This document shows positions 1-64,000 of a stretch of 64,000 nucleotides of DNA, piece after piece. Under the pieces are notes generated by a model. The model made no database searches. It was given only the letters and a program-made list of their open reading frames with translations, and was not told where the DNA came from. Numbering within the stretch: position 1 is the first letter of the stretch; every line of letters starts with the position of its first letter. Source of the DNA: an uncultured Succinivibrionaceae bacterium (GTDB taxonomy: Bacteria > Pseudomonadota > Gammaproteobacteria > Enterobacterales > Succinivibrionaceae); assembly GCA_944389835.1 (NCBI GenBank), contig CALXNU010000003.1, positions 730 to 64,729 on the forward strand. The letters run 5' to 3'. Position numbers and translations under genes: made by a program.

Positions 1-588
1 TTGGTTAATTTTATGTAGCGCGGTAATTAAAGCCGAAAATTCCTTCTTATTTAAATCTTGCATTTCATCAAATAATAAGACCCAAGCTTTTTGAGCTTGT
101 TTTAAAGCCTCTCCTATAAGCTCAAACAAACAAGGCAAATCATTTTCAATATCCCCCCCCCTACCTGCAATATCCGGGTAAGGCTTAACGCTTACTTCAG
201 TGTCTTGAGCTTTTATTTTATGAGCTAAGGCAAAAGCTCTTAAAGCCTTTAGACCTTTTACTTCAGTATTTTGGGAAGTTTTATTCACTGAACAAACGCG
301 CAAAACCCTAGCCATTTCAGGGTATAAAAGCGTAGCAAATGAGGCGTTTTTTAAGACTTCAATTTCTGAAATAATAGCCTTATCCTCCGCTGCTATCTTT
401 GCAATTTCCCCCAATAATACGGTTTTTCCAACTCCTCTTTGACCTAGAAGTAAGAAAAAGCAACTTGGCTTGCCTAAAATTGCCCTTTGGTAAGCAAACT
501 TAATTTCTTTAATAATTTCGCTGCGACCTGCTAATTGAGGAGGTGGCACTCCTGCCCCTGGTGCAAAAGGATTTAAAAGTGCATCCAT
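1..588 (-). CDS. AAA+/STAND-like ATP-binding protein, N-terminal 196 codons (rest lies beyond window start)
   Basis: Absent from the ORF track because it runs off the window. I checked the minus-strand frame codon by codon and it is open from ATG (586-588) to base 1. Translation starts MDALLNPFAPGAGVPPPQLAGRSEIIKEI. Walker A GQRGVGKT and Walker B-like VLLFDEMQ are present. The N-terminal NPFxPG...GR motif is typical of Arch_ATPase/AAA_16-type ATPases. Confidence 0.7.
   Translation of the reverse strand, partial: MDALLNPFAPGAGVPPPQLAGRSEIIKEIKFAYQRAILGKPSCFFLLLGQRGVGKTVLLGEIAKIAAEDKAIISEIEVLKNASFATLLYPEMARVLRVCSVNKTSQNTEVKGLKALRAFALAHKIKAQDTEVSVKPYPDIAGRGGDIENDLPCLFELIGEALKQAQKAWVLLFDEMQDLNKKEFSALITALHKINQ
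153..161 (-). repeat. C9 homopolymer (G9 on the coding strand) inside the ATPase CDS
   Basis: Read directly as atCCCCCCCCCta. It encodes ..AGRGGD.. in the minus-strand frame. Confidence 0.9.
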
Positions 589-722
589 AAAATTTTCTTT
601 AAATTTAAAAACTCAATCTTATTCTAACCTAATATAAATTAGGATAGATGTTAGTAGATGCCACTTACTGTTAATAGAAATCTTTAGCTACTCTTTGCAA
701 ATTTCTATTTTTCATAGGGCCA

Positions 723-822
723 TAAAAAAAATGATGCCTGATATTCTAATCAGGCACTAAAGGGATTTTCATATTCAGAAGCATTTCAAGAAGCAAGAAA
801 TTCGATGTTCTAAACTAGAACT
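723..822 (-). ncRNA. Candidate small RNA, copy 1 (family not recognised)
   Basis: On the minus strand there is a -10-like TATCTA (829-834). The body has a GUUCUA-GUU-UAGAAC hairpin and a duplicated GCUUCU motif. It ends in an 8-bp stem (735-742/749-756) followed by UCA and U8 (724-731), an intrinsic-terminator shape. No ORF is present. Confidence 0.35.
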
Positions 823-883
823 GCCTCTTAGATAGGAGAGAGTAGAAAAAGTTCCCTATTCCAAAAAAAAATTTAAGAGCTTA

Positions 884-983
884 TAAAAAAATGATGCCTG
901 ATGATCTACATCAGGCACAAGTGGGATTTTCATATTCAGAAGCATTTCAAGAAGCAAGAAATTCGACGTTCTAAACTAGAACT
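884..983 (-). ncRNA. Candidate small RNA, copy 2 (family not recognised)
   Basis: On the minus strand, TTGGAA (1013-1018), a 17-nt spacer and TATCTA (990-995) form a promoter-like element. The terminator stem 895-903/909-917 is followed by U7 (885-891). The stem top differs from copy 1 (GAUG..CAUC versus GAU..AUC) but pairing is preserved. Confidence 0.4.
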
Positions 984-1092
984 GTCTCTTAGATATGAGA
1001 AGTTATAAAAAGTTCCAAAAAAGTTAAAAAAATTTTAAATAATTTTTAAATAATTTTTATTGCTTTGATTTTAAAAATAATTTTTCTATATA

Positions 1093-1335
1093 ATGGCACT
1101 TGAGAGCTTAGGATTGCCAAAGCTTTTAAAGAAAACCTATAAAAAAATTCTGCCCTATGCTCTTTCCAATATTCCTTTAATTTTGGGACTTCCTGCGCTT
1201 ATGCTCTATCCTGATCTTGCTCCTGTCATCATACTTTGTGGCACTTTAGGCCTTATTTTGCTTATTGTGCTTTTAGCCTTTTTAGTTTTGCCAGGTACAA
1301 AAGGTCCTAATCGCTTCGGCGAAGATCCATTGTAA
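1093..1335 (+). CDS. Short DUF805-like inner-membrane protein
   Basis: 80 aa with two hydrophobic segments and a C-terminal PGTKGPNRFGEDPL tail, typical of DUF805 (YhaH/YhaI-like) proteins. It is shorter than usual family members. Confidence 0.55.
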   Translation: MALESLGLPKLLKKTYKKILPYALSNIPLILGLPALMLYPDLAPVIILCGTLGLILLIVLLAFLVLPGTKGPNRFGEDPL

Positions 1336-1580
1336 ATCTTAACTTAAACCTATCTTCTACGATGAGCTAAACTTTTAGGTAAGTGCGAAAACTTAAACTT
1401 AAAATCAAAGCCCACCTCAAGCATAAAAGCCCCATACTTTAAGCAAAGAAAGCTAAGCTTAAGTCAAACTAAAGCCAAAAGAGCTAAGCTTTTTCTTTTG
1501 AAAATCAAATTTTGCACAACTTTTTTAAAAGCACACTTTGCTAAAATAGCCGTTGGGTTTAGAAATTTTTAGGTCTCATC

Positions 1581-2741
1581 ATGGCATTAAGTACTGAAGA
1601 TTTATACGCACTCTCTACCATTAGAAATTTAGGTCCTAAAACCTTGCGGGAAATTAATCGCTATGCAAAGGATCTTGATGACCCTAGTTCCAAAAATCTT
1701 GCCCTCTGCTTAAGCCGTTGTAGAACCTTCAACTCCATAAAAAGAGCCAATAAAATTTTCCAAGCTGAAGATCTTGAAAGCTTAATTGATAGAACAAGAA
1801 CCTCTGCCTATGCATATCTTGAAAATGTAAAGGCACGCGGCGTGAGTATACTCTCCTATAATGATCCGCTCTATCCTAAAAATCTAAAACAAGCGCTTAC
1901 GGTTGACATTGAGGCTAAACAAAACAATGGTGATGACATTTTCCCCTTTGTTTTAAAAAAGGCTTCCATCACCCCTCCCTATTTGCTTTACTATCGCGGC
2001 AATATTGAGCTCTTAAAAGAAGATAGCGTAATTATTACGGGCTCTTCAGAATGCACTAGCACTGCTCGAAAGGCCAGCTTTTATCTTGGAGGACAATTTG
2101 CCAAACAGGGGCTTACTATCATCTCAGATCTTTCACCTGGCTGTAACTCTAGGTTTTTAAGCTCACTTTTAGATCAAGGTATCAATAACATTATTGCCAT
2201 TGAATCTTTAGGAATTATTAACTCAGAACATCCAACTTTAGCAGAGCGAATTGTAAAAGCAGGCGGCTTAATTCTAGCCTTAGAGTTTGCAAACTCAAAT
2301 TCTCTTAAAGAATATCACTTACGAGATCGTGCCCAATTAGAAGCCTCGCTCTCTTTAGGCTCAATTATTATTCAAACCACCCCTAATGCCTTTCCAATGT
2401 TTGCCGCAATTAATTGTCAAGCCGCCCTCAAGCCTACTTATGTGGTGCAATATAGTGATGACGACACCGAGCTTTCCCCTTTAAATACTGGCAATCACTT
2501 TTTAGTCGATAACTTTAAGTGCAAAATTCTCAAGGCAGCTCGTGATCCTAAGATCATGCAAGAGATCATCGAAAACATTGTTCAAGATCTTAAAAGAAGC
2601 AAAGAACACAATCTTTTCTCTTACCTGCCAGAACTTGAAGATGATGAGCTTATTTCACAGTTAGAAGATTTAAGTGCCATTGATCTTGTACTCTATCTTT
2701 TAAAGAAAAAAGGTCTGCCCCTTATTAATTTTACAAGTTAA
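1581..2741 (+). CDS. Divergent DprA/Smf-like protein (DNA_processg_A fold, signature residues degenerate)
   Basis: 386 aa. By eye it aligns with the DprA core: DPLYPKNLK, PPYLLYYRGNIELL, VIITGSS (for IVGSR), TIISDLSPGCNS (for IVSGLARGID), GGLILALEF and HLRDRAQL (for FpxRNRiI). Confidence 0.55.
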   Translation: MALSTEDLYALSTIRNLGPKTLREINRYAKDLDDPSSKNLALCLSRCRTFNSIKRANKIFQAEDLESLIDRTRTSAYAYLENVKARGVSILSYNDPLYPKNLKQALTVDIEAKQNNGDDIFPFVLKKASITPPYLLYYRGNIELLKEDSVIITGSSECTSTARKASFYLGGQFAKQGLTIISDLSPGCNSRFLSSLLDQGINNIIAIESLGIINSEHPTLAERIVKAGGLILALEFANSNSLKEYHLRDRAQLEASLSLGSIIIQTTPNAFPMFAAINCQAALKPTYVVQYSDDDTELSPLNTGNHFLVDNFKCKILKAARDPKIMQEIIENIVQDLKRSKEHNLFSYLPELEDDELISQLEDLSAIDLVLYLLKKKGLPLINFTS

Positions 2742-2874
2742 TTTTCCATTATTTTGGATAAATTTAAAAAGTCGTGCAATTTTCTGTGTTATCTTCACAA
2801 AAGTCGTCCAACTTTTGCAATTAAACCTACAAAAAGTGGCGCGACTTTATGTGTGTCTTTTTATTTATTTGATT

Positions 2875-4269
2875 TTAAATCAAATTTTCTTTTAGATAGC
2901 GCTTATTCTTAAGATCAAAGATTTTAAGGGCAAAGCAAGGCTTGTTTAAAGCTAATTTTTCACAAGAAAATAAAGCACCTAAAGCTAAAACTTGCGCTTT
3001 ATCATCTTCAATTAAAGGTACAGCCTGTCTTTGCCACAAAGGGATTTCATAGAAAGCAAAGAGCTTTTTAAGCTCCCGCGAGTGCTGGCGCTTATAAGGT
3101 TTTAAGCGTATCGAGCCTTTTTTATTAAAATCTAAAGTGACACTTTCTTCATCACAATTAAAGGCCCCCTCTACAGCATCGCTTAAATTCAAGCGCTCAA
3201 TTTGATAAGAAAAATCCTTTAAAACTAAGCCCTCACCAAACTTTTCACCATCTTTAGGAAGCTTTATGCTAAAAGTGCCACTTTCTTGGGCGAGACTTTC
3301 TTTTAACACATAGAGCTTATCTCTAAAGCGTTTTATAAGATAAGGGCCCAAATTAATTTGCCCTTCTTGATCTGCTGAGCCTTGAAGGAGATTTAAACTC
3401 TCTTTTACTTGTGAAAAATCAGGGGCCAGGCCTGTACAGGTGACTAAAAACTTGCGAATTAAGCTTAATAATAAGGCCTCATCGTTTAGGTTTAAATTTT
3501 TAACCTCCAAAAATCCTTCACTTTCATTAATATAGCGATAAGCATAATCTTCAAGATAGCGCTCTGCTAACTCATGCTCTAAGGCACAAAGTTTTGCCGA
3601 GCGTAAGATGGCCTCATCAATACCTGAGAATCTCTCCCTAAGTAAGGGTAGGACCTTGAGGCGCACAAAATTGCGCTCAAATTTTAAATAGGTATTTGAG
3701 ATATCAAAGACAAAATCATAACCTAAGGCTTTTAAGATCTCCTCAATCTCAGTTTTGTGTAGATCTAAAAGGGGTCTTAAAATCGTTCCGCGCTCATCTT
3801 TGGTTAAAGTTTGCATATTCGCAAGGCCCTTAGGACCAGAGCCTCTTTTTAAAGCTAATAAAAAGCCTTCGATGACATCATCTGCTTGATGGCCTAAGAC
3901 TAAATAGCCTTGTTTGCCACTTACCTCAAGTAAGGCGCGATAGCGCTCTTGACGCGAGCTGTCTTCAGGGGAAATGCGATTTTGATAGACGATATTAAGC
4001 TTTGGAGTAATTAAAGGCACCCCTAAGTTTTCACAAAACTTTTTACAGTGGGAAAGCCAAATTGGATCATCTGCATCTAAGCCGTGAATACAGTGCACGA
4101 CGGTGACTTTAAAGTTTTTGTCTAAATCTTGGAGTTTTTTGGCAATTAAAAGGGCTAAGGTTGAATCTGCCCCTCCTGAAAATCCCACGGTTAAAGGGGC
4201 GCTTTTTAAACTTAAAGAGAGCTTATAAGCTCTCTTTTCAATAAACTCTTGGGCTTTTTTAAGTTGCAT
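2875..4269 (-). CDS. tilS: tRNA(Ile)-lysidine synthetase
   Basis: 464 aa with the PP-loop motif GFSGGADST near the N-terminus. It follows accA as in enteric and Vibrio synteny. Confidence 0.9.
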   Translation of the reverse strand: MQLKKAQEFIEKRAYKLSLSLKSAPLTVGFSGGADSTLALLIAKKLQDLDKNFKVTVVHCIHGLDADDPIWLSHCKKFCENLGVPLITPKLNIVYQNRISPEDSSRQERYRALLEVSGKQGYLVLGHQADDVIEGFLLALKRGSGPKGLANMQTLTKDERGTILRPLLDLHKTEIEEILKALGYDFVFDISNTYLKFERNFVRLKVLPLLRERFSGIDEAILRSAKLCALEHELAERYLEDYAYRYINESEGFLEVKNLNLNDEALLLSLIRKFLVTCTGLAPDFSQVKESLNLLQGSADQEGQINLGPYLIKRFRDKLYVLKESLAQESGTFSIKLPKDGEKFGEGLVLKDFSYQIERLNLSDAVEGAFNCDEESVTLDFNKKGSIRLKPYKRQHSRELKKLFAFYEIPLWQRQAVPLIEDDKAQVLALGALFSCEKLALNKPCFALKIFDLKNKRYLKENLI

Positions 4270-4272
4270 AAA

Positions 4273-5226
4273 TTAGCAATAACCATAGCCCATTAAACGC
4301 TGATAACGCTCTTCAATTAATCTCTCACGTGGCATACCACGCAAAACTTGAAGATCTTCTAAAATTCTTTGCTTCAAGTTTAAGGCAGTCTCATCGTAAT
4401 CACGATGTGCGCCACCTAATGGCTCTGACACCACATTATCAATAAGACCTAAAGATTTAATCTTATTGGCAGTAATATTCATCGCCTCAGCTGCAAGTGG
4501 GGCTTTTTCAGCGCTCTTCCACAAAATTGAGGCGCAACCTTCAGGGGAGATCACAGAATATGTGGCATATTGCAACATATTTACGCGATCACCAACACCA
4601 ATTGCTAGTGCGCCACCTGAGCCACCTTCACCAATTACGGTGCAAACAATTGGCACTTTAAGCTCAGACATTAACTTTAAGCTCTCGGCAATGGCACCTG
4701 CCTGTGATCTTTCCTCAGCGCCAACTCCTGGGTAAGCACCTGGGGTGTCAATAAAGGTGATAATTGGCAAATCAAAGCGCTCGGCAAGCTTCATTAAACG
4801 CATAGCTTTGCGATAGCCTTCAGGGCGTGGCATACCAAAGTTTCTTAAAGTTCTCTCTTTTACATCACGTCCTTTTTGATGACCAATTACCATGACCGGT
4901 AATCCCTCAAGACGTGCTAAACCTCCGACAATGGCTTTATCATCGGCAAAGGCACGATCTCCTGAAAGCTCATGAAAATCGGTAAACATGCGCTCAATAT
5001 AATCTAAGCTGTATGGGCGCATCGGATGGCGGGAGAGCTGTGAAATCTGCCAGGAGCTTAAGGAAGAATAAATCTTCTTGGTAAGCTCTAAATTCTTTTT
5101 CTCAAGCTGAGCTAATTCCTTGGATAAATCAACATCAGAAGTGCTGGCGCTTAATCTTTTTAGCTCCTCAATGTGAGCAAGTAAATCAGCAATCGGTTGT
5201 TCAAAATCCAGGTAATTGATATTCAT
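4273..5226 (-). CDS. accA: Acetyl-CoA carboxylase carboxyltransferase alpha subunit
   Basis: 317 aa with full-length similarity to AccA, including [16 protein letters not shown]. Confidence 0.95.
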
Positions 5227-5298
5227 AGAAAACTTCCTCGACGACCGTGATAAGGCCTATTTATCTAATTTAGCGCAAATTAAGACTTTATGCTAGCT

Positions 5299-6234
5299 TC
5301 ACAAAGCATGATCTGCCTCTCTTCTTTTTAAAAGCTCACGCACCGGGCGATAGCTTTTACGATAACAAGGCAAAATCGGCAAATGCTCTAAAGCCTCTAA
5401 GTGAGCTTTAGTAGGATAACCTTTGTGTTTGGCAAAACCGTATTGAGGGTAGAGCTTATCTAATTCATAAAGCTCCCTGTCCCGCTCAACTTTAGCTAAA
5501 ATTGAGGCTGCGGCAATCTCTTCAACTTTTGCATCTCCCTTAACTACTGCCTCACAGGCTAGAGGAAGATTAGGCGGGACTTTATTGCCATCTACTAATA
5601 ATAAATTACATTCAACGCCCATAGCAAAGTAAGCGCGGCGCATCGCCTCTAAGGCGGCATGTAAAATATTTAAATTATCAATTTCCTCGGGACTACACTT
5701 GCCAATCCCAAAGGCAAGAGCCTTCTCTTTAATCTCAATTTCCAAAGCCTCACGCTTTTTTTCAGTAAGCTTTTTAGAATCATTTAAGCCTAAGATGGGA
5801 TTTTTAGGATCTAAAAGCACACAGGCTGCCACCACATTGCCCATTAAAGGCCCGCGCCCTGCCTCATCAGCCCCACAAACTAAATAAAGGCTTTTATCTA
5901 CCGGATAGATATAATCAAAGCTTGTGGGCTTGAAGGTAACTTTGCGTGAAGGCTTTTTTCCCTGTTCTTTAAATGAGGGGCCCTGATCCTCAAAAGATAA
6001 ATTATTTAAGTCCTCGTTTAAATTATCTTTTACCCCTTCGCTTAAAGCTTGAGATGCTTGTAAGTCTTGAGTCTTAATCTTGGACTTAACTTTACTTTTC
6101 CCCTCAAGCTTTTGAGGATTAGTTAAGCTTACTAACTTTGAGACTTGCGTAAAATCTTGATTGTCCTCTGTTAGCTCCTGCCCCTCTAAAGGCGCAAATA
6201 GATCTAAACTTTCAAGTGTCTTTTTCTTAACCAT
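5299..6234 (-). CDS. rnhB: Ribonuclease HII with ~110-aa low-complexity N-terminal extension
   Basis: The RNase HII core starts at ..[23 protein letters not shown] (about residue 120). No in-frame ATG, GTG or TTG lies closer to the core, so the extension appears to be translated. Confidence 0.88.
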
Positions 6235-6238
6235 AAGT

Positions 6239-7696
6239 TTAGATCCTAGGCTTTTGATGGGGACGAAATGGAGAGGAGGCGCTCTCTTTTGTCGAGTCTT
6301 TTTTAGACTCTACTTTATCTTTTAGATTAGACTCTAAAGACTTTGTCTTGGCGCTTTTATTATCTAAAGTTTTTTCATCTTGTACAAAGTTTTGATAAGA
6401 CTCTTTTTCATTATCAAGCGGGGCTAAAAGCGCCTCTAAATCGGCATTGACACTCTCTTTGCTCTCACGCTTTTTAATTTGCTCAAGCTCTTTTGCAAAA
6501 CGCTCTAAAACTTGACTGTCGCCACTTTGCTTCTCCAAGATTAAAGAGAACACCGCGCGGGCTGCAAGTTCATCTGAGTTTAAGCGGATCTTGCGATGCA
6601 AACTCATAAATTCCTTTTTCATTAAAAGATTATCGGAATTTAAAAGTTTCACCATTTCACGGGCTAATTCTTCTTCAGTGCAATGCTCTTGAATGTATTC
6701 ATTAACAATTCTGCGCCCGGCAAGTAAGTTTGGCAGTGAATACATATCAACTTTCAAAAGCTTACGCCCAAGTGCTGCCGTAAGTGGATTTACCTTGTAG
6801 GCAACTGCCATCGGGCATTTAACAAGCATCGCCTCAAAGGCTACCGTCCCTGATGTTAAAAGCACCGCATCACAGGAGGCCATTACATCTTGAGCGCTTT
6901 GCGTGAAAATGGTAAGGGACAGATCTGGAGCGTTGGCAAGCCAGAGATCTTTTAACAATACCGCTTTTTCATGCGAGGGGGTAGCTGAGATAAACACCAC
7001 CTCGGGCATACGCTTTTTAATAAGGCGCGCGGCTCTTGCAAAAACTGGCACCATGCGCGTAAGCTCACCTTTTCTTGAGCCTGCCATAATGCCCATCACC
7101 TTACCTTTTACCTCTTCAATAGATTGCGAGTAAAGGCCAATGCGCGCTCTTGCCTCTTCGATGTCATTTTCAAGAGGAATTTTGGAGGCTAGAGTATGTC
7201 CTACATAGGTACAGGACATATGCTCTTTGTCATACCACTCTTTTTCAAAGGGCAATAAAGCTAAAACCGTATCACAGGCGCGTCTTATTTTCTTAAGCCG
7301 CCCCTCACGCCAGGCCCACACTGAAGGACTTACATAATGGACCGCAGGAATTCCTGCTTCTTTGACCTTCATCTCCACTGATAAATTAAAATCTGGAGCA
7401 TCAATGCCAATCATGACACAAGGGCGAGCGGAGATAATTGACTGCGTGATAGCTTTGCGAATTTTTAAAATGGGTACTAAATGGGAGAGTACCTCGACGA
7501 TCCCCATCACTGAGAGATCATCCATATTAAATGAGGACACCAAGCCCTTGGAGATCATCTTAGGACCTCCAATCCCCATAAATTGAGCTTTAGGATCGTG
7601 GCGCAAGATAGCTTGCATTAAACCTGCGCCCAAAGTATCCCCAGAGGCCTCGCAGGCGACTAGGGCATAAAGATGACGATTAAAATTATCTGGCAT
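6239..7696 (-). CDS. lpxB: Lipid-A-disaccharide synthase with ~95-aa charged C-terminal extension
   Basis: 485 aa versus about 380 for typical LpxB. The N-terminus [15 protein letters not shown] and the lpxA-lpxB-rnhB order support the call. The tail is K/E/S/D-rich. Confidence 0.9.
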
Positions 7697-8484
7697 TAGC
7701 GAACAATTCCGCGCCCGTGTTCACGCAAGAAATCAACAAGAGGTTTTACACAATCAAACTCTAAGGCAAGCTCTTCTAACTTGACGATGGCTTCCTCTAA
7801 AGTGTTGTGCTTGTGATAAATAATCATATAGGCCTTGCGAATAGCGGCAATTTGCGCCTCGCTAAAGCCACGGCGGGCAAGTCCTACTTTATTAATGCCA
7901 CAGGCTTTAGCATAGTGTCCTGCTGCCATCACATAAGGTGGCACATCCATATTTAAGGCTGCCATGCCAGCGACAAAGGCATGAGATCCCACACGCCCGA
8001 ACTGATGGATGGCAGACAAACCACCAAAAATCACATAATCACCAATTGTGACGTGACCTGCAAGCGTTGCATTATTGGCAAAAATACAATGATCGCCTAT
8101 GATGCAATCGTGAGCTACGTGGGAGTTGACCATAAAAAGATTATGGGAGCCAACCACTGTCTTACCATTGCCTTGCACGGTACCTCTGTGCATCGTGCAA
8201 TGCTCACGAATGGTATTATCATCACCGATATAAAGTTCGGTGGGTTCGTTTTTATACTTAAGATCTTGGCAACCCTCACCAATTGATGAAAATTGATAGA
8301 TATGATTGCGCTTGCCAATAAAGGTCGGTCCTCTTAAGACACAGAAAGGCTCAATGATCGTCTCTTCACCAATTACCACCTTACCTTCAATGATAACGTG
8401 ATCATGAATAATGACGCGTGGACCAATTTGTGCCTCAGCACTTATCTTGGCACTTTCACTTATTACCGCACTGCTATCGATCAC
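7696..8484 (-). CDS. lpxA: UDP-N-acetylglucosamine acyltransferase
   Basis: 262 aa with hexapeptide-repeat left-handed beta-helix sequence. Its stop overlaps the lpxB start by 1 nt. Confidence 0.95.
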   Translation of the reverse strand: MIDSSAVISESAKISAEAQIGPRVIIHDHVIIEGKVVIGEETIIEPFCVLRGPTFIGKRNHIYQFSSIGEGCQDLKYKNEPTELYIGDDNTIREHCTMHRGTVQGNGKTVVGSHNLFMVNSHVAHDCIIGDHCIFANNATLAGHVTIGDYVIFGGLSAIHQFGRVGSHAFVAGMAALNMDVPPYVMAAGHYAKACGINKVGLARRGFSEAQIAAIRKAYMIIYHKHNTLEEAIVKLEELALEFDCVKPLVDFLREHGRGIVR

Positions 8485-8538
8485 AAAAAGCTCCTTCTTC
8501 TAAGATCTTATATTAAAAAACCCACTAAACTTTTAAGC

Positions 8539-9006
8539 TTAGCTCTTTCTTTTTGCGCACATTAAATCTGCACTGCAGACAATCTCACCGTTAACAGTAG
8601 CAACCCCCTTGAAGGCGGCAATACCACGCTTTTCTTTTAAGTATTCAACATCAAGAATAAGCTGATCACCTGGAACTACCGGGCGCTTAAAACGGGCATT
8701 ATCAATTGAGGCAAAATAATAAAGCTCACCTGGCTCTGGCTTTCCAACCATAGTAAAAGCTAAAACGCCGGTGGCCTGTGCCATAGCCTCTAAAATTAAC
8801 ACTCCAGGGAGGACGGGCTTTCCTGGAAAGTGACCTTGGAAGAAAGGCTCATTAAAGGAAACATTCTTCACCGCTTTTAAGGTCTTGTGCTCATCAGTAA
8901 TTTGATAATCTAAAACCATATCGACCATTAAAAATGGATAACGATGCGGTAAAAGAGACATAATCTCCTCAATATCCAAAGTCTTCTTTACGCTTTCTTC
9001 ACTCAT
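8539..9006 (-). CDS. fabZ: 3-hydroxyacyl-ACP dehydratase
   Basis: 155 aa with the hot-dog motif [19 protein letters not shown]. Confidence 0.95.
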
Positions 9007-9013
9007 AAAACAC

Positions 9014-10063
9014 CTATTTGTCTTCTTCCTGAAACTTTGCCACGAGAGTCTTAAGTTCTTTTAACTCCTTTTCCATGGCATTAACCTTATGGTACATATC
9101 ATTAATATGTAAAACCCTTGAGGCTGTAATGCGCCATTCTTTATTAGTCTGTGCCGGAATGCCGGAAGAATAGACGCCAGGCTTGTCTATAGATCTCATC
9201 ACCATACACATTCCTGAAATCGTCACCATATCACAGATCTTAATATGGCCATTAAATACCGAAGTTCCGCCTATAATACAGAATTTGCCAATTGTAACAC
9301 TTCCGGCAAAGACTGTACCACCTGCAATTGCGGTACCGTATCCAATATGCACATTGTGCGCAACCTGACAGAGATTATCAATGATAACATTATCTTCAAT
9401 AATGGTATCATCTAAAGCACCACGATCTATACAAGTGCATGCGCCAATTTCGACAAAGTTACCTACCTTTACGGTGCCAGTTTGCGGGATCTTAAGCCAT
9501 TTACCATTTTCATTAGCATAGCCAAAACCATCGCCACCTATCACAGTGCCAGATTGAATTAGACAATGCTCACCAATCTCAACTCCATGGTAAATTGAAA
9601 CATTAGGATAGATCTTAGTATAAGAGCCGATCTTAGCTTTAGGGCCTATGACGCAGTTTGCGGCAATTTGTACATTAGAGCCAATTACAGCCCCATCCAT
9701 AATCACCACATTCTCACCTAAGGCGACATTCTCACCTAAGGTTGCTGTGGATGCGACCTTGGCACTTTGTGAAACCCCCACTGCAACAGGTGGGGTCGTA
9801 TCTAGAAGTTGCGCGACTTTAGCAAAACCCACATAAGGATCTTTTAAGACTAAAGCTTGAGATTTTACATGTGGGGCATCCTCTTCTTTGACGATAACAG
9901 CCCCTGCTTTTGAGCTTTCTAAGACTTCCTTGTAGCGTGAGTCTGAAAGAAAGCTTATCTCATTTTGAGAAGCAGTTTTTAAATTAGCGACTTTGACAAT
10001 ATCAATCTGCCCATCGCCTATAAGTTTCGCGCCAAGTTTTTGCGCAATTTCTAGAAGTTTCAA
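9014..10063 (-). CDS. lpxD: UDP-3-O-acylglucosamine N-acyltransferase
   Basis: 349 aa with many hexapeptide repeats, positioned between skp and fabZ. Confidence 0.93.
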
Positions 10064-10089
10064 CTAAAGATCCTCCTAAGGGCTAAAAA

Positions 10090-10638
10090 TTACTTAGCCT
10101 TTTTCTCACCATTGGCAATTGAGCCTTCTTTATAGCTCTTCTTGAGGTTCTCTAAAACCTCATCGGTAACATTTAAAGCCTCATTGCTTAAATTTAAAAT
10201 GGCCATACCGTCCATAACAAAATCAAGCTTTTGCTCTTTGGCAACGGCATCAATGGCCTTTTGAATTTCGTTATTGACTCTGCCTTCCATCTCTTGGGCA
10301 CGCTTTCTTTGATCTTCTTGTAAAGCACGAGCCTTTAAGTTGAAATCAGATTGTAACTGAGCAATTTGTCTTTGAGCGTTAGTCAATTGCTCACCTGCAA
10401 GTGTGCCAGATTGAATTTGTTGGGCAAGTTTCTGGCCTTCATTTTCAATGTTCTTAAGCTCTTCTTGACGTGGACCAAATTCTTTGGCCATAGTCTGTTG
10501 CAATTCATGGGCTTGTGGGGCGTCAAAACGGATTAAACGTAAGTTTACAATACCAATGTTAGTATCCGCAGCAAATGCCTGCCCTACCATACCTAAAACT
10601 GCAACTAATGAAAGGGCTAATGCCTGCTTCTTGAACAT
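10090..10638 (-). CDS. skp: Periplasmic chaperone Skp (OmpH)
   Basis: 182 aa with signal peptide ..GQAFAA and a Q/E/K-rich coiled body. It lies downstream of bamA. Confidence 0.88.
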   Translation of the reverse strand: MFKKQALALSLVAVLGMVGQAFAADTNIGIVNLRLIRFDAPQAHELQQTMAKEFGPRQEELKNIENEGQKLAQQIQSGTLAGEQLTNAQRQIAQLQSDFNLKARALQEDQRKRAQEMEGRVNNEIQKAIDAVAKEQKLDFVMDGMAILNLSNEALNVTDEVLENLKKSYKEGSIANGEKKAK

Positions 10639-10709
10639 GAAAAAACTCCTTGTAAATTGATTAAGGCACTTAAAAAAGTGCCTTGTAACCTATTAATTTT
10701 ACCTAAAAA

Positions 10710-13103
10710 TTAGAAAGTACCACCAATATTGAAGTTAAAGACCTGAGTATCATCACCTGAGTAATCCTTAACTGGGCGTGCAAGTGAGAAGACTAAAGGT
10801 CCAATTGGTGACATCCAGCTTACTGAGACACCAACTGAGGCACGGTACTCATCGGCAGATGAGTTCGCCACCGCTGCTGAATAATCATCATCACGAGTAT
10901 CCCACAGGGCACCTGCATCTAAGAACAGTGAAGTTCTAACCTGTCTCTTGTAAGTCTCACTAATAAGTGGGGTAGGTACGATGACCTCAAAGGAGGTAGC
11001 CCATAAGGCGTTACCACCTACTGCGGTATCTGATTCATAGTAACCATAAATGGCCTTTGGACCTACGCTGTTTGAATCAAAGCCTCTTAACCACTCAGAA
11101 CCTCCTAAGTAGAAGTTAGAGAAGAATGGTAATCTTTGCTTTTCACCGTTTTTAGTACCGTAGCCATCACCGAAGGCAGCTCTGCCTCTAAAGGCAATCA
11201 CAAAGTCATGCTCTGAGTCTAATGGGAAGTAGTGAGCAGTTTCAGCTGAGGTCTTATAGTATTGCAAATCAGATTCAGGTAAGGTGGCAAAAACTGAGAA
11301 CACCTGACGTGAGCCTGAAGTTGGGAACACGGTTCTATCTAAGTTATTGCGGGTAAGTCTAATGCCTGCATTGTAGTTATCAAAAACGCCTGAATTATCA
11401 CCGCCACCACTACCATACTGTGACCAGAAGACTTGAGACTGTACGAAGTTATCACCGCGGTTATCAACGTCATTGCGCTCATAACCTACTGAATAACTTA
11501 TAAACATATTCTCAGATAAAGGATAACCTGCGGTAAACTCAATACCTGTCGTAGTATTATCGTAAGCTACCACGTCAGCATCATCACCTTCAAACTTATC
11601 GTAGTACACACGGCCACCTAAGCTTATACCATCTACGGTAAAGTAAGGATCGGTATAGCCTAATTCTACGTGTTGACGATAGTCGTTATCATAAGCTGAG
11701 AGGGAGGCACGAGAACCCCAACCAAAGACATTGCTTTGTGAGATACCACCTTGGATCATAAAGCCTGAGTCAGTACCATAACCAATACCGCCGTTAATGG
11801 TACCTGTAGGCTGTTCTTTTACTACGGTATTTACATTTACCGTATCACCATTAGTACCAACTCTTTGTACATTTAAATCGGCAGTTTCAAAAAAGCCGGT
11901 ACGATTTAAACGATTCTTTGAAGTATCAATTGCCTCTGTGGAAAGCCAAGTGCCGTCCATTTGACGAATTTCGCGGCGAATTACGGTATCATCGGTTTGA
12001 GTATTACCGGTAATTAAAACTTGAGAGACGTAAATACGAGAGCCTGGAATGACATTAAACTCTAAGTTTACAACCTTATTTTCCTCATCATAAACCGGGA
12101 AGGCCTTAACCTCAGAGTAAGCATAACCGTATTTACCTAAGAAATTCTTTAAAGACTCCTCAACAGCACTTACGGCACGAGCTGAGTAAATTTCACCTTT
12201 TTCAAGGGTGATAAGCTCTTTCATCTGCTCACCGTACTTTAAGGTATCACCTCTTAAAGTACAGTCGCCTATCGTGTATTGCTCGCCTTCATTAACAGCA
12301 ATAGTTAAATAAAGGCCTCTTTTATCTGGAGTCATTTCAACTGAGGTAGATTCGATATTAAAGCGCACATAGCCTCTGTCCATATAATAGGATCTTAAGG
12401 CTTCCAAATCCGCGCCCATCTTTTGGCTATCGTATCTTTGATTGGCCATGAAGTTCCACCATGGCACATCATCACGCAATTGCAATTGAGCAAGTAAGAC
12501 ATCCTCATCAAATTGTTGATTGCCCACAATATTAATCTGCTCAATCTTAGCGCTTTCACCTTCGGTGAACTCTAATTTAATATCGACACGATTTCTTGGC
12601 AGGTAAGTTAAAACAGGCTTAACTTGAGCACGATACATACCAGCTGAGTGATAGAAATCCTCAAGGGATTTTTTAATTTCATTTAAAGTTTGAACATTTA
12701 AAGGCTCGCCTTGGCGCATACCTTGTTGTTCAATCACATCACGCAAAGGCTCTTCATCAATTTGCGAGTTACCAGCAAAGACTACATTACCAATAATAGG
12801 ACGCTCTTTGACGGTAACAATCATTTTATTACCATCGCGAGATAAAGCTACATCATCAAAGTTTCCGGTAGCATACAGTCTTTTTAGAGCCAATTGTGTC
12901 TTTTCAGCATCAAGTTCCTCTCCGGCACTTACCGGTAAGGCTAAAAGCACAGCACCTAAAGTCACGCGGTTTAAACCACGCACTTCAATATCTTGTACCG
13001 TAAAATTCTCAAAAGGGGCGGCCTGTGCGCCTGAGAAGGCAGCAGATGATCCAATTGCCATGCCCACTAATAATGCTAGGGCTTTTTTACGTAACGCTCG
13101 CAT
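10710..13103 (-). CDS. bamA: Outer-membrane protein assembly factor BamA
   Basis: 797 aa with a signal peptide, a POTRA-type N-terminal half and a beta-barrel C-terminus ending FNFNIGGTF. Confidence 0.96.
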   Translation of the reverse strand: MRALRKKALALLVGMAIGSSAAFSGAQAAPFENFTVQDIEVRGLNRVTLGAVLLALPVSAGEELDAEKTQLALKRLYATGNFDDVALSRDGNKMIVTVKERPIIGNVVFAGNSQIDEEPLRDVIEQQGMRQGEPLNVQTLNEIKKSLEDFYHSAGMYRAQVKPVLTYLPRNRVDIKLEFTEGESAKIEQINIVGNQQFDEDVLLAQLQLRDDVPWWNFMANQRYDSQKMGADLEALRSYYMDRGYVRFNIESTSVEMTPDKRGLYLTIAVNEGEQYTIGDCTLRGDTLKYGEQMKELITLEKGEIYSARAVSAVEESLKNFLGKYGYAYSEVKAFPVYDEENKVVNLEFNVIPGSRIYVSQVLITGNTQTDDTVIRREIRQMDGTWLSTEAIDTSKNRLNRTGFFETADLNVQRVGTNGDTVNVNTVVKEQPTGTINGGIGYGTDSGFMIQGGISQSNVFGWGSRASLSAYDNDYRQHVELGYTDPYFTVDGISLGGRVYYDKFEGDDADVVAYDNTTTGIEFTAGYPLSENMFISYSVGYERNDVDNRGDNFVQSQVFWSQYGSGGGDNSGVFDNYNAGIRLTRNNLDRTVFPTSGSRQVFSVFATLPESDLQYYKTSAETAHYFPLDSEHDFVIAFRGRAAFGDGYGTKNGEKQRLPFFSNFYLGGSEWLRGFDSNSVGPKAIYGYYESDTAVGGNALWATSFEVIVPTPLISETYKRQVRTSLFLDAGALWDTRDDDYSAAVANSSADEYRASVGVSVSWMSPIGPLVFSLARPVKDYSGDDTQVFNFNIGGTF

Positions 13104-13127
13104 AAATTGTTTCCACTAATCTTAAAG

Positions 13128-14543
13128 TTATAGGGCACGGATGTCATTGAAGATTGCAAACAATGACAAACTGACCAGAAAACTTATACCCAAAGCGGTT
13201 AATACCGTTTGAACCTTTGCACTAGGTTGTCTACCTACCACAGCTTCGTATGCCAAAAAAAGCAATTGTCCGCCATCTAGCACCGGGACTGGTAGCAAGT
13301 TTAGAATACCTAAGTTTACACTAACAGCAGCTAAAAAGCTTATAAAGAATATTAATCCTATAGAAGCGCTTTCACCTGCGCCTCTGGCAATACTAATTGG
13401 CCCTGAAATATTTTGCGCAGAAATAGTGCCATCTAAAAGCATCAGCGTGGTTCTAGCAATCAAAAGCGACATTTGCGCTGTATCAGAGGCCGCTTTACCT
13501 ACTGCTTCAATAAAATTATATTCTTTAACTAAAGTTAAATTGTCTATTGGGTAAAACTCAGTTCCAACTCCAATTAAATTGCGACAAACATTATTTTTAT
13601 CACATTTAAACTCAGGAATTAACTCAGTGCGATACTCTTTACCCTCACGCACCACATAAAGCTCAATTCTACCTTGAGCTTTAGAAATTTCCTTTTGTAC
13701 AGCCTGCCAATTTAAAGTTTCAACCCCATTTACCGCCACAATTCTATCTTGGGCCTGCAATCCTGCTCTAAAGGCAGGACTTTCCTCTTGCACTAAGGTT
13801 ACCACATTAGTTGAAAGTCCAAGTAAAGGGGTTAAACCTATAAGTTTTAATAAATTAGGCTCACTTTCTAAGGTTAAATTCTCCAAATTTAAAGTCACGC
13901 TATATGAAGTAACTTTAGGTAAAGTGGCTAATTGCTCTAAAAGTACGTCTTGTGGAAGATTGGACTTTAAATTTTCATTTTCTGCAAGATGCGGGGTGAA
14001 AGGCACGAAACTTAAAGTCATTTTAGAGCCCAAATTTTCAATAAGCTCTAAATTAACCTCGGACCAAGAGTTGATATCCTTACCATTTACTTTAACAATT
14101 TGACTGTAGGGTACCACACCACTTTGAGCGGCTAAAGAATTCTCACCTACCTCTCCTACAACCGCTTTAAGCTCAACTGTGCCATTTAAAGCGACAATGA
14201 TGTATAAGAAAAAGGCCAAAAGAATATTACACAAAGGACCTGCGGCAATGATAAGCGCTCTTTTTCCCACACTTTTACTTGCATAGGAGTCAGCTTGGTA
14301 AGTGTTTTCTGTCCCATCACTTTCCCCTTTCATCTTCACATAGCCGCCAAGTGGGATCATAGAGATTGCATACTCAGTGCCTTTTTTATCATGAAAGCGC
14401 CATAAGACCTTACCAAAGCCTATGGAAAAGCGCTCACAAAACACCCCACAGGCTCGTGCCATATAAAAATGGCCTGCCTCATGCACGGTGACTAAGACAC
14501 CAATTGCGATAAGGAAAAATAAAAAATTCCACAATGCGCCCAT
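13128..14543 (-). CDS. rseP: RIP zinc metalloprotease RseP
   Basis: 471 aa with the HEAGH motif at residues 21-25, a PDZ-like middle region and a multi-pass membrane ending. Its start overlaps the dxr stop (TAATG). Confidence 0.93.
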   Translation of the reverse strand: MGALWNFLFFLIAIGVLVTVHEAGHFYMARACGVFCERFSIGFGKVLWRFHDKKGTEYAISMIPLGGYVKMKGESDGTENTYQADSYASKSVGKRALIIAAGPLCNILLAFFLYIIVALNGTVELKAVVGEVGENSLAAQSGVVPYSQIVKVNGKDINSWSEVNLELIENLGSKMTLSFVPFTPHLAENENLKSNLPQDVLLEQLATLPKVTSYSVTLNLENLTLESEPNLLKLIGLTPLLGLSTNVVTLVQEESPAFRAGLQAQDRIVAVNGVETLNWQAVQKEISKAQGRIELYVVREGKEYRTELIPEFKCDKNNVCRNLIGVGTEFYPIDNLTLVKEYNFIEAVGKAASDTAQMSLLIARTTLMLLDGTISAQNISGPISIARGAGESASIGLIFFISFLAAVSVNLGILNLLPVPVLDGGQLLFLAYEAVVGRQPSAKVQTVLTALGISFLVSLSLFAIFNDIRAL

Positions 14544-15742
14544 TAAAAGCGCTCTCCTGTAGCTAAAATCGCTAAGGCCCTATCGCGTGCTTTCCTATCT
14601 GTTTCCAAAATTTCCTCTAAAGATCCTGCCTTAAGATTATCTAAAGCCTCAACTACTTTAGCGACTACTTTATAAATTCCAAGATAGGAAATCTGCTCTT
14701 TTAAAAAGGCCCCGACGGCAATTTCATTGGCCGCATTTAAAGCCGTGGTAACCGCTTGCCCTAAGCGCGAGGCTTCCATGGCAAGTTTTAAACAAGGATA
14801 GCGCTTGTAATCAGGCTTTGAAAAACTTAAAGTGCCAAGAGATGAAAAATCCAAAGGCTCAACATTACTTAAAATTCTCTTGGGGTAAGCTAAAGCTCTT
14901 GCAATTGGGGTTTTCATATCCGGGGCCCCCATTTGCGCTAAAATGGCCCCATCTTTATAAGAGACCATGGAGTGCACTACCGATTGGGGATGAATAATCA
15001 CCTCCATCTGATCTTCACGAGCGTTAAATAAATAGCGCGCCTCAATATACTCAAGACCCTTGTTCATCATGGTTGCAGAGTCGATGGTGATCTTAGGTCC
15101 CATTGACCATATTGGATGATGTAAGGCCTCTTTGGCACTTACTTTATTTAGATCCTCCAAAGGCGTAGTTCTAAAAGGACCGCCTGAGCCTGTTAAAAGA
15201 ATATGATGCACACCAGCCTTTTCTAAATCACAGCTTCCCAAATTTAACTGACATTCCTCAGGTAAGCATTGGAAAATAGCACTGTGCTCTGAGTCAATTG
15301 GAAAGACTTGCGCCATACCCTTGTGCAAGCGCTCAAAAAACAAGGCACCTGACATCACTAAGGCTTCTTTATTGGCAAGACCTATTAATGCGCCTCTGTC
15401 TGCCGCGGCTAAAACTGGCTTTAAACCTGCAGCACCTACGATGGCGGCAATGACATAATCACCTTCAGGATCGGCTGCCAATTCACAAATGCCTTTTTCC
15501 CCTTCTAAAACTTCAGGGAGAGGACCTTTTAAATTTTTAAGCTCAGCCTTTAATCTTTGACAAGCCTCAACTGATGCTAAAGCTACTTTTTGGGGGTGAA
15601 AGCGCGTAATGATCCCAAGCATTCCTTCCACATTAGAGCCACAGGCTGCGGCGTATAAAGTTAAAGTATCCTGATTTTTTGAGATCACCTCTAAAGCTGA
15701 GGTGCCAATGGAGCCGGTGGCTCCAAGCAAGGTAACGCGCAT
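14543..15742 (-). CDS. dxr: 1-deoxy-D-xylulose-5-phosphate reductoisomerase
   Basis: 399 aa with the N-terminal NADPH-binding loop LGATGSIGTS. Confidence 0.95.
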   Translation of the reverse strand: MRVTLLGATGSIGTSALEVISKNQDTLTLYAAACGSNVEGMLGIITRFHPQKVALASVEACQRLKAELKNLKGPLPEVLEGEKGICELAADPEGDYVIAAIVGAAGLKPVLAAADRGALIGLANKEALVMSGALFFERLHKGMAQVFPIDSEHSAIFQCLPEECQLNLGSCDLEKAGVHHILLTGSGGPFRTTPLEDLNKVSAKEALHHPIWSMGPKITIDSATMMNKGLEYIEARYLFNAREDQMEVIIHPQSVVHSMVSYKDGAILAQMGAPDMKTPIARALAYPKRILSNVEPLDFSSLGTLSFSKPDYKRYPCLKLAMEASRLGQAVTTALNAANEIAVGAFLKEQISYLGIYKVVAKVVEALDNLKAGSLEEILETDRKARDRALAILATGERF

Positions 15743-15759
15743 GATACTCCTAAATGTCT

Positions 15760-16620
15760 TTAAAATAATTGCCCACTTACTAAATGGTGCAATGAAATAA
15801 ATAAAGGTAAAGCGGCAAGTTGTGAGTCAATTCTATCAAGCATTCCGCCATGGCCTGGGAAAATATTCCCAGAATCTTTAATATTTACCATGCGCTTTAA
15901 CATGCTTTCAACTAAGTCGCCTAACACGCAGAAAAATATGGCCCCCAAACCTGCCACCATTAAAGCAAGTTTATCGGTACTATACTCTGCATAAAAACCC
16001 AAATAATCAAAGATCAAAAAGGTGAAAATAGCAAGAGCAATACCCCCGTATAAGCCCTCCCGGGTCTTTTTAGGGGAGACTGCTTCAATTAATTTAGTCT
16101 TACCTACAGCACGACCTGTAAAGTAAGCCCCAGAGTCAGCAGCCCAGACTAAAGCCATTACCGCTAAGACTAAATTGGCTCCCGTATAATAATTTTCATT
16201 AAAATCAGTGGCTCTTAAAATAAGCAGGGCCTCTAAAAATGGCACTAACAATAAAAGACCTACGAGAATATTTAAAGCCTTATTTTGATGCCATGAAGTG
16301 TACTTAGGATAGGCCCTAACTAAAGGTAGCATTACCACCCAAAATGGAATGGAGAGGGCTACTATCACCTTAATTACCGTAGGGATCTCATCTTCAACAT
16401 AAATACCAGGTGGGGCTATGTAAAACAAAATTGAGGCCACAGCAGCGGCACAAATTAAAAAAGGCCACGGACGGGCAAAGCCTAATAAGGCTCCCATCTC
16501 TTTTGCGGCGAAAGCATAAATGGCTAGAGCGCCCATTGCAAACATTGCATAGTCTGCAAAATAGAGCCAGGCTATCACCAAGGCAATTAGCACTGTGGCG
16601 GTAGCGATTCTAGTTCCCAT
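15760..16620 (-). CDS. cdsA: Phosphatidate cytidylyltransferase
   Basis: 286-aa polytopic membrane protein with the C-terminal signature GHGGMLDRIDS. Its start overlaps the uppS end by 11 nt. Confidence 0.92.
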   Translation of the reverse strand: MGTRIATATVLIALVIAWLYFADYAMFAMGALAIYAFAAKEMGALLGFARPWPFLICAAAVASILFYIAPPGIYVEDEIPTVIKVIVALSIPFWVVMLPLVRAYPKYTSWHQNKALNILVGLLLLVPFLEALLILRATDFNENYYTGANLVLAVMALVWAADSGAYFTGRAVGKTKLIEAVSPKKTREGLYGGIALAIFTFLIFDYLGFYAEYSTDKLALMVAGLGAIFFCVLGDLVESMLKRMVNIKDSGNIFPGHGGMLDRIDSQLAALPLFISLHHLVSGQLF

Positions 16621-17362
16621 TACTTATCTCCTTTATTTGCTCTGAAGTCATCCCAAACCGCCTTTCACGGCTAAGATAATAGTCTATAGCATCAAACAAA
16701 GCCTGTTCATTAAAATCAGGCCACAACAGATCTGTGACATAAAATTCGCTATACGCGCACTGCCACAGAAGGAAGTTTGAGATCCTTCTTTCACCACCGG
16801 TTCTAATTAAAAGATCTACTCCCTCGTCTAAGACTAGCGCATGATTAAAAAGTTCTTCATCAATTCTTTCAAGATCAAGATCTCCATCACGCACTTTAAG
16901 AGCTAATTTCTTACAAGCCTGAACTATATCCCACTTTCCGCCATAATTAATTGCGATATTAAGCTTAAGACCTAAATTGTTTTCAGTAAGATTTTGTGTG
17001 TAAGAAATTGACTCTTGTAAAGAGGGTTTTAAGGCTTTGAGATCACCTAAGACTCTAACCTTAATGCCATTTTGATGCAAAATGGGGGTTTGCTTTTTTA
17101 AAGCTTTAGCTAAAAGCTGCATGAGGGCATTAACTTCGCTTGGCGGTCTTTTCCAATTTTCTGAGGAAAAGGCAAATAAGCTTAAAGTTTTAATGCCAAG
17201 ACGGGCACAAGTTTCAATAGTTGTAATGACAGCGTTAGCACCTTCTTGATGGCCTTTGACCCGCAACATGCCGCGCTTTTGAGCCCAACGGCCATTGCCA
17301 TCCATAATAATTGCAATATGACGCGGCAAATAAGCCGCGTCTTTATCTGAAAACGAAACCAT
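16610..17362 (-). CDS. uppS: Undecaprenyl-diphosphate synthase
   Basis: Contains the motif HIAIIMDGNGRWA. I chose the start MVSFSDKD at 17362, because the track start at 17407 would overlap the frr 3' end. Confidence 0.92.
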   Translation of the reverse strand: MVSFSDKDAAYLPRHIAIIMDGNGRWAQKRGMLRVKGHQEGANAVITTIETCARLGIKTLSLFAFSSENWKRPPSEVNALMQLLAKALKKQTPILHQNGIKVRVLGDLKALKPSLQESISYTQNLTENNLGLKLNIAINYGGKWDIVQACKKLALKVRDGDLDLERIDEELFNHALVLDEGVDLLIRTGGERRISNFLLWQCAYSEFYVTDLLWPDFNEQALFDAIDYYLSRERRFGMTSEQIKEISNGN

Positions 17363-17370
17363 GAAATCTC

Positions 17371-17928
17371 TTAAACTTCCATGAGCTCTTTTTCTTTTGA
17401 GGCACAAACCTCATCACATTGCTTAATGGCAGCGTCGGTTAACTTTTGAATTTGCTCCTCGCCACCTCTTTGCTCATCTTCAGAGATGCTCTTGTCTTTT
17501 TGTAACTCTTTAAGCTTAGCATTAGCATCACGACGAGCGTTTCTAATCTCAACTTTAGTCTGCTCGACTTCACCTTTAACCACTTTAACTAATTCTTTAC
17601 GACGATCTTCGGTTAATGGTGGAAGAGGTACACGAATATCAGTACCTGCAACTACTGGATTTAAACCAAGCTCAGACTTTTGAATAGCCTTCTCAACATC
17701 CTTGGAGGCATTTCTATCGAAAACGGTAATCTTTAAAGTACGGGCATCTTCAACGTTTACTTGAGCCACTTGACGAAGTGGAGTTGGAGATCCGTAATAA
17801 TCGACCATAATGCCATCTAATAAACCTGGCTGGGCACGGCCGGTGCGGATTTTAGCTAAACGGCTGCGTAAAGACTCAATAGCCTTTTGCATACGGGTGT
17901 TGGCGTCATTTTTTACGTCATTGACCAT
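17371..17928 (-). CDS. frr: Ribosome recycling factor
   Basis: 185 aa with full-length Frr similarity and pyrH-frr order. Confidence 0.96.
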
Positions 17929-17939
17929 AATATTGCTCC

Positions 17940-18677
17940 TTAGTCGGATACTAAAGTGCCTTCATCACCACCGGTGGCGGCTCTTAATAAAGCACCTTCT
18001 TTGTTCATGGAGAAAACACGAATTGGCATACTATGCTCGCGAGCTAAAGCAAAAGCAGTTAAATCCATAACCTGCAGCTCTTGAGTTAATACTTCTTTAA
18101 AGGTAAGTCTTGAATAGCGAATAGCGGTTGGATCTTTTACAGGATCGGCACTATACACACCATCAACCTTAGTACCTTTAAACACTTCATCACAGTTTAA
18201 TTCAATGCCACGTAAGACAGCTGCGGTATCAGTTGTAAAAAATGGTGAACCTGTACCACCTGCCACAATGAGAACTGAACCTTGATTTAAGATTTGACGA
18301 CCTAAATTAGCTGAATATTGGATCGTAATTTGAGGAATGCCACAAGCACTCATCAATTCACAATGTCCACCTTGGCGCATAATTTCATCGCGCATAGCAA
18401 GACCATTCATAACTGTAGCAAGCATACCCATTTGATCGCCTGCAACTCTATCAAGTCCTGCCTTTTGTAAGGCTGCGCCTCTGAAAATATTGCCGCCACC
18501 AATGACTAAGGCAACCTGTACACCTTGTTCTTGTACTTTGCGAATTTCACGTGCAGTACGCGTCAAAACTTGTGGCTCAATTCCAAAGCCAGCATCTCCT
18601 CCTAAGGCCTCGCCTGAGATCTTAAGCAGGATCCGGTGATTACTACTTGTCTCAAATGACATCAGTGTTTGCTCCAA
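17940..18677 (-). CDS. pyrH: UMP kinase
   Basis: 245 aa; contains [13 protein letters not shown] and [10 protein letters not shown]. Confidence 0.96.
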
Positions 18678-18688
18678 ATTATCCTTGG

Positions 18689-18720
18689 GAAAACTTAAAA
18701 CACGGGGTAAAAACCCCGTG
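18689..18720 (-). terminator. Hairpin/attenuator between tsf and pyrH
   Basis: CACGGGGU-UUUU-ACCCCGUG (18701-18720) is followed on the minus strand by UUUUAAGUUUU. Confidence 0.55.
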
Positions 18721-18733
18721 CTTTTTATTCTTC

Positions 18734-19615
18734 TTACTTAGAAGAAGCGGCGATCTGAGCTTGAACTTCCTCAGCAAAGTTAGCTTCTTTCTTCTCGATG
18801 CCTTCACCGACCTCAAGACGAACAAAGCTCTTAGCGTCAGCACCCTTTTGCTTGAGCATCTGACCTACGGTGACACTTGGATCCATCACAAATGGCTGAC
18901 CGGTTAAGGAAACTTCACCGGTGAACTTCTTCATGCGGCCTTCAACCATCTTCTCGGCAATCTCTTTTGGCTTGCCAGATTGCATGGCGATGTCGATTTG
19001 AATTTGTCTCTCGTGCTCAACAGCCTCAGCTGAAACATCCTCTGGGTGTACGAAGTCAGGCTTGGAAGCGCAAACGTGCATAGCAACGTGCTTGGCAGTC
19101 TCTTCATCAGCACCATCTAAGACTACAACAACACCGATGCGGCGGTTGGAGTGAACATAAACACCTAAAACGTCACCCTCAACAACCTTGAGACGGCGAA
19201 CATTTAAGTTCTCACCGATCTTAGCGATTAAGGCAGTTAAAGCCTCAGCTACGGTTTGACCATTACCAAAGTCAGCGGCCTTTAAAGCCTCAACATCACT
19301 TGCGCCACAGGCTAAAGCAATTTGAGCAACCTTATTGGCAAACTCAACGAAGTCAGCGTTCTTAGCAGCAAAGTCAGTCTCGGAGTTAACCTCAACTAAT
19401 ACCACCTTATTGCCCTCACGAGCAACAGCGATGATACCTTCAGCGGCAGTACGGGTTGCTTTCTTAGCAGCCTTAACAGCACCGCTCTTTCTCATCTCGT
19501 CGATTGCCTTTTGCATATCACCGTCAGCGGCAACTAAAGCCTTCTTGCAGTCCATCATGCCAGCGCCAGTGATATCGCGCAATTCTTTAACCATGGCAGC
19601 AGTTACGTTGGCCAT
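18734..19615 (-). CDS. tsf: Elongation factor Ts
   Basis: 293 aa starting [27 protein letters not shown]. Confidence 0.97.
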
Positions 19616-19643
19616 TGTAAATTTCCTCTATAGTGTCCTAAAA

Positions 19644-19706
19644 AAGCCGGACAAAAGCCGGCTTATTATCAAAAAAACTGCTTAAGGCAGGAGAAAATCC
19701 TGCCTT
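19644..19706 (-). terminator. Two hairpins in the rpsB-tsf spacer (partial terminator/attenuator-like)
   Basis: AAGGCAGGA-loop-TCCTGCCTT (19684-19706) and AAGCCGG-loop-CCGGCTT (19644-19664). The second runs into a T-rich tract on the minus strand. Confidence 0.45.
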
Positions 19707-19729
19707 GAAATAAAAGCTTATTCCCAATC

Positions 19730-20506
19730 TTACTGGGCATCAGCGGCAGTAGCAGGAGCTGCTTCTGCATTTTGAGCCTCAGCTGGGGCCTCGTTTACAA
19801 CCTGCTCAACCTCAGCACGAGTTAACTCAGCGCGGGCAGCATTAATGGTCTCAACTACACCCTTTAAGTAAAGGTCAACGGCACGGATTGCGTCGTCGTT
19901 ACCTGGGATGACATAGCTTACGCCATCTGGATTGGAGTTAGTGTCAACAACTGCAACTACTGGAATACCAAGGTTGTTGGCTTCCTTAATGGCAATGTGC
20001 TCGACTTCTGCGTCGATGACGAATAAGGCATCTGGAAGGCCGCCCATATCCTTAATACCACCTAAGGAGCGATTTAATTTCTCAAGCTCACGGGTACGTA
20101 ATAAAGCTTCCTTCTTGGTAAGCTTATCGAAAGTGCCATCAGTTGATTGAACCTCAAGCTCCTTTAAGCGCTTGATTGACTGACGAACGGTCTTCCAGTT
20201 AGTAAGCATACCGCCTAACCATCTGTGATCTACGTAGAACTGGCCGCAAGAAGTAGCAGCAGGACCTACCTTATCGCAAGCGGCTCTCTTGGTGCCGACG
20301 AATAAGATCTTGCCCTTGTGAGCTACAGTTGAGCTTAAGAAATTTAAAGCCTCGTCGTAGCACTGTACGGTCTTCTCAAGATTGATGATGTGAACGCCGT
20401 TACGAGCACCGAAGATGTATTGCTTCATCTTTGGATTCCAGTAACGAGTTTGGTGACCGAAGTGAACGCCAGCTTGCAGCATGTCACGCATAGTGATAGT
20501 TGACAT
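19730..20506 (-). CDS. rpsB: 30S ribosomal protein S2
   Basis: 258 aa starting [27 protein letters not shown], with an A/E-rich C-terminal tail. Confidence 0.97.
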
Positions 20507-20590
20507 TTAATGATTCCTCAATATTAAGGGTTATGCCTCCACTGTTGCGCATTCTCAACTCTATAAGAGCACCCTAAGAATTGCGTTAAT
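20507..20590 (-). promoter_or_regulatory. rpsB 5' leader with long-range AGGGU/ACCCU pairing (possible S2 autoregulatory leader)
   Basis: The minus strand reads UUAGGGUGCUCUUAUAGAGUUGAGAAUGCGCAACAGUGGAGGCAUAACCCUUAAUAUUGAGGAAUCAUUAAAUG. AGGGU pairs with ACCCU and encloses a CUCU-UAU-AGAG hairpin. The S2-leader identity is an inference. Confidence 0.3.
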
Positions 20591-20794
20591 CAAACAGTGT
20601 GTGTTTTCTAAAAAAATGACTAATAAAAGCCTTTAGTTAAAGGCGGCCTATTTTATCATGCTTTGGCGAGAATCTGCCGTTTTCGCTTAAAAAAATTCAA
20701 GAGGTACGTTATCTAAAAGGATAAGAGAGAAGAAAACTAATAATGCCTTCTAAGCTTAAGTCTTAAGGTGAGATAGTACTTATTGGAAAAGTTA

Positions 20795-20827
20795 CAAAAC
20801 AAAACGGCAGTTTGTCAAAAACTGCCG
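20795..20827 (-). terminator. Intrinsic terminator downstream of flgN
   Basis: A 9-bp stem CGGCAGUUU/AAACUGCCG (20805-20827) is followed on the minus strand by UUUUGUUUUG. Confidence 0.75.
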
Positions 20828-20878
20828 CCATCACTTAACTTTAGCTTAAGCTTTAACTTTGTAAAGTCAAAAAAGTTC

Positions 20879-21346
20879 TTAAGCTTGTAAGTTTAAAATA
20901 TGTAAACCTTGAGCTTGGGTACTGCCTTTATCGTTATAGGTCATATTCTTGGTATTTCTATCGCGAATTTTCATCAATACGTCAGTTAAACGCTTGTTTG
21001 CACCCATAAAGTAGCGAATTAACTTACCATTAACCTCATTGCGTCTCTTGCACTCAATAAGCTTAATTTTAATCACTTCAACTTGTGGCAAGTAATCAGC
21101 CTCAAGGCGCTTTTTATCTGGGTGTAGACGAATTTTTTGATCATTACCTGCAATCTTGCCCATAATTTCAGCTTTCTTTGAGGCAAGAGCAGTAATTAAC
21201 TCAGTATCACGGCCTTTTAGAGCATTATGCTCTTTATAAAGGATCTTACCTACCTCGTCTAAAAGCAGGTTTTGATCTTTTAAATACTCAATAAGCGGTC
21301 TTATTTGATTATTAGAAACCGGCTTTTTTTCAAATTTCTTAAGCAT
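20879..21346 (-). CDS. flgN: Flagellar chaperone FlgN family
   Basis: 155 aa. The pattern ..LIECKRRNEVNGKLI..(20)..NMTYNDKGSTQAQG..LQA matches the FlgN C-terminal half. It follows flgP as in Vibrio. Confidence 0.75.
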   Translation of the reverse strand: MLKKFEKKPVSNNQIRPLIEYLKDQNLLLDEVGKILYKEHNALKGRDTELITALASKKAEIMGKIAGNDQKIRLHPDKKRLEADYLPQVEVIKIKLIECKRRNEVNGKLIRYFMGANKRLTDVLMKIRDRNTKNMTYNDKGSTQAQGLHILNLQA

Positions 21347-21358
21347 AATTCTCTCCCC

Positions 21359-21820
21359 TTAAAAAGCTCCACGCATGTCATAGAGATTAAAGACCACTTG
21401 AGTGTCAAGCTCTAACTCTGTGACATATGCATCTGCTAATGGATACTGTCTTATAACTCGAGCACCCTGCACAATCGCATCGATCTTCGTGGTGACCGAG
21501 TCTGATCTTTCTTTAGTATCAATTAGCACTGTTGATCCTTTTATTCTTAAGCCGTAAAGCTGCTCGGCAAGCTCACGATAAGCCTCAATCTTTGAAGCTC
21601 TCATGGCTTGAATTTGTTTTTCAGTCTCAGAAGGACCCTTTTGACGACTTACCACTGCATAGCCTGAAGCACGTAAAATTGGAAATTCATCCGGCTCATT
21701 CACCCCAGTATCGGTGTAATACAAATTCTTACTTAAGGTAGTAGATGTCAAAAAATTGGTTCCACAACCTGCTACGCTTAAAGCTAAAAAAGCAAGCAGC
21801 GCTAAATTTAACTTTCGCAT
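21359..21820 (-). CDS. flgP: Flagellar lipoprotein FlgP (LPP20 family)
   Basis: 153 aa with lipobox LSVAGC. ILRASGYAVVS...IQAMRASKIEAYRELAEQLYG matches the LPP20/FlgP pattern. Confidence 0.8.
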   Translation of the reverse strand: MRKLNLALLAFLALSVAGCGTNFLTSTTLSKNLYYTDTGVNEPDEFPILRASGYAVVSRQKGPSETEKQIQAMRASKIEAYRELAEQLYGLRIKGSTVLIDTKERSDSVTTKIDAIVQGARVIRQYPLADAYVTELELDTQVVFNLYDMRGAF

Positions 21821-21828
21821 GTTCCCTC

Positions 21829-22773
21829 CTAAAGCAAGTTAATATCATCCATTCTTAAATATTGGCTTTGATCTACCACATCGCGAGATAGACGATTGCC
21901 TTGCAAGTAAGATCCCGCCTCATGAATCATTGGATCTTCATCATGAACATTGTCAGAATTGACATTGCCACGGGAGGCAACAGGTCTTACGACGTCACTT
22001 TTTTGAATATCAGAACCCGTTAAATTCTGATTTTTAGGAGCGACAGCAGTTGAAGTGGTGGTGAAATCTTGATATTTACCTTCACGGATCTCTTGTTGTA
22101 CTTTAGCCCGTGAGGCTTTTTCATCTACTTCACTTGGAGTCAAATATGCTTCAATATCCCCAAGAGAGCATTGTTTTTCCTTGGTTCTATAGCAATAAGG
22201 TAAAAGATCATATGGAATAAAACCGGTGGCTGTTGACTGCACAATGTGATTTTCCACATCTACAATTCTTGCAACTAAAACCACACCTTGCTCATTGCGT
22301 GAGATAGTTCCACTTAAGACATTGGAAATTGAGGCTTCTTGTAAGATCTGTCTATAATCACGCGAATAAATGTACTCACCATCTTGAGTGACTTGCATAC
22401 TGCCAGTTAACTTATACTCAAAAACCCCAATGCCGCGAGAGCTTAACTCGTGAGTGAACATTTCAGCCAAAACACGGCCTAAATGTCCTGCATTTTCATA
22501 GGTATCGGTATCGACAAAAGAGGTAATTGCAACGTCTGGCAAGACTAGATCATCAATATCTCTGCCACGTTTTAAATCAAGTAAATGACCTTGTTCTAAA
22601 GCCTTTCTGACATAAAGATGATGGTAAAGCTCATCTGCCATCTCATGAGAGACTTTACTTATTTCCATTCCTTGCAAGTTATAAACTTTGCCGTAAGGGG
22701 CAGGATCTGCCGCACAACCTGCAAGCGTCACCAAACTTGCTAAAATCAAGGTTTTCAGTACATTAATTCTCAT
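21829..22773 (-). CDS. flgO: FlgO family outer-membrane/flagellar lipoprotein
   Basis: 314 aa with lipobox LVTLAGC. The core VAITSFVDTD..GRVLAEMFTHELSSRGIGVFEYKLTG..LSGTISRNEQGVVLVARIVDVENHIV is FlgO-like. It has a C-terminal low-complexity extension. Confidence 0.8.
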   Translation of the reverse strand: MRINVLKTLILASLVTLAGCAADPAPYGKVYNLQGMEISKVSHEMADELYHHLYVRKALEQGHLLDLKRGRDIDDLVLPDVAITSFVDTDTYENAGHLGRVLAEMFTHELSSRGIGVFEYKLTGSMQVTQDGEYIYSRDYRQILQEASISNVLSGTISRNEQGVVLVARIVDVENHIVQSTATGFIPYDLLPYCYRTKEKQCSLGDIEAYLTPSEVDEKASRAKVQQEIREGKYQDFTTTSTAVAPKNQNLTGSDIQKSDVVRPVASRGNVNSDNVHDEDPMIHEAGSYLQGNRLSRDVVDQSQYLRMDDINLL

Positions 22774-22859
22774 CCTGAGCCTCTTTTGTTCTTATAATTT
22801 AGAAAAGAGCATAAAATTTTGGCACCTTTCTACTTTATTTCGCATATTGTCACGATTTT

Positions 22860-22875
22860 TGCAAGGTATGTGCCA
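22860..22875 (-). promoter_or_regulatory. Sigma54 promoter for flgO-flgP-flgN
   Basis: The minus strand reads cCTGGCACataccTTGCAaaa, a perfect TGGCAC-N5-TTGCA, about 85 nt upstream of the flgO ATG. Confidence 0.7.
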
Positions 22876-22897
22876 GGTTAAGCGTGGAGATGTAATT

Positions 22898-24079
22898 ATG
22901 TTCACTTTTTCGTCTTTTTTTAAACGGACTTTGTTTCTTCTAAGTTTAGGATTACTCATTCCTCTTTCAAGTGAGGCTGCCTGGTATGAGGCTTTTGGCC
23001 GCGCTGCGGTTTTGGACAATGATGTTGATGGGGCAAGAAAAGCTGCCGTCAATGATGCTGTGCGCAATACCTTACTTGAGGCAGGGGCTAATATTAAAGT
23101 CTATCAAAACTATGAAAACGGCACTTTATCTTCAGAGTCCATGGAGATTAACTCTGACTACCCAGTTAAAAAAGTAACCGTCCTTGAAGAGCAACGCACT
23201 TTAAATGCTGTACAAGTTCGGGTGCGCGTTTATATTGATGATGAAAATATCTCCCGTTGCACTATAGGAAAAGTTAAAAAATCAGTCCTACCGGTTACTT
23301 TCCGCTTTGAAGATAATTTAACCTATGGTGGTGCTCAAGGCCTTGAGAGTATGCCAATTGAATTATCCCATATGATTTTTGATCGTATCGGATCATCTGC
23401 GGCCATTCTCCTGCAACCTGAGCGTGAACTTAACTTCTTTCGCGACAACAACTCCTCTTTATCCTATGATGAAATAAGAAGTCTTGATGCCCTCTCACGC
23501 CAAGAAAATGTGCAATATGTTATTACAGGTACCATCCGCTCTCTTGCCGCCTCCGATGCAGGACCATCTCCTATTGATAAGCTTTTTTACTCCAAAACAA
23601 GACGCATTGATTTTGCAGTCTCCGTCTATGATGCCATGTCAGGTAGAGTAGTCTTAAGACGCCACTATGAGGGTGAAAGTGATTGGGACTACAAACAAGG
23701 CGATTATGTTGATATTAGATCTGAGCGCTTCTTATCCTCATCCTATGGTCAAAGATTACTTGAGCTTGCCTCCTTTGCCGCAGAAGATATTGTAACTTCC
23801 ATGCAATGCTTGGCACCAAGTGCCAGAGTTATTGATACTCGTGGCGATAGCATCTTAATTAGTGTTGGACAAAGCTCTGGAGTTAAAAAAGGCCAAGAGT
23901 TTTCTTTAACTCACTTCTCAGAGTATCCAGATCGTCAAGGCAAAATTTATCAAAGTGCTCAACCTTCAGGTGCTTTATATAAGGTAACTGATGTTTATTC
24001 ACACTCTGCGCGTTTAATGCCATCTGGTGGTAATCACTTATTAAATGTTTCAGCCGATGACATTGTGACCTTGCAATAG
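22898..24079 (+). CDS. flgT: Flagellar assembly protein FlgT (H-ring)
   Basis: Signal peptide then SEAAWYEAFGRAAVLDNDVDGARKAAVNDAVRNTLLEAG (FlgT N domain), and a C-terminal ..ARVIDTRGDSILISVGQSSGVKKGQEF.. domain. I chose the ATG at 22898 (GGAGA SD 7 nt upstream) over the track TTG at 22847, which would overlap the divergent promoter. Confidence 0.8.
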   Translation: MFTFSSFFKRTLFLLSLGLLIPLSSEAAWYEAFGRAAVLDNDVDGARKAAVNDAVRNTLLEAGANIKVYQNYENGTLSSESMEINSDYPVKKVTVLEEQRTLNAVQVRVRVYIDDENISRCTIGKVKKSVLPVTFRFEDNLTYGGAQGLESMPIELSHMIFDRIGSSAAILLQPERELNFFRDNNSSLSYDEIRSLDALSRQENVQYVITGTIRSLAASDAGPSPIDKLFYSKTRRIDFAVSVYDAMSGRVVLRRHYEGESDWDYKQGDYVDIRSERFLSSSYGQRLLELASFAAEDIVTSMQCLAPSARVIDTRGDSILISVGQSSGVKKGQEFSLTHFSEYPDRQGKIYQSAQPSGALYKVTDVYSHSARLMPSGGNHLLNVSADDIVTLQ

Positions 24080-24083
24080 CTTT

Positions 24084-24112
24084 TTGCAAAAAAGTAACAA
24101 AATTGCTATAAT
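24084..24112 (+). promoter_or_regulatory. Sigma70-type promoter for tRNA-Arg
   Basis: TTGCAA, a 17-nt spacer and TATAAT (24107-24112), about 30 nt upstream of the tRNA. Confidence 0.5.
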
Positions 24113-24142
24113 TTTTGACCGTCAGTTTAGCTGACGGTTAAG

Positions 24143-24217
24143 TCCCCATAGTTAAATGGATATAACAAGCCCCTCCTAAGGGCTAGTTGCAGGTTCGATT
24201 CCTGCTGGGGGCGCCAC
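24143..24217 (+). tRNA. argW: tRNA-Arg (anticodon CCU)
   Basis: I folded a 75-nt cloverleaf by hand. The acceptor stem is GTCCCCA/TGGGGGC, the D arm GTTA..TAAC, the anticodon stem AGCCC/GGGCT with loop CTCCTAA, and the T arm GCAGG-TTCGATT-CCTGC, with an encoded CCA. It is near-identical to my memory of E. coli argW. Confidence 0.93.
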
Positions 24218-24363
24218 TGTATAAACTGTGAAGAAAGAACTGTCCAAATAAAGTGCCTTATATAGATAAGGCAAGGTATCTAAAAAAGCATCTTAAAATT
24301 CCTAACAGTCTCAGCGAGCTAAAGGGTAAATAAGCTTGGTTTGTATATCAAGTGTTATAGGGG

Positions 24364-24987
24364 ATGAGACTTACTATGGACAAATCTAAAATTAAAAAAT
24401 CTTCAAAAGAAAAAGAACCAAATTATAAGTTTCTCTATGAGATCATAAATGATGACTGGCTTGCCAATATTGATTTTACTGAAAAACCTCAATACATCAA
24501 ATTGCCTAAGACGTCCATTAAACACTACATAAGTCGCACAGTAGCTTTAAATATTCACACCAGCAATTTTGGTGGAGATTGGCATTTTTTCGACACCTTT
24601 TTTTGGCCTGGCTATGAAAATGATTACGAAAAAATTAAAGATAAACTAAATTTTCTTTGCGGTGAGGGTGAAGAGTGCAATACAAATTCTATTTTAGGAA
24701 AAAAGGGAATTCTAGAAAGATCTGAGCTTGTAAAAAGTCAAGGTTTAACCTTTGAAGGGTCGAAGGTATACGTTGCCACGTATGCACGTGCTATTGCTGA
24801 TATGGTTTTGTTTTTTACTAAGCAAGGTATCCCAAGAAATATTACCCTTGATGAGTGGACACCAAGACAAAAAGAGCAAAAGATAATTTTAGAATATTTA
24901 AATATAGCCCTTAAAAGCGACAAAATTGACGCGGCTCAAAAAGCAAGGATCAAAGAATGGATCAAAACTCAAAAACCGATTTCTTAA
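24364..24987 (+). CDS. Hypothetical protein (ORFan, no recognisable family)
   Basis: 207-aa ORF with the SD-like AGGGGA immediately upstream. It has a K-rich N-terminus and W/F/Y-rich middle (GGDWHFFDTFFWPGYENDYE). I recognise no motif. Confidence 0.5.
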   Translation: MRLTMDKSKIKKSSKEKEPNYKFLYEIINDDWLANIDFTEKPQYIKLPKTSIKHYISRTVALNIHTSNFGGDWHFFDTFFWPGYENDYEKIKDKLNFLCGEGEECNTNSILGKKGILERSELVKSQGLTFEGSKVYVATYARAIADMVLFFTKQGIPRNITLDEWTPRQKEQKIILEYLNIALKSDKIDAAQKARIKEWIKTQKPIS

Positions 24988-25111
24988 AACGCCCTTTAAG
25001 AGTTATACTGACTCAAACAATAACAAAGGATTAATAGACTTATAGCAAAGCTTTTACTAAGCTTAAATCTTAACTTAAACTAAGTTTTGCAATCATATAG
25101 GGGATGACTTT

Positions 25112-26869
25112 TTGCAAGACTTTAAAAATTTGCTCAACAAACTGCCAATTGCTGACTCATCTTTTTTTAATCTGCGCATGAAAAATGCCATCTATGTTGA
25201 CAAGACAAAATTTGTCTACAATCTTGCAATAAACGATCAACCTCGTGTTCTTACTCGCCCGCGCCGTTTTGGCAAAAGCACTTTACTCTCTACCCTAAAA
25301 GAGCTTTTTTTACATGGTGTGAAACCTTTTATAGACCCCGATACAGGCAAACTTCACGAATCGTGTTTTAAAGGCCTTGCTATTGAAAATTTGTGGACTG
25401 ATCCTGAAGAATATCTCGTACTACAGCTTGATTTTCGTGATCTTAATGAACAATGCTCAAGCATAAAAGACTTTGAGCTTAACCTTCTGGATGAGCTTGA
25501 TGCTTTTGCCCAAGAACATCATCTTACTTTATGTAAAGAGGCACTAAGTCTTAATTCTAAATTCCAAGATCTTCTTTTAAAACTTCCAAAGCACAAGCTT
25601 GTGCTACTTATTGATGAGTATGATGCCCCATTTCTAGCCTGTCTAAATAATCAAGATAAGCTACAACAAACAACACTTTGGATGCAAAATTTTTATAGCG
25701 TCATTAAAAGTTCTCAAGAAAAATTTCGTTGTATTTTTGCAGTTGGGATTACACCACTGCAAAGTCTAAAGCTTAGTACTGCGGTAAGTAACTTCTCTGA
25801 CATTTCTTTTGACCACAATTTTGCCACCTGTTGCGGTTTCACACACCAAGAACTTAAGCAATATTTTAAGAACCATTTGCTTTTCGCTACAGCAAAAAAC
25901 TCTCACTGTACTCTAGATACTGTAACCTCTGAGCAAATTGAGCATTTTCTAGATGATCTAGCACTTTGGTATGACGGCTTTTGTTTTGATCAAAAACAAA
26001 GCAACAAAGTTTTTTCTACCTGGTCAGTTTTACGCTTTTTCAGTGATGAAGATGCGCTACTGCAACCATATTGGATGGCAGAAAGAAGCGTGTTAATGCC
26101 CTCTCTACTTAAAAATACTATTAAGCGCCTAAATTTACCTAAACTTTGGCCTACACTTGCATCAGGTGAGTTTAAATTAAGCTTTGCTGAATTTATGGAA
26201 GCAGGTTTATTTTCTCCACAAGAATCAAATCATTATGCTCTTTTTTACCAGACGGGATACTTAACTCTAACTCGTCCTTTTTTAAACGGCGGAAAAATCT
26301 CTTTAAGGCTTACTAATCAAGAAACCCGGATCGCTTTTGCTACCTTTTTAGCTGAGCGTTTGTACGCAACTTCTGACAACAATACCCCGCAACTTATGGG
26401 TCCTGATTATGCAGCAAAAGCACAACAGGTACTTGCAAGCTTAGATGCAAACAAGATTAAGCAACTTTTTAGCAGTCTTTTTGCAACTCTTCCATATCAG
26501 CACTATCCTGTCGTCAATGAGAGTATAGTTTCAGGGTTATTGGCTTTTTATTTAATAGGAGCAGGTTTAGCACCACACTGTGAGGTGAGTGAAAACTTGG
26601 GAAGAGCAGATGCTGAAGTTAACTTGCCTCAAAGCAATATTACTTTGGTTTTTGAGTACAAATACGAACAAAGCGCAGATCCTGCCATCTTAGATACCAA
26701 ACTTCAGGAGGCGATAGCTAAGATAAAGAGCCGTGATTATGGCAATCACGCAGGCAATTTAGCGAAAATTGCTCGCTTTGCCTTAGTGTTTTGCGGCAAT
26801 GAGAAAGTACGAAACATCGCGCGTCTTTCTTTAGTTGACGTGCTAAACAAAAATATCGTCAAAAATTAA
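25112..26869 (+). CDS. AAA-ATPase-like plus PD-(D/E)xK (PDDEXK_9-type) family protein, paralog 1
   Basis: 585 aa with a TTG start after the AGGGGA SD. The N-terminal RPRRFGKSTLLSTLKELF P-loop block and hhhhDEYD Walker B (LLIDEYD) are present. The C-terminal GRADAEVNL...LVFEYKY gives the D..ExK nuclease motif. Confidence 0.8.
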   Translation: MQDFKNLLNKLPIADSSFFNLRMKNAIYVDKTKFVYNLAINDQPRVLTRPRRFGKSTLLSTLKELFLHGVKPFIDPDTGKLHESCFKGLAIENLWTDPEEYLVLQLDFRDLNEQCSSIKDFELNLLDELDAFAQEHHLTLCKEALSLNSKFQDLLLKLPKHKLVLLIDEYDAPFLACLNNQDKLQQTTLWMQNFYSVIKSSQEKFRCIFAVGITPLQSLKLSTAVSNFSDISFDHNFATCCGFTHQELKQYFKNHLLFATAKNSHCTLDTVTSEQIEHFLDDLALWYDGFCFDQKQSNKVFSTWSVLRFFSDEDALLQPYWMAERSVLMPSLLKNTIKRLNLPKLWPTLASGEFKLSFAEFMEAGLFSPQESNHYALFYQTGYLTLTRPFLNGGKISLRLTNQETRIAFATFLAERLYATSDNNTPQLMGPDYAAKAQQVLASLDANKIKQLFSSLFATLPYQHYPVVNESIVSGLLAFYLIGAGLAPHCEVSENLGRADAEVNLPQSNITLVFEYKYEQSADPAILDTKLQEAIAKIKSRDYGNHAGNLAKIARFALVFCGNEKVRNIARLSLVDVLNKNIVKN

Positions 26870-27033
26870 AGATCTTTTCTTAAAGCATAAGCTTTAAAAT
26901 CGCGTCTTTTAGCCGAAAATAAAAGGTAAGATAAAGATCTTTTCCGCAATCCGTGCATGTTAAGTATCTTTTTTGTCCAAGCTTAAGCTACAATTAGCTT
27001 GGGTTGTGGTGTTTTTGGCAGAAAAAAATAAAA

Positions 27034-30000
27034 ATGAGTGAGATTAAGCTTCAAACTACTAATGATATTAAGTTAGATGAAAAGCGTCAGCAAGAGGCTC
27101 AAAAGAATGCCCCTGAAAGTGCACGCTTCAATCGTCATGCTACCTCATCTTTAATTGAGGTTCTCTCCTCGCAACAAGGCATGGTCAATGAATCCTTAAA
27201 TCGCACTTTAGGCAAGCTCAACACTGCCTTAGATCATCTTTTAAAAGGACAAAGTGATAACTTAGCCCAAGGTGAGGACGCTCAAAGCTTACAAAAGCTC
27301 TCTTATGATGTCATCTCTCGTGATGTTAAATTACAAGAGCGTGTAGCCCAAGCTTTATCATCGCCAAATCGCCTCATTAGATCACGTGACGCCCAAGACT
27401 CACTTAAAAACTCTTTTGATAATTTGCCAAAAGCCATCAAAGAAGACTCAACAGGCCCTCTTCTTTCCCGTGCCGTGCTTGAAAGTTTAGTCACTCTTGC
27501 AGATAAAGATGCCATTGGTGCAGGACTTGAGCGTGATTTGAGCTTAAAGAAAGTCTATATTAGTGACTCCCGCCCGCAAGGTCGTGCCACTTTAGCCTCA
27601 GGGCGAATTTTAAATGCATCTTTGGCCTATATTGAAAGCAATCAACCTAAAGTTTTAGCAACTTTGCAAGAGTCAAGTGAGGAAAATACTTCCCAGAAAG
27701 CTTCTACTCAAAACACGCAAAATCCTCAAGATGAAGATTTAAACCTTGAGCTTAAGCGCTCTAAGATGAGTACTGCGCAAGTTATGACGGAGTATTTAAA
27801 AAAGGCACTTGAGGAATTCCCTGAGGATTCAACCTATCTTGATATCTTCAAGAAAAATGCCCAAGGAATAGATGGCAAAGACAATCGCAATTCTCAAAGA
27901 ATTCGCGAAGTCATTTACAATGCCTCACAAATGGCTAAAACGCGCAATCTCTACCCAGGCGCTCCTGATCCTACAGTTGAAACTGCCGAGGAGTCTTTTG
28001 CGGTAAATGATGAGAATACTTTTAATAAAAATGCCTTAAATTTAAGTGCCGATCCTGATGCGCGCTCTTATATTGATGATCCTAAGGATAAAACTAATGT
28101 TGAAGGCTCACGCATGAGCTTAGCTGAGCTTTCAGCACGCGCTGCCAAACTTCAAATGCAATTTACGCGCGAAAGACAGCGCATGGTTCAAGAAGGACAA
28201 TTACCCGATCCTGCCACCATGCCCCCTATTGATGAGAGTATCCCGCAAGGTGATGGCTCACGCAATTATCATCAATCAACATTGCGCATTCCAAGAAGCT
28301 CTGTGGCAGCTTTAGCTCAAAATCCTTTAGTTCAGGCCTCCATGCCACCTAAAGCGCAAAATGATGTGACTCAATCCTTAGAGATTGAAGCCTCCAAACA
28401 AGAGCTTTTAAAAACCCAGGATGAGCTTTTAAAACTTAAAGCTGAGCTTGCCAAAGTTCAGGCTGAAGCCTTGCAATCTGCTAAAGAGACGGTAAATGCT
28501 CAACTTCAAACTCAAAAAGAGCTTAAAGCTCAAGCTGAGGCTTGGTATCAGCGCATTCAAGAGGCAGGTGCTATGGCCAAAAGCACTATTGATGCGCTAA
28601 AACAAGCGGCCAACTCAGCACTTAAAGTGACCGAGCACATCCCTCAAGAGACAAAAGCATCCCAAACTCTTGAGCCTTTCGTGCAAGCTCAAGTGTCAGA
28701 CGATCTTGCACTTAAAGAAAACCTAAGCAGCCCCTCTTTAAAGCTTCAAGCTAAAGAAGAGGCTCAAGTTCAGACAAGAGATCCTAAGCTTTACTCACAA
28801 GTAAATCTAAATCAAACTCAAGAGCCTTTAAAAAATCCTCAAGAAGGCTCTCAAGAGATTGTTTTTGAGCAAAAGCCACAAAGTGCTTACCTTAACTTAC
28901 AAGCTCAAAGTGACAGTGAAAATTTTGAGCTTAAAGCCCCTCAAGAGAGCATTACTCAAGAGCTTTTAGATAAGAGTCAGCAACAAAGTACCGTCTTTAC
29001 TCAAGATGGGGACGTATCTTATCCACAAGAGACTAATCTTGATCTTAAAGCTCCAACAGATAAGGCACAATTTGCCCCACAAAGTGCTACTTTAAATGAC
29101 AGTGCAGTAACTGAAAAAGCCCCCAAGGCTCCTGCAAATCCTACGGCACCTTTTGATGATCTTAATTTTGACAGCAGTGAAAACTCACTTGAAGAGCGTT
29201 TATATCGCTATGTAGGTCAAGCTAAGATCTCGGATACTGCAGATGAAATCAAAATTGATACTGCTTTAAAGCTTGATAGCAAAGAGCTTAATGAAAATAA
29301 GCCTGCCTTAGAGCAAGATGGTATAAAGCAAGTTTCAAACAAAGAGCTTACTTTAAGCTCTCAAGATGAGGCTTTAAAAGATGAATTTGAGGTTATAAAA
29401 GCTGATGAAACAAAGGCCTCAGACCAAGAAGCAAATATAGCTTATAAGAGTCAACGTGAGATTCAATCAAGCTTAGAGGAGCAAAAAGAGGATTTAAGCT
29501 TTAAAAACTTACAAGATAAAGCTCAAAGCTTTAAACAAAAGCTTGAGGAACCAAGACCTGTAAGTTTAGAAAAGAATGCAGTGGCAAGTGAAGCTAAAGA
29601 AATTGTAAAGCCTGAAGTTTCTGATGCTAAACCTCAAGCCCCTGCTCAAACTCAAGAGAGCAAAGCTCAAGTTGAAAATCAGCCTAAACAGCCTGAGACT
29701 TCAGCTCAAGAGCAAAAGCTTTACAGTGAAACTTTAAAAGAGCAAAAACTTAAAGCCCAAGAGATAGCAGAAAGTGCCAAGAAAGCATCTCAAGAGGCCT
29801 CAAAACAAGCCCTTGCAGATGAGGCTCAAGTAAAAGAGGAGAGTCTTCAAAATAAGGCTTATGATAAAGCTTTATTGCAAGCTCAAGAGGAAGCACAAAG
29901 TGTGGCTTTAAATCAGGCTCAAGTGCAAGATGAGCTTGTAAAGACCCAAGAGATACAAGTTCAAGATAAGCTCCAAACTCAAACTAAGCTTGAAAATAAA

Positions 30001-30774
30001 GAAGAGCGCGTAGAGTTTAAAGAACAGCAAGCGCAAAAAGCCCAAGAGCTTGAAACTATTCAAACTCAAAATACTAAAGATAAGGTAAGTGAGAGTGAGG
30101 CGCAAAAAAATTCTGCAACCACAACTGCTCAAAGTACTCAAGAGGAAAGCTTAGAGAATGATCATGTAGAGTTTAAGATCCCAAATCTAAACCCAGATCT
30201 TAATCTTTCGGTTGCAAATCCTAATGACACCCAAGATGAAAGTGCCAATGAGGAGTTAAATGTAAGCGATGAGCAAGCACATTTAATGGCCTCTTTAGCT
30301 CAAGCCTCAAAGCAAAATCAAGAATTAGTAAGTCTTGATAACAATGAGGATACTTTTGAGTTAAATCGCCCCACTAATCCTCATTTAAATGTCAACTTAG
30401 ACATTGATGATCCGCTTGAAAGTGGTAGTGCTGAAGAGTTTTCTAAGCTTTATCAAAATATTGCGCAAAAACAAAGTGCAAGCGAAGTAGATGCAGAAGA
30501 ACTTCAACAAAATCCTGCACCAAAGGAGAGTAAAGGGTCTGAAATTAAGATCAATCCTCAAGACGTGGCAAGCTTAATGAGCGTAAAACCTAGTGACGAT
30601 CTTGAAGATGATGATACCCTACAAGGGATTAAGACCCCACTTGCCGATGAGAGCACTTTAGAAGAGGAGATTAAAGCGCCAACTGGTCAGGCTGCCCAAG
30701 TAAGCGATGAAACCTTAAGTGAAAATGAGGTTAAACCAGGCTTCTTCTCAAGGCTTGCCTCTTTTTTTCGCTAA
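27034..30774 (+). CDS. Giant acidic Q/E/K/A-rich low-complexity protein with C-terminal amphipathic helix
   Basis: The ORF is open from 27004 (TTG); the first ATG at 27034 gives MSEIKLQ... (1246 aa). About 230 N-terminal residues have ordinary composition, followed by about 1000 aa of Q/E/K/A/L/S-rich sequence with coiled-coil-like runs (ELLKTQDELLKLKAELAKVQAEALQ). It ends ..KPGFFSRLASFFR. Confidence 0.75.
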   Translation: MSEIKLQTTNDIKLDEKRQQEAQKNAPESARFNRHATSSLIEVLSSQQGMVNESLNRTLGKLNTALDHLLKGQSDNLAQGEDAQSLQKLSYDVISRDVKLQERVAQALSSPNRLIRSRDAQDSLKNSFDNLPKAIKEDSTGPLLSRAVLESLVTLADKDAIGAGLERDLSLKKVYISDSRPQGRATLASGRILNASLAYIESNQPKVLATLQESSEENTSQKASTQNTQNPQDEDLNLELKRSKMSTAQVMTEYLKKALEEFPEDSTYLDIFKKNAQGIDGKDNRNSQRIREVIYNASQMAKTRNLYPGAPDPTVETAEESFAVNDENTFNKNALNLSADPDARSYIDDPKDKTNVEGSRMSLAELSARAAKLQMQFTRERQRMVQEGQLPDPATMPPIDESIPQGDGSRNYHQSTLRIPRSSVAALAQNPLVQASMPPKAQNDVTQSLEIEASKQELLKTQDELLKLKAELAKVQAEALQSAKETVNAQLQTQKELKAQAEAWYQRIQEAGAMAKSTIDALKQAANSALKVTEHIPQETKASQTLEPFVQAQVSDDLALKENLSSPSLKLQAKEEAQVQTRDPKLYSQVNLNQTQEPLKNPQEGSQEIVFEQKPQSAYLNLQAQSDSENFELKAPQESITQELLDKSQQQSTVFTQDGDVSYPQETNLDLKAPTDKAQFAPQSATLNDSAVTEKAPKAPANPTAPFDDLNFDSSENSLEERLYRYVGQAKISDTADEIKIDTALKLDSKELNENKPALEQDGIKQVSNKELTLSSQDEALKDEFEVIKADETKASDQEANIAYKSQREIQSSLEEQKEDLSFKNLQDKAQSFKQKLEEPRPVSLEKNAVASEAKEIVKPEVSDAKPQAPAQTQESKAQVENQPKQPETSAQEQKLYSETLKEQKLKAQEIAESAKKASQEASKQALADEAQVKEESLQNKAYDKALLQAQEEAQSVALNQAQVQDELVKTQEIQVQDKLQTQTKLENKEERVEFKEQQAQKAQELETIQTQNTKDKVSESEAQKNSATTTAQSTQEESLENDHVEFKIPNLNPDLNLSVANPNDTQDESANEELNVSDEQAHLMASLAQASKQNQELVSLDNNEDTFELNRPTNPHLNVNLDIDDPLESGSAEEFSKLYQNIAQKQSASEVDAEELQQNPAPKESKGSEIKINPQDVASLMSVKPSDDLEDDDTLQGIKTPLADESTLEEEIKAPTGQAAQVSDETLSENEVKPGFFSRLASFFR
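30762..30768 (+). other. T7 run forming U_UUU_UUU at the last codons of the giant ORF (candidate -1 frameshift site or homopolymer indel site)
   Basis: The codons are GCC TCT TTT TTT CGC TAA. The downstream Flg_hook ORF is in the -1 frame, which is open from 30735. Confidence 0.3.
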
Positions 30775-30800
30775 GTAACGAAAGCCACCCTCAAAGTGGG

Positions 30801-31628
30801 GTGGTGGCACCCTCTACCCCAAATAATGGGCCGATTAAGCCCAATCTTACGGCCTTTTCTGATCTTCTAAGCTCCTTAAATAAAGTGGCCGTAGAAGTTG
30901 AAGATCCGTATTTAAAAGAAAAGGCCCAAAGTTTAATTAATGAGTTAAAAAATCCGGTTAATAATCTTCACACTGTAAATCAATACTTAAGCTTTGTCAC
31001 AGGACCTCTCTCCCCTTCCTCACCATTGGCTATTGCTTTGCATCAATGGGCTTTTATGCTCCTTTGCATTAGATTTGAGCAATTAGGCAAGGAAATAGGA
31101 AGCTTTCTTAAAAATAAAATCAAAGATCCTGAAAGTTTAAGATCAGAGGTTATAAGCTCCAAAAAAGTAAGAGTCGATCCTAAAACTACTACAAGTTTAC
31201 TTGATAGCACGATTGCCCAAGTCGATAGGCTCAAAGAAGAATGTCAGGCTATTGGCAACCTCCCTATCCCAAGGTTTATTCCCATGCCTCCGATGTACGA
31301 TGAAGGACATGACGGGGCTTTGTTTTTAAAGCGCGATGAGGATGATCCAAATAAAACGTGGCATTTGCAATTTTGCTTTGATTTAAAAGATTTGGGCCCC
31401 TTGGAAATTCAAGCGCAAGCTCAATTTCCAAGTATAAAATTGCGCTTTACCTCACCATCTAAGGAGGTTTTAGATCTAACTCAGGCCATGTTGCCACTTT
31501 TAAAAGAGCGTTTACAAGAAATTGGAGTTACCACGCGCTTATCGCTATTAAGACAAGCGCCTATTACCTTTAAAGAAAATCTAAAGGGTCCAATTAGAAA
31601 AGAATCAGGCTTAGATCTTGAGGTGTAA
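30801..31628 (+). CDS. FliK-like protein with C-terminal Flg_hook/T3S4-type domain
   Basis: 275 aa. The C-terminal WHLQFCFDLKDLGPLEIQAQAQFPSIKLRFTSPSKEVLDLTQAMLPLLKERLQEIGV fits the FliK C-terminal pattern (L.L.P.ELG.v.v......l.f......l...l..L...L...G). The start is uncertain: GTG with no clear SD, and the first Met is residue 86. Confidence 0.65.
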   Translation: MVAPSTPNNGPIKPNLTAFSDLLSSLNKVAVEVEDPYLKEKAQSLINELKNPVNNLHTVNQYLSFVTGPLSPSSPLAIALHQWAFMLLCIRFEQLGKEIGSFLKNKIKDPESLRSEVISSKKVRVDPKTTTSLLDSTIAQVDRLKEECQAIGNLPIPRFIPMPPMYDEGHDGALFLKRDEDDPNKTWHLQFCFDLKDLGPLEIQAQAQFPSIKLRFTSPSKEVLDLTQAMLPLLKERLQEIGVTTRLSLLRQAPITFKENLKGPIRKESGLDLEV

Positions 31629-31630
31629 TT

Positions 31631-31957
31631 ATGGATCGTCGCTATAAAAATGTTACTGAGGCTGTCGCTTTATCCTATGATGAAGACAATCCTAAAAGCG
31701 CCCCTTTTGTGGCGGCTAAAGGTGATTTTGAAAGAGCTCAGGCAATTGTGGAGATGGCAGAGGAATTAGGTCTTTACATTCATCAAGATGAAAAGCTTTT
31801 GCGGGAGCTTAAATCTTTAAAAGAAGGTGAGGAAGTGCCAAGCCAGCTTTTTGGAGTGATTGCCACAATTTTAGCTTTCAGCTATATCCTGCAAGGTAAA
31901 ACCCCAAAAACTTGGAGAAGGCGCGATGGCACTCGCGCCATTAACCTTAAAGCCTAA
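31631..31957 (+). CDS. Stand-alone FlhB/YscU C-terminal (post-cleavage) domain protein
   Basis: 108 aa. AVALSYDEDNPKSAPFVAAKGDFERAQAIVEMAEELGLYIHQDEKLLRELK..EVPSQLFGVIATILAFSY aligns with the FlhB segment following NPTH. A GAGGTG SD lies upstream, and the start is 2 nt after the preceding stop. Confidence 0.8.
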   Translation: MDRRYKNVTEAVALSYDEDNPKSAPFVAAKGDFERAQAIVEMAEELGLYIHQDEKLLRELKSLKEGEEVPSQLFGVIATILAFSYILQGKTPKTWRRRDGTRAINLKA

Positions 31958-34881
31958 AGCCCCAACAACATGCGCTCAAAATCGTTAACGGAATTTGAGT
32001 TATTTGAAGGTGCAGGAGCTGGTGCTGGTGCAGGAGCTGGACGTAAATCCTCACCTGTACCTTGGGACTCATAAGTATTTTCCTGAGTACTAGTTGGCGC
32101 AAAGCCTGCACTGTTATATGGCAGATCTAAGTTATAGCACGGGCGGATCCTCGCAATCTTATCCTCACGCACCGGGAATAAGGACAAGCCCTCTTCCTGA
32201 CATTTATCCTGCACAATCTCACCTTGTTTATCAAAGTTTACAAACTTAATGCCTTCTGGGCGGGTTAATTCCAAAGAATTTACCCCACGCTCTTTAAGAT
32301 AGGCTGAATAAACACGCAGAGGACCTGATGATCCATAAAGCCCTGTAGGTTTGAAGACATCAAAGCCCACCCAGGTGGTCACTAATTCATCTGAGTCCAT
32401 ACCAATGGCCCAAGTGTCACGACTGTCATTGGTAGTACCAGTCTTTGAGGCAATCTTTACTCCTGGGAATGAAGCTTGTAAGCGCCTTCCGGTACCACTG
32501 TGTGTAACCTCAGTCATCGCATATAAGGTAAGATAGGTATCTTTAGGATCTAAAGTTCTCTCCCCTGCCATAGCTGTCCTGTCATAGACAATCTCACCGT
32601 TTTTTACCACCGTGCGCAAAGTAGTTAAGTTTTGATAGACACCATCAGTTGCCAAGGAAGCATACATGGCATTTAACTCATATGGCGTACACTCTAAAGT
32701 ACCTAAAAGCAAGGAAGGATATAGTGGAATATCCCTGTCAACACCCACCTTTTTAAAGGTCTCCACGACATTAGCAAGGCCTACACTCATACCAATTCTC
32801 ACGGTTGGTACATTCAAAGAGCGCGCCATGGCACTTAATACCGTAATTGGACCTCTAAATTTCTTATCATCATTTTTAGGCGACCAAAGTTTACCATCTG
32901 CTAAACGTACTGTAACTGCTTTATCTTCGACAATTGATCCTAAATGATAGCCACGATTGAAAGCTGTTAAATAGACAAAGGGCTTTGCCAAAGAGCCAAT
33001 TTGACGGCGACCTTCAATCACGCGATTAAAGCCATCGTATTTTGGCGTGCGACTTCCCACCACTGCTGAAACTTCAGCCGTGCGCCAGGAGCTTACTAAC
33101 ATCGCAGCCTCTAAACCTTCTAACTTACGGCTTTTTTCAATGGCATCAAGCTCGGTGGCCACAGCCTTTTCAGCGGCTGCTTGTGATTGAGGATCTAAGC
33201 TTGTAAAGATGCGAATGCCATTACCTGAGAGGAAATCAGGTCCAAAGCGTGAGGAGATCTCATACTTTAAAAGTCCCATGAAAGCAGGCGTCTTACTATA
33301 GTTCATAGAGCCTCGTGGGATCACATTTAAAGGACGGGCTGCATATTGTGAAAATTCAGCTTCACTTATATGCCCTTGATTTCTTAGAACTCCTAAAACC
33401 GTATTGCGCCGCTCTAGCGCATTTTCAGGATGACGCCACGGATCATAATAAGAAGGTCCTTTAATTAAACCTACTAAAAGGGCCATCTGATCTAAAGATA
33501 ATTCAGACACCGGCACGCCAAAATAGAAGTAGGAGGCCAAACCAAAGCCATAAATTCCCGCATTGCCATTTTGCCCCAAGTAAATTTCATTCATATAGGC
33601 TTCTAAGATCTGATCTTTGGTGTAGCGATGATCCATGATCATGGCCATGATGAGCTCTTTGAACTTGCGGGTATAGCTTTTTTCGGAGGTTAAAAAGTAG
33701 TTTTTCACCAATTGTTGGGTGATGGTACTGCCACCTTCCACAACGCGCCCTGCCATAAAATTGCGCACAAAGGCGCGGGCGATGGCAAAGACATTAATAC
33801 CTATGTGAGAGTAGAATCTTCTATCTTCAATCTCAAGTAAAGTGGTAATTAAACTTTGCGGCACTTCATCTAAGGTAATAAAAATTCTATCTTCCTTAGG
33901 ATCGATACGATTGATTCTATCTAAAAGCACTGGATCCATGCGCACATAGGAAAGCTCTTCCATGGTGTCAGCATTAATTAAGCGTGAGATACGATTTCCA
34001 TCAAACTCAACTAATAAAGATAATCTATCTTCCTCACCATCAGGGAAGCTAAAAGGTCTTTTAATCACCACAATGCGTGAGGTTTTTTCATTTAACGCAT
34101 ACTCACCAGGTCTTTTTGGCGTTGAAGTTTTGCGATATTTTAAAAGCTCAAGCTCATAGCACATTTGCTTAAAAGAAAGCCTCTGCTCTGGATAAAGCTC
34201 CAAAGGCCTTGAGTAGACTACCGCAGGTAATACCCACTTATCATCCACCTCAAACTCTTCCATCACCACCGCATCAAAATAGATAAAAAAGCCGCCTAGG
34301 ATAATAACTCCGACGATGGTAAGTTTTAGGGCAAACACGGAAAGCTTATGGCGAAGTCTTGCAAACCAACTTTTAGGGGGCTCTTTTTTGGGCTCTTTTT
34401 TATCTAAACTCTCTTGTAGATCTTGTGGGTCTTGTAAGGAACTTTCCTTATCAAAATCTTTCTTTAAGCCTTTCTCTTCTGCCTCTTCCTGAGAACTATC
34501 CCTCTGATTTAAGAATTCTTGAGCTTGACTTTCTTGTGGAGTAGAAATCTTATCTAGCTCTTGTGGTGCTTTACTTTCTTGAGTACTTAAGCTTTCCTCT
34601 TTGCCCTCTTTGTCTTTACTCTTTTTATCTTGTAAAGACTTAGCCTGTGACAAAGTAGCCCCTAAATCTTCCTTTTCTTCCTGACGCTCTTTTAAAATAT
34701 CTTGGGAAAAAGAGGCCATCGCCTCATCTGAAGCTTTTCCTTCATCCTTTCTTTTACTTTCTTTAACTTTTTTATTTTTTAAATTAAAAGGCACATCGTC
34801 ATCATCTTTTGGCGAAAAAGCGAGGATCTCTAATGGATCATTGCCCAAATTTAAATCATCATCGGAACGTTTGTTGGTCAT
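31954..34881 (-). CDS. mrcB: Penicillin-binding protein 1B (bifunctional transglycosylase/transpeptidase) with extended tails
   Basis: 975 aa. It has a UB2H-like segment after the TM helix (RPGEYALNEKTSRIVVIKRPFSFPDGEE), the GT51 motif RFYSHIGIN..EGGSTITQQLVKN, and a transpeptidase region with SLAKP and KTGTT. The cytoplasmic N-tail is about 180 aa and a (PA)5-6 tract lies near the C-terminus. Confidence 0.88.
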   Translation of the reverse strand: MTNKRSDDDLNLGNDPLEILAFSPKDDDDVPFNLKNKKVKESKRKDEGKASDEAMASFSQDILKERQEEKEDLGATLSQAKSLQDKKSKDKEGKEESLSTQESKAPQELDKISTPQESQAQEFLNQRDSSQEEAEEKGLKKDFDKESSLQDPQDLQESLDKKEPKKEPPKSWFARLRHKLSVFALKLTIVGVIILGGFFIYFDAVVMEEFEVDDKWVLPAVVYSRPLELYPEQRLSFKQMCYELELLKYRKTSTPKRPGEYALNEKTSRIVVIKRPFSFPDGEEDRLSLLVEFDGNRISRLINADTMEELSYVRMDPVLLDRINRIDPKEDRIFITLDEVPQSLITTLLEIEDRRFYSHIGINVFAIARAFVRNFMAGRVVEGGSTITQQLVKNYFLTSEKSYTRKFKELIMAMIMDHRYTKDQILEAYMNEIYLGQNGNAGIYGFGLASYFYFGVPVSELSLDQMALLVGLIKGPSYYDPWRHPENALERRNTVLGVLRNQGHISEAEFSQYAARPLNVIPRGSMNYSKTPAFMGLLKYEISSRFGPDFLSGNGIRIFTSLDPQSQAAAEKAVATELDAIEKSRKLEGLEAAMLVSSWRTAEVSAVVGSRTPKYDGFNRVIEGRRQIGSLAKPFVYLTAFNRGYHLGSIVEDKAVTVRLADGKLWSPKNDDKKFRGPITVLSAMARSLNVPTVRIGMSVGLANVVETFKKVGVDRDIPLYPSLLLGTLECTPYELNAMYASLATDGVYQNLTTLRTVVKNGEIVYDRTAMAGERTLDPKDTYLTLYAMTEVTHSGTGRRLQASFPGVKIASKTGTTNDSRDTWAIGMDSDELVTTWVGFDVFKPTGLYGSSGPLRVYSAYLKERGVNSLELTRPEGIKFVNFDKQGEIVQDKCQEEGLSLFPVREDKIARIRPCYNLDLPYNSAGFAPTSTQENTYESQGTGEDLRPAPAPAPAPAPSNNSNSVNDFERMLLGL
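32008..32040 (-). repeat. (CCW GCW)n hexanucleotide repeat encoding PAPAPAPAPAP in mrcB
   Basis: The plus strand reads aggtgcaggagctggtgctggtgcaggagctgg. On the minus strand it translates as RPAPAPAPAPAPS. Confidence 0.9.
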
Positions 34882-35124
34882 TTTTAAATCTTTTAGGTTT
34901 CACAAATCTTCTAAACTTGGAAATTATAACAAAACATCCGTTAAGAATTAATTTTTAAAAATTAGCCTTCCTTCAAATTAATTTATAAAAGATCTCTTCA
35001 TTTATCAAAACAGCTCACACTTTACAAAAGATTTGTTGATATGTGCTTAAAAATACGCAATAATCTCGCCTCAATATAAGACAACGTAATCTTTTATAAG
35101 GATAGATACAGAAAGGACAACATT

Positions 35125-35613
35125 ATGGCTACTACGAAGAACAATCCTGCTCCTCAAGAGGCAAGTCAATCTTTCTCTGATCTTGAATCCATGGGCCCAC
35201 TTGCTATCGCAGGTGTTAAACCTTATCAGGAAAAACCAGGTGAAGAATACATGAATGAGGCTCAAAAAGAGCACTTTAGAACTATTCTTACCGCCTGGCG
35301 TGATCAGTTACGTTCTGAGGTAGATCGCACTGTAGATCATATGAAAAGCGAAGCTGCTAATTTCCCAGATCCTGTCGATCGTGCTTCTCAAGAAGAAGAG
35401 TTTGCCCTTGAGCTTCGTGCCCGCGATCGTGAGCGTAAATTAATCAAGAAGATTGAGAAGACCTTACGCAAGCTTGATCAAGATGAGTTTGGTTACTGCG
35501 AGCAATGCGGTGATGAAATTGGCATCAAGCGCTTAGAGGCAAGACCTACTGCTGATCTTTGTGTAGATTGCAAGGCTTTAGCTGAAATTAAAGAAAAGCA
35601 ACTTGAAGGCTAA
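35125..35613 (+). CDS. dksA: RNA polymerase-binding transcription factor DksA
   Basis: 162 aa with a coiled-coil region and the C4 zinc finger [25 protein letters not shown]. The dksA-gluQ-pcnB-folK order matches E. coli. Confidence 0.95.
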
Positions 35614-35642
35614 TTAACCTTTAAGCTTTAACCTTTTAAAAA

Positions 35643-35664
35643 CCTGTCAGGCCAACCTGACAGG
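35643..35664 (+). terminator. Hairpin after dksA (weak terminator or processing site)
   Basis: CCTGTCAGG-CCAA-CCTGACAGG is a perfect 9-bp stem, but no strong T tract follows. Confidence 0.4.
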
Positions 35665-35672
35665 TAGGTTTA

Positions 35673-36530
35673 GTGTACGCAACACGTTTTGCCCCCACCC
35701 CCTCTGGTCGTCTACACTTCGGCTCCTTAGTGGCAGCCGTAGGTGCTTATTTGCGCGCAAGATCTATGGGTGGAAAGATTTATCTGCGCCTTGAAGATCT
35801 TGATTTTCCCCGTTGCAAAAAAGAATACACTCAATCTATTATCGAAGATCTTAAAATCTTAGGCTTTAGCTTTGATGACAAGCCTTATATACAAAGTGAG
35901 CATCTTGATTTTTATGAGGCAAAATTAAAAGCACTTGTTGAAAGTAAAAAGTGCTTTTACTGTCATTGCACAAGAGCCTCTTTAAAAGTAAAAGCCTGTA
36001 GCTGTGAAGGCCAAAATTTTAAAGATGGAGCCCTTAAAATTGCTCTAAATGCCAAGCCTTACTTTTATGACAATCACCTAGGCACAATTACTTTAAAGCA
36101 CAGCCTTCAAGATAATCTTACTTTAAAAAGAAGTGATGGTCTTATCTCCTATAATTTTGCTTGTGTTTTAGATGATGAGCTGATGGGGATAACTGAGATC
36201 GTGCGAGGATCTGATCTTATTGAAACCACCCCTTTGCAAATTGCCCTAATTCATGCCCTTAATTTCAAAGCGCAAGCTTATTTTCACTTACCGCTTGCTT
36301 TAGAGGAAAACGGGCTTAAATTATCCAAGCAAAATCATGCTAAAGCGGTGTTAGATGAGATGTCAGCTCAAGAAGCTTTACTTAAAGCCCTCAAGTTTTT
36401 AGGGCAAAATACCGACACTTTACAGGTTAAAGATAAACCTGAGGTAATTTTAGCTTGTGCTCTTGAGCAATTTTTAGAAGCTAAAATCCCCAAAGTTAGC
36501 CAAAAAATCGCAAATCTTGGCACGTCTTAA
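35673..36530 (+). CDS. gluQ: Glutamyl-Q tRNA(Asp) synthetase
   Basis: 285 aa with a GTG start. Contains RFAPTPSGRLHFGSL (class I HIGH-like), ..VRGSDL.. and KLSKQNH (KMSKS-like). Confidence 0.9.
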   Translation: MYATRFAPTPSGRLHFGSLVAAVGAYLRARSMGGKIYLRLEDLDFPRCKKEYTQSIIEDLKILGFSFDDKPYIQSEHLDFYEAKLKALVESKKCFYCHCTRASLKVKACSCEGQNFKDGALKIALNAKPYFYDNHLGTITLKHSLQDNLTLKRSDGLISYNFACVLDDELMGITEIVRGSDLIETTPLQIALIHALNFKAQAYFHLPLALEENGLKLSKQNHAKAVLDEMSAQEALLKALKFLGQNTDTLQVKDKPEVILACALEQFLEAKIPKVSQKIANLGTS

Positions 36531-36540
36531 CAAAATGCAC

Positions 36541-36569
36541 TTAGTGAAAAAGGCCATAAGTGCTATAAT
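36541..36569 (+). promoter_or_regulatory. Sigma70-type promoter upstream of pcnB
   Basis: TTAGTG, a 17-nt spacer and TATAAT (36564-36569). Confidence 0.45.
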
Positions 36570-36643
36570 GCCTAGGATTTTTTGCGATACAACATACGAG
36601 GATACACAAAATTTCTCTGTTAGATTCTAGCCTTGATGAATTA

Positions 36644-38107
36644 TTGAAGCAGCACAAGGCTTTAGTAAAAAAGCAAGGCCAATCAAAATTGGTCTTAACA
36701 TCGGATCAACATCCGATCACTAACTCAAATTTTTCAAAAGCTGCCTTAAAAACTTGTGACGTTTTACAAAAACATGGGTTTAGTGCCTACCTAGTTGGTG
36801 GTTGCATTCGTGATCTCTTACTTGGGATCAAGCCTAAAGATTTTGATATTGCAACTAATGCCACTCCTGAGAAAGTACACAATATTTTCTCCTCCTCGCG
36901 TATCATAGGTCGTCGCTTTAAAATTGTACATGTGCTCTATGGCAATGAAATCATTGAAGTTACTACCTTCAGAAGCAACGAACAAACTAAAAGCCGCCGC
37001 GGTACTACCGTCTCTGACGGACATGGCATGTTAGTTAGAGATAATTCCTATGGTCAGGATATTGATGAGGATTGCAATCGTCGCGATTTCACCATTAATG
37101 CTATCTACTATGATCCAAAAGATGGCACTTTAACTGACTTCCATGGTGGTTTATACGATCTAAAACATGGCATTATTGATATCATAGGCGATCCTGAAGT
37201 ACGTTATGCAGAAGATCCTGTGCGTATCATAAGAGCCATTCGCTTTAAAGCAAAATTGGGCTTTAAACTTTCCAAGCGTACTGAAGATCCAATTGCCAAG
37301 CAAAAGTCACTTTTAATTAATATCTCTAATGCACGTATGTTTGAGGAAGTAAACAAGCTCTTCCTCTCAGGTCATGGGCAGGCCTCCTTAAATGAGCTTA
37401 TCGACTATGATCTCTTACGTCTTTTAATGCCAGGACAAAGAAGTGTTGTAACTGACAGTGAATTTCATGACTTTGTCTCCTATGCTTTAGAATCCTCTGA
37501 TGCAAGAACTGCACGTGGGCAAATGAATAAGCCCTATTTCTTGTATGCAGTCTTATTATTTACTAAGGTCAGAAGCATTTTAGAGCAACAAAGTGCCAGT
37601 TTAGGTAGTATCACCTATCCTGAGGAATTAGTGGTGCAAACGGCACAACAGGTATTAAATACCCAAAATGCCGCAACTGATATTCCATCTGCCATTTACT
37701 ATGATATAAGCTCTTTGTATGTCTTATATTTCTCACTTTTTAGTCCCTTTATCACTCAAGAGGAATTAGAGAAAATCACCTCTAACTCCCGCTTTAGAGC
37801 CTCTTATGACTTATTAAAATTAAGAGCCCACTTTGAGCCTTCCCTTGAGCCTTATGTGGAATTTTATAAGCCATACTATGATGAAAGTGCTTTAAAGGCT
37901 GAGACTTTGCGCCAAAAGAAAATTGCCAAACGCAATGAAAAGCGTCAGCAAAAGCGTGATGCAATGAATGCGTTTAAGAAAGATGCGCAAAGCAAAAATG
38001 AGAAGAAAGCTAAAAGTGAGAGCTTTAGCAAAGATAGCGCTCAAGATAGACAAGAGCGACTTGCCAAAGCCCGTGCTTGGCGTATTGCGATGAATTTGGA
38101 CCCGTAA
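36644..38107 (+). CDS. pcnB: Poly(A) polymerase I
   Basis: 487 aa with a non-ATG (TTG) start in the track. Contains GGCIRDLLLG..DFDIATNA and RRDFTINA motifs and a K/R-rich C-terminus. Confidence 0.9.
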   Translation: MKQHKALVKKQGQSKLVLTSDQHPITNSNFSKAALKTCDVLQKHGFSAYLVGGCIRDLLLGIKPKDFDIATNATPEKVHNIFSSSRIIGRRFKIVHVLYGNEIIEVTTFRSNEQTKSRRGTTVSDGHGMLVRDNSYGQDIDEDCNRRDFTINAIYYDPKDGTLTDFHGGLYDLKHGIIDIIGDPEVRYAEDPVRIIRAIRFKAKLGFKLSKRTEDPIAKQKSLLINISNARMFEEVNKLFLSGHGQASLNELIDYDLLRLLMPGQRSVVTDSEFHDFVSYALESSDARTARGQMNKPYFLYAVLLFTKVRSILEQQSASLGSITYPEELVVQTAQQVLNTQNAATDIPSAIYYDISSLYVLYFSLFSPFITQEELEKITSNSRFRASYDLLKLRAHFEPSLEPYVEFYKPYYDESALKAETLRQKKIAKRNEKRQQKRDAMNAFKKDAQSKNEKKAKSESFSKDSAQDRQERLAKARAWRIAMNLDP

Positions 38108-38595
38108 TGCAAAAAGCACTGATATCCCTAGGATCTAACCTTGGGGAGAGCCTTTTAACCATTGAAAACGCCCTTAATGAAATTGCAAAGCTTGAGGGCG
38201 TAAGACTTCTTGCACGCTCTGCGCTTTATCAAACTAAGCCTTGGGGTTTTAGTGAGCAAAACGATTTTATTAATGCCCTCTGTGAGATTGAGACCTCTTT
38301 ATCTCCACTTAAGCTTTTAGAGGCCCTACAAGGTCTTGAGCAAAAGTTTTTTAGAGTAAGATCTGAAAATCACTATGGTCCGCGCACCTTAGACCTTGAT
38401 ATTATTGATTTTCAAGAATTAATTTTAGATGATCCTAAACTTACTCTCCCCCACCCACGGGCTAAACTTCGCGCTTTTGTCTTAAAGCCCTTAGTTGATT
38501 TAAAAGGCGATTATACCTTCGCCAATGGTGATAAAGCTTTAAGCTTACTTCAAGCTCTACCTTCAAGTGAGCTTGAGGGAATTAAAAAGTTATAG
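38107..38595 (+). CDS. folK: 2-amino-4-hydroxy-6-hydroxymethyldihydropteridine diphosphokinase
   Basis: I chose the start MQKALISLGSNLG, where the ATG overlaps the pcnB stop (TAATG). The product is 162 aa and contains RTLDLDI. Confidence 0.9.
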   Translation: MQKALISLGSNLGESLLTIENALNEIAKLEGVRLLARSALYQTKPWGFSEQNDFINALCEIETSLSPLKLLEALQGLEQKFFRVRSENHYGPRTLDLDIIDFQELILDDPKLTLPHPRAKLRAFVLKPLVDLKGDYTFANGDKALSLLQALPSSELEGIKKL

Positions 38596-38603
38596 GTTTT
38601 TTA

Positions 38604-39212
38604 ATGGCAAATAATAAAGCAGATCTAGCCTTGATTGTAGGTCTTGGCAATGTTGGGGCAAAATACGATCACACTCGCCATAATATGGGCGTTGATCTTC
38701 TAAATCTTATTGCTGATGCCTATAAGATTAATTTAGTCCCAGAAAGTAAATTTGCAGGCCTTGTAGGTCGAGGTACGATTGAAAGACATGACGTGCGTCT
38801 TGCCTTCCCTACCACCTTTATGAATGAATCAGGTCGCTGTGTGGGAGCTTTATGTACTTTCTATCGCATCGCCCCAGAGCAAGTTTTAGTCTTACACGAT
38901 GAAATGGATTTAAATCCAGGTGCTATAAGACTTAAATTTGGGGGTGGTCTTGCAGGTCACAATGGGCTTAAAAGCATAAGTGCCGCTTTAGGTAATAGCC
39001 AGAATTTCTGGCGCTTGAGAATTGGCATTGGCAAAGGTCGAGGCGAGGTGATAAGTCATGTGCTCTCCCGTCCCGATCCTCACGATCGCGCCTTAATTGA
39101 TGAGGCTTTAGATGGTGCCTTTTTAGGCATACAGATCCTCTTTAAACAAGGTCCTGACAAGGCAATGCAAGTCATAAATGGTTTTAAAACTGCAAAATTT
39201 GCAAAGGAGTAG
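38604..39212 (+). CDS. pth: Peptidyl-tRNA hydrolase
   Basis: 202 aa; contains [20 protein letters not shown] and [11 protein letters not shown]. Confidence 0.95.
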
Positions 39213-39214
39213 TT

Positions 39215-40312
39215 ATGGGTTTTAATTGCGGCATTGTAGGTTTACCAAATGTGGGCAAATCAACTTTATTTAATGCCTTAACTAAAGCGGGAATTGCCGC
39301 TGAGAATTTCCCTTTTTGCACCATTGAGCCAAACACCGGTATCGTTCCAGTACCAGATGAGAGACTTAATGCCATCGCCAAAATTGTAAAACCTGCCAAA
39401 ATTGTCCCTACAGCCATGGAATTTGTGGATATTGCAGGTTTAGTAAAAGGCGCTTCAAAAGGTGAGGGTTTGGGCAATCAGTTTTTAATGAATATTCGTG
39501 AAACTGATGCCATAGCTCACGTAGTACGCTGCTTTGACGATGAAAACGTCATTCACGTCTCAGGTCGCGTCAATCCTATTGATGACATTGAAGTTATCAA
39601 CACCGAGCTTGCGCTTGCTGACTTAGAGGTTTGTGACAAGGCTCTTGCCCGTCTTGAAAAAAGAGCTCGCACTGGTGGTGATAAAGAGGCTTTAGCACAA
39701 GTTATTGCCCTTGAGAAGGCTAAAAAAGCTTTAGAAGAAGATAAGATGTTGCGCCAAGTTGAGTTTACTAAAGAAGACTTACTTGCCATGCGCGGCTTTA
39801 ACTTCTTAACTTTAAAGCCTGTCATGTACATTGCTAACGTCAGCGAAGATGGTTTTGAAAACAATCCTTATTTAGATGAAGTCAAAGCCTATGCCCAAAA
39901 GGAAGGCTCAATTGCCGTTCCAGTATCTGCTGCCATTGAAGCTGATTTAGCTTCCATGGAAGAGGATGAGAGACGTGAGTTTATGGAGAGCATGGGTCTT
40001 GAAGAGCCAGGTTTAAACCGTGTGATCCGTGCAGGCTATAAGCTTTTAGGTCTTCAAACCTTCTTTACCGCAGGTCCTAAGGAAGTTAGAGCCTGGACAG
40101 TTAAAGTAGGTGCCACCGCTCCTCAGGCAGCTGGTAAAATCCACTCAGACTTTGAAAAAGGCTTTATTCGTGCACAAACTATAGCTTATGATGATTTTAT
40201 CAAATATAATGGTGAGGTTGGTGCTAAAGAGGCCGGTAAGCTTAGATCTGAAGGAAAAGATTATATTGTTCAAGATGGGGATCTCTTTGAGTTCCTTTTT
40301 AATGTAAAATAG
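39215..40312 (+). CDS. ychF: Ribosome-binding ATPase YchF
   Basis: 365 aa with P-loop [18 protein letters not shown] and a TGS-like C-terminus. pth-ychF adjacency matches E. coli. Confidence 0.96.
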
Positions 40313-40341
40313 TAACCGAATAATTTTGTACCTCATATAAC

Positions 40342-40378
40342 AAAAATCCGCATTTTTGCGTGCGGATTTTTGTTTTTT
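40342..40378 (+). terminator. Intrinsic terminator of ychF
   Basis: An 11-bp stem AAAAATCCGCA/TGCGGATTTTT is followed by GTTTTTT. Confidence 0.85.
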
Positions 40379-40540
40379 AAGTTTTTCCCCACCTATTCTT
40401 CAAAAACTCCCACAAATCTTATTGATATATAAAGAAAAAATGTTTTAATAAAATAAAGAAGCCTCAAGCTTTATGCCAAAGTCATTCTTGTCAGACAAGA
40501 ATCCTATTAAGACTTAAGGTCAAACTTTACTTAAGGGTCT

Positions 40541-40566
40541 AAATGAAAAATCCGCCTTAAGGCGGA
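40541..40566 (-). terminator. Intrinsic terminator of the UspE-like gene
   Basis: TCCGCC-TTAA-GGCGGA is followed on the minus strand by TTTTTCATTT. Confidence 0.7.
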
Positions 40567-40595
40567 CTTTGTAAGAGGTAAATTTACAAGATAAG

Positions 40596-41522
40596 CTATT
40601 TATTGCTCTCAAGACGGGCTTTTTCAGCCTCAATGGTCTTTTGTACGTCATTGACGATGAAAAGATCACCTTTAATTTGCTCTAAGACTAATTCACTTGC
40701 ACTTGAATTAATAGAAGCTAAAAGGCCATTGCGATTTGAGGTTCCCATACAGACCATACGTGCATCAAGTTTGGCACATAAACGTGGGATCTCCTCATCA
40801 ACTCTACCTATCACTACATGAGTATGTTCTAAAGGAATATTATGCTTAGTAGCATACTCTTGTAAGAGCTTATCGTGCATATCTTTTCTTGAGACTTCAC
40901 CTACGGTATTTCTAAACACCGGAGGCATGGAGGTGTTACCTGAGATTAAGCCTCTGTGTAATGGTGAGACGCAATTTACGACATGCAATTCACCATTAAA
41001 CTCATCGGCAAAGACCTTAGCTGAATAGAAAAGCACTTCATCTAAATCTTTTTGATGATCTTCTTCCTCAAAGTCAATGGCAAGTAAAATGGCACGTCCC
41101 AACTTTTGAGTAGCATCGACATTTTTAACTACTAAAAGTGGTACTTCAATTTTACGCATGATGGAAAAATCAATTGTGCTTGCAAACAGATCTCTTATGG
41201 TATTGCGTTTATTAGCTGAGATAATTGCTAATTGATACTTACCATCATGAGCCTCTTTAACAAAAGCCTCAGGGACGTTTTTGCTAAAAATAACCCTTGG
41301 GGTGAAATGTTTAATACTAGGATGTGCTTTAGCAATTGCTAAAAGCTCCTGATGAGCCTGATTTTCTAATGAAGGCTTAGTAATTTCATCATATTCATTA
41401 ATAATGCGGCAAGCTGCAACCTCTACATCCGGCATAAACCGTGCACAATCCGAGGCGCGTTCAATTGCAGGTTGGACTTCTGCTCCCGGCTTTAAGAGTA
41501 CTAGTACTTTGTAGTTGTTCAT
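40596..41522 (-). CDS. uspE: Tandem-domain universal stress protein (UspE-like)
   Basis: About 308 aa from the ATG MNNYKVLVLL (the track uses an upstream GTG at 41531). It has two Usp-like halves, and the second ends ..MVCMGTSNRNGLLASINSSASELVLEQIKGDLFIV. Confidence 0.65.
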   Translation of the reverse strand: MNNYKVLVLLKPGAEVQPAIERASDCARFMPDVEVAACRIINEYDEITKPSLENQAHQELLAIAKAHPSIKHFTPRVIFSKNVPEAFVKEAHDGKYQLAIISANKRNTIRDLFASTIDFSIMRKIEVPLLVVKNVDATQKLGRAILLAIDFEEEDHQKDLDEVLFYSAKVFADEFNGELHVVNCVSPLHRGLISGNTSMPPVFRNTVGEVSRKDMHDKLLQEYATKHNIPLEHTHVVIGRVDEEIPRLCAKLDARMVCMGTSNRNGLLASINSSASELVLEQIKGDLFIVNDVQKTIEAEKARLESNK

Positions 41523-41822
41523 AGCTCCCACCTTTCTTCCTTATGTTCTCTCTTACAAACGGCCCTCCGAGTGCAAGATCAAGACAACTGCCCATACTTA
41601 ACTTTAGAACAAATTAAGGAAATTTATTAAGTTAAAGAGCATTTTTATCGTTTTTCTTTCAAGAAATTCAACCTAGATCTCATTTTTTATTTGATTGTCC
41701 GCAATTGAGGATTTTTGCACTAAAAAAGCTCAAACTTATAACTTTGTGCACCAACGCACAACTTTTGCGCATTTTGGCAACTTTAGTTCTAAAATCTAAA
41801 GCTTCTTAATAACGAGGTTTAT

Positions 41823-43274
41823 ATGACTGAGACTTTGCTTTGGCAAGATGCCCTATATCAAGTAAAAAACGATTTTAAAATCAGGATTAAATCCTTTAGT
41901 TTAAGGCCCTCTGAGTTATGTGTCCTCATAGGTCGCAACGGTTGTGGTAAAAGTACTTTAGCTTATGCGCTTGCAGGACGTTGTAATCTCCTTGAAGGTG
42001 TAGCTCCTAAAAATTTAAAACCAGCTTTAGTCTCTTTTGAAGATCAGCAAAAACTTTTTGAAGATGACTTTAACTTTAGAAATACCGATACTGCCAATGA
42101 AAAAGAAGAATTAGGCTTTTGTGTCTGTGATTTAATTGAAAAAAGTGAAGTGACATCTCAGGTAATTGAAGCTTTGCGCCTTCAAAACTTACTTTCAAGA
42201 CCCATTCGTACCCTCTCAGGTGGTGAAGGTCGTAAGGTCTTAATTGCCAAAGCCTTATGCCAAAATCCAGATCTTTTAATTTTAGATGCGCCTTTTGATG
42301 CCTTAGATGTTAAATCCCGTGAGGCCTTACTTGAGATCATCGCTTTTATTCATGAAAACTTTAAAACCCCAGTGGTTTTAATGGTAAATCGCCAAGATGA
42401 AATCCCTAAGTGCACCACAACTTTAGGCCTTATTGAAAAGCTTGAGATTAAAAAGTATGGTGATTTTAAGAGCATGAAAGAAGATCCAGATTTAAAGCAA
42501 ATCTTAGATCTTAAAGATGAAAAGATTAAAACCCTGCCTCAAGCTCCAGTTAAATTTAGGGTAAAAGATCTTGCAGGAGAGGTCTTAGTTGATCTTAAAA
42601 ATATCAACATCACCTATGATAGAGAAATTTTTAAAAACTTTAATTTTAAAGTTAAAAAAGGCGATCACTATTTAATTACCGGACCTAATGGCGCGGGCAA
42701 ATCCACCCTTTTATCTTTAATTACCGGGGATAATCCTTTAGTTTATGCCAATGACGTTACCGTCTTTGGTATGAAACGAGGCTCAGGTGAGTCAATTTGG
42801 GATATCAAGCAGTATTTGGGCTTTGTAAGCTCAGCCTTACACCTTGACTATCGCGTCTCAGCATCTGTGATTAAAGTTATTCTCTCAGGCTTTTTTGACT
42901 CCATTGGCCTTTATCAAGTCCCAGGTGATGAAGAGTTAAAAGTAGCCCATGAATGGCTTCAATTAATTGGTCTTGATAATGAGGCAACCAAATCTTTTAA
43001 AGAGCTCTCCTTTGGTCAGCAGCGTCTTATCTTAATTGTCAGAGCCTTAGTTAAAAATCCACCGCTTCTTATTTTAGATGAGCCACTACAAGGCTTAGAT
43101 GCCAAAGCCAGAGCACAGGTTAAATCCTTTATAAGCTACATTATGCAAAACTCCAATACCGCAGTTTTATTTGTCTCCCATCATGAAGAAGACTTCCCTG
43201 AAGGTATTAATCACACCCTAACCTTTGTCAAAGATGGCAAAGGTGGTTTTGAGGTTATAGAGAAAAAACTCTAA
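41823..43274 (+). CDS. modF: ModF-like double ABC ATPase (no membrane domain)
   Basis: 483 aa with two Walker A loops (GRNGCGKST, GPNGAGKST) and two LSGG/LSFGQQ signatures. From my recollection of E. coli ModF it is colinear, for example LITGDNP..GSGESIWDIKQYLGFVSSALHLDYRVS. Confidence 0.8.
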   Translation: MTETLLWQDALYQVKNDFKIRIKSFSLRPSELCVLIGRNGCGKSTLAYALAGRCNLLEGVAPKNLKPALVSFEDQQKLFEDDFNFRNTDTANEKEELGFCVCDLIEKSEVTSQVIEALRLQNLLSRPIRTLSGGEGRKVLIAKALCQNPDLLILDAPFDALDVKSREALLEIIAFIHENFKTPVVLMVNRQDEIPKCTTTLGLIEKLEIKKYGDFKSMKEDPDLKQILDLKDEKIKTLPQAPVKFRVKDLAGEVLVDLKNINITYDREIFKNFNFKVKKGDHYLITGPNGAGKSTLLSLITGDNPLVYANDVTVFGMKRGSGESIWDIKQYLGFVSSALHLDYRVSASVIKVILSGFFDSIGLYQVPGDEELKVAHEWLQLIGLDNEATKSFKELSFGQQRLILIVRALVKNPPLLILDEPLQGLDAKARAQVKSFISYIMQNSNTAVLFVSHHEEDFPEGINHTLTFVKDGKGGFEVIEKKL

Positions 43275-43449
43275 AAATCAGGGCTTTGCAAAACGTGGGC
43301 TTTTTGTAAAACTAAAATTTTGCAAAAAGCCTTAATTTTGTAAAATTTTCTCTTCCCCAAAAGAGTGCAAAAATAAAAGATTTTGAAATCATTTACCATT
43401 GATTTTAAAGAAAATTTAAAGATTTTTAAATTTATTTTGAAAAATCACG

Positions 43450-43478
43450 TTGACTGCATAATTTAAGAGTTTTACACT
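43450..43478 (+). promoter_or_regulatory. leu operon promoter
   Basis: TTGACT, a 17-nt spacer and TACACT (43473-43478), about 35 nt upstream of the leader peptide ATG. Confidence 0.55.
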
Positions 43479-43511
43479 TACTTTGAATTTCAAATTTTAA
43501 GGATTTTGCAA

Positions 43512-43568
43512 ATGGCAAGTTTAAGACTCCTACTTTCATGGCACTTATTATTAAGCTTTAAAGCTTAG
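43512..43568 (+). CDS. leuL: leu operon leader peptide (MASLRLLLSWHLLLSFKA)
   Basis: An 18-codon ORF with 7 Leu, including two runs of three. It lies between the promoter and a terminator, directly upstream of leuA. Confidence 0.7.
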   Translation: MASLRLLLSWHLLLSFKA

Positions 43569-43589
43569 GGGCTTTGACTTGACTTTAAC

Positions 43590-43616
43590 GCCCCTTAAAG
43601 GGGTTTTTTATTTTTT
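43590..43616 (+). terminator. leu attenuator terminator
   Basis: CCCCT-TAA-AGGGG is followed by TTTTTTATTTTTT. The upstream GGGGC (43568-43572) can alternatively pair with GCCCC (43590-43594), giving anti-terminator logic. Confidence 0.7.
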
Positions 43617-43631
43617 AGAAGAGATAAAAAA

Positions 43632-46285
<2,654 letters not shown>

Positions 46286-46296
46286 GAGCTTTAAAA

Positions 46297-47697
46297 ATGG
46301 GTAAGACTTTATATCAAAAGGTATACGACAGCCACATTGTCTTCCAAAAGGAAGGCGAATTGCCGACTATCTATATTGACCGTCATTTAGTACACGAAGT
46401 AACCTCCCCACAAGCCTTTGCAGGTTTGGAGATTGCTCATCGTAAATTGCGCCGTCCAGATCTGACCTTAGCCACTATGGATCATGACATTTCAACTAAA
46501 GAGTTGAAAATTGAAGCCTCATCTCCAATGGCTCAAGAACAGATGCGCACTTTAATGAAAAATGCCAAGGAATTTGATGTCACCCTCTATCCAATCGGTG
46601 ATGACAATCAAGGTATTGTGCATATCATAGGCCCACAAACTGGCTTTACCTTACCTGGTACTACCTTAGTTTGTGGTGACTCCCACACTGCAACTCATGG
46701 TGCTTTTGGTGCTTTAGCCTTTGGTATTGGTACCTCTGAAGTTGAGCACGTCATGGCCACTCAGACCTTAAAACAAGGCAGACTTAAGACCATGAAGATT
46801 GAGTGCACCGGCACTTTACCTAAAGGTTGCTATGCTAAGGATTTAATTTTAGCCATCATCGGAAAGCTTACTACCGCAGGTGGTACTGGCTATTGTGTAG
46901 AGTTTTGTGGTGAAGCCGTAAGAGCTTTATCCATGGAAGGTCGTATGACCTTATCTAATATGGCCATCGAATTTGGTGCTACCGCTGGTATGATTGCTCC
47001 AGATGAGACTACCTTTGAGTACATTAAAGGCAGAATGTTTGCACCAAAGGGTGAGGACTTTGAAAAGGCTGTTGAGTATTGGAAGACCTTAAAATCAGAT
47101 GAGGATGCCGTCTTTGATAAGGTGGTAACTCTTGATGCCTCAAAGCTTGAGCCACAATTAACTTGGGGTACCAACCCAGGTCAAGAGTGTGCTATTACCG
47201 ATATCGTACCAGCACCATCTGACTATCAAGATCCAGTGGTAAGCAAGTCTTGTGCAAGCGCCCTCTCCTATATTGGAGTTGAGCCACACAAGCCAATTAA
47301 AGGCTATAAAGTAGATTATGTCTTCATAGGTTCCTGCACTAATGGTCGTATTGAAGACTTTAGAGCCGCCGCAGAAGTTCTTAAAGGCCGTAAGGTAAAA
47401 GAAGGTGTCATTGCTTTAGCAGTTCCAGGCTCCATGTGGGTTAAAAAGCAGGCTGAAAAAGAAGGTTTGGATAAGATCTTTATTGAAGCAGGCTTTGAGT
47501 GGAGACAACCTGGTTGCTCAATGTGCCTTGCTATGAATGATGATAAGGCTCCAGAAGGTGCTAGAGTTGCTTCAACTTCAAACCGTAACTTCGTTGGCCG
47601 TCAAGGTAAAGGATCTAAGACTCATTTAATGAGCCCAGCCTCTGCTGCCGCTTGTGCCATTACAGGTTGCTTAACTGACGTGCGTGAGTATTTATAA
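46297..47697 (+). CDS. leuC: 3-isopropylmalate dehydratase large subunit
   Basis: 466 aa with aconitase-family motifs: VCGDSHT, GSCTNGR and CSMCLAMN. Confidence 0.97.
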
Positions 47698-47708
47698 GGG
47701 AAGGTTTT

Positions 47709-48320
47709 ATGCAAAAGTTTACCGTTCATGAAGGCGTAGCGGTCCCTCTTGACTCCGCCAACATTGATACCGATCAGATCATTCCAAAACAGTTCTTATT
47801 AGCTGTTTCAAGAAAGGGCTTTGGCGTACATTTATTCCATGATTGGCGTTATTTAGATGATGCCGAAACCAAGCCTAATCCTGAGTTTAACTTAAACAAA
47901 CCAGAGTTTAAGGGCGCTACCATCTTAGTTGCTCGTGATAACTTTGGTAATGGCTCCTCTCGTGAGCACGCTCCATGGGCCTTAATGGACTATGGCTTTA
48001 GAGCAGTAATTGCTCCATCTTTTGCCGTGATCTTCAACAACAATGCTTTAGGCAACGGTCTTTTAACCGTTAAGCTTACTGAAGATGAAGTAGATCAAAT
48101 CTTCAAAGCATTAGAAAAAGATCCTGGCATGAAAATTAAGATCTCTCTTGAAGATCAAACTGTCACCTGCGGTGATCTTAACTTTAAGTTTGAGTTAGAT
48201 CCTTTCCGTCGCCATTGCCTTTTAAATGGCTTAGACAGTATCGCCTTAACTTTAGAACATGAAGCTGACATTAAAGCTTATGAAAAAGCCATGCCTTCAT
48301 TTCTAAAAGGCGTAAAATAG
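47709..48320 (+). CDS. leuD: 3-isopropylmalate dehydratase small subunit
   Basis: 203 aa containing [15 protein letters not shown]. Confidence 0.96.
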
Positions 48321-48344
48321 CAAAAAAGAACGAAAGAAAGATAA

Positions 48345-48369
48345 GAAGGCAGGCCAACCTGCCTTCTTT
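48345..48369 (+). terminator. Terminator hairpin after leuD
   Basis: GAAGGCAGG-CCAA-CCTGCCTTC is followed by TTTG. The T tract is short. Confidence 0.55.
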
Positions 48370-48523
48370 GAAACTCCTCACCAACCCTCACAATTCCCAC
48401 CTCTTAACCTTATTTTGTAGCGATCACATTTAGCACCTAAGATCACCGCAAAACAGCATTGTTATGCCATTCTCACGCTTTAATTTTTTTAGAGCTGTGC
48501 TACAAATTTTTAAATTGCACGAT

Positions 48524-48885
48524 CACTTAAAAAGATCTTCTTTGAAAATTCTAGCGGATCTTCTTACAAAATTTTACTTGTTAAATCAAACTAATCTGTG
48601 ACTTTAACCTAACCTTGGCACAGGAACATAGACTTTATCTCAAACAACCATTACTACTTCTTTAAAAAATCTTCTTTGGTAATTTTAGAGGATCTTCTTA
48701 CAAAGTTTTTCTTGTTAAATCAAATCAATCTGTAACTCTAACCTTACCTTACCTTACCTTACCTTAGCGCAGGAACATGAACATAGCCTTACCTCAAATC
48801 GCCTTCACTACTTCTTTAAAAGATCTTCTTTGATAATTTTAGAAGATCTTCTTACAAAGTTTTTCTTGTAAAATCAAATTAATAC
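48524..48885. repeat. Tandem repeat, about 2.6 units of 135-152 bp, in the leuD-galM gap
   Basis: Units start near 48524, 48658 and 48811. Each begins cttAAAAGATCTTCTTTGnnAATTnTAGnnGATCTTCTTACAAAnTTTTnCTTGTTAAATCAAA. The spacer part (..aggaacatag..ctcaaa..actacttc) is also conserved. Confidence 0.9.
48741..48765. repeat. (ACCTT)5 pentanucleotide microsatellite inside repeat unit 2
   Basis: Read directly as accttaccttaccttaccttacctt. Unit 1 has only aacctaacctt at the same place. Confidence 0.95.
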
Positions 48886-49050
48886 ACAAGCTTAAGCTTA
48901 CTTTTGCTAAGGAACATTATTGCAATTATTAAAGCTTCGACTTAACACCATCTTAGTTTAGAGGCGAGTATTAAGAAAAATACATCAATACCAAAAATTT
49001 TAAAGAGTTAGACAAGATATTTTAAGTTTAGAAGCTCTTTTTAAAACTTT

Positions 49051-49066
49051 GTGAAACCGTTTACAA
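49051..49066. promoter_or_regulatory. GalR/GalS-type (LacI-family) operator upstream of galM
   Basis: GTGAAACCGTTTACAA contains a perfect TGNAANCGNTTNCA core. It lies 88 nt upstream of the galM ATG. Confidence 0.55.
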
Positions 49067-49153
49067 TTTTCAAAAAGAGTACCTTTCAAACCCTTCTCTT
49101 GCTGTTAGCTATTGCTATAATGCAATCAATGTCAAGTTTGAATGAGGCCTATT

Positions 49154-50182
49154 ATGAGCACAATTTATTCTCAAGATCCAATTTTAAAAACTATTCACAA
49201 TGCTCAAGGCATGAGCGTCACTGTTATGGATTGGGGTGCTACCATTACCTCAATTAAAGTTCCAGTAACCGGTGAAGAAAAACCACGTGAAGTCTTACTT
49301 GGACTTAAAAACGAAGCTGATTGGTGCACTCAAGAATGCTATTTCAACGCCACTATTGGTCGTTATGCTAACCGTATCGGACACTCTCGCTTTACCTTAA
49401 ATGGTCATGATTACATTATCAATTCAGGTGCAGAGCACGCATTACACGGCGGTTTAGATGGTTTTGATAAGCGTCGTTTTAGCTTTACTCAAGTCTCAGA
49501 TAACTCCTTAACCTTAACCGTTCACTCAGCAGATGGCGATCAAGGCTTCCCAGGTAACTTTGATCTTACTGTCACCTTTACCGTAGAAGATGACAACACC
49601 TTACGCATGGACTATTTAGGTACTTGCGATCAAGATTGCCCAGCTTGCATTACCAATCACGCCTACTTTAACTTAAATGGTAAGAATAGCTCTGTTTTAG
49701 GCCATACTTTATGGATTGATTCAGATAAGATTATGGAACTTGACGAAGGCTCAATTCCAACTGGCACTTTATTAAACTTAGATGATAATGCTGCCTTTGA
49801 CTTCCGTCATGAAAAGAAGATCGGCCAAGACTTCATGAACCACAGCCAAATGAAGCTAACCTTAGGTTATGATCATCCATATCTTATTAAAGGCGATTTA
49901 AGCAAGCCTTTTGCTCGTTTAACCTCTGAAGATGGCAAAGTAAGCTGTGAGTATTTCTCAGACTATCCAGCCTGCCAAATTTACTCAGGAAACTACGTCC
50001 ATGCCTCAAAGCCAATTATCGCCCGCGATGATGATCAAGAGTATCCAAATCAAAGCGCTATTTGCTTAGAGCCTGAGTACTATCCAGATGCACCACATCT
50101 TCCACAGTTTGCTACCTTAAACCCAATTGTGACTGCACAAAATCCTTTAAAGAGAACTATCTGCTATCGCTTTAAGGCTTAA
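49154..50182 (+). CDS. galM: Aldose 1-epimerase (galactose mutarotase)
   Basis: 342 aa from MSTIYSQDP, with a GAGG SD 6 nt upstream (the track start at 49142 is 4 codons earlier). Contains GRYANRI, ..LHGG..GFDK.. and C-terminal ..CLEPEYYPDAP. Confidence 0.93.
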   Translation: MSTIYSQDPILKTIHNAQGMSVTVMDWGATITSIKVPVTGEEKPREVLLGLKNEADWCTQECYFNATIGRYANRIGHSRFTLNGHDYIINSGAEHALHGGLDGFDKRRFSFTQVSDNSLTLTVHSADGDQGFPGNFDLTVTFTVEDDNTLRMDYLGTCDQDCPACITNHAYFNLNGKNSSVLGHTLWIDSDKIMELDEGSIPTGTLLNLDDNAAFDFRHEKKIGQDFMNHSQMKLTLGYDHPYLIKGDLSKPFARLTSEDGKVSCEYFSDYPACQIYSGNYVHASKPIIARDDDQEYPNQSAICLEPEYYPDAPHLPQFATLNPIVTAQNPLKRTICYRFKA

Positions 50183-50233
50183 CTCAATTAAGCCTACCCC
50201 AAGGCTTTGATCTTGGGGATTTAAAGCATTCTT

Positions 50234-50270
50234 GCACTTACCATCTTTTGTTGGTAAGTGCTTATTTTTC
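50234..50270 (+). terminator. Intrinsic terminator of galM
   Basis: A 10-bp stem GCACTTACCA/TGGTAAGTGC is followed by TTATTTTTC. It overlaps the stop of the convergent gene. Confidence 0.8.
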
Positions 50271-51968
50271 TATGAGATCAACTAAAGACATCCGAGCAAT
50301 CTTACGCTCACTTTGAGCCCCACAAAACACTAAAGCAAAACGTGCAATTTTTTTCTCACTTTTTATGTTATGACCATAATCTCGACTTTTTACCTGCTCT
50401 TCTGCCTCATAAAGCTTAGCATCTAAAATTTTTGGATCAGAGTCTTCAACATATTTATACTCAAAGACTATAGTGATACCATGTTCTTTAAGGTCGATAA
50501 TAGCATCAGGACGCCCCTTACTCTCAGACTCCTCACAACGTGGTTGCAAACCAGCACCGAGCAAATAAAAATAAATAAGAGCTGCTACCATGCTTTCCCC
50601 TTGTACTGGATAATGCTCATAGGGAATTGATGCAAAAAGTGCATTAAAATGATCTTGAATTTTGTTAGGATCAAGACTTACAAGAATCCGCTCTGTCTCA
50701 ACAGAGTATTTAGTTGTAAATCTTAAATTGTCCCCAAACAACCTCACAGCTACCAAATTAGCAAAAGCGATACTAATTTCCCGATTTGGTGTGTCAAGAT
50801 ATACCTCATCTCCAATAATAAAAGGTTGACTTAAAGTCAAATAGCCAGTTTGAAATAATAGTGCATAGGGATTAGCTTCAGGATTTATTAATGAAGATTG
50901 AATAAATTTAAAATAATCAACACGTATATTACCAGAGGCTACTTCTTCAAGTAGAGATTGAATATTAATTTTCCTAAGACTTACTTTAAGTAACTGTGGT
51001 AAACCAAGACCTTCTTCTGCTGACCAATATGGAAGTAAACGAGAAAGAGGATCTGTAAAGAAGCGTAACACCGACCAAGTAGAAAAAACCTTTGATGAGG
51101 CTACATCATCAAAACAAAATCCGTCATACCATTGGGCCATACTATCTAAAAGAGAATCAATCTGCTCCTCTGTAACCTCATTATCAGAACATCCTGCCTT
51201 AATAGATGCCGCATAACGCAAATTATCTGCAAAATACTGCTTTAACTCCTCTCGCGTATAACCACAACAGGCACCAAAATCAGGATCATTAGTAATATCA
51301 GTAAAACTATTACCTGCCGTGCCAAGTCCCAAATCCTGATAACGCGTAATGCCAGTTGCAAAAACACATCTAAATTTTTGAGAGTAAATTTTTACTGCAC
51401 TAAAAATTCCCTTTAAAATTAACGAGACCTCGCTCTCCTCTTCTTTGTTTCCGATGTGACTTAATAGAGGTGCATCATACTCATCAATAAGCAATGCAAC
51501 AGACTGATCGGAAAGATTTGACACCAAAGCTTTTAGCTTTTTAGAAGGTTTATCAGCATCTACAGGCAAAATCACCCCAAACTGTTGAGCGAAACTTTCA
51601 AGGCAATTATTTAAATTTTGACGAAACTCATCTACAGTAGTGCACTCATCATTAATAGAGAACAAATCTAAGTGAATAATATGGTACTTAGCCTTATCTT
51701 TCCATAATTTCTCAATGGCCAAACCTTTAAAATAGGAATCATGACCATCATAAGGTTTAACGCCATGCTCAAAAAGCTCTTTTAAAGTTGAGAGCAAAGT
51801 ACTCTTACCAAAGCGTCTTGGGCGAGTTAAAATCCGAGGTTGACTATTACGTGCAAGATTATAAATATATTCAGTTTTATCTACGTAAATTTTCTTAGTA
51901 GATCTTAAGCTTACGAAGCTTGCATCTGCAAGTGGTAATAGATCTTTTAAACTTTTAAAATCAAGCAC
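50262..51968 (-). CDS. AAA-ATPase-like plus PD-(D/E)xK family protein, paralog 2
   Basis: 568 aa with a GTG start after the AAGGGGGA SD. It is colinear with 25112-26869 and shares the identical block TRPRRFGKSTLLSTLKELF, plus LLIDEYDAP and GRPDAIIDL...IVFEYKY. Confidence 0.8.
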   Translation of the reverse strand: MLDFKSLKDLLPLADASFVSLRSTKKIYVDKTEYIYNLARNSQPRILTRPRRFGKSTLLSTLKELFEHGVKPYDGHDSYFKGLAIEKLWKDKAKYHIIHLDLFSINDECTTVDEFRQNLNNCLESFAQQFGVILPVDADKPSKKLKALVSNLSDQSVALLIDEYDAPLLSHIGNKEEESEVSLILKGIFSAVKIYSQKFRCVFATGITRYQDLGLGTAGNSFTDITNDPDFGACCGYTREELKQYFADNLRYAASIKAGCSDNEVTEEQIDSLLDSMAQWYDGFCFDDVASSKVFSTWSVLRFFTDPLSRLLPYWSAEEGLGLPQLLKVSLRKINIQSLLEEVASGNIRVDYFKFIQSSLINPEANPYALLFQTGYLTLSQPFIIGDEVYLDTPNREISIAFANLVAVRLFGDNLRFTTKYSVETERILVSLDPNKIQDHFNALFASIPYEHYPVQGESMVAALIYFYLLGAGLQPRCEESESKGRPDAIIDLKEHGITIVFEYKYVEDSDPKILDAKLYEAEEQVKSRDYGHNIKSEKKIARFALVFCGAQSERKIARMSLVDLIEK

Positions 51969-52061
51969 GTTGTCCCCCTTTGCTATCTAGACACAGATTT
52001 TTGGACTCAATTTTTACTTACCAAAGCAAACTCCAAACAAACGCTAGACTAATGATTAAGC

Positions 52062-53090
52062 CTAAGTAGAGCTTTGATCTTTTGATTTGAAATTTCTTTC
52101 AAACTCCTCTCCACAAGAGGCTCTTACCACGAGCTTTGGGAATAACTCAACTTTTGAAGGTTCACGTGTAGGATCATTGATCTCCTGCAAAAGTTGCCTT
52201 GCAGCCGCTTGCCCTAAGACAAATTTTCTTTGATGTACTGTAGTTAAAGGTACACTTATCATTGAGGCAATACCAATATCATCATAGCCTGCAACTTTTA
52301 AATCTTCAGGGACGCGGATCCCATGATCATGACAATAAGCAATAATACCCACAGCCACGGTATCATTAATTGCAAACACAGCGTCTGGCTCTAATTTAAG
52401 TAATTCTGGAGTTACCTGATAACCACCTTCATAGTCAGGCTCAATAAAAAAGGTTTTTAATAAAATCTCAGAAGAGCCTAATTTTTCTAAAGTATCCTTA
52501 CAGGCTCTTAAGCGCTGTTGATTAGTATAAACATCAGGGTAACCCATAACTACCACTAAACTCTTCACTTTAGTGACTGTTACCATATGCTCAATAAGAT
52601 CACAAACCCCTGAGTAATTATCATTCATCACGCAACTTAAATCTTTACTTATGGGATTATCTACACAAACTACTTTAATATTGGAATTTTTAAAAGGTAA
52701 CAAATCTTCTTTTTTAGCAGTTACTGAAATAATGATGACTCCATCTACTTTGTAATTACAAAGCATTTGAAAAAAACGTAATTCATTAGTTGCACTTCTA
52801 TCGGCATTACAAAGTAGCATTCCTATACCATGTTGCTCAACAATAGAAGATACGCCTTTGGCAATAAAAGCATAATAAGGATTAGTAATATCAGGAACTA
52901 ATAAACCTATCATATTAGTTCTTGAGGTAATTAAACCTGCTGCTAATTGATTCTTTTTGTAACCTACTTCTTCTGCGATACTTAAAATTTTTTCACGAAG
53001 CGCATCTGATACGCCTTTTTGACCATTAAGCGCCCGTGATACCGTGGCAGGAGTCACACCACAACTTTGTGCTATATCTTTAATACTTAT
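52062..53090 (-). CDS. LacI-family transcriptional regulator
   Basis: HTH region ISIKDIAQSCGVTPATVSRALNG and a periplasmic-binding-protein-like core. I chose the GTG at 53090 (GGAG SD 5 nt upstream) over the track TTG at 53114. Confidence 0.88.
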   Translation of the reverse strand: MSIKDIAQSCGVTPATVSRALNGQKGVSDALREKILSIAEEVGYKKNQLAAGLITSRTNMIGLLVPDITNPYYAFIAKGVSSIVEQHGIGMLLCNADRSATNELRFFQMLCNYKVDGVIIISVTAKKEDLLPFKNSNIKVVCVDNPISKDLSCVMNDNYSGVCDLIEHMVTVTKVKSLVVVMGYPDVYTNQQRLRACKDTLEKLGSSEILLKTFFIEPDYEGGYQVTPELLKLEPDAVFAINDTVAVGIIAYCHDHGIRVPEDLKVAGYDDIGIASMISVPLTTVHQRKFVLGQAAARQLLQEINDPTREPSKVELFPKLVVRASCGEEFERNFKSKDQSST

Positions 53091-53334
53091 CACATGTGCT
53101 CCAAAATTTTTCAAAAATACCCTACATAAAGAAATTAAAATAACTTTTAACTTCTAAGCCAAAACGAATAAACTTATATCTAAACTCAATTAATGTGCAA
53201 AATATAACATTTTAAACGTAAAAAAAGAAAAAAATAAGTGCGATAAAGCATACAAAACTAAAAGATAATTTAGTTTAAAAGACCACCTAAAACAGGTGGT
53301 CTTAACTAAAAATCACTAAATATCAATTTAGTAA

Positions 53335-54438
53335 TTAGATCTTGTGAGCCTCAAGGTACTCTCTATCTAAGTGAATACCATGACCTGGCTCATTAGTTGG
53401 AATATAGTAGCCGTTCTCAATACGACCTGCAGATTTAACGATGCGTAAATCACTCCAAGTACCGCCATCAGTCATCTCAGAATAAGAGACATTAGGTACA
53501 GTTGAAAGTAACTGAGCTGAAAGCTCAAATACAAAGTGTGGAGTCATTGGAATGTTGTGAGCACGTGCAACTGCGGCAATATCAAGGTAACCTGTAATAC
53601 CACCTACACGGCCAAGATCTGCTTGAATGTAATCGGCAGCACCTTCCTCAATATACATTGCAAATTGATTTACGTTATAAGTATTCTCACCCATAGCAAT
53701 TGGGGTATTGGTACGCTCACGTAAAATTCTATGACCTGTAATGTCATCAGAAGGAAGTGGCTCTTCAATCCACAATAAGTTTAACTTATCAAAAAGCTTG
53801 AAAGCTCTTAAAGCTTGTGGAAGGTTCCAACCTTGATTGGCATCAACTGCTAATGGGAAGCCAGGAACTGCCTCTTGGATCTTAGTTAAGCGCTCAACAT
53901 CCTCAAGAATATCAGGCTTACCAACTTTTACCTTAGCGCAGGCATAACCTTCTTTCTTCCATCTCTTAACTTGCTCAATAACTTCTTCAACACTTAAGTT
54001 TAAGTTAATGCCTGAGCCATAAAGAGGTACTTTATCTCTGCAACGACCTAATAAATCGTATAAGGAGACATTTAAAGATTTTGCCCAAAGATCCCAGTAA
54101 GCAATATCTAAGGCTGATAAAGCATGAGTAGTTACGCCTGCACCACCTACGTCATGAACATACTTATAACTTCTGTGCCATAAGGCTCTTGGTGAAACCT
54201 TAAGGCCAATCACATCAGGAATAATTTCTGAAATTAAAGCAGAAATTGTTTTACCGCACCAACCTGAAGTATGGCTAAAACCAGTTCCAGTTAAACCATT
54301 TGAACCGTGGACATCCACAACTGAAACCTCAATATCGGTTACGTGGTGGATTTGATCTCCCCAAGGGCCCTGTGGAAGTGGCACTCTGCAAGTCATTAAA
54401 TCAATTGACTCAATGGTTGGAACTTGAATAGTAGACAT
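53335..54438 (-). CDS. Enolase-superfamily enzyme (mandelate racemase/muconate lactonizing family; acid-sugar dehydratase-like)
   Basis: 367 aa; contains KVKVGK, ..AVDANQGW.., WIEEP and ..ADYIQAD.. metal-ligand/catalytic motifs. Confidence 0.85.
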   Translation of the reverse strand: MSTIQVPTIESIDLMTCRVPLPQGPWGDQIHHVTDIEVSVVDVHGSNGLTGTGFSHTSGWCGKTISALISEIIPDVIGLKVSPRALWHRSYKYVHDVGGAGVTTHALSALDIAYWDLWAKSLNVSLYDLLGRCRDKVPLYGSGINLNLSVEEVIEQVKRWKKEGYACAKVKVGKPDILEDVERLTKIQEAVPGFPLAVDANQGWNLPQALRAFKLFDKLNLLWIEEPLPSDDITGHRILRERTNTPIAMGENTYNVNQFAMYIEEGAADYIQADLGRVGGITGYLDIAAVARAHNIPMTPHFVFELSAQLLSTVPNVSYSEMTDGGTWSDLRIVKSAGRIENGYYIPTNEPGHGIHLDREYLEAHKI

Positions 54439-54468
54439 TTTTATTTCTCCAATTAAAAGTTAAGTTAA

Positions 54469-55845
54469 TTAATCATTCTTTCCGTCACCAACATGGTGTC
54501 CAAAGACTTCTGGTAAGAGGAAAGTTGCGCATAAGAATGCGATGAACGGGCCAATTGCAACAATGCAAGCGGCAACAGAAACTCCTAACGCCTCAAAGAG
54601 CGGTGGGAATAATAAAGAGGTACTAAAAGCTGCAATCTTCACAATGGTGTAGCCAATACCTGAGGCAATACCACGATAACGAGGTTTAGCAACTAAGGAC
54701 ACTACAGTCATACCAGACTCTGAATCCCAATAGTGGCCCCAAAGCATTAAGCCTGCACCTGAGATGATCATCAGCATGTTTTCAATGTGCACACCATAGG
54801 CTGCAATTAACACACCGATGGTAACCATGATAAAGCCCCATTGGCTAAGACCACGGTGACCTAACTTATTAAGTAAAAGAGGACCAACAAAGGCTGAAGC
54901 TGCTGCAATTAAGTTCACACCTAATAAAGCTAAGTTGTTTTCTACCATACCTGCAATGCCCATGGTAGCTAAAATTAATGGTAAGTAGAAAGCAAAGGCG
55001 TAATTTTCAAAAGCTTGGACTGCGCATGAAACCCAACCAAAGATGGTAGTTTTAGCACTAAATGAGTTACTGAAAATATCAGACAATGCCTCTTTGGTAC
55101 TAGCTTTGGTGATGGTCACATTCTCATCTGGTAACACATCGCGCAAGCAATCATCATAGAACTTCTTGGCAGACTCTTTAGCTTCAATAAAGCGGCCTCT
55201 TTCAACATACCAAGCTGGAGTTTCAGGTAAGTCTTTGCGCAAGAATAAGAGGATAGCTGCAGGAATTGCAGGGAAGGCTAAGACTATTCTCCAAATATGA
55301 TCACTGTGGACACCAAGTACGATGCAAGTAGTTACCAAAATAATGGCAGCGATAATGCCTAGGGCAAACATGAATTGCCAACGATTGGCCATAACCTCAC
55401 GTTTCCCCTTTGGCATGATCTCCATCATATAGGTAAAGCCATTGGCCACGTCAGCACCCACCGGAATACCTGCAATGCATCTTATGATTGCAAGATAATA
55501 CATGTTAGGAGCTAAACCTTGTAAGATGGCGCACACGGCAAACATGATCATCGAACCTAAGAAAATGGTTCTTCTGCCAATCTTATCGGTTAAATAACCA
55601 CCTAAAAGAGCACCAAAAATTGCACCCATTTGGGTACCTGCGGCAGTAAAGCCTAAAAGCCAACTGCTTGGATTGTAAACCTCATGTAAGGCATACATAA
55701 TAAAAGCCATTGAATAGATGTCCCATGACTCGATCAATAGCGCAGTTACCATCATCCAACCGGCAAAAGTTGAACGAGGGGCTTCTTTAGTATCAAGAAC
55801 TTGCTTGGCTTTAAAAATAAGCTTATCAATTTCAACTTGGGTCAT
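54469..55845 (-). CDS. MFS transporter (sugar/acid porter type)
   Basis: 458 aa with about 12 hydrophobic segments and the MFS loop motif GGYLTDKIGRR. Confidence 0.88.
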   Translation of the reverse strand: MTQVEIDKLIFKAKQVLDTKEAPRSTFAGWMMVTALLIESWDIYSMAFIMYALHEVYNPSSWLLGFTAAGTQMGAIFGALLGGYLTDKIGRRTIFLGSMIMFAVCAILQGLAPNMYYLAIIRCIAGIPVGADVANGFTYMMEIMPKGKREVMANRWQFMFALGIIAAIILVTTCIVLGVHSDHIWRIVLAFPAIPAAILLFLRKDLPETPAWYVERGRFIEAKESAKKFYDDCLRDVLPDENVTITKASTKEALSDIFSNSFSAKTTIFGWVSCAVQAFENYAFAFYLPLILATMGIAGMVENNLALLGVNLIAAASAFVGPLLLNKLGHRGLSQWGFIMVTIGVLIAAYGVHIENMLMIISGAGLMLWGHYWDSESGMTVVSLVAKPRYRGIASGIGYTIVKIAAFSTSLLFPPLFEALGVSVAACIVAIGPFIAFLCATFLLPEVFGHHVGDGKND

Positions 55846-55856
55846 TTTCTATTCTC

Positions 55857-56780
55857 CTAAGCTTGAAGCATAGCCTTTACTGTGCTGACAATGGTTTTAG
55901 TATCAATTCCGTAGTAGGCAAAAAGCTCATCTGCATTACCTGAACGACCAAAACTATCGTTAACACCCATAACTTTTACTTTACAAGGAGCTTTTTGAGC
56001 GACAACCTCACAAACTGCACTGCCCAAACCTCCAACTGTTTGATGATCTTCAACAGTTACAATCGTGCCAAGTTTTGAAGCCTCAATAATTGCTTCCTCA
56101 TCAAGAGGCTTTAGCGAGTACATATCAATAACTTTGGCACTAATGCCCAAGCTCTCAAGTTCTTTGGCAGCCTTTAAAACATGCTTAGTGGCACTGCCGC
56201 AAGTAATAAGGGAGACATCTTTGCCATCCTTTAAAACCGCACTTTTACCGATAGCAAATTCAGTATCCTCAGCATAAAGTTCTTCACATTTGTCTCTGCC
56301 AATGCGCACGTAGCAAGGACCGTTAAATGAAGTAGCTAACTTTAAAAGCGCACGAGTTGACACAGGATCTGAAGGTACTAAAACGGTATTGCCAGGGATT
56401 GCTCTCATTAAAGCTAAATCTTCAAGAGCTTGATGGGTTGCACCATCTGCACCACAATCTAAACCTGCATGAGTTGCAACTACTTTGACATTAAGATGCG
56501 GATAACAAATGCTATTTCTAAATTGCTCGCCTGCTCTTAAGGCTGCAAACATGGCAAATGAACTTACAAATGGAATAAAACCACAAGTTGCAAGACCTGC
56601 AGCTACAGCCATCATATTTTGCTCAGCAATGCCACAATCAATAAAACGCTCAGGATAAGCTTTATGGAAAATTTCAGTATAGGTAGCCTTAGCTAAATCT
56701 GCATCTAAAACCACAATCTTAGAGTTGGTTTTACCCATTTCAACTAAGGTTTGTCCGTAAACTTCTCTATTTGCGATCAT
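55857..56780 (-). CDS. Transketolase, C-terminal (pyrimidine-binding) subunit
   Basis: The start MIANREVYGQ overlaps the stop of the N-subunit (TAATG). Contains CGIAEQNMM and ..VATHAGLDCGADGATHQ. Confidence 0.9.
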   Translation of the reverse strand: MIANREVYGQTLVEMGKTNSKIVVLDADLAKATYTEIFHKAYPERFIDCGIAEQNMMAVAAGLATCGFIPFVSSFAMFAALRAGEQFRNSICYPHLNVKVVATHAGLDCGADGATHQALEDLALMRAIPGNTVLVPSDPVSTRALLKLATSFNGPCYVRIGRDKCEELYAEDTEFAIGKSAVLKDGKDVSLITCGSATKHVLKAAKELESLGISAKVIDMYSLKPLDEEAIIEASKLGTIVTVEDHQTVGGLGSAVCEVVAQKAPCKVKVMGVNDSFGRSGNADELFAYYGIDTKTIVSTVKAMLQA

Positions 56781-57595
56781 TACAATGCCCTCAATTCTGC
56801 TAATGCTTTTTGGGTTTCTTCTGCATTTGGAGCCTTTCCATGCCAACCTACCTGATTTTCCATAAAAGAAACTCCCTTACCTTTCACAGTATGTGCGATA
56901 ATAACGGTAGGTTTGTCTTTGACAGACCTAGCAGCGTCAATTGCTTGGGAAATAGCCTCAAGATTGTGACCATCAATTTCGATGGTGTTTAGATGGAATG
57001 ACTGAAATCTTTGAGCAGGATTATCAATGTCCATCACATCACAAGTAGGCCCATCAATTTGTAAGCGATTGAAGTCTAGAATTACAGTGAGGTTTGAGAG
57101 CTTATACTGGTTTGCAAACATCAAAGCTTCCCAAACTTCGCCTTCTTCAAGTTCTCCATCGCCAATAATTGCATAGACCCGGTTTTGACGCTGACTTAAC
57201 TTGGCAGCTAATGCCATACCGCAAGCTGCTGATATGCCCTGACCTAAAGATCCTGTAGTCATATCAACACCTGGGGTGTGCTTCATATCAGGATGACCTT
57301 GTAAAAAGGAATCAATCTTTCTGAAAGAATCAAGCTTTTCAACTGGGAAAAATCCCATCAAAGCTAAAGTGCTATATAAAGCAGCACTTGCGTGACCTTT
57401 ACTTAAAACAAAACGATCTCTATCGTCCAAATTTGGATTTTTAGGATCAAATTTCATTTTATCTACATAAAGAACAGCCAAAATATCAGCTATGGATAAC
57501 GATCCACCAGGATGTCCGCTACCGGCCTTAAACAACATCTCGATTGTGTGCATACGAATTTCGTTTGCCACAAGCTTAACTTTGTTTACGTCCAT
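56780..57595 (-). CDS. Transketolase, N-terminal (thiamine-diphosphate-binding) subunit
   Basis: 271 aa; contains GHPGGSLS, GSLGQG and IIGDGELEEG. Confidence 0.9.
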   Translation of the reverse strand: MDVNKVKLVANEIRMHTIEMLFKAGSGHPGGSLSIADILAVLYVDKMKFDPKNPNLDDRDRFVLSKGHASAALYSTLALMGFFPVEKLDSFRKIDSFLQGHPDMKHTPGVDMTTGSLGQGISAACGMALAAKLSQRQNRVYAIIGDGELEEGEVWEALMFANQYKLSNLTVILDFNRLQIDGPTCDVMDIDNPAQRFQSFHLNTIEIDGHNLEAISQAIDAARSVKDKPTVIIAHTVKGKGVSFMENQVGWHGKAPNAEETQKALAELRAL

Positions 57596-57865
57596 ATACT
57601 AAATCCTCATAAAATTTTTACGTTTCAAATCTCGGCAATTTTCCTATTCCGAAGATGTTTTAATCATAAACAACTAAAACGTTTGATTTTGTGATTAAAC
57701 TCAAAAAAATTTTACAAAAATTTAATGTTAGAAATAACTATATAAAATATAAAGAATTAATTTCTAAAAATTTGCAAAATACAATTTCAATCACTAAGCT
57801 TTAAGTAAAAGCAAACCATCCGTTTAGTAAATTTTTTAGTAAAATATGACGTGGTTAACATTTCG

Positions 57866-57898
57866 ATTTACGTAAATTAACTAAACTCATTACGTAAT
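57866..57898. promoter_or_regulatory. Pair of CG-centred palindromes ATTTACGTAAAT and ATTACGTAAT (candidate LacI-family operators)
   Basis: Two perfect palindromes with centres 22 bp apart, in the divergent region between the transketolase operon and the dehydrogenase gene. Confidence 0.35.
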
Positions 57899-57929
57899 CA
57901 ATTTAGTTATCAGTTTTTAGGAGAACAAA

Positions 57930-58892
57930 ATGAGTCAAATTATGTGGACCGATTGCGATCATGCCCATACTGATGAAGAAGAGGCAGTGTTTCGTGAAAA
58001 TAACCTTTCAGACTATAAAATCACCCAATGTAAAACTGAGGATGATGTTATAGTCAACTGCAAAGACGCAGTAGTGCTACTTAATCAATACACTCCCCTT
58101 CGTGAAAAAGTTTTCTCTTCTTTGCCTAATTTAAAGTGTGTCGTAAGATATGGCGTTGGTGTTGATAATGTAGATCTTGAAGCGGCAAGCCGTCACCATG
58201 TAGCAGTTTGCAATGTCCCAGATTACGGCACTTTAGAGGTTGCAGATCAAGCTTTAACTTTAATGCTAGCTTCTATTAGAAAAGTTGTTGCCACCGATAC
58301 TCAAGTTAAAAATTTAGGCTGGGATTTTTCAGCATTTGCCCCAATTCACCGCATTTCAACTTTAAAGGTTGGCATTATTGGCTTAGGTCGCATAGGTAAG
58401 GCTTTTGCCAAAAGAGTTCATGCTCTAGATTGTGAAGTTTTAGGCTATGATGTAATTAATACCATAGAAAATGATCCTAATTTTGATTTTGTTAAATTTA
58501 CAGATCTAGACACTCTCCTTAAAACCTGCGATGTAATTTCTTTACACTGTGGCTTAAACGAGCAAAATGTACATTTCATGAATGAAGCTGCTTTCTTAAA
58601 AATGAAAGAAGGAGCCATTTTAATTAATGTCTCAAGAGGCGGTCTTATCAACGAACAAGACTTAGCTAATGCTTTAATTTCAGGTCAATTAAGTGCCGCA
58701 GGTATTGATGTAACCTGCAAAGAACCTTTACCTGAAGATAATCCATTAAGAAAAGCACCAAATATTACTTTCTCCCCTCATATTGCCTGGTACTCTGTAG
58801 AATCAGCAAGCGATCTTAAGACTAAAGCCGCTCAAGAAGCCGCCCGTGCTGTTTTAGGACAGAAATTAAGATGCCCTGTAAATAAGTTTTAA
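57930..58892 (+). CDS. D-isomer-specific 2-hydroxyacid dehydrogenase family protein
   Basis: 320 aa with NAD loop GIIGLGRIGKA and ..NVSRGGLI.. and ..SPHIAW.. catalytic-region motifs. Confidence 0.88.
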   Translation: MSQIMWTDCDHAHTDEEEAVFRENNLSDYKITQCKTEDDVIVNCKDAVVLLNQYTPLREKVFSSLPNLKCVVRYGVGVDNVDLEAASRHHVAVCNVPDYGTLEVADQALTLMLASIRKVVATDTQVKNLGWDFSAFAPIHRISTLKVGIIGLGRIGKAFAKRVHALDCEVLGYDVINTIENDPNFDFVKFTDLDTLLKTCDVISLHCGLNEQNVHFMNEAAFLKMKEGAILINVSRGGLINEQDLANALISGQLSAAGIDVTCKEPLPEDNPLRKAPNITFSPHIAWYSVESASDLKTKAAQEAARAVLGQKLRCPVNKF

Positions 58893-58943
58893 GCTCAAAA
58901 CTAATCTTAACCATTAGCTAAATCTCAATTAACCAACACAGCT

Positions 58944-58969
58944 AAAGCCGCCTCTGCGGCTTTTATTTC
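58944..58969 (+). terminator. Intrinsic terminator of the dehydrogenase gene
   Basis: AAAGCCGC-CTCT-GCGGCTTT is followed by TATTTC. Confidence 0.75.
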
Positions 58970-59105
58970 AACCTTTCATCACATATTTTTCAAAGGCACA
59001 TAATGCTAAAAGCACTCAAGTAGAAGATCTAATCAAAACAATCTAACGCGTGTTATACTAAATCTTTAAAAATTAAGTCTTTAGTTTAAAAGTTAAATTT
59101 TTTGT

Positions 59106-59750
59106 ATGGATCACACTACCTTTGAGCCATTTTCTTTTCGCAAACACTTTCTCTTTCTTTGCGACCTTGAAAAAGAAGTCTGGGACTTTGCCGACCCTAA
59201 GACTAAAAGAAGTACCGTGTGGCTTATGACCGTGGCCTACGCTCTAATTTGCTTAAAAAAGAGCACCCGCACTTTAGTGTTAAGAAAAAAGCATGAGCTT
59301 TTAGGCGTGATCCTTATTAAAGAGCCTTACAAAAGACCTAAGCTTTTAACTACTCTTACTCTCTCCTCGCTTCTTTTTCTAGTCAAAGTTTTGCTTTCTT
59401 TGCGTGGCTTTAAAACAAAATACAGCTATCACGCCTTTGAGCTTAAAGCGCAAAAACTGTGTCTTGAAAAGATTGATAATCCACAAGAGATCGACTCTTA
59501 CATAAACCTTTTGATGGTCTCAAAGAAAACTCAAGGCCAAGGTCTTGGCAAAAAGCTAGTCCTCAAAGCTTTAGAGCTTATTAAAGCTCAAGGTGGCAAA
59601 TGCACCGCCCTTTTTACTGACGAGTCCTGCAACTTTAAGTTTTACGACAGACTTGGTTTTACCAGGATTTTTGATCAAAAACTTAAAGCACAATGGGGAC
59701 CTTTAGAGCAAGATTCTGACTTTATTCGATTTTTAATGTACGAAATTTAG
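59106..59750 (+). CDS. GNAT-family N-acetyltransferase
   Basis: 214 aa with acetyl-CoA motif A QGQGLGKKLV and ..FYDRLGF. Confidence 0.7.
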   Translation: MDHTTFEPFSFRKHFLFLCDLEKEVWDFADPKTKRSTVWLMTVAYALICLKKSTRTLVLRKKHELLGVILIKEPYKRPKLLTTLTLSSLLFLVKVLLSLRGFKTKYSYHAFELKAQKLCLEKIDNPQEIDSYINLLMVSKKTQGQGLGKKLVLKALELIKAQGGKCTALFTDESCNFKFYDRLGFTRIFDQKLKAQWGPLEQDSDFIRFLMYEI

Positions 59751-59999
59751 ATCTTTGCCTAAATAAAATAATTTTTCATAATCTTAAATAAGAATGTTAA
59801 ATAATTCTATTTTTTTACGCTTGATTTTGCGTCTTTGGAGTAGCTTTTCATACAACTTAAACTAAAATTAATTGTATAATCAACAGATTTCACTAAAAGT
59901 GTGCAATTTACGGGCACTTTTGCATTAAAAAACCTTGTCTATACAGAAAATTTACAAGAAATTTTGTAACATTTTAGCGATCTAAGTCACAATTCTGTA

Positions 60000-60015
60000 A
60001 TGTAAACGTTACCAC
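60000..60015. promoter_or_regulatory. GalR/GalS-type operator upstream of mglB
   Basis: ATGTAAACGTTACCAC has the core TGTAAACGTTACCA, one mismatch to TGNAANCGNTTNCA. A CRP-like half-good site AGCGA-N6-TCACA (59976-59991) lies just upstream. Confidence 0.5.
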
Positions 60016-60215
60016 AAAAGCGTAATTTTTGATTTTTAAACCGCTCTAGAATGCATATTAGCGCAAACATACAGATTACATTTATTAGTATTTAGATTTA
60101 TATAAGTTAAAAATATATATTATTAAAATGTGCGTGGTGTCTAATTTTATTTTGCCAAGAGTCTTTACTATAACACCATAAAATCAAATTTAAGATCTGT
60201 TGGAGGATCCACATA

Positions 60216-61229
60216 ATGAAAAAGACTGTTACTGCAATCGCTGCTGGTTTATTCCTTGCCACTATGACTTCATCTGCAATGGCAAGCGATGTTTTAATTG
60301 GTTCTTGCATTTACAAGTTCGATGACACCTTCATGACTGGTGTTCGTAACAATATGGAAAAAGCTGCTGCTGATTTAGGCGCAGAAATTGAGCTCGTGGA
60401 TTCCCAAAACCGCCAGCCAGCTCAGAACGATCAGGTTGATACCTTCATCACCAAGGGCGTTACCGCTTTAGTTATCAACCCAGTAGACCGTTCTGCTGCA
60501 GGTCCATTAGTCGAGAAGGCAAAGGCTGAAGGCTTACCAATCGTCTTCATTAACCGTGAGCCAGAGAAGAACATCTTAGATTCTTGGGAGAAGGCTTACT
60601 ACGTTGGTGCTAAGGCTGAGGAATCAGGCACCATCGGTGGTCAGTTAATTGCTGAGTACTTCAAGGCCCACCCAGAAGCTGATAAGAACGGTGACGGCGT
60701 TGTTCAATACATTCTCTTAAAGGGCGAGCAAGGCCACCAGGATGCTACCTTACGTTCAGAGTACTGCGTTAAGGCTATGTTAGATGCAGGCCTTAAGATT
60801 GAAGAGATTGGCTCTGACAATGCTAACTGGGATAAAGTTCAAGGCCACGATAAGATGAAGAACTTCATCACTTCTCAAGGTATTGATGCTATTGAAGCAG
60901 TTTTGGCTAATAACGACGATATGGCCTTAGGTGCTATTGAGGCCTTAAAGTCAGAAGGCTACAACACTGGTAAGGATAATAAGTTCATCCCAGTTGTAGG
61001 TGTTGATGCTACCGCTCCTGCTCTTCAGGCAATTGCCGCAGGTCAGATGTTAGGTACTTCCTTAAACGATGCTAAGAACCAAGGTACTGCTGCAGTTCGC
61101 ATCGCTGACGTTGCCTCAAAGGGTGAGGCTGTAACCTCTGAGTCTATCGGCTATACCTTAACCGATGGCAAGTATGTATGGATTCCATACGTAAAGGTTA
61201 ACGCTGAAAATTACAAAGATTTCATGTAA
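60216..61229 (+). CDS. mglB: Galactose/glucose ABC transporter periplasmic binding protein
   Basis: 337 aa with a signal peptide ending SSAMA. The sequence is MglB-like (YKFDDTFM, NPVDRSAAG, ANNDDMALGAIEALK). GGAGGA SD. Confidence 0.92.
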   Translation: MKKTVTAIAAGLFLATMTSSAMASDVLIGSCIYKFDDTFMTGVRNNMEKAAADLGAEIELVDSQNRQPAQNDQVDTFITKGVTALVINPVDRSAAGPLVEKAKAEGLPIVFINREPEKNILDSWEKAYYVGAKAEESGTIGGQLIAEYFKAHPEADKNGDGVVQYILLKGEQGHQDATLRSEYCVKAMLDAGLKIEEIGSDNANWDKVQGHDKMKNFITSQGIDAIEAVLANNDDMALGAIEALKSEGYNTGKDNKFIPVVGVDATAPALQAIAAGQMLGTSLNDAKNQGTAAVRIADVASKGEAVTSESIGYTLTDGKYVWIPYVKVNAENYKDFM

Positions 61230-61256
61230 TTTCAAGAAGCTATTAAGCTAAGACTT

Positions 61257-61290
61257 AGGCCCCCTTATACTTAAAGTAGGGGGCTTGCTT
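61257..61290 (+). terminator. Hairpin between mglB and mglA (attenuator/stabiliser-like)
   Basis: GCCCCCT-11 nt-AGGGGGC is followed by TTGCTTTCT. Confidence 0.5.
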
Positions 61291-61336
61291 TCTGAAGGTG
61301 TAAACCTTTTATATAACTGCTTTTAGAGGTTATCTC

Positions 61337-62836
61337 ATGAGTGAGTATGTTCTTGAGATGAATGACATTGTCAAGCGCTTCCCTGGCGTTTTAGCACTCG
61401 ATCATGCCAATTTAAAGGTAAGACCGGGTACCGTTCATGCCCTAATGGGTGAGAATGGCGCAGGAAAGTCCACCTTGATGAAATGTCTGTTTGGCCTCTA
61501 CCACCCAGATGAGGGTGAGATTATTTACAATGGCCAAACCATCAATGACATTCCAAACACCAAAGCAGCTCTTGCCATGGGTATTTCCATGATCCACCAA
61601 GAGTTACACCCAATTCGTTTCCGCCCGATTATGGAAAACGTTTGGATTGGTCGTTTCCCAAAGAAATATGGTTTTGTCGATCACGACAAAATGTATCAAG
61701 ACACTGTAGATCTTTTCAAAAAGATAGGTCTTGATGTAAACCCACGTGATCAAGCACGCTTTGTTTCAGCATCTAAATTACAATTAGTTGAAATTGCCCG
61801 TGCTGTCTCTTATGACGCTAAGATCATCATCATGGACGAGCCAACTTCCTCATTAACTGAGAACGAAGTTGAGTACTTGTTTAAGATCATCAATCAATTA
61901 AAGTCAGAAGGCCGCTCCATCATCTACATCTCCCACAAGATGGAAGAGATTTTAAGAATTAGTGATGATGTAACCATCATGCGTGATGGTAAGTATGTTG
62001 GTACCTGGCAGGCTAAAGATATCGATCAAGACTTCATCATTCGCAACATGGTAGGTCGTGATCTGTCAAATCGTTTCCCACCAAAAGAAACTAAACCTAC
62101 TGATGAAGTAGTACTTGAGGTCAAGCACTTAACTGCTGCCGCTAAGAGATCTTTCGTGGATGTAAGTTTCCAATTACACAAAGGTGAGATCTTAGGTATT
62201 GGCGGTCTAGTTGGCGCACAACGTACCGAGCTTGTAGAGTCAATCTTTGGTATTCGTGCCATCGCCTCAGGTGAGATTTGGAAAGACGGTGAGAAGATTG
62301 ATGTTAAATCAGTACGTGATGCTAAATCCCATGGTATTGCCTTACTTACTGAGGAAAGAAGACAAAATGGTATTTTTGGTATTCTTTCAATCTTAGATAA
62401 TACCGTCATCGCCGCGCAAAACACTTTTGCTAAGATGGGGATTCTTGATACCTCAAAGCGTCGTCCTACAGCTGATCATGCTTGTAAGGAATTAAACGTT
62501 AAGATGCCAAGCCTTGATGTTCCAATTAAGAACCTCTCAGGTGGTAATCAGCAAAAGGTCTTAATTGCCCGTTGGTTGTTAACAAACTCTGACATCATTA
62601 TTTTTGATGAGCCAACCCGTGGTATTGACGTGGGCGCTAAGTACGAAATCTATACTTTGATGCTCGATCAAATCAAACAAGGTAAGTCCATTATTATGAT
62701 TTCATCTGAAATGCCAGAGCTTATGGGTATGTCAGATCGCATCATGGTAATGTGCGAAGGTCACGTGACCGGCTTTGTTGATAAAGAACACTTCGACCAG
62801 GTTGAAATTATGCGCCTGGCCTCTTCCTTCAAATAG
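61337..62836 (+). CDS. mglA: Galactose/methyl-galactoside ABC transporter ATP-binding protein
   Basis: 499 aa with duplicated ABC domains (GENGAGKST; LSGGNQQK). Confidence 0.94.
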   Translation: MSEYVLEMNDIVKRFPGVLALDHANLKVRPGTVHALMGENGAGKSTLMKCLFGLYHPDEGEIIYNGQTINDIPNTKAALAMGISMIHQELHPIRFRPIMENVWIGRFPKKYGFVDHDKMYQDTVDLFKKIGLDVNPRDQARFVSASKLQLVEIARAVSYDAKIIIMDEPTSSLTENEVEYLFKIINQLKSEGRSIIYISHKMEEILRISDDVTIMRDGKYVGTWQAKDIDQDFIIRNMVGRDLSNRFPPKETKPTDEVVLEVKHLTAAAKRSFVDVSFQLHKGEILGIGGLVGAQRTELVESIFGIRAIASGEIWKDGEKIDVKSVRDAKSHGIALLTEERRQNGIFGILSILDNTVIAAQNTFAKMGILDTSKRRPTADHACKELNVKMPSLDVPIKNLSGGNQQKVLIARWLLTNSDIIIFDEPTRGIDVGAKYEIYTLMLDQIKQGKSIIMISSEMPELMGMSDRIMVMCEGHVTGFVDKEHFDQVEIMRLASSFK

Positions 62837-62844
62837 GAGTTAAC

Positions 62845-64000
62845 ATGTCAAGCGTAATTACTCAGCAGTCATTTCGCAAGTCATTGTCCGGAGTTGGTGC
62901 CTTAATCGTACTTTTGGGCCTTGTCTTACATTTTGTTGCTATTAAAACTTTATACGATCTTCCTGTGATCATGATGATCGTAGGCTTATGGATTTTTGGC
63001 CAAAACCTCTACCGTTTAAAGCACCCAGGTGCCCACTCTGGAGATATTGAGCTTAATTCCAAAACTATCAATAACCTTTTGACCAACTACGCCATTATTA
63101 TCGCCATGGTGGTCTTGGTCTTCATCATCTGTGTCTTGCAACCTCGCTTCATGCAAATTCGCGTGGTGTTAGATATTATGACGCAATCTTCAACTAAACT
63201 TATTATTGCGCTTGGTATCTGCTTCACCTTGATTATTGCAGGTTGCGATCTGTCAGCAGGTCGTATCGTAGGCTTAGCCGCAGTTGTCTCAACTTCTATG
63301 TTACAAACTGAGGATTATGCCAATCGCTTCTTCCCAGATTTAGCTCAATTACCACTTTTCGTACCAATTATCATTGCAATTTTAATTTGCATGGCTTTCG
63401 GTGCTTTAAATGGTTTCTTGGTAGCTCAATATGAGATGCACCCGTTCATTGCAACTTTGGCAACTTCAGTTATCGTGTACGGTTCTTGCTCTCTCTACTT
63501 TGACTTACCACCTAACAATTCACAGCCAATTGGTGGTGTACGCCCAGACTTTGCAGCTTTAGGTCAAACTAAGCTCTTCCAAGGTGCAGGCTTCCCAGGT
63601 ATTTCCGTGCTAATTCCAATTGCCGCTGTCATTACTGTTGCTATTTGGTTTGTCTTAAATAAGACCGTCTTTGGTAAGAACGTCTACGCTGTAGGTGGTA
63701 ACCGTGAGGCTGCCGTGGTCGCAGGTGTTAACGTTTATGCCACCAACCTCTTCATCTTCGTGTTAGCCGCAGGCCTCTATGGTATTGCAGGTGTGCTCGA
63801 AGCTGCACGTACAGCTGGTGCTACTAACCAATATGGTATGGGCTATGAGCTTGATGCTATCGCAGCCTGCGTAGTAGGTGGTGTATCTTTGATGGGTGGT
63901 ATTGCAACCGTCTCCGGTATTATCGCCGGTGTGTTCGTATTCACCATCATTCAATACGGCTTACAGTTCATCTCAATTTCCCCAATGTGGCAGCAGGTCA
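62845..64000 (+). CDS. mglC: Galactoside ABC transporter permease (3' end beyond window)
   Basis: Not in the track because it runs off the window. I read the frame by hand and it is open from ATG 62845 (GGAG SD) to the window end. Contains ..DLSAGRIVGLAAV.. and VGGNREAAVVAGVNV. An extra ~65 N-terminal residues with two hydrophobic segments are present relative to my recollection of E. coli MglC. Confidence 0.88.
   Translation, partial: MSSVITQQSFRKSLSGVGALIVLLGLVLHFVAIKTLYDLPVIMMIVGLWIFGQNLYRLKHPGAHSGDIELNSKTINNLLTNYAIIIAMVVLVFIICVLQPRFMQIRVVLDIMTQSSTKLIIALGICFTLIIAGCDLSAGRIVGLAAVVSTSMLQTEDYANRFFPDLAQLPLFVPIIIAILICMAFGALNGFLVAQYEMHPFIATLATSVIVYGSCSLYFDLPPNNSQPIGGVRPDFAALGQTKLFQGAGFPGISVLIPIAAVITVAIWFVLNKTVFGKNVYAVGGNREAAVVAGVNVYATNLFIFVLAAGLYGIAGVLEAARTAGATNQYGMGYELDAIAACVVGGVSLMGGIATVSGIIAGVFVFTIIQYGLQFISISPMWQQV

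Follow-up and report, generated by a model that had tools for sequence, protein, structure and literature searches.

A conserved −1 frame break divides a giant fliK2 gene upstream of flhX in a clade of Succinivibrionaceae

Described FliK-FlhB-C pairs and the Succinivibrionaceae locus

FlhX has been named as a flagellar component since 2005-2006. In Pseudomonas putida KT2440, PP_4328-PP_4329 encode a protein with the FliK C-terminal (T3S4) domain and, following on the same strand, a small FlhB-C-only protein; they were described as the FliA-dependent operon fliK2-flhX, besides which the species has a canonical fliK (bioRxiv 10.1101/2021.08.29.457346). In Nitratiruptor, flhX and fliK form a pair that lies apart from the main cluster (PMC9321776). 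In Xanthomonas, the T3S4 protein HpaC acts on the FlhB-family C-domain HrcU-C, which functions in trans (PMC3040844). FlhX of Helicobacter pylori (HP1575), a free-standing homologue of the FlhB-CC sub-domain of ~100 aa, is likewise referred to as active in trans and as a 'spare part' able to replace deleted FlhB-CC (Wand et al. 2006, as cited in PMC3040844). In the canonical pairs Salmonella FliK/FlhB-C, YscP/YscU, Spa32/Spa40, and PscP/PscU, a long and mostly unstructured protein that is secreted carries the T3S4 domain at its C-terminal end, and the partner domain has the FlhB/SctU C-terminal fold; the locus described here resembles them in these respects and in keeping the docking-pocket residues.

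The window, i.e., the complete 64,000-nucleotide stretch of DNA from a Succinivibrionaceae bacterium of the gut that was analyzed, contains three co-directional ORFs on the + strand separated by 26 nt and 2 nt, as the sequence-only reading had stated: ORF 1 (27004/27034..30774; 1256 aa from a TTG or 1246 aa from a conserved ATG), ORF 2 (30801..31628; 275 aa, GTG start), and ORF 3 (31631..31957; 108 aa). The reading was also right about the missing export-gate genes, as flhA, fliPQR, and full-length flhB were absent from the scanned window ORFs. The scan covered a further 47 ORFs with a minimum length of 120 aa and left out four ORFs at 57930-62836; all 47 represented housekeeping genes or flgT, flgO, flgP, and flgN. 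The fliK2-flhX pair adjoins mrcB/dksA, outside a flagellar cluster. The reported distance of ~3 kb to flgT/flgOPN is correct (2955 nt separate the end of flgT from the giant gene), but the neighborhood is incidental, being confined to the window and found in none of ~55 related loci.

The view that this arrangement lacks an assigned function needs correction in that it corresponds to fliK2-flhX of P. putida. The pair is a known flagellar gene pair, functionally uncharacterized in P. putida as well as here. A sigma-28-type promoter precedes both, experimentally established in P. putida and predicted in our case. In contrast to its putative counterpart PP_4328-PP_4329, the present pair lies beside mrcB/dksA, has a family-specific N-terminal domain, and carries a conserved −1 frame break. 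The promoter candidate, a sigma-28 (FliA)-like consensus match only (26895..26919, + strand; TAAA-N13-GCCGAAAA), is located 115 nt 5′ of the ATG. It is the single match to TAAA-N12-16-GCCGAWAA in the whole 64-kb window, has a 13-nt spacer, and is missing upstream of many homologues. GCCGA[TC]A boxes were present upstream of the homologous gene in loci L005, L001, L006, L012, and L017; none was found at this position in Succinivibrio or Succinatimonas loci.

A giant FliK-family gene and its FlhB-CC-like neighbor

The proposed T3S4 domain was confirmed by a match of residues 181-244 of the 275-aa protein (31341..31532, + strand) to Flg_hook PF02120 with 38.5 bits (gathering cut-off 29.8) and an E value of 1.1e-9. 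In hhalign, this domain fell on E. coli FliK residues 265-318, and a Foldseek search with a low-confidence AF2 model of the protein returned FliK-C (2rrl) and the T3S4 domain of PscP (5cuk) as the top two hits. In about 50 Succinivibrionaceae lineages, the giant and the T3S4 proteins are encoded by one ORF of 840-2850 aa; this fused state was found in 35 genomes, in those metagenome loci that showed the junction motif (~38 of 43), and in ~50 of the 65 representatives. The conceptual fusion in the window comprises 1531 aa, is free of stops, and is colinear with the unsplit homologues in the alignment. These comparisons show that the giant acidic protein and the 275-aa T3S4 protein are each encoded by one half of a single giant FliK-family gene. 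The former had been taken for a separate third member; instead, it represents the N-terminal ~80% of a FliK-like gene that is fused in nearly all relatives. In length, the encoded protein exceeds the canonical FliKs compared (375-627 aa) three- to fivefold. The 275-aa ORF is a mechanical listing of the fliK2 3′ part, which lies in the −1 frame (30768..31628, + strand) and consists of a linker, a helical region (..YLSFVTGPLSPSS..LHQWAFMLLCIRFEQLGK..), and the T3S4 domain. For the T3S4 half, a dN/dS of 0.18 was determined (L057 vs L059); it is under purifying selection.

The zero-frame 5′ part of fliK2 (27034..30774, + strand) corresponds by homology to the first ~80% of the single-ORF relatives, shares the ATG at 27034 with its homologues according to the alignment, and encodes 1246 aa ending in GFFSRLASFFR. 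The product is acidic as previously described (pI 4.67, 17% D+E), rich in Q/A/S, and Cys-free, and had no match in Pfam or NCBIfam; the supposition of uniform disorder does not hold for its first ~245 aa, which form a conserved domain (27034..27770, + strand). This domain, delimited by alignments of homologues, contains the motif hydrophobic-N-x-x-A-T, invariant at aa 32-37, and had no relative in Pfam or PDB. Only 65 representatives were found among 1.84 billion proteins, always at the N-terminus of giant proteins. A single-sequence AF2 model of the domain was all-helical and unreliable (pLDDT 42). It is followed by a long, variable acidic spacer rich in Q/E/K/A (27771..30738, + strand; pI 4.56), which contains no tandem repeats, ranges from ~600 to 2200 aa depending on the species, and has a dN/dS of 0.28 (L057 vs L059). 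Next comes the short FxxxL-type motif G-F-F-S-R-L-A-S-F-F (30739..30768, + strand), which is internal in unsplit homologues; nearly all family members have G[FL][FL]x[RK][LI]AS[FLI]F ~300 aa ahead of the C-terminus. The alignments thus show that in fliK2 a new conserved N-terminal domain is followed by the long variable spacer of acidic character, the FxxxL-type motif, the helical region, and, last, the T3S4 domain.

The third gene, flhX (31631..31957, + strand), has its own Shine-Dalgarno (SD) sequence (GAGG). As anticipated, its 108-aa product matched Bac_export_2 PF01312 only at positions 262-334 of 335, i.e., the last 73 (E = 1.7e-13). The FlhX profile identified solved FlhB-C structures in the PDB, the best being 3b1s chain B, a post-cleavage fragment (E = 1.2e-16). 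The protein has no transmembrane domain and contains NVTE in place of the NPTH site. Together with NCBIfam matches and the alignment to E. coli FlhB-C, these data show that flhX encodes only the FlhB sub-domain past the NPTH autocleavage site, without membrane domain or cleavage site. The alignment further shows that FlhX has retained the counterparts of those FlhB-CC residues that make up the docking pocket for early substrates ([AST]24-P25, [AS]78, and [LI]81). Compared to H. pylori FlhX and TIGR00789, flhX is here strictly linked to a FliK-like gene, which it adjoins in all 50+ Succinivibrionaceae loci and also in Alteromonas, and its score against TIGR00789 flhB_rel (57.7 bits) is below the curated cut-off of 117.35. 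Unlike in the canonical switch, the partner is located outside the membrane gate protein and incapable of autocleavage, and the 'ruler' is very long, unconserved in length, and encoded outside the fliJ-fliK-fliL position.

The frame break at the T7 run

The split of fliK2 is restricted to one monophyletic clade of five species including that of the window. The clade is deep, with pairwise identities of 47-58%, except for the close pair L057/L059 (85%), and with genomic GC contents of 0.40-0.56. In the window, a T7 run forms the slippery heptamer T_TTT_TTT in zero-frame register (30762..30768, + strand), a proposed site of −1 frameshifting or transcriptional slippage, and one codon past it lies the zero-frame stop TAA (30772..30774, + strand), identical in position and codon in all five split species. 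TCT TTT TTT C[GA]N TAA is invariant in these species and the T3S4 part is always in the −1 frame, whereas the junction codons vary freely in unsplit homologues. Given the codon usage, the probability that four independent lineages retained NNT TTT TTT by chance is ~2e-4. Starting at 30735, the −1 frame reads without a stop through the T7 run, and the fused products of the split species are free of stops; the junction peptide of the conceptual fusion in the window is ..LASFFSLSNESHPQSGVVAPSTPNNGPIK. The comparison shows that the same −1 frame break directly follows an invariant T_TTT_TTT throughout the clade.

A GC-rich hairpin, CCACCC(T)-loop-GGGGTGG (30785..30804, + strand), includes the mechanical GTG 'start' of the 275-aa ORF. 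In all five split species a stable hairpin begins 14-17 nt past the T7 run, a spacing that exceeds the 5-9 nt typical of −1 stimulators. Covariation among the five sequences amounted to one compensatory pair (A-U to C-G) and two wobble changes. Synonymous divergence was lowered in the hairpin linker (L057 vs L059); the codon-position pattern of the linker did not discriminate between the frames.

Expression and function of the split gene

We slightly favor the explanation that the frame break is bypassed by recoding, either by −1 ribosomal frameshifting on U_UUU_UUU or by insertion of one U by RNA polymerase. Recoding would yield mostly the T3S4-less 1246-aa protein and a minority of full-length 1531-aa protein. 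Recoding has been described before for T3SS genes, namely for YopN-TyeA, which yields a fusion, for spa13/spa32, and for mxiE (PMC5009743). YopN-TyeA of Yersinia and spa13/spa32 of Shigella, where slippage affects expression of the needle-length ruler, resemble fliK2 in being one ORF or two depending on the lineage and part-joined through recoding; they differ in the proteins, lineages, and sites concerned (+1 shift, or A/T runs of 8-9). Literature searches revealed no case of recoding in any FliK-family gene. In E. coli, U_UUU_UUU promotes shifting much less strongly than A_AAA_AAG (PMC5009743). Selection against transcriptional slippage is usually evident only for runs of ~9 (PMC1088944), so that the efficiency at T7 is probably low.

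The weakness of U7 as a recoding site would also fit a true gene fission, in which the ruler-like and the T3S4 parts are now independent proteins and the 275-aa protein is made by termination-reinitiation at the hairpin GTG. The giant protein would then have a separate role, and the 275-aa protein would be a non-secreted T3S4 protein acting on FlhX or FlhB-C in the manner of HpaC, an example of known T3S4-only proteins (PMC3040844); HpaC is short and non-secreted, and the likeness carries weight only if translation yields the 275-aa protein by itself. The GTG, 11 codons past the T7 run, is kept in three of the five split species (window, L005, and L001), so that termination-reinitiation is possible in those three; the 26-nt gap, which all three have, and the masking of the start codon by a hairpin, a classic coupling device, agree with this. 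However, no start codon for the T3S4 part is common to all five species, and the GTG at 30801 has no SD sequence at a usable distance. In L057 and L059 the first −1-frame ATG/GTG/TTG occurs 36-37 codons downstream within a conserved helix, which would be truncated, and lacks an SD sequence. Moreover, fission leaves unexplained why TCT TTT TTT is kept at synonymous sites across GC contents of 0.40-0.56 and why the −1 frame remains uninterrupted back beyond the upstream stop. We consider fission possible but rather improbable.

Whichever way it is expressed, fliK2 might be the organism's only fliK, an ordinary hook-length gene beside flhX as in the Nitratiruptor pair. A 270-aa product of A. pullicola is named FliK by PGAP, and a second Flg_hook ORF was seen in none of the loci within flanks of +/-10 kb. 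In P. putida, however, the flhX-linked gene exists besides a canonical fliK, the Alteromonas pair lies beside ccm genes outside any flagellar cluster, and a late promoter of the sigma-28 type is the wrong one for a gene of the hook stage. Protein length also varies from 840 to 2850 aa among close relatives; Salmonella FliK has 405 aa for a hook of 55 nm, and by our own estimate this scaling would give hooks of hundreds of nm without a fixed length. This explanation is unlikely. Homopolymers are the commonest site of real indels and of sequencing errors, but a decaying pseudogene or an assembly error is effectively refuted: the T7 run is present in five species and at least seven independent assemblies, two metagenomes assembled independently from the window species have the identical junction sequence, the clade is deep, and both halves are intact with dN/dS values of 0.18-0.28.

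For a recoded fliK2, a role at the export gate can be envisaged. FlhB-CC is the docking site for early substrates, with a pocket formed by A286, P287, A341, and L344; at the switch it is ejected in a FliK-dependent manner, and once it is lost the export of early substrates is blocked (PMC13344023). After the sigma-28 stage, with FlhB-CC gone from the gate, FlhX might re-occupy this site in trans and restore docking of early-type substrates. Giant FliK2 would be exported via the FlhX-occupied gate, and the T3S4 domain of the full-length isoform would then remove FlhX, the frameshift frequency setting the duration of the FlhX episode. This model as a whole is entirely inferential and we offer it as a tentative one.

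For a T3S4 protein encoded beside a free FlhB-C, the most reasonable function is to influence the specificity switch in trans. We consider it probable that the locus is a two-gene operon, fliK2-flhX, with a giant recoded fliK2 and an flhX whose product acts in trans at the flagellar export gate. What is new here is the assignment of the 'giant acidic protein' to the FliK-like gene itself rather than to a third partner.

Organization of the locus and the extent of fliK2

Three genes had been proposed at this locus from the sequence alone, and we found the corresponding ORFs on the plus strand at 27034..30774, 30801..31628, and 31631..31957, with 26 nt between the first and second and 2 nt between the second and third. 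The presence of a FliK-type T3S4 domain in the 275-aa product of the second ORF was confirmed by a PF02120 match of 38.5 bits (Pfam gathering score, 29.8) covering residues 181-244, and hhalign aligned this domain onto residues 265-318 of E. coli FliK (E value, 1e-3). For the 275-aa protein, AlphaFold gave a model that was poor overall (mean pLDDT of 48, and 53-74 in the T3S4 part); the top two Foldseek matches of this low-confidence model, 2rrl (FliK-C) and 5cuk (T3S4 domain of PscP), are supportive of the T3S4 identity but not decisive. A PDB sequence search with the T3S4 half retrieved nothing. The 108-aa product matched only positions 262-334 of 335, the last 73, in the FlhB/YscU family model and is a free FlhB C-terminal piece as proposed. 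An absence of export gate genes also held true for the scanned window, in which no flhA, fliPQR, or full-length flhB was present (four ORFs at 57930-62836 lay outside the scan). No Rfam family was found in the locus.

The giant acidic protein of 1246 aa, which matched no Pfam or NCBIfam family, is not the product of a separate third gene, as the sequence-only reading had assumed, but the front part of fliK2, which is one ORF in most relatives. A scan with an FlhX profile of one genome per species yielded 52 loci from Succinivibrio, Succinatimonas, Anaerobiospirillum, Ruminobacter, Succinimonas, and Alteromonas. In the Succinivibrionaceae loci a FliK-like gene always precedes flhX, and a convergent mrcB usually follows it. 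A single ORF of 946-2227 aa matched both the giant and the 275-aa window proteins in about 35 of these loci, and the same was observed for about 38 metagenome loci. When the N-terminal 262 aa were searched against 1.84 billion representative proteins, only 65 were retrieved: about 50 carry the N-terminal domain and T3S4 in one chain of 837-2847 aa, three end with ...ASFF[RH], and the others are fragments. The long N-terminal part belongs to the T3S4 chain in about 50 relatives; in the window this is the case only if a -1 break at a T7 run is bypassed. Gene callers enter the two halves as unrelated genes, namely, "hypothetical protein" and "FliK."

The family proteins, about 840-2850 aa in length, begin in alignments with a conserved domain of ~245 aa, which is followed by a long acidic spacer of variable sequence and length and by the short motif G[FL][FL]x[RK][LI]AS[FLI]F. 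A linker then leads to a helical region (..NWLNFVTGPLSPSS..LHQWAFxLLxIRFxQLGK..), and the chain is completed by the T3S4 domain and a C-terminal tail in which the pattern ..G-x-x-[LF]-x-[VL]-x-[IAV] is conserved. The N-terminal domain matched nothing in Pfam or the PDB and was undetectable in the Alteromonas FliK-like protein; its single-sequence AF2 model (pLDDT, 42) was unusable. A hydrophobic-N-x-x-A motif conserved at aa 32-36 is suggestive of secretion of FliK2 by the type III system. Tandem repeats were not found in the spacer. At the other end of the protein, the last ~8 residues are conserved (..DG[ST]x[LF]S[VL][DN][IA]), and this C terminus may be relevant, given that the terminal residues of Salmonella FliK were proposed to destabilize FlhB-CC, the sub-domain that follows the NPTH autocleavage site (PMC13344023).

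Upstream of fliK2-flhX lies an AAA-ATPase/PD-(D/E)XK gene, and mrcB, dksA, and gluQ follow downstream. The window fliK2 does not occupy the fliJ-fliL position typical of gammaproteobacterial fliK genes, such as that of E. coli. The rest of the scanned window contains housekeeping genes and an isolated flgN-flgP-flgO/flgT group, and a functional link of the locus to these flg genes had to be rejected, as this neighborhood occurs in the window only and in none of ~55 related loci. The flg group (20879-24079) comprises flgN, a flgP-like LPP20 gene, and flgO on the minus strand and a divergent flgT on the plus strand, directly beside rpsB-tsf-pyrH-frr; neither flgM nor flgA was seen there. Between flgT and the AAA-ATPase gene, a 207-aa ORF (24364-24987, plus strand) had no Pfam or NCBIfam match. 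Paralogous AAA-ATPase_like (PF09820) ORFs are located at 25112-26869 (plus strand), between flgT and fliK2, and at 50262-51968 (minus strand), the first of them also matching PDDEXK_9. A related split copy is found near gluQ in Candidatus Avisuccinivibrio pullicola, the nearest named relative of the source bacterium, itself a member of the Succinivibrionaceae (locus L001, 17081-18790), and these varying positions suggest that the gene is mobile or often relocated. The protein encoded by mrcB (PBP1b; 31954-34881, minus strand) is extended at the N terminus by ~180 aa, with many lysines and acidic residues, and ends in a PAPAPAPAP tail; relatives have homologues of between 783 and 1289 aa. The mrcB stop codon overlaps that of flhX by 4 nt in a convergent arrangement, and this convergence is kept in most of the family.

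The frame break at the T7 run

The gene consists of two ORFs in five species, represented by the window, locus L005, A. pullicola (loci L001 and L022), and the closely related pair L057 and L059. In each of them, the short motif closes the upstream ORF and is encoded as TCT TTT TTT C[GA]N TAA, and the downstream part lies in the -1 frame. This frame is open from 25-73 nt upstream of the stop codon and across the T7 run (in the window, from 30735 to 31628). The sequence T_TTT_TTT at 30762-30768 fits the X_XXY_YYZ heptamer pattern perfectly and is in register with the zero frame. A -1 shift on the run, equivalent to one added U in the mRNA, leads to stop-free products of 1261-1531 aa in the five species, with LASFFSLSNESHPQSGVVAPSTPNNGPIK as the predicted junction peptide. 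The fused products are colinear with the unsplit proteins (SFF/SLSNES.., with the slash marking the junction, versus SFFSGRS.. and SIFSKK..).

An assembly error or the decay of a pseudogene is excluded as the cause of the break. Two further assemblies show exactly the same junction as the window, and the five species form a monophyletic, deep clade with C-terminal domains that are, apart from the pair L057/L059, only 47-58% identical and with genomic GC contents of 0.40-0.56. The dN/dS values for L057 versus L059 were 0.18 for the T3S4 half, 0.19 for the N-terminal domain, and 0.11 for flhX, indicating by codon comparison that purifying selection acts on the T3S4 half. Further members of this split clade were not detected: the metagenome scan gave only unsplit relatives of ≤45% identity, and the representative library contained none beyond those already known. 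Three other interrupted loci were rejected as members because their breaks are different in kind. In L060, the Ns of a scaffold gap interrupt the FliK-like gene (3132-3666), L004 shows frame changes in the low-complexity spacer (352-3960), and L030, an Anaerobiospirillum sp. MAG, contains an in-frame TAA in the spacer (8031-8036) that separates 693 aa and 583 aa in the same frame and could be a real nonsense codon, a site of readthrough, or an error. An unexplained gap was also seen in the FliK-like gene of L048 (3135-8100). The fragmentations in L004, L060, and L048, which are MAGs or drafts, probably arose from faulty assembly of repetitive or low-complexity DNA.

The break might be bypassed by recoding, either by -1 ribosomal frameshifting or by RNA polymerase inserting one U, in which case a major product without T3S4 and a minor full-length product would be formed. 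Alternatively, the gene might have undergone true fission, with the T3S4 protein being translated separately by reinitiation. We consider recoding somewhat probable and favor it over fission, because it alone explains the conservation of the run at the nucleotide level, the open frame overlap, and the missing common start codon. With the codon usage of each genome taken into account, the probability that Ser-Phe-Phe remained NNT TTT TTT by chance in four independent lineages is ~2e-4, and unsplit relatives use many different codons for the residues at this site. No start codon for the 3' part is common to the five species. Three of them have a GTG 11 codons past the run, located within the 3' arm of a hairpin and not preceded by a Shine-Dalgarno sequence at a suitable spacing, and in L057 and L059 the first ATG, GTG, or TTG follows only 36-37 codons downstream of the run, within a conserved helix. 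The hairpin is GC rich, begins 14-17 nt past the run in all five species, and varies among them by one compensatory pair and two wobble changes. Synonymous divergence between L057 and L059 is reduced in the linker, and a codon-position analysis of its 37 codons in this pair did not separate the reading frames. A terminator-like hairpin immediately upstream of the run, considered as a stimulator of slippage, showed, as judged by eye, no conservation in the remaining four species.

The recoding reading has its caveats. Stimulatory RNA structures of -1 sites are typically located 5-9 nt downstream, so that the conserved hairpin is farther from the run than classical stimulators. U_UUU_UUU was reported to be a weak shifter in E. 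coli (PMC5009743), and slippage usually becomes relevant only at runs longer than T7 (PMC1088944). The weak heptamer, the short run, and the distant hairpin together imply that the efficiency of recoding at this site would probably be low. Precedents for recoding in type III secretion exist with the YopN-TyeA fusion, mxiE, and spa13, where slippage controls how the needle ruler Spa32 is expressed. For FliK-family genes, the literature searched contained no report of recoding; if confirmed, the present case would be the first one and would offer a simple handle on the roles of the T3S4-less and T3S4-bearing forms. The split clade represents a natural experiment, in which a conserved frameshift site parts the T3S4 domain from the ruler.

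FlhX and the fliK2-flhX pair

When a profile of the 108-aa family was compared with solved FlhB C-domains, the best match was 3b1s chain B, a post-cleavage fragment (E value, 1.2e-16), and the structures of EscU, YscU, and SpaS were matched as well. A protein search with the FlhX profile gave 3016 matches; the matches listed (120) were all near-identical FlhX proteins of Succinatimonas or Succinivibrio. The window protein resembles FlhX of the TIGR00789 kind in being a free-standing protein of ~100 aa homologous to FlhB-CC alone, and it scored 57.7 bits with this NCBIfam model, below the curated cutoff of 117.35. It lacks the N-terminal four-helix membrane domain of FlhB/SctU, and therefore a functional flagellum would require a full-length FlhB encoded elsewhere. 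The NPTH autocleavage motif is missing; N-V-T-E is aligned at this position in the window, and the position is variable across the family. The early-substrate pocket of Salmonella FlhB is formed by A286, P287, A341, and L344 in the cleaved C-domain, which serves as the docking site (Chevance et al. 2026, PMC13344023). In the window FlhX, these positions correspond to A24-P25, A78, and L81 (family pattern, [AST]-P, [AS], and [LI]), indicating that FlhX keeps the CC fold together with the pocket positions, as far as can be judged from the alignment.

The sequence-only reading had known of no assigned function for the pairing of a T3S4 protein with a free FlhB C-domain. It belongs to a kind already known, though uncharacterized. 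PP_4328-PP_4329 of P. putida were annotated as fliK2-flhX by Leal-Morales et al., who described them as an operon with FliA-dependent transcription and uncharacterized function and who traced flhX to Pallen 2005 and to work on H. pylori HP1575 (bioRxiv 10.1101/2021.08.29.457346). For Nitratiruptor, a flhX-fliK pair outside the main flagellar cluster was mentioned (PMC9321776), and FlhX is regularly named among flagellar export components in the literature. The window locus shares with the Pseudomonas-type operon the order of a FliK-like gene followed by flhX on the same strand, here with a gap of 2 nt, and this adjacency is kept in all related loci and in Alteromonas. In the latter, an 815-aa Flg_hook protein gene and flhX overlap by 4 nt, with no flagellar cluster around them; in Alteromonas sp. 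A079 (locus L053, 7536-10291) the pair neighbors the cytochrome c maturation genes ccmA-F and recA. Presumably, ccm genes also adjoin the P. putida pair, which would be compatible with the gene numbers given by Leal-Morales et al. New here are the family of giant FliK2 proteins in the Succinivibrionaceae, distinguished by an N-terminal domain of its own, and the conserved U7 break, from which two isoforms are predicted.

A sigma-28-like match to the consensus, TAAA-N13-GCCGAAAA, precedes the giant gene by 115 nt and is the only one in the window; conservation of the motif among homologues is patchy. The precedent of Pseudomonas, the late-type promoter, and the unconstrained length of the family proteins make it likely that a second, canonical fliK is present elsewhere in the genome. 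On the other hand, the flhX-linked gene can be the only fliK of an organism, as in the Nitratiruptor case.

A possible second specificity switch

The cleaved FlhB C-domain keeps the export gate in the early mode, and upon hook completion it is ejected and degraded in a FliK-dependent manner, after which export of early substrates is impossible (PMC13344023). Early substrates bind the FlhB pocket by a gate recognition motif (PMC8983047), and C-domains of the FlhB family are able to act in trans (PMC3040844), a case in H. pylori being attributed there to Wand 2006. From FlhB-CC docking and ejection, the kept pocket of FlhX, the in-trans precedent, and the sigma-28 dependence in P. putida, the most economical model, which we propose only tentatively, is that FlhX would be made after the switch and would take the site vacated by FlhB-CC. 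It would thereby offer a docking site to early-type substrates, above all to giant FliK2, which bears FxxxL-type motifs in addition to its N-x-x-A motif. The T3S4 domain and the conserved C-terminal tail of full-length FliK2 would then remove FlhX, a step that in the split clade would be open to the frameshifted minority alone.

A more far-reaching and rather unlikely extension is that an ancient U7 recoding site supplies two isoforms of a giant, secreted FliK-family protein, a ruler only and a ruler plus T3S4, which together with FlhX would form a resettable second specificity switch. FlhX would re-arm the late-mode gate for early-type substrates after ejection of FlhB-CC, only the rare full-length isoform would eject FlhX again, and the frameshift frequency would act as a stochastic timer.

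FlhX and FliK2 are widespread flagellar genes without an established role. Since the FlhB C-domain is the docking site ejected by FliK (PMC13344023), a late-expressed separate copy of FlhB-CC that is always tied to its own T3S4 protein is an obvious candidate for a factor that resets or modulates the gate. The Succinivibrionaceae contribute a new conserved N-terminal domain and, with about 50 lineages, a large set in which this pair can be compared.

Follow-up and report, generated by a model that had tools for sequence, protein, structure and literature searches.

A giant FliK-type gene of Succinivibrionaceae with a conserved frame change just ahead of its T3S4 domain: a candidate site of recoding

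The locus examined here raises the question of what kind of protein a 1246-residue acidic chain linked to flagellar genes represents, and why its reading frame closes where it does. The ORF (27034..30774) lies on the + strand of the window, i.e. the whole 64,000-nt stretch of Succinivibrionaceae DNA that was analysed, and runs from an ATG at 27034 to a TAA at 30772-30774; an in-frame TTG is present upstream at 27004, and the homologs nevertheless begin at MSEIKL. Its product (138 kDa, pI 4.67) is rich in E (10.6%), Q (10.4%), A (10.4%), L (10.0%), S (9.5%) and K (8.4%), and beyond residue 200 almost all of its 100-aa blocks carry a net negative charge, in agreement with the preliminary description of a large acidic, Q/E/K/A-rich protein. 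The two coiled-coil-like strings quoted in that description, as well as the C-terminal KPGFFSRLASFFR, were all found in the protein, and the reported absence of a TM segment was upheld by hydropathy, since the most hydrophobic 19-mer reaches a mean Kyte-Doolittle value of only 0.98. Searches of the 1246-aa ORF against Pfam and NCBIfam gave zero matches, and Tandem Repeats Finder found no DNA-level tandem repeats in the gene.

The chain consists of an N-domain, an acidic low-complexity tract and a terminal amphipathic motif. AlphaFold models residues 30-215 (27121..27678, +) as an all-helical domain with pLDDT >90, and this domain is conserved in 21 aligned relatives. It is family-specific: in a search of 1.84 billion proteins its profile matched no more than 85 representative clusters, no PDB entry matched that profile at the sequence level, and Foldseek of the model returned nothing at E <0.001, only generic helical bundles. 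Low complexity had been proposed to set in after about 230 ordinary residues, the part singled out for structure prediction; the tract is real and the prediction confidently helical, but the ordered, conserved part is longer. Indeed, further conserved helical blocks occupy residues ~245-305 and 360-395 (27766..28218, +; AlphaFold helices 247-303 and 363-387) and contain invariant alignment columns, e.g. TYLDIFK and LSELSARAAKLQ..F..ER, while an extra block at residues ~466-550 is common to the closest relatives only.

The relatives point to the identity of the protein. Across Succinivibrio, Succinatimonas and Anaerobiospirillum, about 70 Succinivibrionaceae loci encode the N-domain, the low-complexity tract, the motif and a T3S4 (Flg_hook) domain colinearly within one ORF of 1250-2250 aa; the annotation of the A. 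thomasii copy names it a hook-length control protein. The 1246-aa ORF contains no Flg_hook domain (PF02120). This domain was missed in the preliminary description because it belongs to the ORF that follows, in frame -1 (30768..31628, +). That ORF extends over 286 codons, counted from the final T of a T7 run, and comprises a linker, a helical sub-domain and a T3S4 domain matching PF02120. The -1-frame ORF is colinear with the C-termini of the fused homologs, and its best Foldseek matches are the T3S4 domain of PscP (5cuk) and FliK-C (2rrl), each with a probability of 1.0. The product of the ORF at 27034-30774 is the N-terminal ~80% of a giant FliK-type protein and not a stand-alone family, so that the earlier lead towards type III ruler proteins was essentially right; the C-terminal T3S4 feature would be present solely in a frameshifted product of 1531 aa. 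The spacer of the giant protein varies in length through its repeats: A. thomasii variants measure 1344, 1388, 1432 and 1696 aa, in steps that are multiples of 44 aa.

The gene that follows on the same strand is flhX (31631..31957, +), which encodes a free-standing paralog of the FlhB C-terminal domain (108 aa; Pfam Bac_export_2 and TIGR00789) with NVTE replacing NPTH, and which has a good SD, GAGGTG. In the relatives flhX comes after the fused T3S4-bearing ORF, and over all it is next after FliK2 in 84 of 88 loci. Such a pair is familiar from other Gammaproteobacteria, where a 400-500-aa Flg_hook protein preceded flhX in 10 of the 10 loci sampled, and hhalign extends the homology of the C-terminal region to typical FliK2 past the T3S4 core (95.9%, E 6.5e-9, 246 aligned columns, ~250 aa). 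The canonical genes are present separately in the window's genome: on contig C25 a 550-aa Flg_hook protein is encoded ahead of FliL and FliM, in the canonical fliK-fliL-fliM order, and contig C30 has a full-length flhB (378-aa frame). The locus is a giant version of the gammaproteobacterial fliK2-flhX operon. The flagellar neighbourhood noted earlier holds for flhX, the conserved partner directly downstream, but not for the upstream FlgT/O/P/N, which are not conserved neighbours in the relatives. A role of FliK2 in the injectisome-type T3SS on contig C58 was set aside because fliK2-flhX pairs are widespread, including in the flagellar cluster of P. putida. The P. putida pair is FliA-dependent, and a candidate sigma-28 (FliA)-type promoter, TAAA-N13-GCCGAAAA (26895..26919, +), lies 115 nt upstream of the ATG; this weak element is the sole match to TAAA-N11-16-GCCGAWAA in the window (0.35 expected by chance). 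A similar element stands at an equal distance in L003 and was not found in most other relatives, and we do not rely on it because the strict pattern occurs in the window and L003, not across the family.

These findings bear on a functional alternative also raised earlier, a HubP/FimV-like polar landmark instead of a FliK-type protein. The large acidic chain with its disordered tract, a motif resembling a membrane-targeting helix and the linkage to flagellar genes all suit such a landmark. By contrast, LysM, a TM segment and the FimV C-terminal motif were not found by Pfam, NCBIfam or hydropathy, and the homologs, which are paired with flhX, bear a T3S4 domain. We therefore reject HubP/FimV membership and regard a landmark as very improbable; the exclusion covers family membership, not a scaffold-like mode of action.

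How the two frames are joined is the second part of the question. The heptamer T TTT TTT (30762..30768, +) is in X XXY YYZ phase within the codons TCT TTT TTT, the 0-frame TAA (30772..30774, +) stands one codon past it, and the extension ORF is open across it. The split gene is restricted to the window's GTDB genus, in four species and one metagenome (Logan) contig. All split sequences read TCT TTT TTT CNN TAA and encode T3S4 in a -1-frame ORF, the phase and sequence of the heptamer being identical in the window, L003, L004/L006, L080 and L089, and the stop occupying an identical position in all five. A metagenome scan with the C-domain recovered distant fused relatives only and found no further split lineages. 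Because the switch domain lies in the next frame right past seven conserved Ts, we suggest that ribosomes may slip back by one base at this site. More generally, programmed -1 ribosomal frameshifting, or a single U added to the mRNA by RNA polymerase, would yield full-length FliK2, a proposal towards which the evidence tips slightly. It is favoured by the existence of ~70 fused relatives together with one identical split throughout the genus, and by the colinearity of the shifted junction with the fused homologs (ASFF-S... agrees with ASFFSGRS and ASIFSKK).

Codon usage at the junction argues in the same direction. Synonymous sites are saturated: of 146 degenerate columns with an invariant amino acid, only 11 have the same codon across all four lineages. 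The chance that S-F-F is encoded by TCT TTT TTT is 0.02-0.12 per lineage. The T7 run is thus kept beyond the synonymous-site expectation, although the statistics are modest because they rest on ~4 independent lineages. The fused relatives use diverse codons at this site and none has a T7 run. Two observations on the run itself count against recoding: T7 and A7 runs are no rarity in a genome of 41% GC (11 in the window's 57.7 kb of coding DNA), and U UUU UUU is reported to be much less shift-prone in E. coli than A AAA AAG (PMC5009743). An SD-like stimulator (AAGG or GAGG, 8 nt 5' of the heptamer) was considered and dropped because L080 and L089 carry AAGA at that place; the upstream AGG/AGA is not consistent as an SD mimic across the split sequences.

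The strict conservation of TCT TTT TTT would be left without reason by the main rival, a true gene fission in which an ancestral one-base deletion separated two halves that now act on their own, with the C-domain ORF translated by termination-reinitiation. Public annotation does call two genes, the start of the second being placed by gene callers at GTG 30801. In the window, L003 and L004/L006, this GTG is fixed 33 nt past the end of the T7 run and sits in the 3' arm of a hairpin, 27 nt past the stop in these three lineages; the 5' arm begins 10 nt past the stop, about the reach of a terminating ribosome. A ribosome halting at the TAA would then melt the hairpin and expose the GTG, and to this extent the arrangement also resembles a termination-reinitiation device, a point against recoding. 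However, an SD is absent: pairing is almost nil (-0.4 kcal/mol, rank 48 of 53 in the window). Moreover, L080 and L089 retain the T7 run, the stop and a hairpin but have ACG at the GTG position; their first 34 codons past the T7 run contain no ATG, GTG or TTG, and the first available start codon cuts into a conserved motif. This lack of an independent start site in the -1 frame favours recoding. In addition, the ruler and T3S4 parts of canonical FliK function as one chain (PMC6972891). All in all, fission is conceivable but rather unlikely.

The hairpins themselves are two adjoining structures (30785..30818, +). Hairpin 1 pairs CCACCC with GGGTGG (30785-30790 with 30799-30804) and hairpin 2 pairs 30803-30807 with 30814-30818. 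Both are found 3' of the T7 run in all split lineages despite differences in the encoded linker: 93% of hairpin cells are paired, a share that drops to at most 62% once the partners are moved out of register, and compensatory changes occur in two pairs, which favours recoding. Classical -1 stimulatory structures lie 5-9 nt from the slippery site. Hairpin 1 begins 14-16 nt past the T7 run, outside this range, and this spacing speaks against recoding and for fission; only L004 has an extended stem beginning ~9 nt downstream of the heptamer. Rfam gave only a chance speF match at the junction (12 bits versus a gathering score of 37).

A homopolymer could also vary at the DNA level. Such tracts are classical contingency loci, and a T8 allele produced by slipped-strand mispairing would exactly restore a single ORF, so that T7 (split, OFF) and T8 (fused, ON) could alternate. 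Yet the truncated length was found in nearly all of 41 distinct protein variants (20 in the cluster of the window's species and 21 in that of Ca. A. pullicola), i.e. in ~100 contigs from independent assemblies, which would mask a minority T8 allele; no fused protein of >60% identity is present in a collection of 15 billion proteins; and seven bases are short for efficient switching. Phase variation is accordingly given little credence. Homopolymer indels are also a common sequencing artefact, and L027, an Anaerobiospirillum relative, does have an in-frame stop within its repeat region. But the same frame change was recovered by different studies and assemblers in five diverged sequences, and both halves are open, share 46-59% identity and show no further disruptions. 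An assembly error, or a decaying pseudogene without functional consequence, appears effectively refuted by this conservation and can be practically discounted. The ~100 contigs of truncated length, which counter an error or switching tract, count in favour of recoding, as does the precedent in injectisome T3SS genes, for which recoding is known (PMC5009743); the examples in the part of that source used here include no flagellar gene.

In the recoding model, most ribosomes would read TCT TTT TTT CGC TAA and terminate, giving the 1246-aa product, which comprises the helical N-domain, an acidic disordered spacer of ~800 aa and, at its C-terminus, the amphipathic helix. Some would slip by -1 on U UUU UUU, or translate an mRNA with one U added by RNA polymerase, and read ...RLASFF-SLSNES... 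(junction peptide LASFFSLSNESHPQSGVVAPSTPNNGPIK) on for 286 codons into the 1531-aa full-length FliK2; both the slippage and its ratio are what we infer. The T3S4 domain would presumably bind the FlhB-C-like FlhX encoded next, and the spacer might serve either as a secreted tape measure or as a membrane-tethered cytoplasmic spacer with the amphipathic helix as its anchor.

The second option would depend on the amphipathic motif GFFSRLASFFR (residues 1236-1246; 30739..30771, +). The last 11 residues have a hydrophobic moment of 0.58, rank 29 among 1236 windows of the protein, and the pattern G-[FL]-[FL]-x-[RK]-[LI]-A-S-x-F is kept in ~30 fused homologs, where basic residues (GKK, GRK or SKK) flank it. 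The preliminary description had recognized a terminal helix of MinD type: the helix is real and MinD-like in pattern, but it is terminal only in the window's genus and internal in the ~30 relatives, ~306-350 aa ahead of the C-terminus. Anchoring through a C-terminal motif is thus conceivable at most in this genus, for the product made without a shift. Equating it with the 'SGLFLExRL' motif of typical FliK2 was rejected because hhalign locates SGLFLExRL at another place. A more speculative and, in our view, doubtful extension of the recoding model is that the conserved signal sets an isoform ratio and that giant FliK2 is a membrane-tethered acidic spacer, not a secreted tape measure. An abundant short form would end in the membrane-targeting helix, and a rare long form would carry T3S4 past it to engage FlhX or FlhB; the disordered spacer would stand on the cytoplasmic side of the export gate or pole, and the number of copies able to touch the switch would be adjusted through frameshifting.

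The FliK2-FlhX gene pair is widespread in Gammaproteobacteria and conserved in flagellar clusters, and Succinivibrionaceae offer three clues to it: a hugely expanded, length-variable spacer, a conserved MinD-like motif just 5' of T3S4 that hints at membrane contact, and a genus-wide frame change that amounts to a natural experiment on the need for spacer-T3S4 linkage. If ribosomes or polymerase do slip, programmed recoding would extend from injectisome genes to a flagellar switch, and both genes would be mis-annotated ('hypothetical protein' and a 270-aa 'FliK') in every public genome of the genus. Should the isoform extension hold as well, it would be the first case of recoding reported in the flagellar export-switch machinery and would give a first point of entry to what FliK2-FlhX does.

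Compared to known systems, giant FliK2 is built like canonical FliK and the SctP rulers (YscP, PscP), in which a long flexible linker joins an N-terminal part to a T3S4 domain at the C-terminus. By contrast, its spacer of 800-2000 aa is far beyond the need of any hook or needle, and the genome already has its 550-aa FliK adjoining fliL-fliM. As in P. putida (PP_4328-PP_4329) and other Gammaproteobacteria, a Flg_hook protein is encoded directly 5' of an FlhB C-domain paralog and a canonical fliK is additionally present elsewhere; the Succinivibrionaceae protein is, however, 3-6 times longer than typical FliK2. Three of its parts, the family-specific helical N-domain, the acidic spacer and the MinD-like motif, are absent from typical FliK2, and in the window's genus it is also split by a frame change. 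The motif has the short G-hydrophobic-hydrophobic-x-basic-hydrophobic-x-x-hydrophobic-hydrophobic pattern and high hydrophobic moment of the MinD, FtsA and FlhG C-terminal helices, whereas it is internal in nearly every family member and its membrane binding is putative. Finally, dnaX (tau/gamma), the transcriptional slippage of Shigella spa13, spa33, mxiA and mxiE, and Yersinia YopN-TyeA combine a homopolymeric slippery site with two products that have a common N-terminus and a different C-terminal domain. The fliK2 site would resemble them in this respect, but its heptamer is U UUU UUU instead of A AAA AAG, its hairpin is 14-16 nt away and, whereas the shifted frame of dnaX ends early, that of fliK2 would lengthen the protein.

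The 1246-aa open reading frame at 27034-30774 and the one that follows it are the two parts of a split giant fliK2 gene. The upstream frame is open from 27004 on the + strand; its start was set at ATG 27034 (MSEIKL...) by homologs and alignment, and its stop is TAA 30772-30774. The product (138 kDa, pI 4.67) consists mostly of E, Q, A, L, S and K and is net negatively charged almost from end to end; a hydropathy scan showed no segment hydrophobic enough to span the membrane. The preliminary description of an acidic Q/E/K/A-rich protein without a transmembrane segment is thus borne out; it also quotes two coiled-coil-like strings and the C-terminal end KPGFFSRLASFFR, all of which are present exactly as given. 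No Pfam or NCBIfam family matched this product, and no nucleotide-level tandem repeat was found in its DNA. A search among 5.8 billion proteins returned 27 relatives: the nearest (P0003, 56 % identity; P0004-P0007, about 49 %) are of equal size and likewise end in ...SFFR, and the remoter ones, of 1068-2159 aa, carry at their C-terminus the Pfam domain Flg_hook (PF02120, the FliK C-terminal T3S4 domain), a 1696-aa relative from Anaerobiospirillum thomasii bearing the name 'flagellar hook-length control protein'. These fused proteins share one order: the N-terminal domain seen in the 1246-aa product, a low-complexity tract, a motif of the GGFFKRIMARF/NTLFQRLASLF type, a short linker and about 260 aa ending in Flg_hook. 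The ORF called at 30801-31628 in the window matches Flg_hook and aligns over its full length with their C-termini, so that the resemblance to type III ruler proteins noted earlier finds a counterpart both in the remoter homologs and in the ORF adjoining downstream. A model of the downstream -1-frame ORF (286 aa, from 27 sequences) reaches a pLDDT of 66-89 in its C-terminal beta-beta-beta-beta-alpha-beta part; the two best PDB matches of this part by Foldseek are the substrate-specificity-switch domain of PscP (5cuk) and the C-terminal domain of FliK (2rrl), each with probability 1.0, and 2rrl is also the best, albeit weak, sequence-profile match (E 0.054).

The corresponding loci that we fetched numbered 38 from species-representative genomes, 34 from metagenomes and 12 from genomes related to that of the window. 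The gene is a single frame of 1250-2250 codons in Succinivibrio, Succinatimonas, Anaerobiospirillum and other Succinivibrionaceae; among the loci fetched, a split gene occurs only in the window's GTDB genus and in one Logan contig. The split sequences are those of the window's own genome (G000), of three other species of the genus, namely G001 (loci L003/L005), G002 (L006/L079, Candidatus Avisuccinivibrio pullicola) and G003 (L080), of L004, a close relative of G002, and of L089, the Logan contig, which is close to L080. Note that in an Anaerobiospirillum sp. MAG (L027/L081) an otherwise fused fliK2 has an in-frame TAA within its repeat region, leaving a 647-aa open frame; this stop, which has nothing to do with the site described below, is probably either a nonsense allele or an artefact of assembling the repeats.

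The split point combines a conserved slippery run, a continuation in the -1 frame and conserved hairpins. The junction at 30757-30774 (+) reads GCC TCT TTT TTT CGC TAA, and its run of seven T's, taken in the upstream reading phase, is a perfect X XXY YYZ heptamer; the T3S4 ORF lies in the -1 frame and is open already from 30738, overlapping the end of the upstream ORF. A -1 slip after the second TTT reads ...RLASFF-SLSNESHPQSGVVAPS... (predicted junction peptide LASFFSLSNESHPQSGVVAPSTPNNGPIK), colinear with ...RIASFFSGRS... and ...KIASIFSKK... in fused relatives, and the predicted trans-frame product of 1245 + 286 = 1531 aa falls within the size range of the Succinivibrio orthologs (1483-1540 aa). 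L003, L004, L006, L080 and L089 have the same TCT TTT TTT followed by one codon (CGC, CGG or CAC) and TAA, and every split sequence has its T3S4 ORF in the -1 frame, uninterrupted across the run. Identity among the four split lineages is only 46-59 % over the C-domain, and at just 11 of 146 invariant, degenerate amino-acid columns of the C-domain and FlhX (the product encoded downstream) do all four use the identical codon; synonymous sites are therefore saturated. By each lineage's own codon usage, S-F-F would be written TCT TTT TTT with a probability of 0.115, 0.114, 0.019 and 0.094; given the first lineage, chance coincidence in the other three is about 2e-4, with independent lineages being few (about four). 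Fused relatives encode the same residues by varied codons, and none has the T7 run. Runs of T7 and A7 are by themselves not rare in this AT-rich genome (11 in the 57.7 kb of coding sequence of the window).

A sequencing or assembly error could produce such a split, as could phase variation by T7/T8 switching, of which a minority T8 sub-population might be hidden by assemblies. However, 19 of the 20 distinct members of the window species' cluster are of 1246 aa, and nearly all of the 21 members of the Ca. A. pullicola cluster are of 1188 aa, these truncated-length members being drawn from roughly 100 contigs of NCBI, ENA and Logan assemblies; no high-identity fused protein was found in the protein collection searched. 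Both explanations are for this reason unlikely.

We lean slightly towards recoding: part of the ribosomes would shift by -1 on U UUU UUU, or RNA polymerase would insert a U, giving the 1531-aa FliK2 beside a more abundant 1246-aa form devoid of T3S4. Alternatively, termination followed by reinitiation would yield a separate C-domain protein. The start chosen by gene callers, GTG 30801, is nearly without a Shine-Dalgarno sequence (anti-SD pairing of -0.4 kcal/mol, 48th among the 53 starts of the window; the flhX start is preceded by GAGGTG). Moreover, L080 and L089 have ACG where the others have GTG and no ATG, GTG or TTG within 34 codons after the T7 run, their first candidate start (TTG/ATG or CTG/ATG) lying inside a block aligned with the conserved PLDxL motif of the fused proteins. 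Independent translation of the C-domain thus looks poorly supported from the sequences. Reinitiation nonetheless stays a possible, if doubtful, explanation because its geometry suits three lineages, in which the stop lies 10 nt before the 5' arm of a hairpin and the GTG within the 3' arm.

This G+C-rich hairpin, whose first base lies 14-16 nt after the T7 run, occurs in all lineages, with arms CCACCC...GGGTGG in three, the fourth having GCCUCCCC...GGGGACGGC; a small second hairpin follows, and the stretch encodes a linker peptide that shows no conservation. In an alignment of six sequences, 93 % of cells are paired, as against at most 62 % when the partners are slid, and two pairs show compensatory changes, which is modest evidence, as these sequences also served to derive the structure. 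The distance from the run exceeds the 5-9 nt typical of -1 stimulators, and only L004 has an extended stem, starting about 9 nt downstream; U UUU UUU is reported in a review of recoding (PMC5009743) to be a comparatively weak shifter in E. coli. With only about four independent lineages, this atypical spacing, a weak heptamer and a basis in sequence, recoding is a well-motivated hypothesis, not a demonstration.

The frame change occurs directly after G-[FL]-[FL]-x-[RK]-[LI]-A-S-x-F, the short motif that is conserved best in the region from the N-terminal blocks to the C-domain. Its hydrophobic residues lie at i, i+1, i+4, i+7 and i+8 (moment 0.58), a pattern that fits a putative surface-binding helix like the membrane-targeting sequences of MinD, FtsA and FlhG. 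In about 30 fused proteins the motif lies 306-350 aa from the C-terminus, usually followed by G/S-K/R-K/R. Of the MinD/FtsA-like C-terminal helix proposed earlier, the amphipathic character therefore stands and the terminal position does not hold for the family: the un-shifted product would have a genuine C-terminal amphipathic helix, and in the shifted product the motif would be internal, as in all other members. A second short conserved motif, h-h-x-V-[KR]-P-S-D-[DE]-L-[ED]-D-E-x-T-L-Q (30460-30560, residues ~1145-1175), precedes it by 60-90 aa in split and fused homologs alike (e.g. LMSVKPSDDLEDDDTLQGIK, VPSDDFNDEHNVTLQAIK) and may be a binding site.

At the other end, AlphaFold2 on residues 1-450 (21 relatives) gave a confident all-helical domain at 30-215 and helices at 247-303 and 363-387, the rest being disordered; conserved, structured sequence thus extends beyond the 230 residues of ordinary composition noted earlier, to about 395. 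Foldseek found no significant PDB neighbour for this domain, and its profile retrieved only 85 proteins from 1.84 billion cluster representatives, almost all of 1000-2850 aa, so the family is narrow and giant size is its normal state. In A. thomasii variants (P0009-P0014) a 44-aa unit (EEVKPQNKVPVQT..D..) is repeated in tandem within the spacer, and the lengths of the variants (1344, 1388, 1432 and 1696 aa) differ by whole repeats, a polymorphism reminiscent of YscP-type rulers and favouring a length-determining or spacer role. Giant FliK2 may be exported as a tape measure, or may act within the cell as a spacer tethered to the membrane; a role as hook ruler is disfavoured by the presence of a normal FliK and by the length of the giant spacer, which far exceeds that of any hook.

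Indeed, the window's genome has a canonical FliK of 550 aa on contig C25, where FliL and FliM come next, and its contig C30 holds a 378-aa FlhB frame. Another of its contigs (C58; L106, 1-11235) carries an injectisome-type T3SS with SctR (FliP family), SctQ-like (FliMN_C), SctT, a 346-aa SctU and SctO (YscO), adjoined by an SLT transglycosylase and partner-switching-type regulators (SpoIIE phosphatase, HATPase_c_2 kinase); its ruler gene is not seen because the contig stops right after sctO. Downstream of fliK2, flhX (31631-31957, +) encodes a 108-aa paralog of the FlhB C-terminal domain, in which NVTE replaces the NPTH autocleavage site and which starts about where cleaved FlhB-CC does; by analogy with FliK-FlhB, the T3S4 domain would contact it. 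The order giant fliK2, flhX, convergent mrcB (PBP1B), dksA is conserved in about 80 loci. flhX and mrcB (- strand) overlap by 4 nt (31954-31957), with no room for a terminator, and the fliK2-flhX gap measures only 3-12 nt in the split genus, as against about 25-450 nt in fused relatives. A candidate sigma-28 promoter (TAAA-N13-GCCGAAAA, 26895-26919) lacks convincing conservation. FlgN (PF05130), a weak LPP20/FlgP-like lipoprotein match, FlgO (PF17680) and FlgT (three FlgT domains), Vibrio-type H-ring/outer-ring genes, lie at 20879-24079, 3-6 kb upstream of fliK2 beyond a tRNA and two accessory genes, and are near fliK2 in no relative; the flagellar neighbourhood invoked earlier thus holds for FlhX and not for this set. 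An AAA-ATPase_like + PD-(D/E)XK (PDDEXK_9) gene lies near fliK2-flhX in the window (25112-26869) and in relatives (L006, 14103-14321; L036, 8300-9868; L041, 1504-2613), its varying position suggesting a mobile or frequently inserted accessory gene.

The fliK2/FlhX literature searched holds no description of the giant architecture, the family-specific N-domain, the amphipathic motif or the conserved frame change, the last being the foremost new element of the split gene; the parts consulted of the recoding review (PMC5009743) cover injectisome genes and have no flagellar entry. The fliK2-flhX pair itself is of a known though uncharacterised kind. FlhB-family matches occur in 28 of 60 other gammaproteobacterial genomes sampled, many with both a 380-aa FlhB and a 90-180-aa FlhX, and a 400-500-aa Flg_hook protein is encoded just upstream of flhX in all ten gammaproteobacterial loci examined. 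Profile-profile comparison of the last 330 aa of the giant proteins with typical FliK2 (95.9 %, E 6.5e-9, 246 columns) shows homology reaching well upstream of the T3S4 core. In Pseudomonas putida, the fliK2-flhX operon (PP_4328-PP_4329) depends on FliA and is functionally uncharacterised (bioRxiv 10.1101/2021.08.29.457346); the pair found here beside a separate canonical FliK matches this operon.

Follow-up and report, generated by a model that had tools for sequence, protein, structure and literature searches.

A fliK2-like flagellar gene in a Succinivibrionaceae clade is split at a conserved U_UUU_UUU heptamer, a probable site of programmed -1 frameshifting

In the window analysed here, the whole 64,000-nt stretch of DNA from an uncultured Succinivibrionaceae bacterium, a giant open reading frame ends at a run of seven T residues (T7), and a shorter frame encoding a FliK-type C-terminal domain continues from it in the -1 frame. 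Comparison with related genomes shows the two to be halves of one ancestral gene. We put at roughly 0.6 the probability that programmed -1 frameshifting on the heptamer U_UUU_UUU (positions 30762-30768), most likely by the ribosome, makes a full-length protein of about 1530 aa. All features described below lie on the plus strand.

The upstream half, hereafter the N-part, spans 27034..30774 in the 0 frame and encodes 1246 aa from an ATG at 27034. This start is the one given by an independent gene call, and the mechanical list of open reading frames places it at TTG 27004. The 3' end of the frame reads GCC (30757) TCT TTT TTT CGC TAA (30772-30774). With the phase computed from the starts of the open reading frames, T30762 is the third base of TCT and is followed by two TTT codons, which gives the T-run the X_XXY_YYZ phase of a slippery heptamer (30762..30768), the proposed -1 shift site. 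The stop codon TAA (30772..30774) lies one codon past it. The -1 frame is open across the site, from 30735, and the downstream half, or C-part (30768..31628), which comprises a linker and a Flg_hook/T3S4-like domain, would resume on T30768. As listed, this frame starts at GTG 30801, has a second GTG at 30804 and stops at 31628, with its first internal Met at residue 86.

A preliminary description of this stretch had given the same end of the giant frame, the same coordinates for the T-run, the -1 relation and the frame open from 30735, as well as the lack of an ATG start, the GTG at 30801 and the Met at residue 86, and all of these points hold. Its fusion of about 1.5 kaa agrees with the computed length, which is 1531 aa with ATG 27034 as the start and 1541 aa with TTG 27004. 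It had also found no SD ahead of the second frame. This is correct for normal spacing and needs amending in one respect, as a GGGG run (30798-30801) within the hairpin described below abuts or overlaps the GTG codons, too near for a normal SD.

In the N-part, about 400 aa at the N-terminus are conserved; a long low-complexity middle rich in Q, E and K follows, and the end reads ..GFFSRLASFFR*. The N-terminal ~400 aa align with the N-termini of giant fused frames in relatives at 34-38% identity (tblastn, E 1e-40 to 1e-64); the N-part matched no Pfam or NCBIfam family, and PDB sequence searches with single proteins gave nothing useful. The codons of a family-wide motif, G-[FL]-[FL]-x-[RK]-[LI]-A-[SA]-[FLI]-F (GFFSRLASFF in the window), occupy 30739..30768. 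The C-part carries the C-terminal Flg_hook (T3S4) domain of the FliK / T3S4 hook-length control family, with a match to Pfam Flg_hook (PF02120) at E 1.3e-9 and 38.2 bits against a cut-off of 29.8. A profile search with the C-part reached PDB entry 2RRL at E 0.01. Its predicted structure, good only for residues ~190-265 and with pLDDT values of 70-86 at the C-terminal core, gave 5CUK (the PscP switch domain) and 2RRL as the top specific Foldseek matches, at weak E-values. Current annotation of these genomes shows the gene as two entries, a short 'FliK' and a 'hypothetical protein'.

The N-terminal region, the motif and the FliK C-domain lie in one open reading frame of 1000 to more than 2255 aa in about 30 related gut bacteria, all of them other species of Succinivibrionaceae. 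The GFFSRLASFF-type motif sits inside this single frame, ~100 aa ahead of the core of the FliK C-domain, and the last 290-440 aa of these fused homologues align with the C-part. T7 is absent from all of these fused relatives. The gene is split in five species, namely the window species, Ca. Avisuccinivibrio pullicola and three uncultured relatives, which we compared through the window and the loci L001, L007, L056 and L059. In all five, TCT TTT TTT C(G/A)N TAA stands in the U_UUU_UUU phase, the T-run is exactly seven long and the C-part follows in the -1 frame, so that heptamer, phase and stop are invariant, and both halves are open and conserved in each of them. As the five split species form a single clade, these counts do not represent independent events. 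T7 is present in all assemblies examined (four of the window species, seven A. pullicola contigs, three L056-type, one L059 and one L007). A protein database search with a junction-spanning query returned no fused variant at high identity, and a search of metagenome contigs with the split-clade alignment returned three loci, all 41% identical, and no new split species.

Two loci are informative for translation of the C-part. In L056 and L059, the -1 frame is without ATG, GTG or TTG from the T7 up to a conserved NAFNTL-M-GAL block. The first candidate starts lie inside this block (TTG/ATG in L056, CTG/ATG in L059), more than 100 nt past the stop, and no SD was found for them. The GTG is present in three of the five split species, inside the hairpin and with only the abutting G-run, and is replaced by ACG in L056 and L059. 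Across the split clade, the C-part shows no recognisable conserved initiation signal of its own. For the preliminary description, orthologues in which the second gene had its own SD and ATG at variable spacing would have spoken against a frameshift; the comparison returned the opposite, a gene fused in about 30 species and a split clade that conserves T7, phase, stop and spacing, which lends support to its suggestion of a frameshift at the T-run.

The split species differ widely in composition, with GC contents of 40%, 57%, 46%, 53% and 56%, and in codon usage; TCT accounts for 9.9% of Ser codons in L001. In a three-way codon alignment, third codon positions are identical at 13.6% gene-wide versus 11/20 at the junction, and all 15 top-scoring third-position windows in the alignment of 1217 codons fall at the junction. 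The comparison shows the junction site to be conserved beyond the needs of the protein sequence, despite the range of 40-57% GC and the differing codon usage. The heptamer by itself is no more than expected by chance: the open reading frames of the window, 56 kb of coding sequence in all, hold 11 A7/T7 runs, of which four have the X_XXY_YYZ phase. Because an in-phase U7 is not unusual in the window, the significance of the heptamer comes from the comparative data.

Eight nucleotides 5' of the heptamer, the sequence AAGG (30750..30753) includes AGG, a rare codon that makes up 4% of those used for Arg in the window, and may serve as an internal SD-like stimulator. The element is A/GAGG in three of the five split species and AAGA in L056 and L059, and the AGA of these two weakens the idea. 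In the window, a tRNA-Arg(CCU), the reader of AGG, is located 2.8 kb 5'. None of seven related loci that were scanned for it, four of them split and three fused, has this tRNA, and we therefore regard its proximity as coincidence. Bypassing (hopping) was also considered and rejected, as the junction sequences hold no matching landing codon for CGC or CGG.

Downstream of the stop, a G+C-rich conserved hairpin (30784..30808) contains both GTG codons, 30801 and 30804. The inverted repeat CCACCC (30785-30790)/GGGTGG (30799-30804), 16 nt past the T-run, had been noted before and is confirmed, with RNAfold extending the pairing: in the core, CCACCCU (30785-30791) pairs with GGGGUGG (30798-30804), and an alternative 9-bp register runs from G30784 to C30808. 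The window hairpin has 7-9 bp and a predicted energy of about -15 kcal/mol (RNAfold). At the hairpin position, RNAfold gives -15 to -25 kcal/mol for the five split species versus a median of about -7 for fused species. The third stem pair is A-U in three split species and U-A in two, which amounts to one compensatory swap. Between subclades, the phase of the hairpin relative to the codons shifts by 1 nt. In L056 and L059 the hairpin has a bulged C, and the stem pairs were taken from RNAfold outputs because MAFFT misaligns the 3' arm. The very high G+C content of the segment means that z-scores against mononucleotide shuffles reach significance in some species only, and the argument for the hairpin therefore rests on its absolute stability, its position and the single covarying pair.

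The distance from the heptamer to the hairpin is 14-16 nt in all five split species, with the 5' edge 9-10 nt past the stop, which bears out the earlier remark that the structure is further off than classic stimulators. Counted from the T-run, the stem core begins at 15-16 nt, and at 14-15 nt if the outer G-C pair is included. Lower-stem extensions that shorten the spacer occur only in L001 and L007. Stimulatory structures normally begin 5-8 nt past the heptamer (PMC4066793); the hairpin is conserved and clade-specific, but too distant for a classical stimulator. An Rfam search at the junction gave chance-level matches only, with no known frameshift element or other family.

We propose that, in the ancestor of a small Succinivibrionaceae clade, the SFF codons of the conserved motif acquired a -1 frameshift that was then fixed. 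Most likely, two tRNA-Phe on the ribosome would slip together, each moving back by one base, so that translation would continue as ..RLASFF-SLSNESHPQSGVVAPS.., and the predicted junction peptide of the fusion is ASFFSLSNESHPQSGVVAPSTPNNGPIK. The full-length product would join the conserved N-domain, the low-complexity 'ruler' region, the GFFSRLASFF motif and the T3S4/Flg_hook domain. Ribosomes that do not slip would read CGC and stop at TAA, leaving a 1246-aa product without the switch domain. Partial slippage on one mRNA would thus yield two proteins in a fixed ratio. From the sequence comparison we infer the slippage itself, its ribosomal nature and efficiency, the role of the hairpin and any function of the short product. 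An invariant run of seven is well suited to tandem slippage of tRNAs, and falls short of the 8-9 usual for RNA polymerase slippage (PMC1088944; PMC4066793). Heptamers of the type H_HH.U_UU.Y are among the most efficient in E. coli (Sharma 2014, PMC4066793), and U_UUU_UUU is much less shifty there than A_AAA_AAG (Atkins 2016, PMC5009743).

Several features count against frameshifting, namely the distant hairpin, the AGG present in only three of the five species, the lower shiftiness of U_UUU_UUU than of A_AAA_AAG in E. coli, the restriction to a single clade, and the signs, given below, that the gene may be dispensable or often inactivated.

It is conceivable, if doubtful, that U_UUU_UUU, one sense codon, TAA and the hairpin together form a new kind of -1 frameshift signal. 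In such a signal, the structure would act via a terminating or queued ribosome or by blocking re-initiation, and not with the heptamer in the P and A sites. The outcome would be a fixed ratio of switch-less 'ruler-only' FliK2 to full-length FliK2, which, along with FlhX, might tune a checkpoint of flagellar type III secretion.

The same fusion would arise if RNA polymerase added one U on the T7 in some transcripts, followed by standard translation, a rival reading that we hold to be unlikely. Ribosomal and transcriptional slippage would yield the identical fusion protein and look the same at the level of sequence, and a homopolymer is the substrate of the latter. In genes of E. coli, UUUUUUU is under-represented whichever of the three frames it occupies, and transcriptional slippage has been named as part of the reason (PMC4066793); the Shigella type III secretion genes spa13, spa33, mxiA and mxiE make use of it (PMC5009743). 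A weak hairpin at 30737-30757, directly 5' of the U-run, adds a terminator-like arrangement. These points are set against a run of seven in all five species, short of the lengths at which polymerase slippage typically occurs (at least 9, sometimes 8); selection against slippage-prone runs is likewise typically evident at 9, or at 8 in some genomes (PMC1088944). A T10, which has the same frame relation and would slip far better, is never seen. The conserved hairpin, being 3' of the T-run, cannot act on the polymerase there. Hairpin-stimulated slippage, in the work of Penno et al. of 2015 in PNAS, reportedly yields deletions, and these would lead to the wrong frame unless two U's were lost. The two halves might instead be separate genes, with the C-part translated, after the ancestral frameshift, by re-initiation at GTG 30801 or 30804 once terminating ribosomes have melted the hairpin; we regard this as improbable. 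In three species, gene callers do annotate proteins of 270-276 aa that begin at the GTG, with the stop 26 nt 5' of it, and a GTG and G-run held in a hairpin are a classical translational-coupling layout. Stand-alone short forms of 438-449 aa are also called in other lineages. The GTG is not conserved, however, being ACG in L056 and L059, where the first candidate start falls within the conserved domain, over 100 nt past the stop and without SD, and there is no SD at normal spacing. Separate genes would also leave unexplained the invariant TCT TTT TTT and its phase across 40-57% GC, as well as the junction peak of synonymous-site conservation. A T3S4 domain without an N-terminal export signal is not expected to be secreted, and the C-part alone would lack such a signal.

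Two further alternatives had been raised in the preliminary description, a phase-variable indel tract and a homopolymer sequencing error. DNA-level slippage between T7 and T8 could toggle the full-length protein within populations, and homopolymer tracts in flagellar genes are indeed phase-variable in Campylobacter and Helicobacter. Within a few codons of the motif, the contigs of a Succinatimonas-like lineage vary in tract length, with A6 or A7 and with T5 or T6. Yet every assembly examined in the five species shares the 'off' T7 state (these are consensus assemblies, in which minor subpopulations are invisible), the protein search gave no high-identity fused variant, and seven bases are short for an efficient contingency tract, which makes phase variation very improbable. 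An artefact, or a pseudogene being lost, is harder still to credit. Homopolymers are error-prone, but the identical site recurs in independent assemblies from different samples and five species, and its presence in four window-species assemblies and seven A. pullicola contigs excludes a sequencing error. A nonsense codon (TGA) in the N-part of one window-species strain, L055, would be in keeping with decay. Gene decay nevertheless appears unlikely, given that frames of 966-1246 aa and ~290 aa are still open though third positions are only 13.6% identical, and that conserved protein blocks are retained. The L055 nonsense codon and the strain-level homopolymer frameshifts of the Succinatimonas-like lineage suggest that the gene may be dispensable or often inactivated.

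Programmed -1 frameshifting, the reading that we prefer, finds its closest likeness in E. coli dnaX and IS3/IS911 orfAB. There, as here, an in-phase X_XXY_YYZ heptamer is soon followed by a 0-frame stop, the -1 frame runs into a functional C-terminal domain and a G+C-rich hairpin lies 3'; a possible upstream SD-like element is present here in three of five species. OrfA and OrfAB are a short and a long product from one mRNA, as we propose for this gene. The differences are the heptamer (A_AAA_AAG there, U_UUU_UUU here), the hairpin at 5-8 nt rather than 14-16 nt, an SD-like element that is not universal here, and the flagellar nature of the gene. In the -1 frameshift of the phage tail assembly chaperone, G/GT, the slippery heptamer likewise precedes the 0-frame stop by a few codons and gives a minor product extended at its C-terminus, and the system centres on a length-determining protein. 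The phage proteins are unrelated to those here and the site is of the G_GGA_AAG type, and the shifted phage protein is a chaperone for the ruler, whereas here it would be the ruler-like protein itself. YopN-TyeA forms a single polypeptide in related systems, and one lineage has it split. In Yersinia, the fusion of this type III secretion regulator arises by +1 ribosomal frameshifting (PMC5009743), in that frameshifting near the end of the first frame gives some fusion; the shift is +1 there and -1 here, the system is an injectisome there and the gene a flagellar paralogue here, and YopN and TyeA are both functional as separate proteins with their own starts. The Shigella genes spa13, spa33, mxiA and mxiE resemble the present case in having A/T homopolymers inside type III secretion genes, and give extended or truncated products by RNA polymerase slippage. 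Their runs are 8-10 nt long (T9 in mxiE), unlike the run here, which is fixed at seven in tandem-slippage phase.

Only a few genes on bacterial chromosomes, namely dnaX, copA and cdd, are known to depend on programmed -1 frameshifting, and the reviews and literature searched describe no case in a flagellar or FliK-type gene. If recoded as proposed, the gene would be a new natural case of programmed frameshifting, in a flagellar gene. The ~30 fused relatives and the five-species recoded clade provide a natural control, and with fused and recoded relatives side by side, recoding signals can be read directly by comparison. The locus also offers an entry point to the role of FliK2-FlhX and to a possible influence of a hairpin on recoding from 14-16 nt.

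Directly downstream lies flhX (31631..31957), which encodes a 108-aa homologue of the FlhB C-terminal domain and has its own GAGGTG SD and ATG. Its product matches Pfam Bac_export_2 at positions 262-334 of 335, and its best NCBIfam match, TIGR00789 flhB_rel, is under the cut-off of that family. A Flg_hook gene followed by an FlhB C-domain homologue is found as the same pair in all related loci. The gene is a fliK2-like paralogue paired with flhX, and not demonstrably the main hook-length gene. The 'FliK architecture' assigned to it in the preliminary description stands as regards the Flg_hook C-domain and the low-complexity region, and gives way to this paralogue as regards identity. By domain content and gene order, the pair resembles P. 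putida PP_4328-PP_4329, in which a Flg_hook gene also lies directly 5' of flhX with a sigma-28-type motif (bioRxiv 10.1101/2021.08.29.457346). What sets the Succinivibrionaceae protein apart from P. putida FliK2 is its very long N-terminal extension (1000 to >2200 aa) and, in the split clade, the interruption at the frameshift site. A sigma-28 (FliA)-like promoter motif, TAAA-N15-GCCGAAAA (26895..26919, a motif match only), sits ~115-140 nt 5' of the giant frame. The strict sigma-28 pattern flagged only the window, plus CCGATA in L001; read by eye, the upstream regions of L001, L007, L056 and L059 contain TAAAG-N14/15-GCCGATAA-like motifs at the matching relative position. In P. putida, fliK2-flhX is FliA-dependent (bioRxiv 10.1101/2021.08.29.457346), and the fliK2-like gene and flhX may be carried here on one sigma-28-dependent mRNA.

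The giant 0-frame ORF forming the N-terminal part (N-part) of the fliK2-like gene ends GCC TCT TTT TTT CGC TAA on the forward strand, with a run of seven T residues (T7) at 30762-30768, in X_XXY_YYZ phase relative to this ORF, and the stop codon at 30772-30774. Its start lies at TTG 27004 in the mechanical ORF list and at ATG 27034, giving 1246 aa, in an independent gene call made on an identical contig. The following ORF on the same strand (C-part) is in the -1 frame, open from 30735, and extends from GTG 30801 to 31628, with its first internal methionine at residue 86 and a Pfam Flg_hook match above the gathering threshold. The junction sequence, its phase and the frame relation given in the preliminary description were confirmed here. 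The heptamer alone says little, since four of the 11 A7/T7 runs within window ORFs (window GC 40%) share the slippery phase. Other homopolymers include a C9 run at 153-161 and five clustered A7-A9 runs at 724-1147, upstream of the first long ORF and within the first 1.2 kb.

Comparison of orthologous loci, which had been proposed as a check, revealed one ORF in about 30 related species. A hypothetical junction-spanning protein used as query retrieved from relatives undivided proteins, 438-531 aa long, in which ..GLLRRLASFF(G/S).. is followed by the FliK C-domain in the same chain; in the window, the giant ORF closes with ..GFFSRLASFFR*. A scan with one genome per species yielded 42 loci, labelled almost entirely as Succinivibrionaceae or Aeromonadales (Anaerobiospirillum, Succinivibrio, Succinatimonas, Avisuccinivibrio). 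In the ~30 fused species, the motif G-[FL]-[FL]-x-[RK]-[LI]-A-[SA]-[FLI]-F is in frame with the C-domain within a single ORF of 1000 to >2255 aa. T7 is absent from the motif in all of them, the usual codons at its position being TCG TTC TTT GGC or TCA ATT TTT GGT. Over its N-terminal ~400 aa, the giant ORF of the window matches the N-termini of the fused ORFs with 34-38% identity (E 1e-40 to 1e-64), which, together with the fused ORFs themselves, indicates that the ancestral state was one giant gene. Short forms of 438-449 aa are called in some assemblies. Two FliK2-like genes of only 449 aa (L063, 1209-2558; L064, 27-1376) contain the motif and C-domain and adjoin a longer flhX of 162 aa. The giant N-part is absent upstream in L063, while the L064 contig starts only 26 nt 5' of the gene; each is a short version of natural origin or the result of a contig rearrangement.

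The split arrangement was found in five species of differing base composition: the window species (GC 40%), Ca. Avisuccinivibrio pullicola (L001-L006, L009; 57%), MAG SRP141132_co5_279 (L007; 46%), GCA_964651505.1 (L056-L058; 53%) and a Logan contig from SRR17218451 (L059; 56%). All five carry TCT TTT TTT C(G/A)N TAA in identical phase, the C-part lying in the -1 frame and both halves being intact (N-part 966-1246 aa, C-part ~290 aa), so that the T-run proved conserved where the preliminary description had suggested looking. A neighbour-joining tree built on the C-domain groups them as a single clade, indicating that the split happened once. T7 is also kept in three further window-species assemblies from other samples and in seven A. 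pullicola contigs. Its presence in all assemblies examined and in five species rules out the homopolymer sequencing error raised earlier as a cause of the split.

The C-part lacks a conserved start across this clade. Gene calls for the window, L001 and L007 put its start at a GTG within the 3' arm of a downstream hairpin. The earlier reading that the C-part has neither ATG nor AGGAG-like SD holds for these species, with the amendment that a GGGG run, the sole purine-rich element nearby, abuts or overlaps the GTG; typical window genes carry an AGGAG-like SD 5-10 nt before the start, and flhX combines GAGGTG with an ATG. In L056 and L059 this position is ACG, and the -1 frame continues for >35 codons from T7 without ATG, GTG or TTG. 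The first candidate starts (TTG/ATG in L056, CTG/ATG in L059) lack an SD and fall within the conserved NAFNTL-M-GAL block, >100 nt beyond the stop, rather than forming a conserved SD and ATG of the C-part's own.

The junction is also constrained at the nucleotide level. Three hypothetical fusions were aligned by codon, leaving 1217 codons free of gaps. All three species share the third base at 13.6% of these, a proportion that rises to 24% at positions where they also share the amino acid. The 20-codon segment at the junction has 11 of 20 identical, and the 15 top-scoring segments all lie there. Rare codons are used at this site: in the window, AGG makes up 4% of Arg codons and GGG 7.8% of Gly codons, and in L001 TCT accounts for 9.9% of Ser codons.

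Folding predicts a hairpin of 7-9 bp at 30784-30808 (+; about -15 kcal/mol), the core of which is the previously described inverted repeat CCACCC (30785-30790)/GGGTGG (30799-30804). A G+C-rich hairpin is found in all five split species, with folding energies of -15 to -25 kcal/mol, whereas the corresponding stretch of fused species has a median of ~-7. A spacer of 15-16 nt separates its core from the T-run, about twice the 5-8 nt of classical frameshift stimulators (PMC4066793); the preliminary description had already remarked that the repeat lies farther off than these. Three species have CCACCC(C/U)/GGGGUGG arms, the other two CCUCCCC/GGGGA(C)GG. One compensatory change (A-U to U-A) between the arms, loops of variable sequence that range from about 4 to 8 nt, and a codon phase that differs between subclades (S-H-P..G-V-V vs A-S-P..G-T-A) indicate that selection acts on the RNA and not on the peptide. 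The 5' edge lies 9-10 nt downstream of the 0-frame stop, approximately the position expected for the front of a terminating ribosome. The hairpin may act as an atypical stimulator, as a re-initiation block or otherwise. An A/GAGG element 8 nt upstream of the heptamer occurs in only three of the five species.

Fused relatives, conserved T7 and the lack of a conserved start support the earlier proposal that a -1 frameshift fuses the two ORFs. Ribosomal -1 slippage on T7 would yield a fusion protein spanning both parts, but RNA polymerase inserting one U at T7 would give an identical protein. The latter explanation stays alive because a weak hairpin followed by a U-run resembles a terminator. However, transcriptional slippage usually requires runs of 8-9 or more (PMC1088944), whereas the run is always seven, and T10, which would preserve the frame relation, is never seen in the split species. 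Ribosomal slippage is therefore favoured, also because the run has the tandem-slippage phase in all five species and heptamers of the form H_HH.U_UU.Y rank among those that shift efficiently in E. coli (PMC4066793). Separate translation of the C-part by coupling is conceivable in the three GTG-bearing species, but it leaves unexplained both the invariant T-run and the two species without a start.

Homopolymers around the junction appear to be mutational hot spots, through which the T7 frameshift probably arose. In Succinatimonas-like Logan contigs, homopolymer differences from the fused reference L020 occur a few codons after the SIF motif: GGTAAAAAAACAG has A7 in L020 (5809-5890) and A6 in L060 and L062 (~5900-5960), and L061 (~4440-4500) has T6 in place of T5. 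The variants, at this same hot spot, represent strain-level frameshifts of independent origin, unless they are assembly errors. One window-species assembly (L055; ENA ERZ28613589), otherwise 99.98% identical to the window, carries TGA for TTA at position 4999 (window 29873; codon 957 counted from TTG 27004), splitting the N-part into 946 + 299 aa, which may be a strain-level inactivation. The gene may thus be dispensable in some strains.

Pfam, profile and structure-model comparisons identify the C-part as a T3S4/Flg_hook domain, the model being reliable only at residues ~190-265. The next gene is flhX (31631-31957, +), a FlhB C-domain homologue, and the pair matches the FliA-dependent fliK2-flhX operon of Pseudomonas putida, which has no assigned function (bioRxiv 10.1101/2021.08.29.457346). 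Together these features identify a FliK paralogue whose N-terminal extension is very large. As main hook-length ruler it would be no more than a candidate. Sigma-28-like motifs occur upstream of the giant ORF in each of the five split species (window TAAA-N15-GCCGAAAA, 26895-26919, motif match), and flgT, flgO, an LPP20-like gene (possibly flgP) and flgN lie nearby.

No description of frameshifting in FliK-type genes was found in the literature searched. Slippage is known from other type III secretion genes, namely Shigella spa13, spa33, mxiA and mxiE, and Yersinia YopN-TyeA involves a +1 frameshift (PMC5009743), in contrast to the -1 shift proposed here. The junction is thus a well-supported new candidate, with an atypical downstream element.

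Elsewhere in the window, a tRNA-Arg(CCU), which reads AGG (24142-24216, +), has flgT on one side and, on the other, a 207-aa ORF together with an AAA-ATPase/PD-(D/E)XK gene (24364-26869). Its absence from seven related loci scanned, and the location of a similar ATPase gene after gluQ in A. pullicola, suggest a small insertion beside the tRNA. An Rfam t44 RNA, an ordinary ribosomal-protein leader, precedes rpsB-tsf (20530-20621, -). A PBP1B-like gene (31954-34881, -) with a terminal PAPAPAPAPAPS repeat and a long acidic low-complexity N-terminal extension converges on flhX, overlapping its stop by 4 nt.
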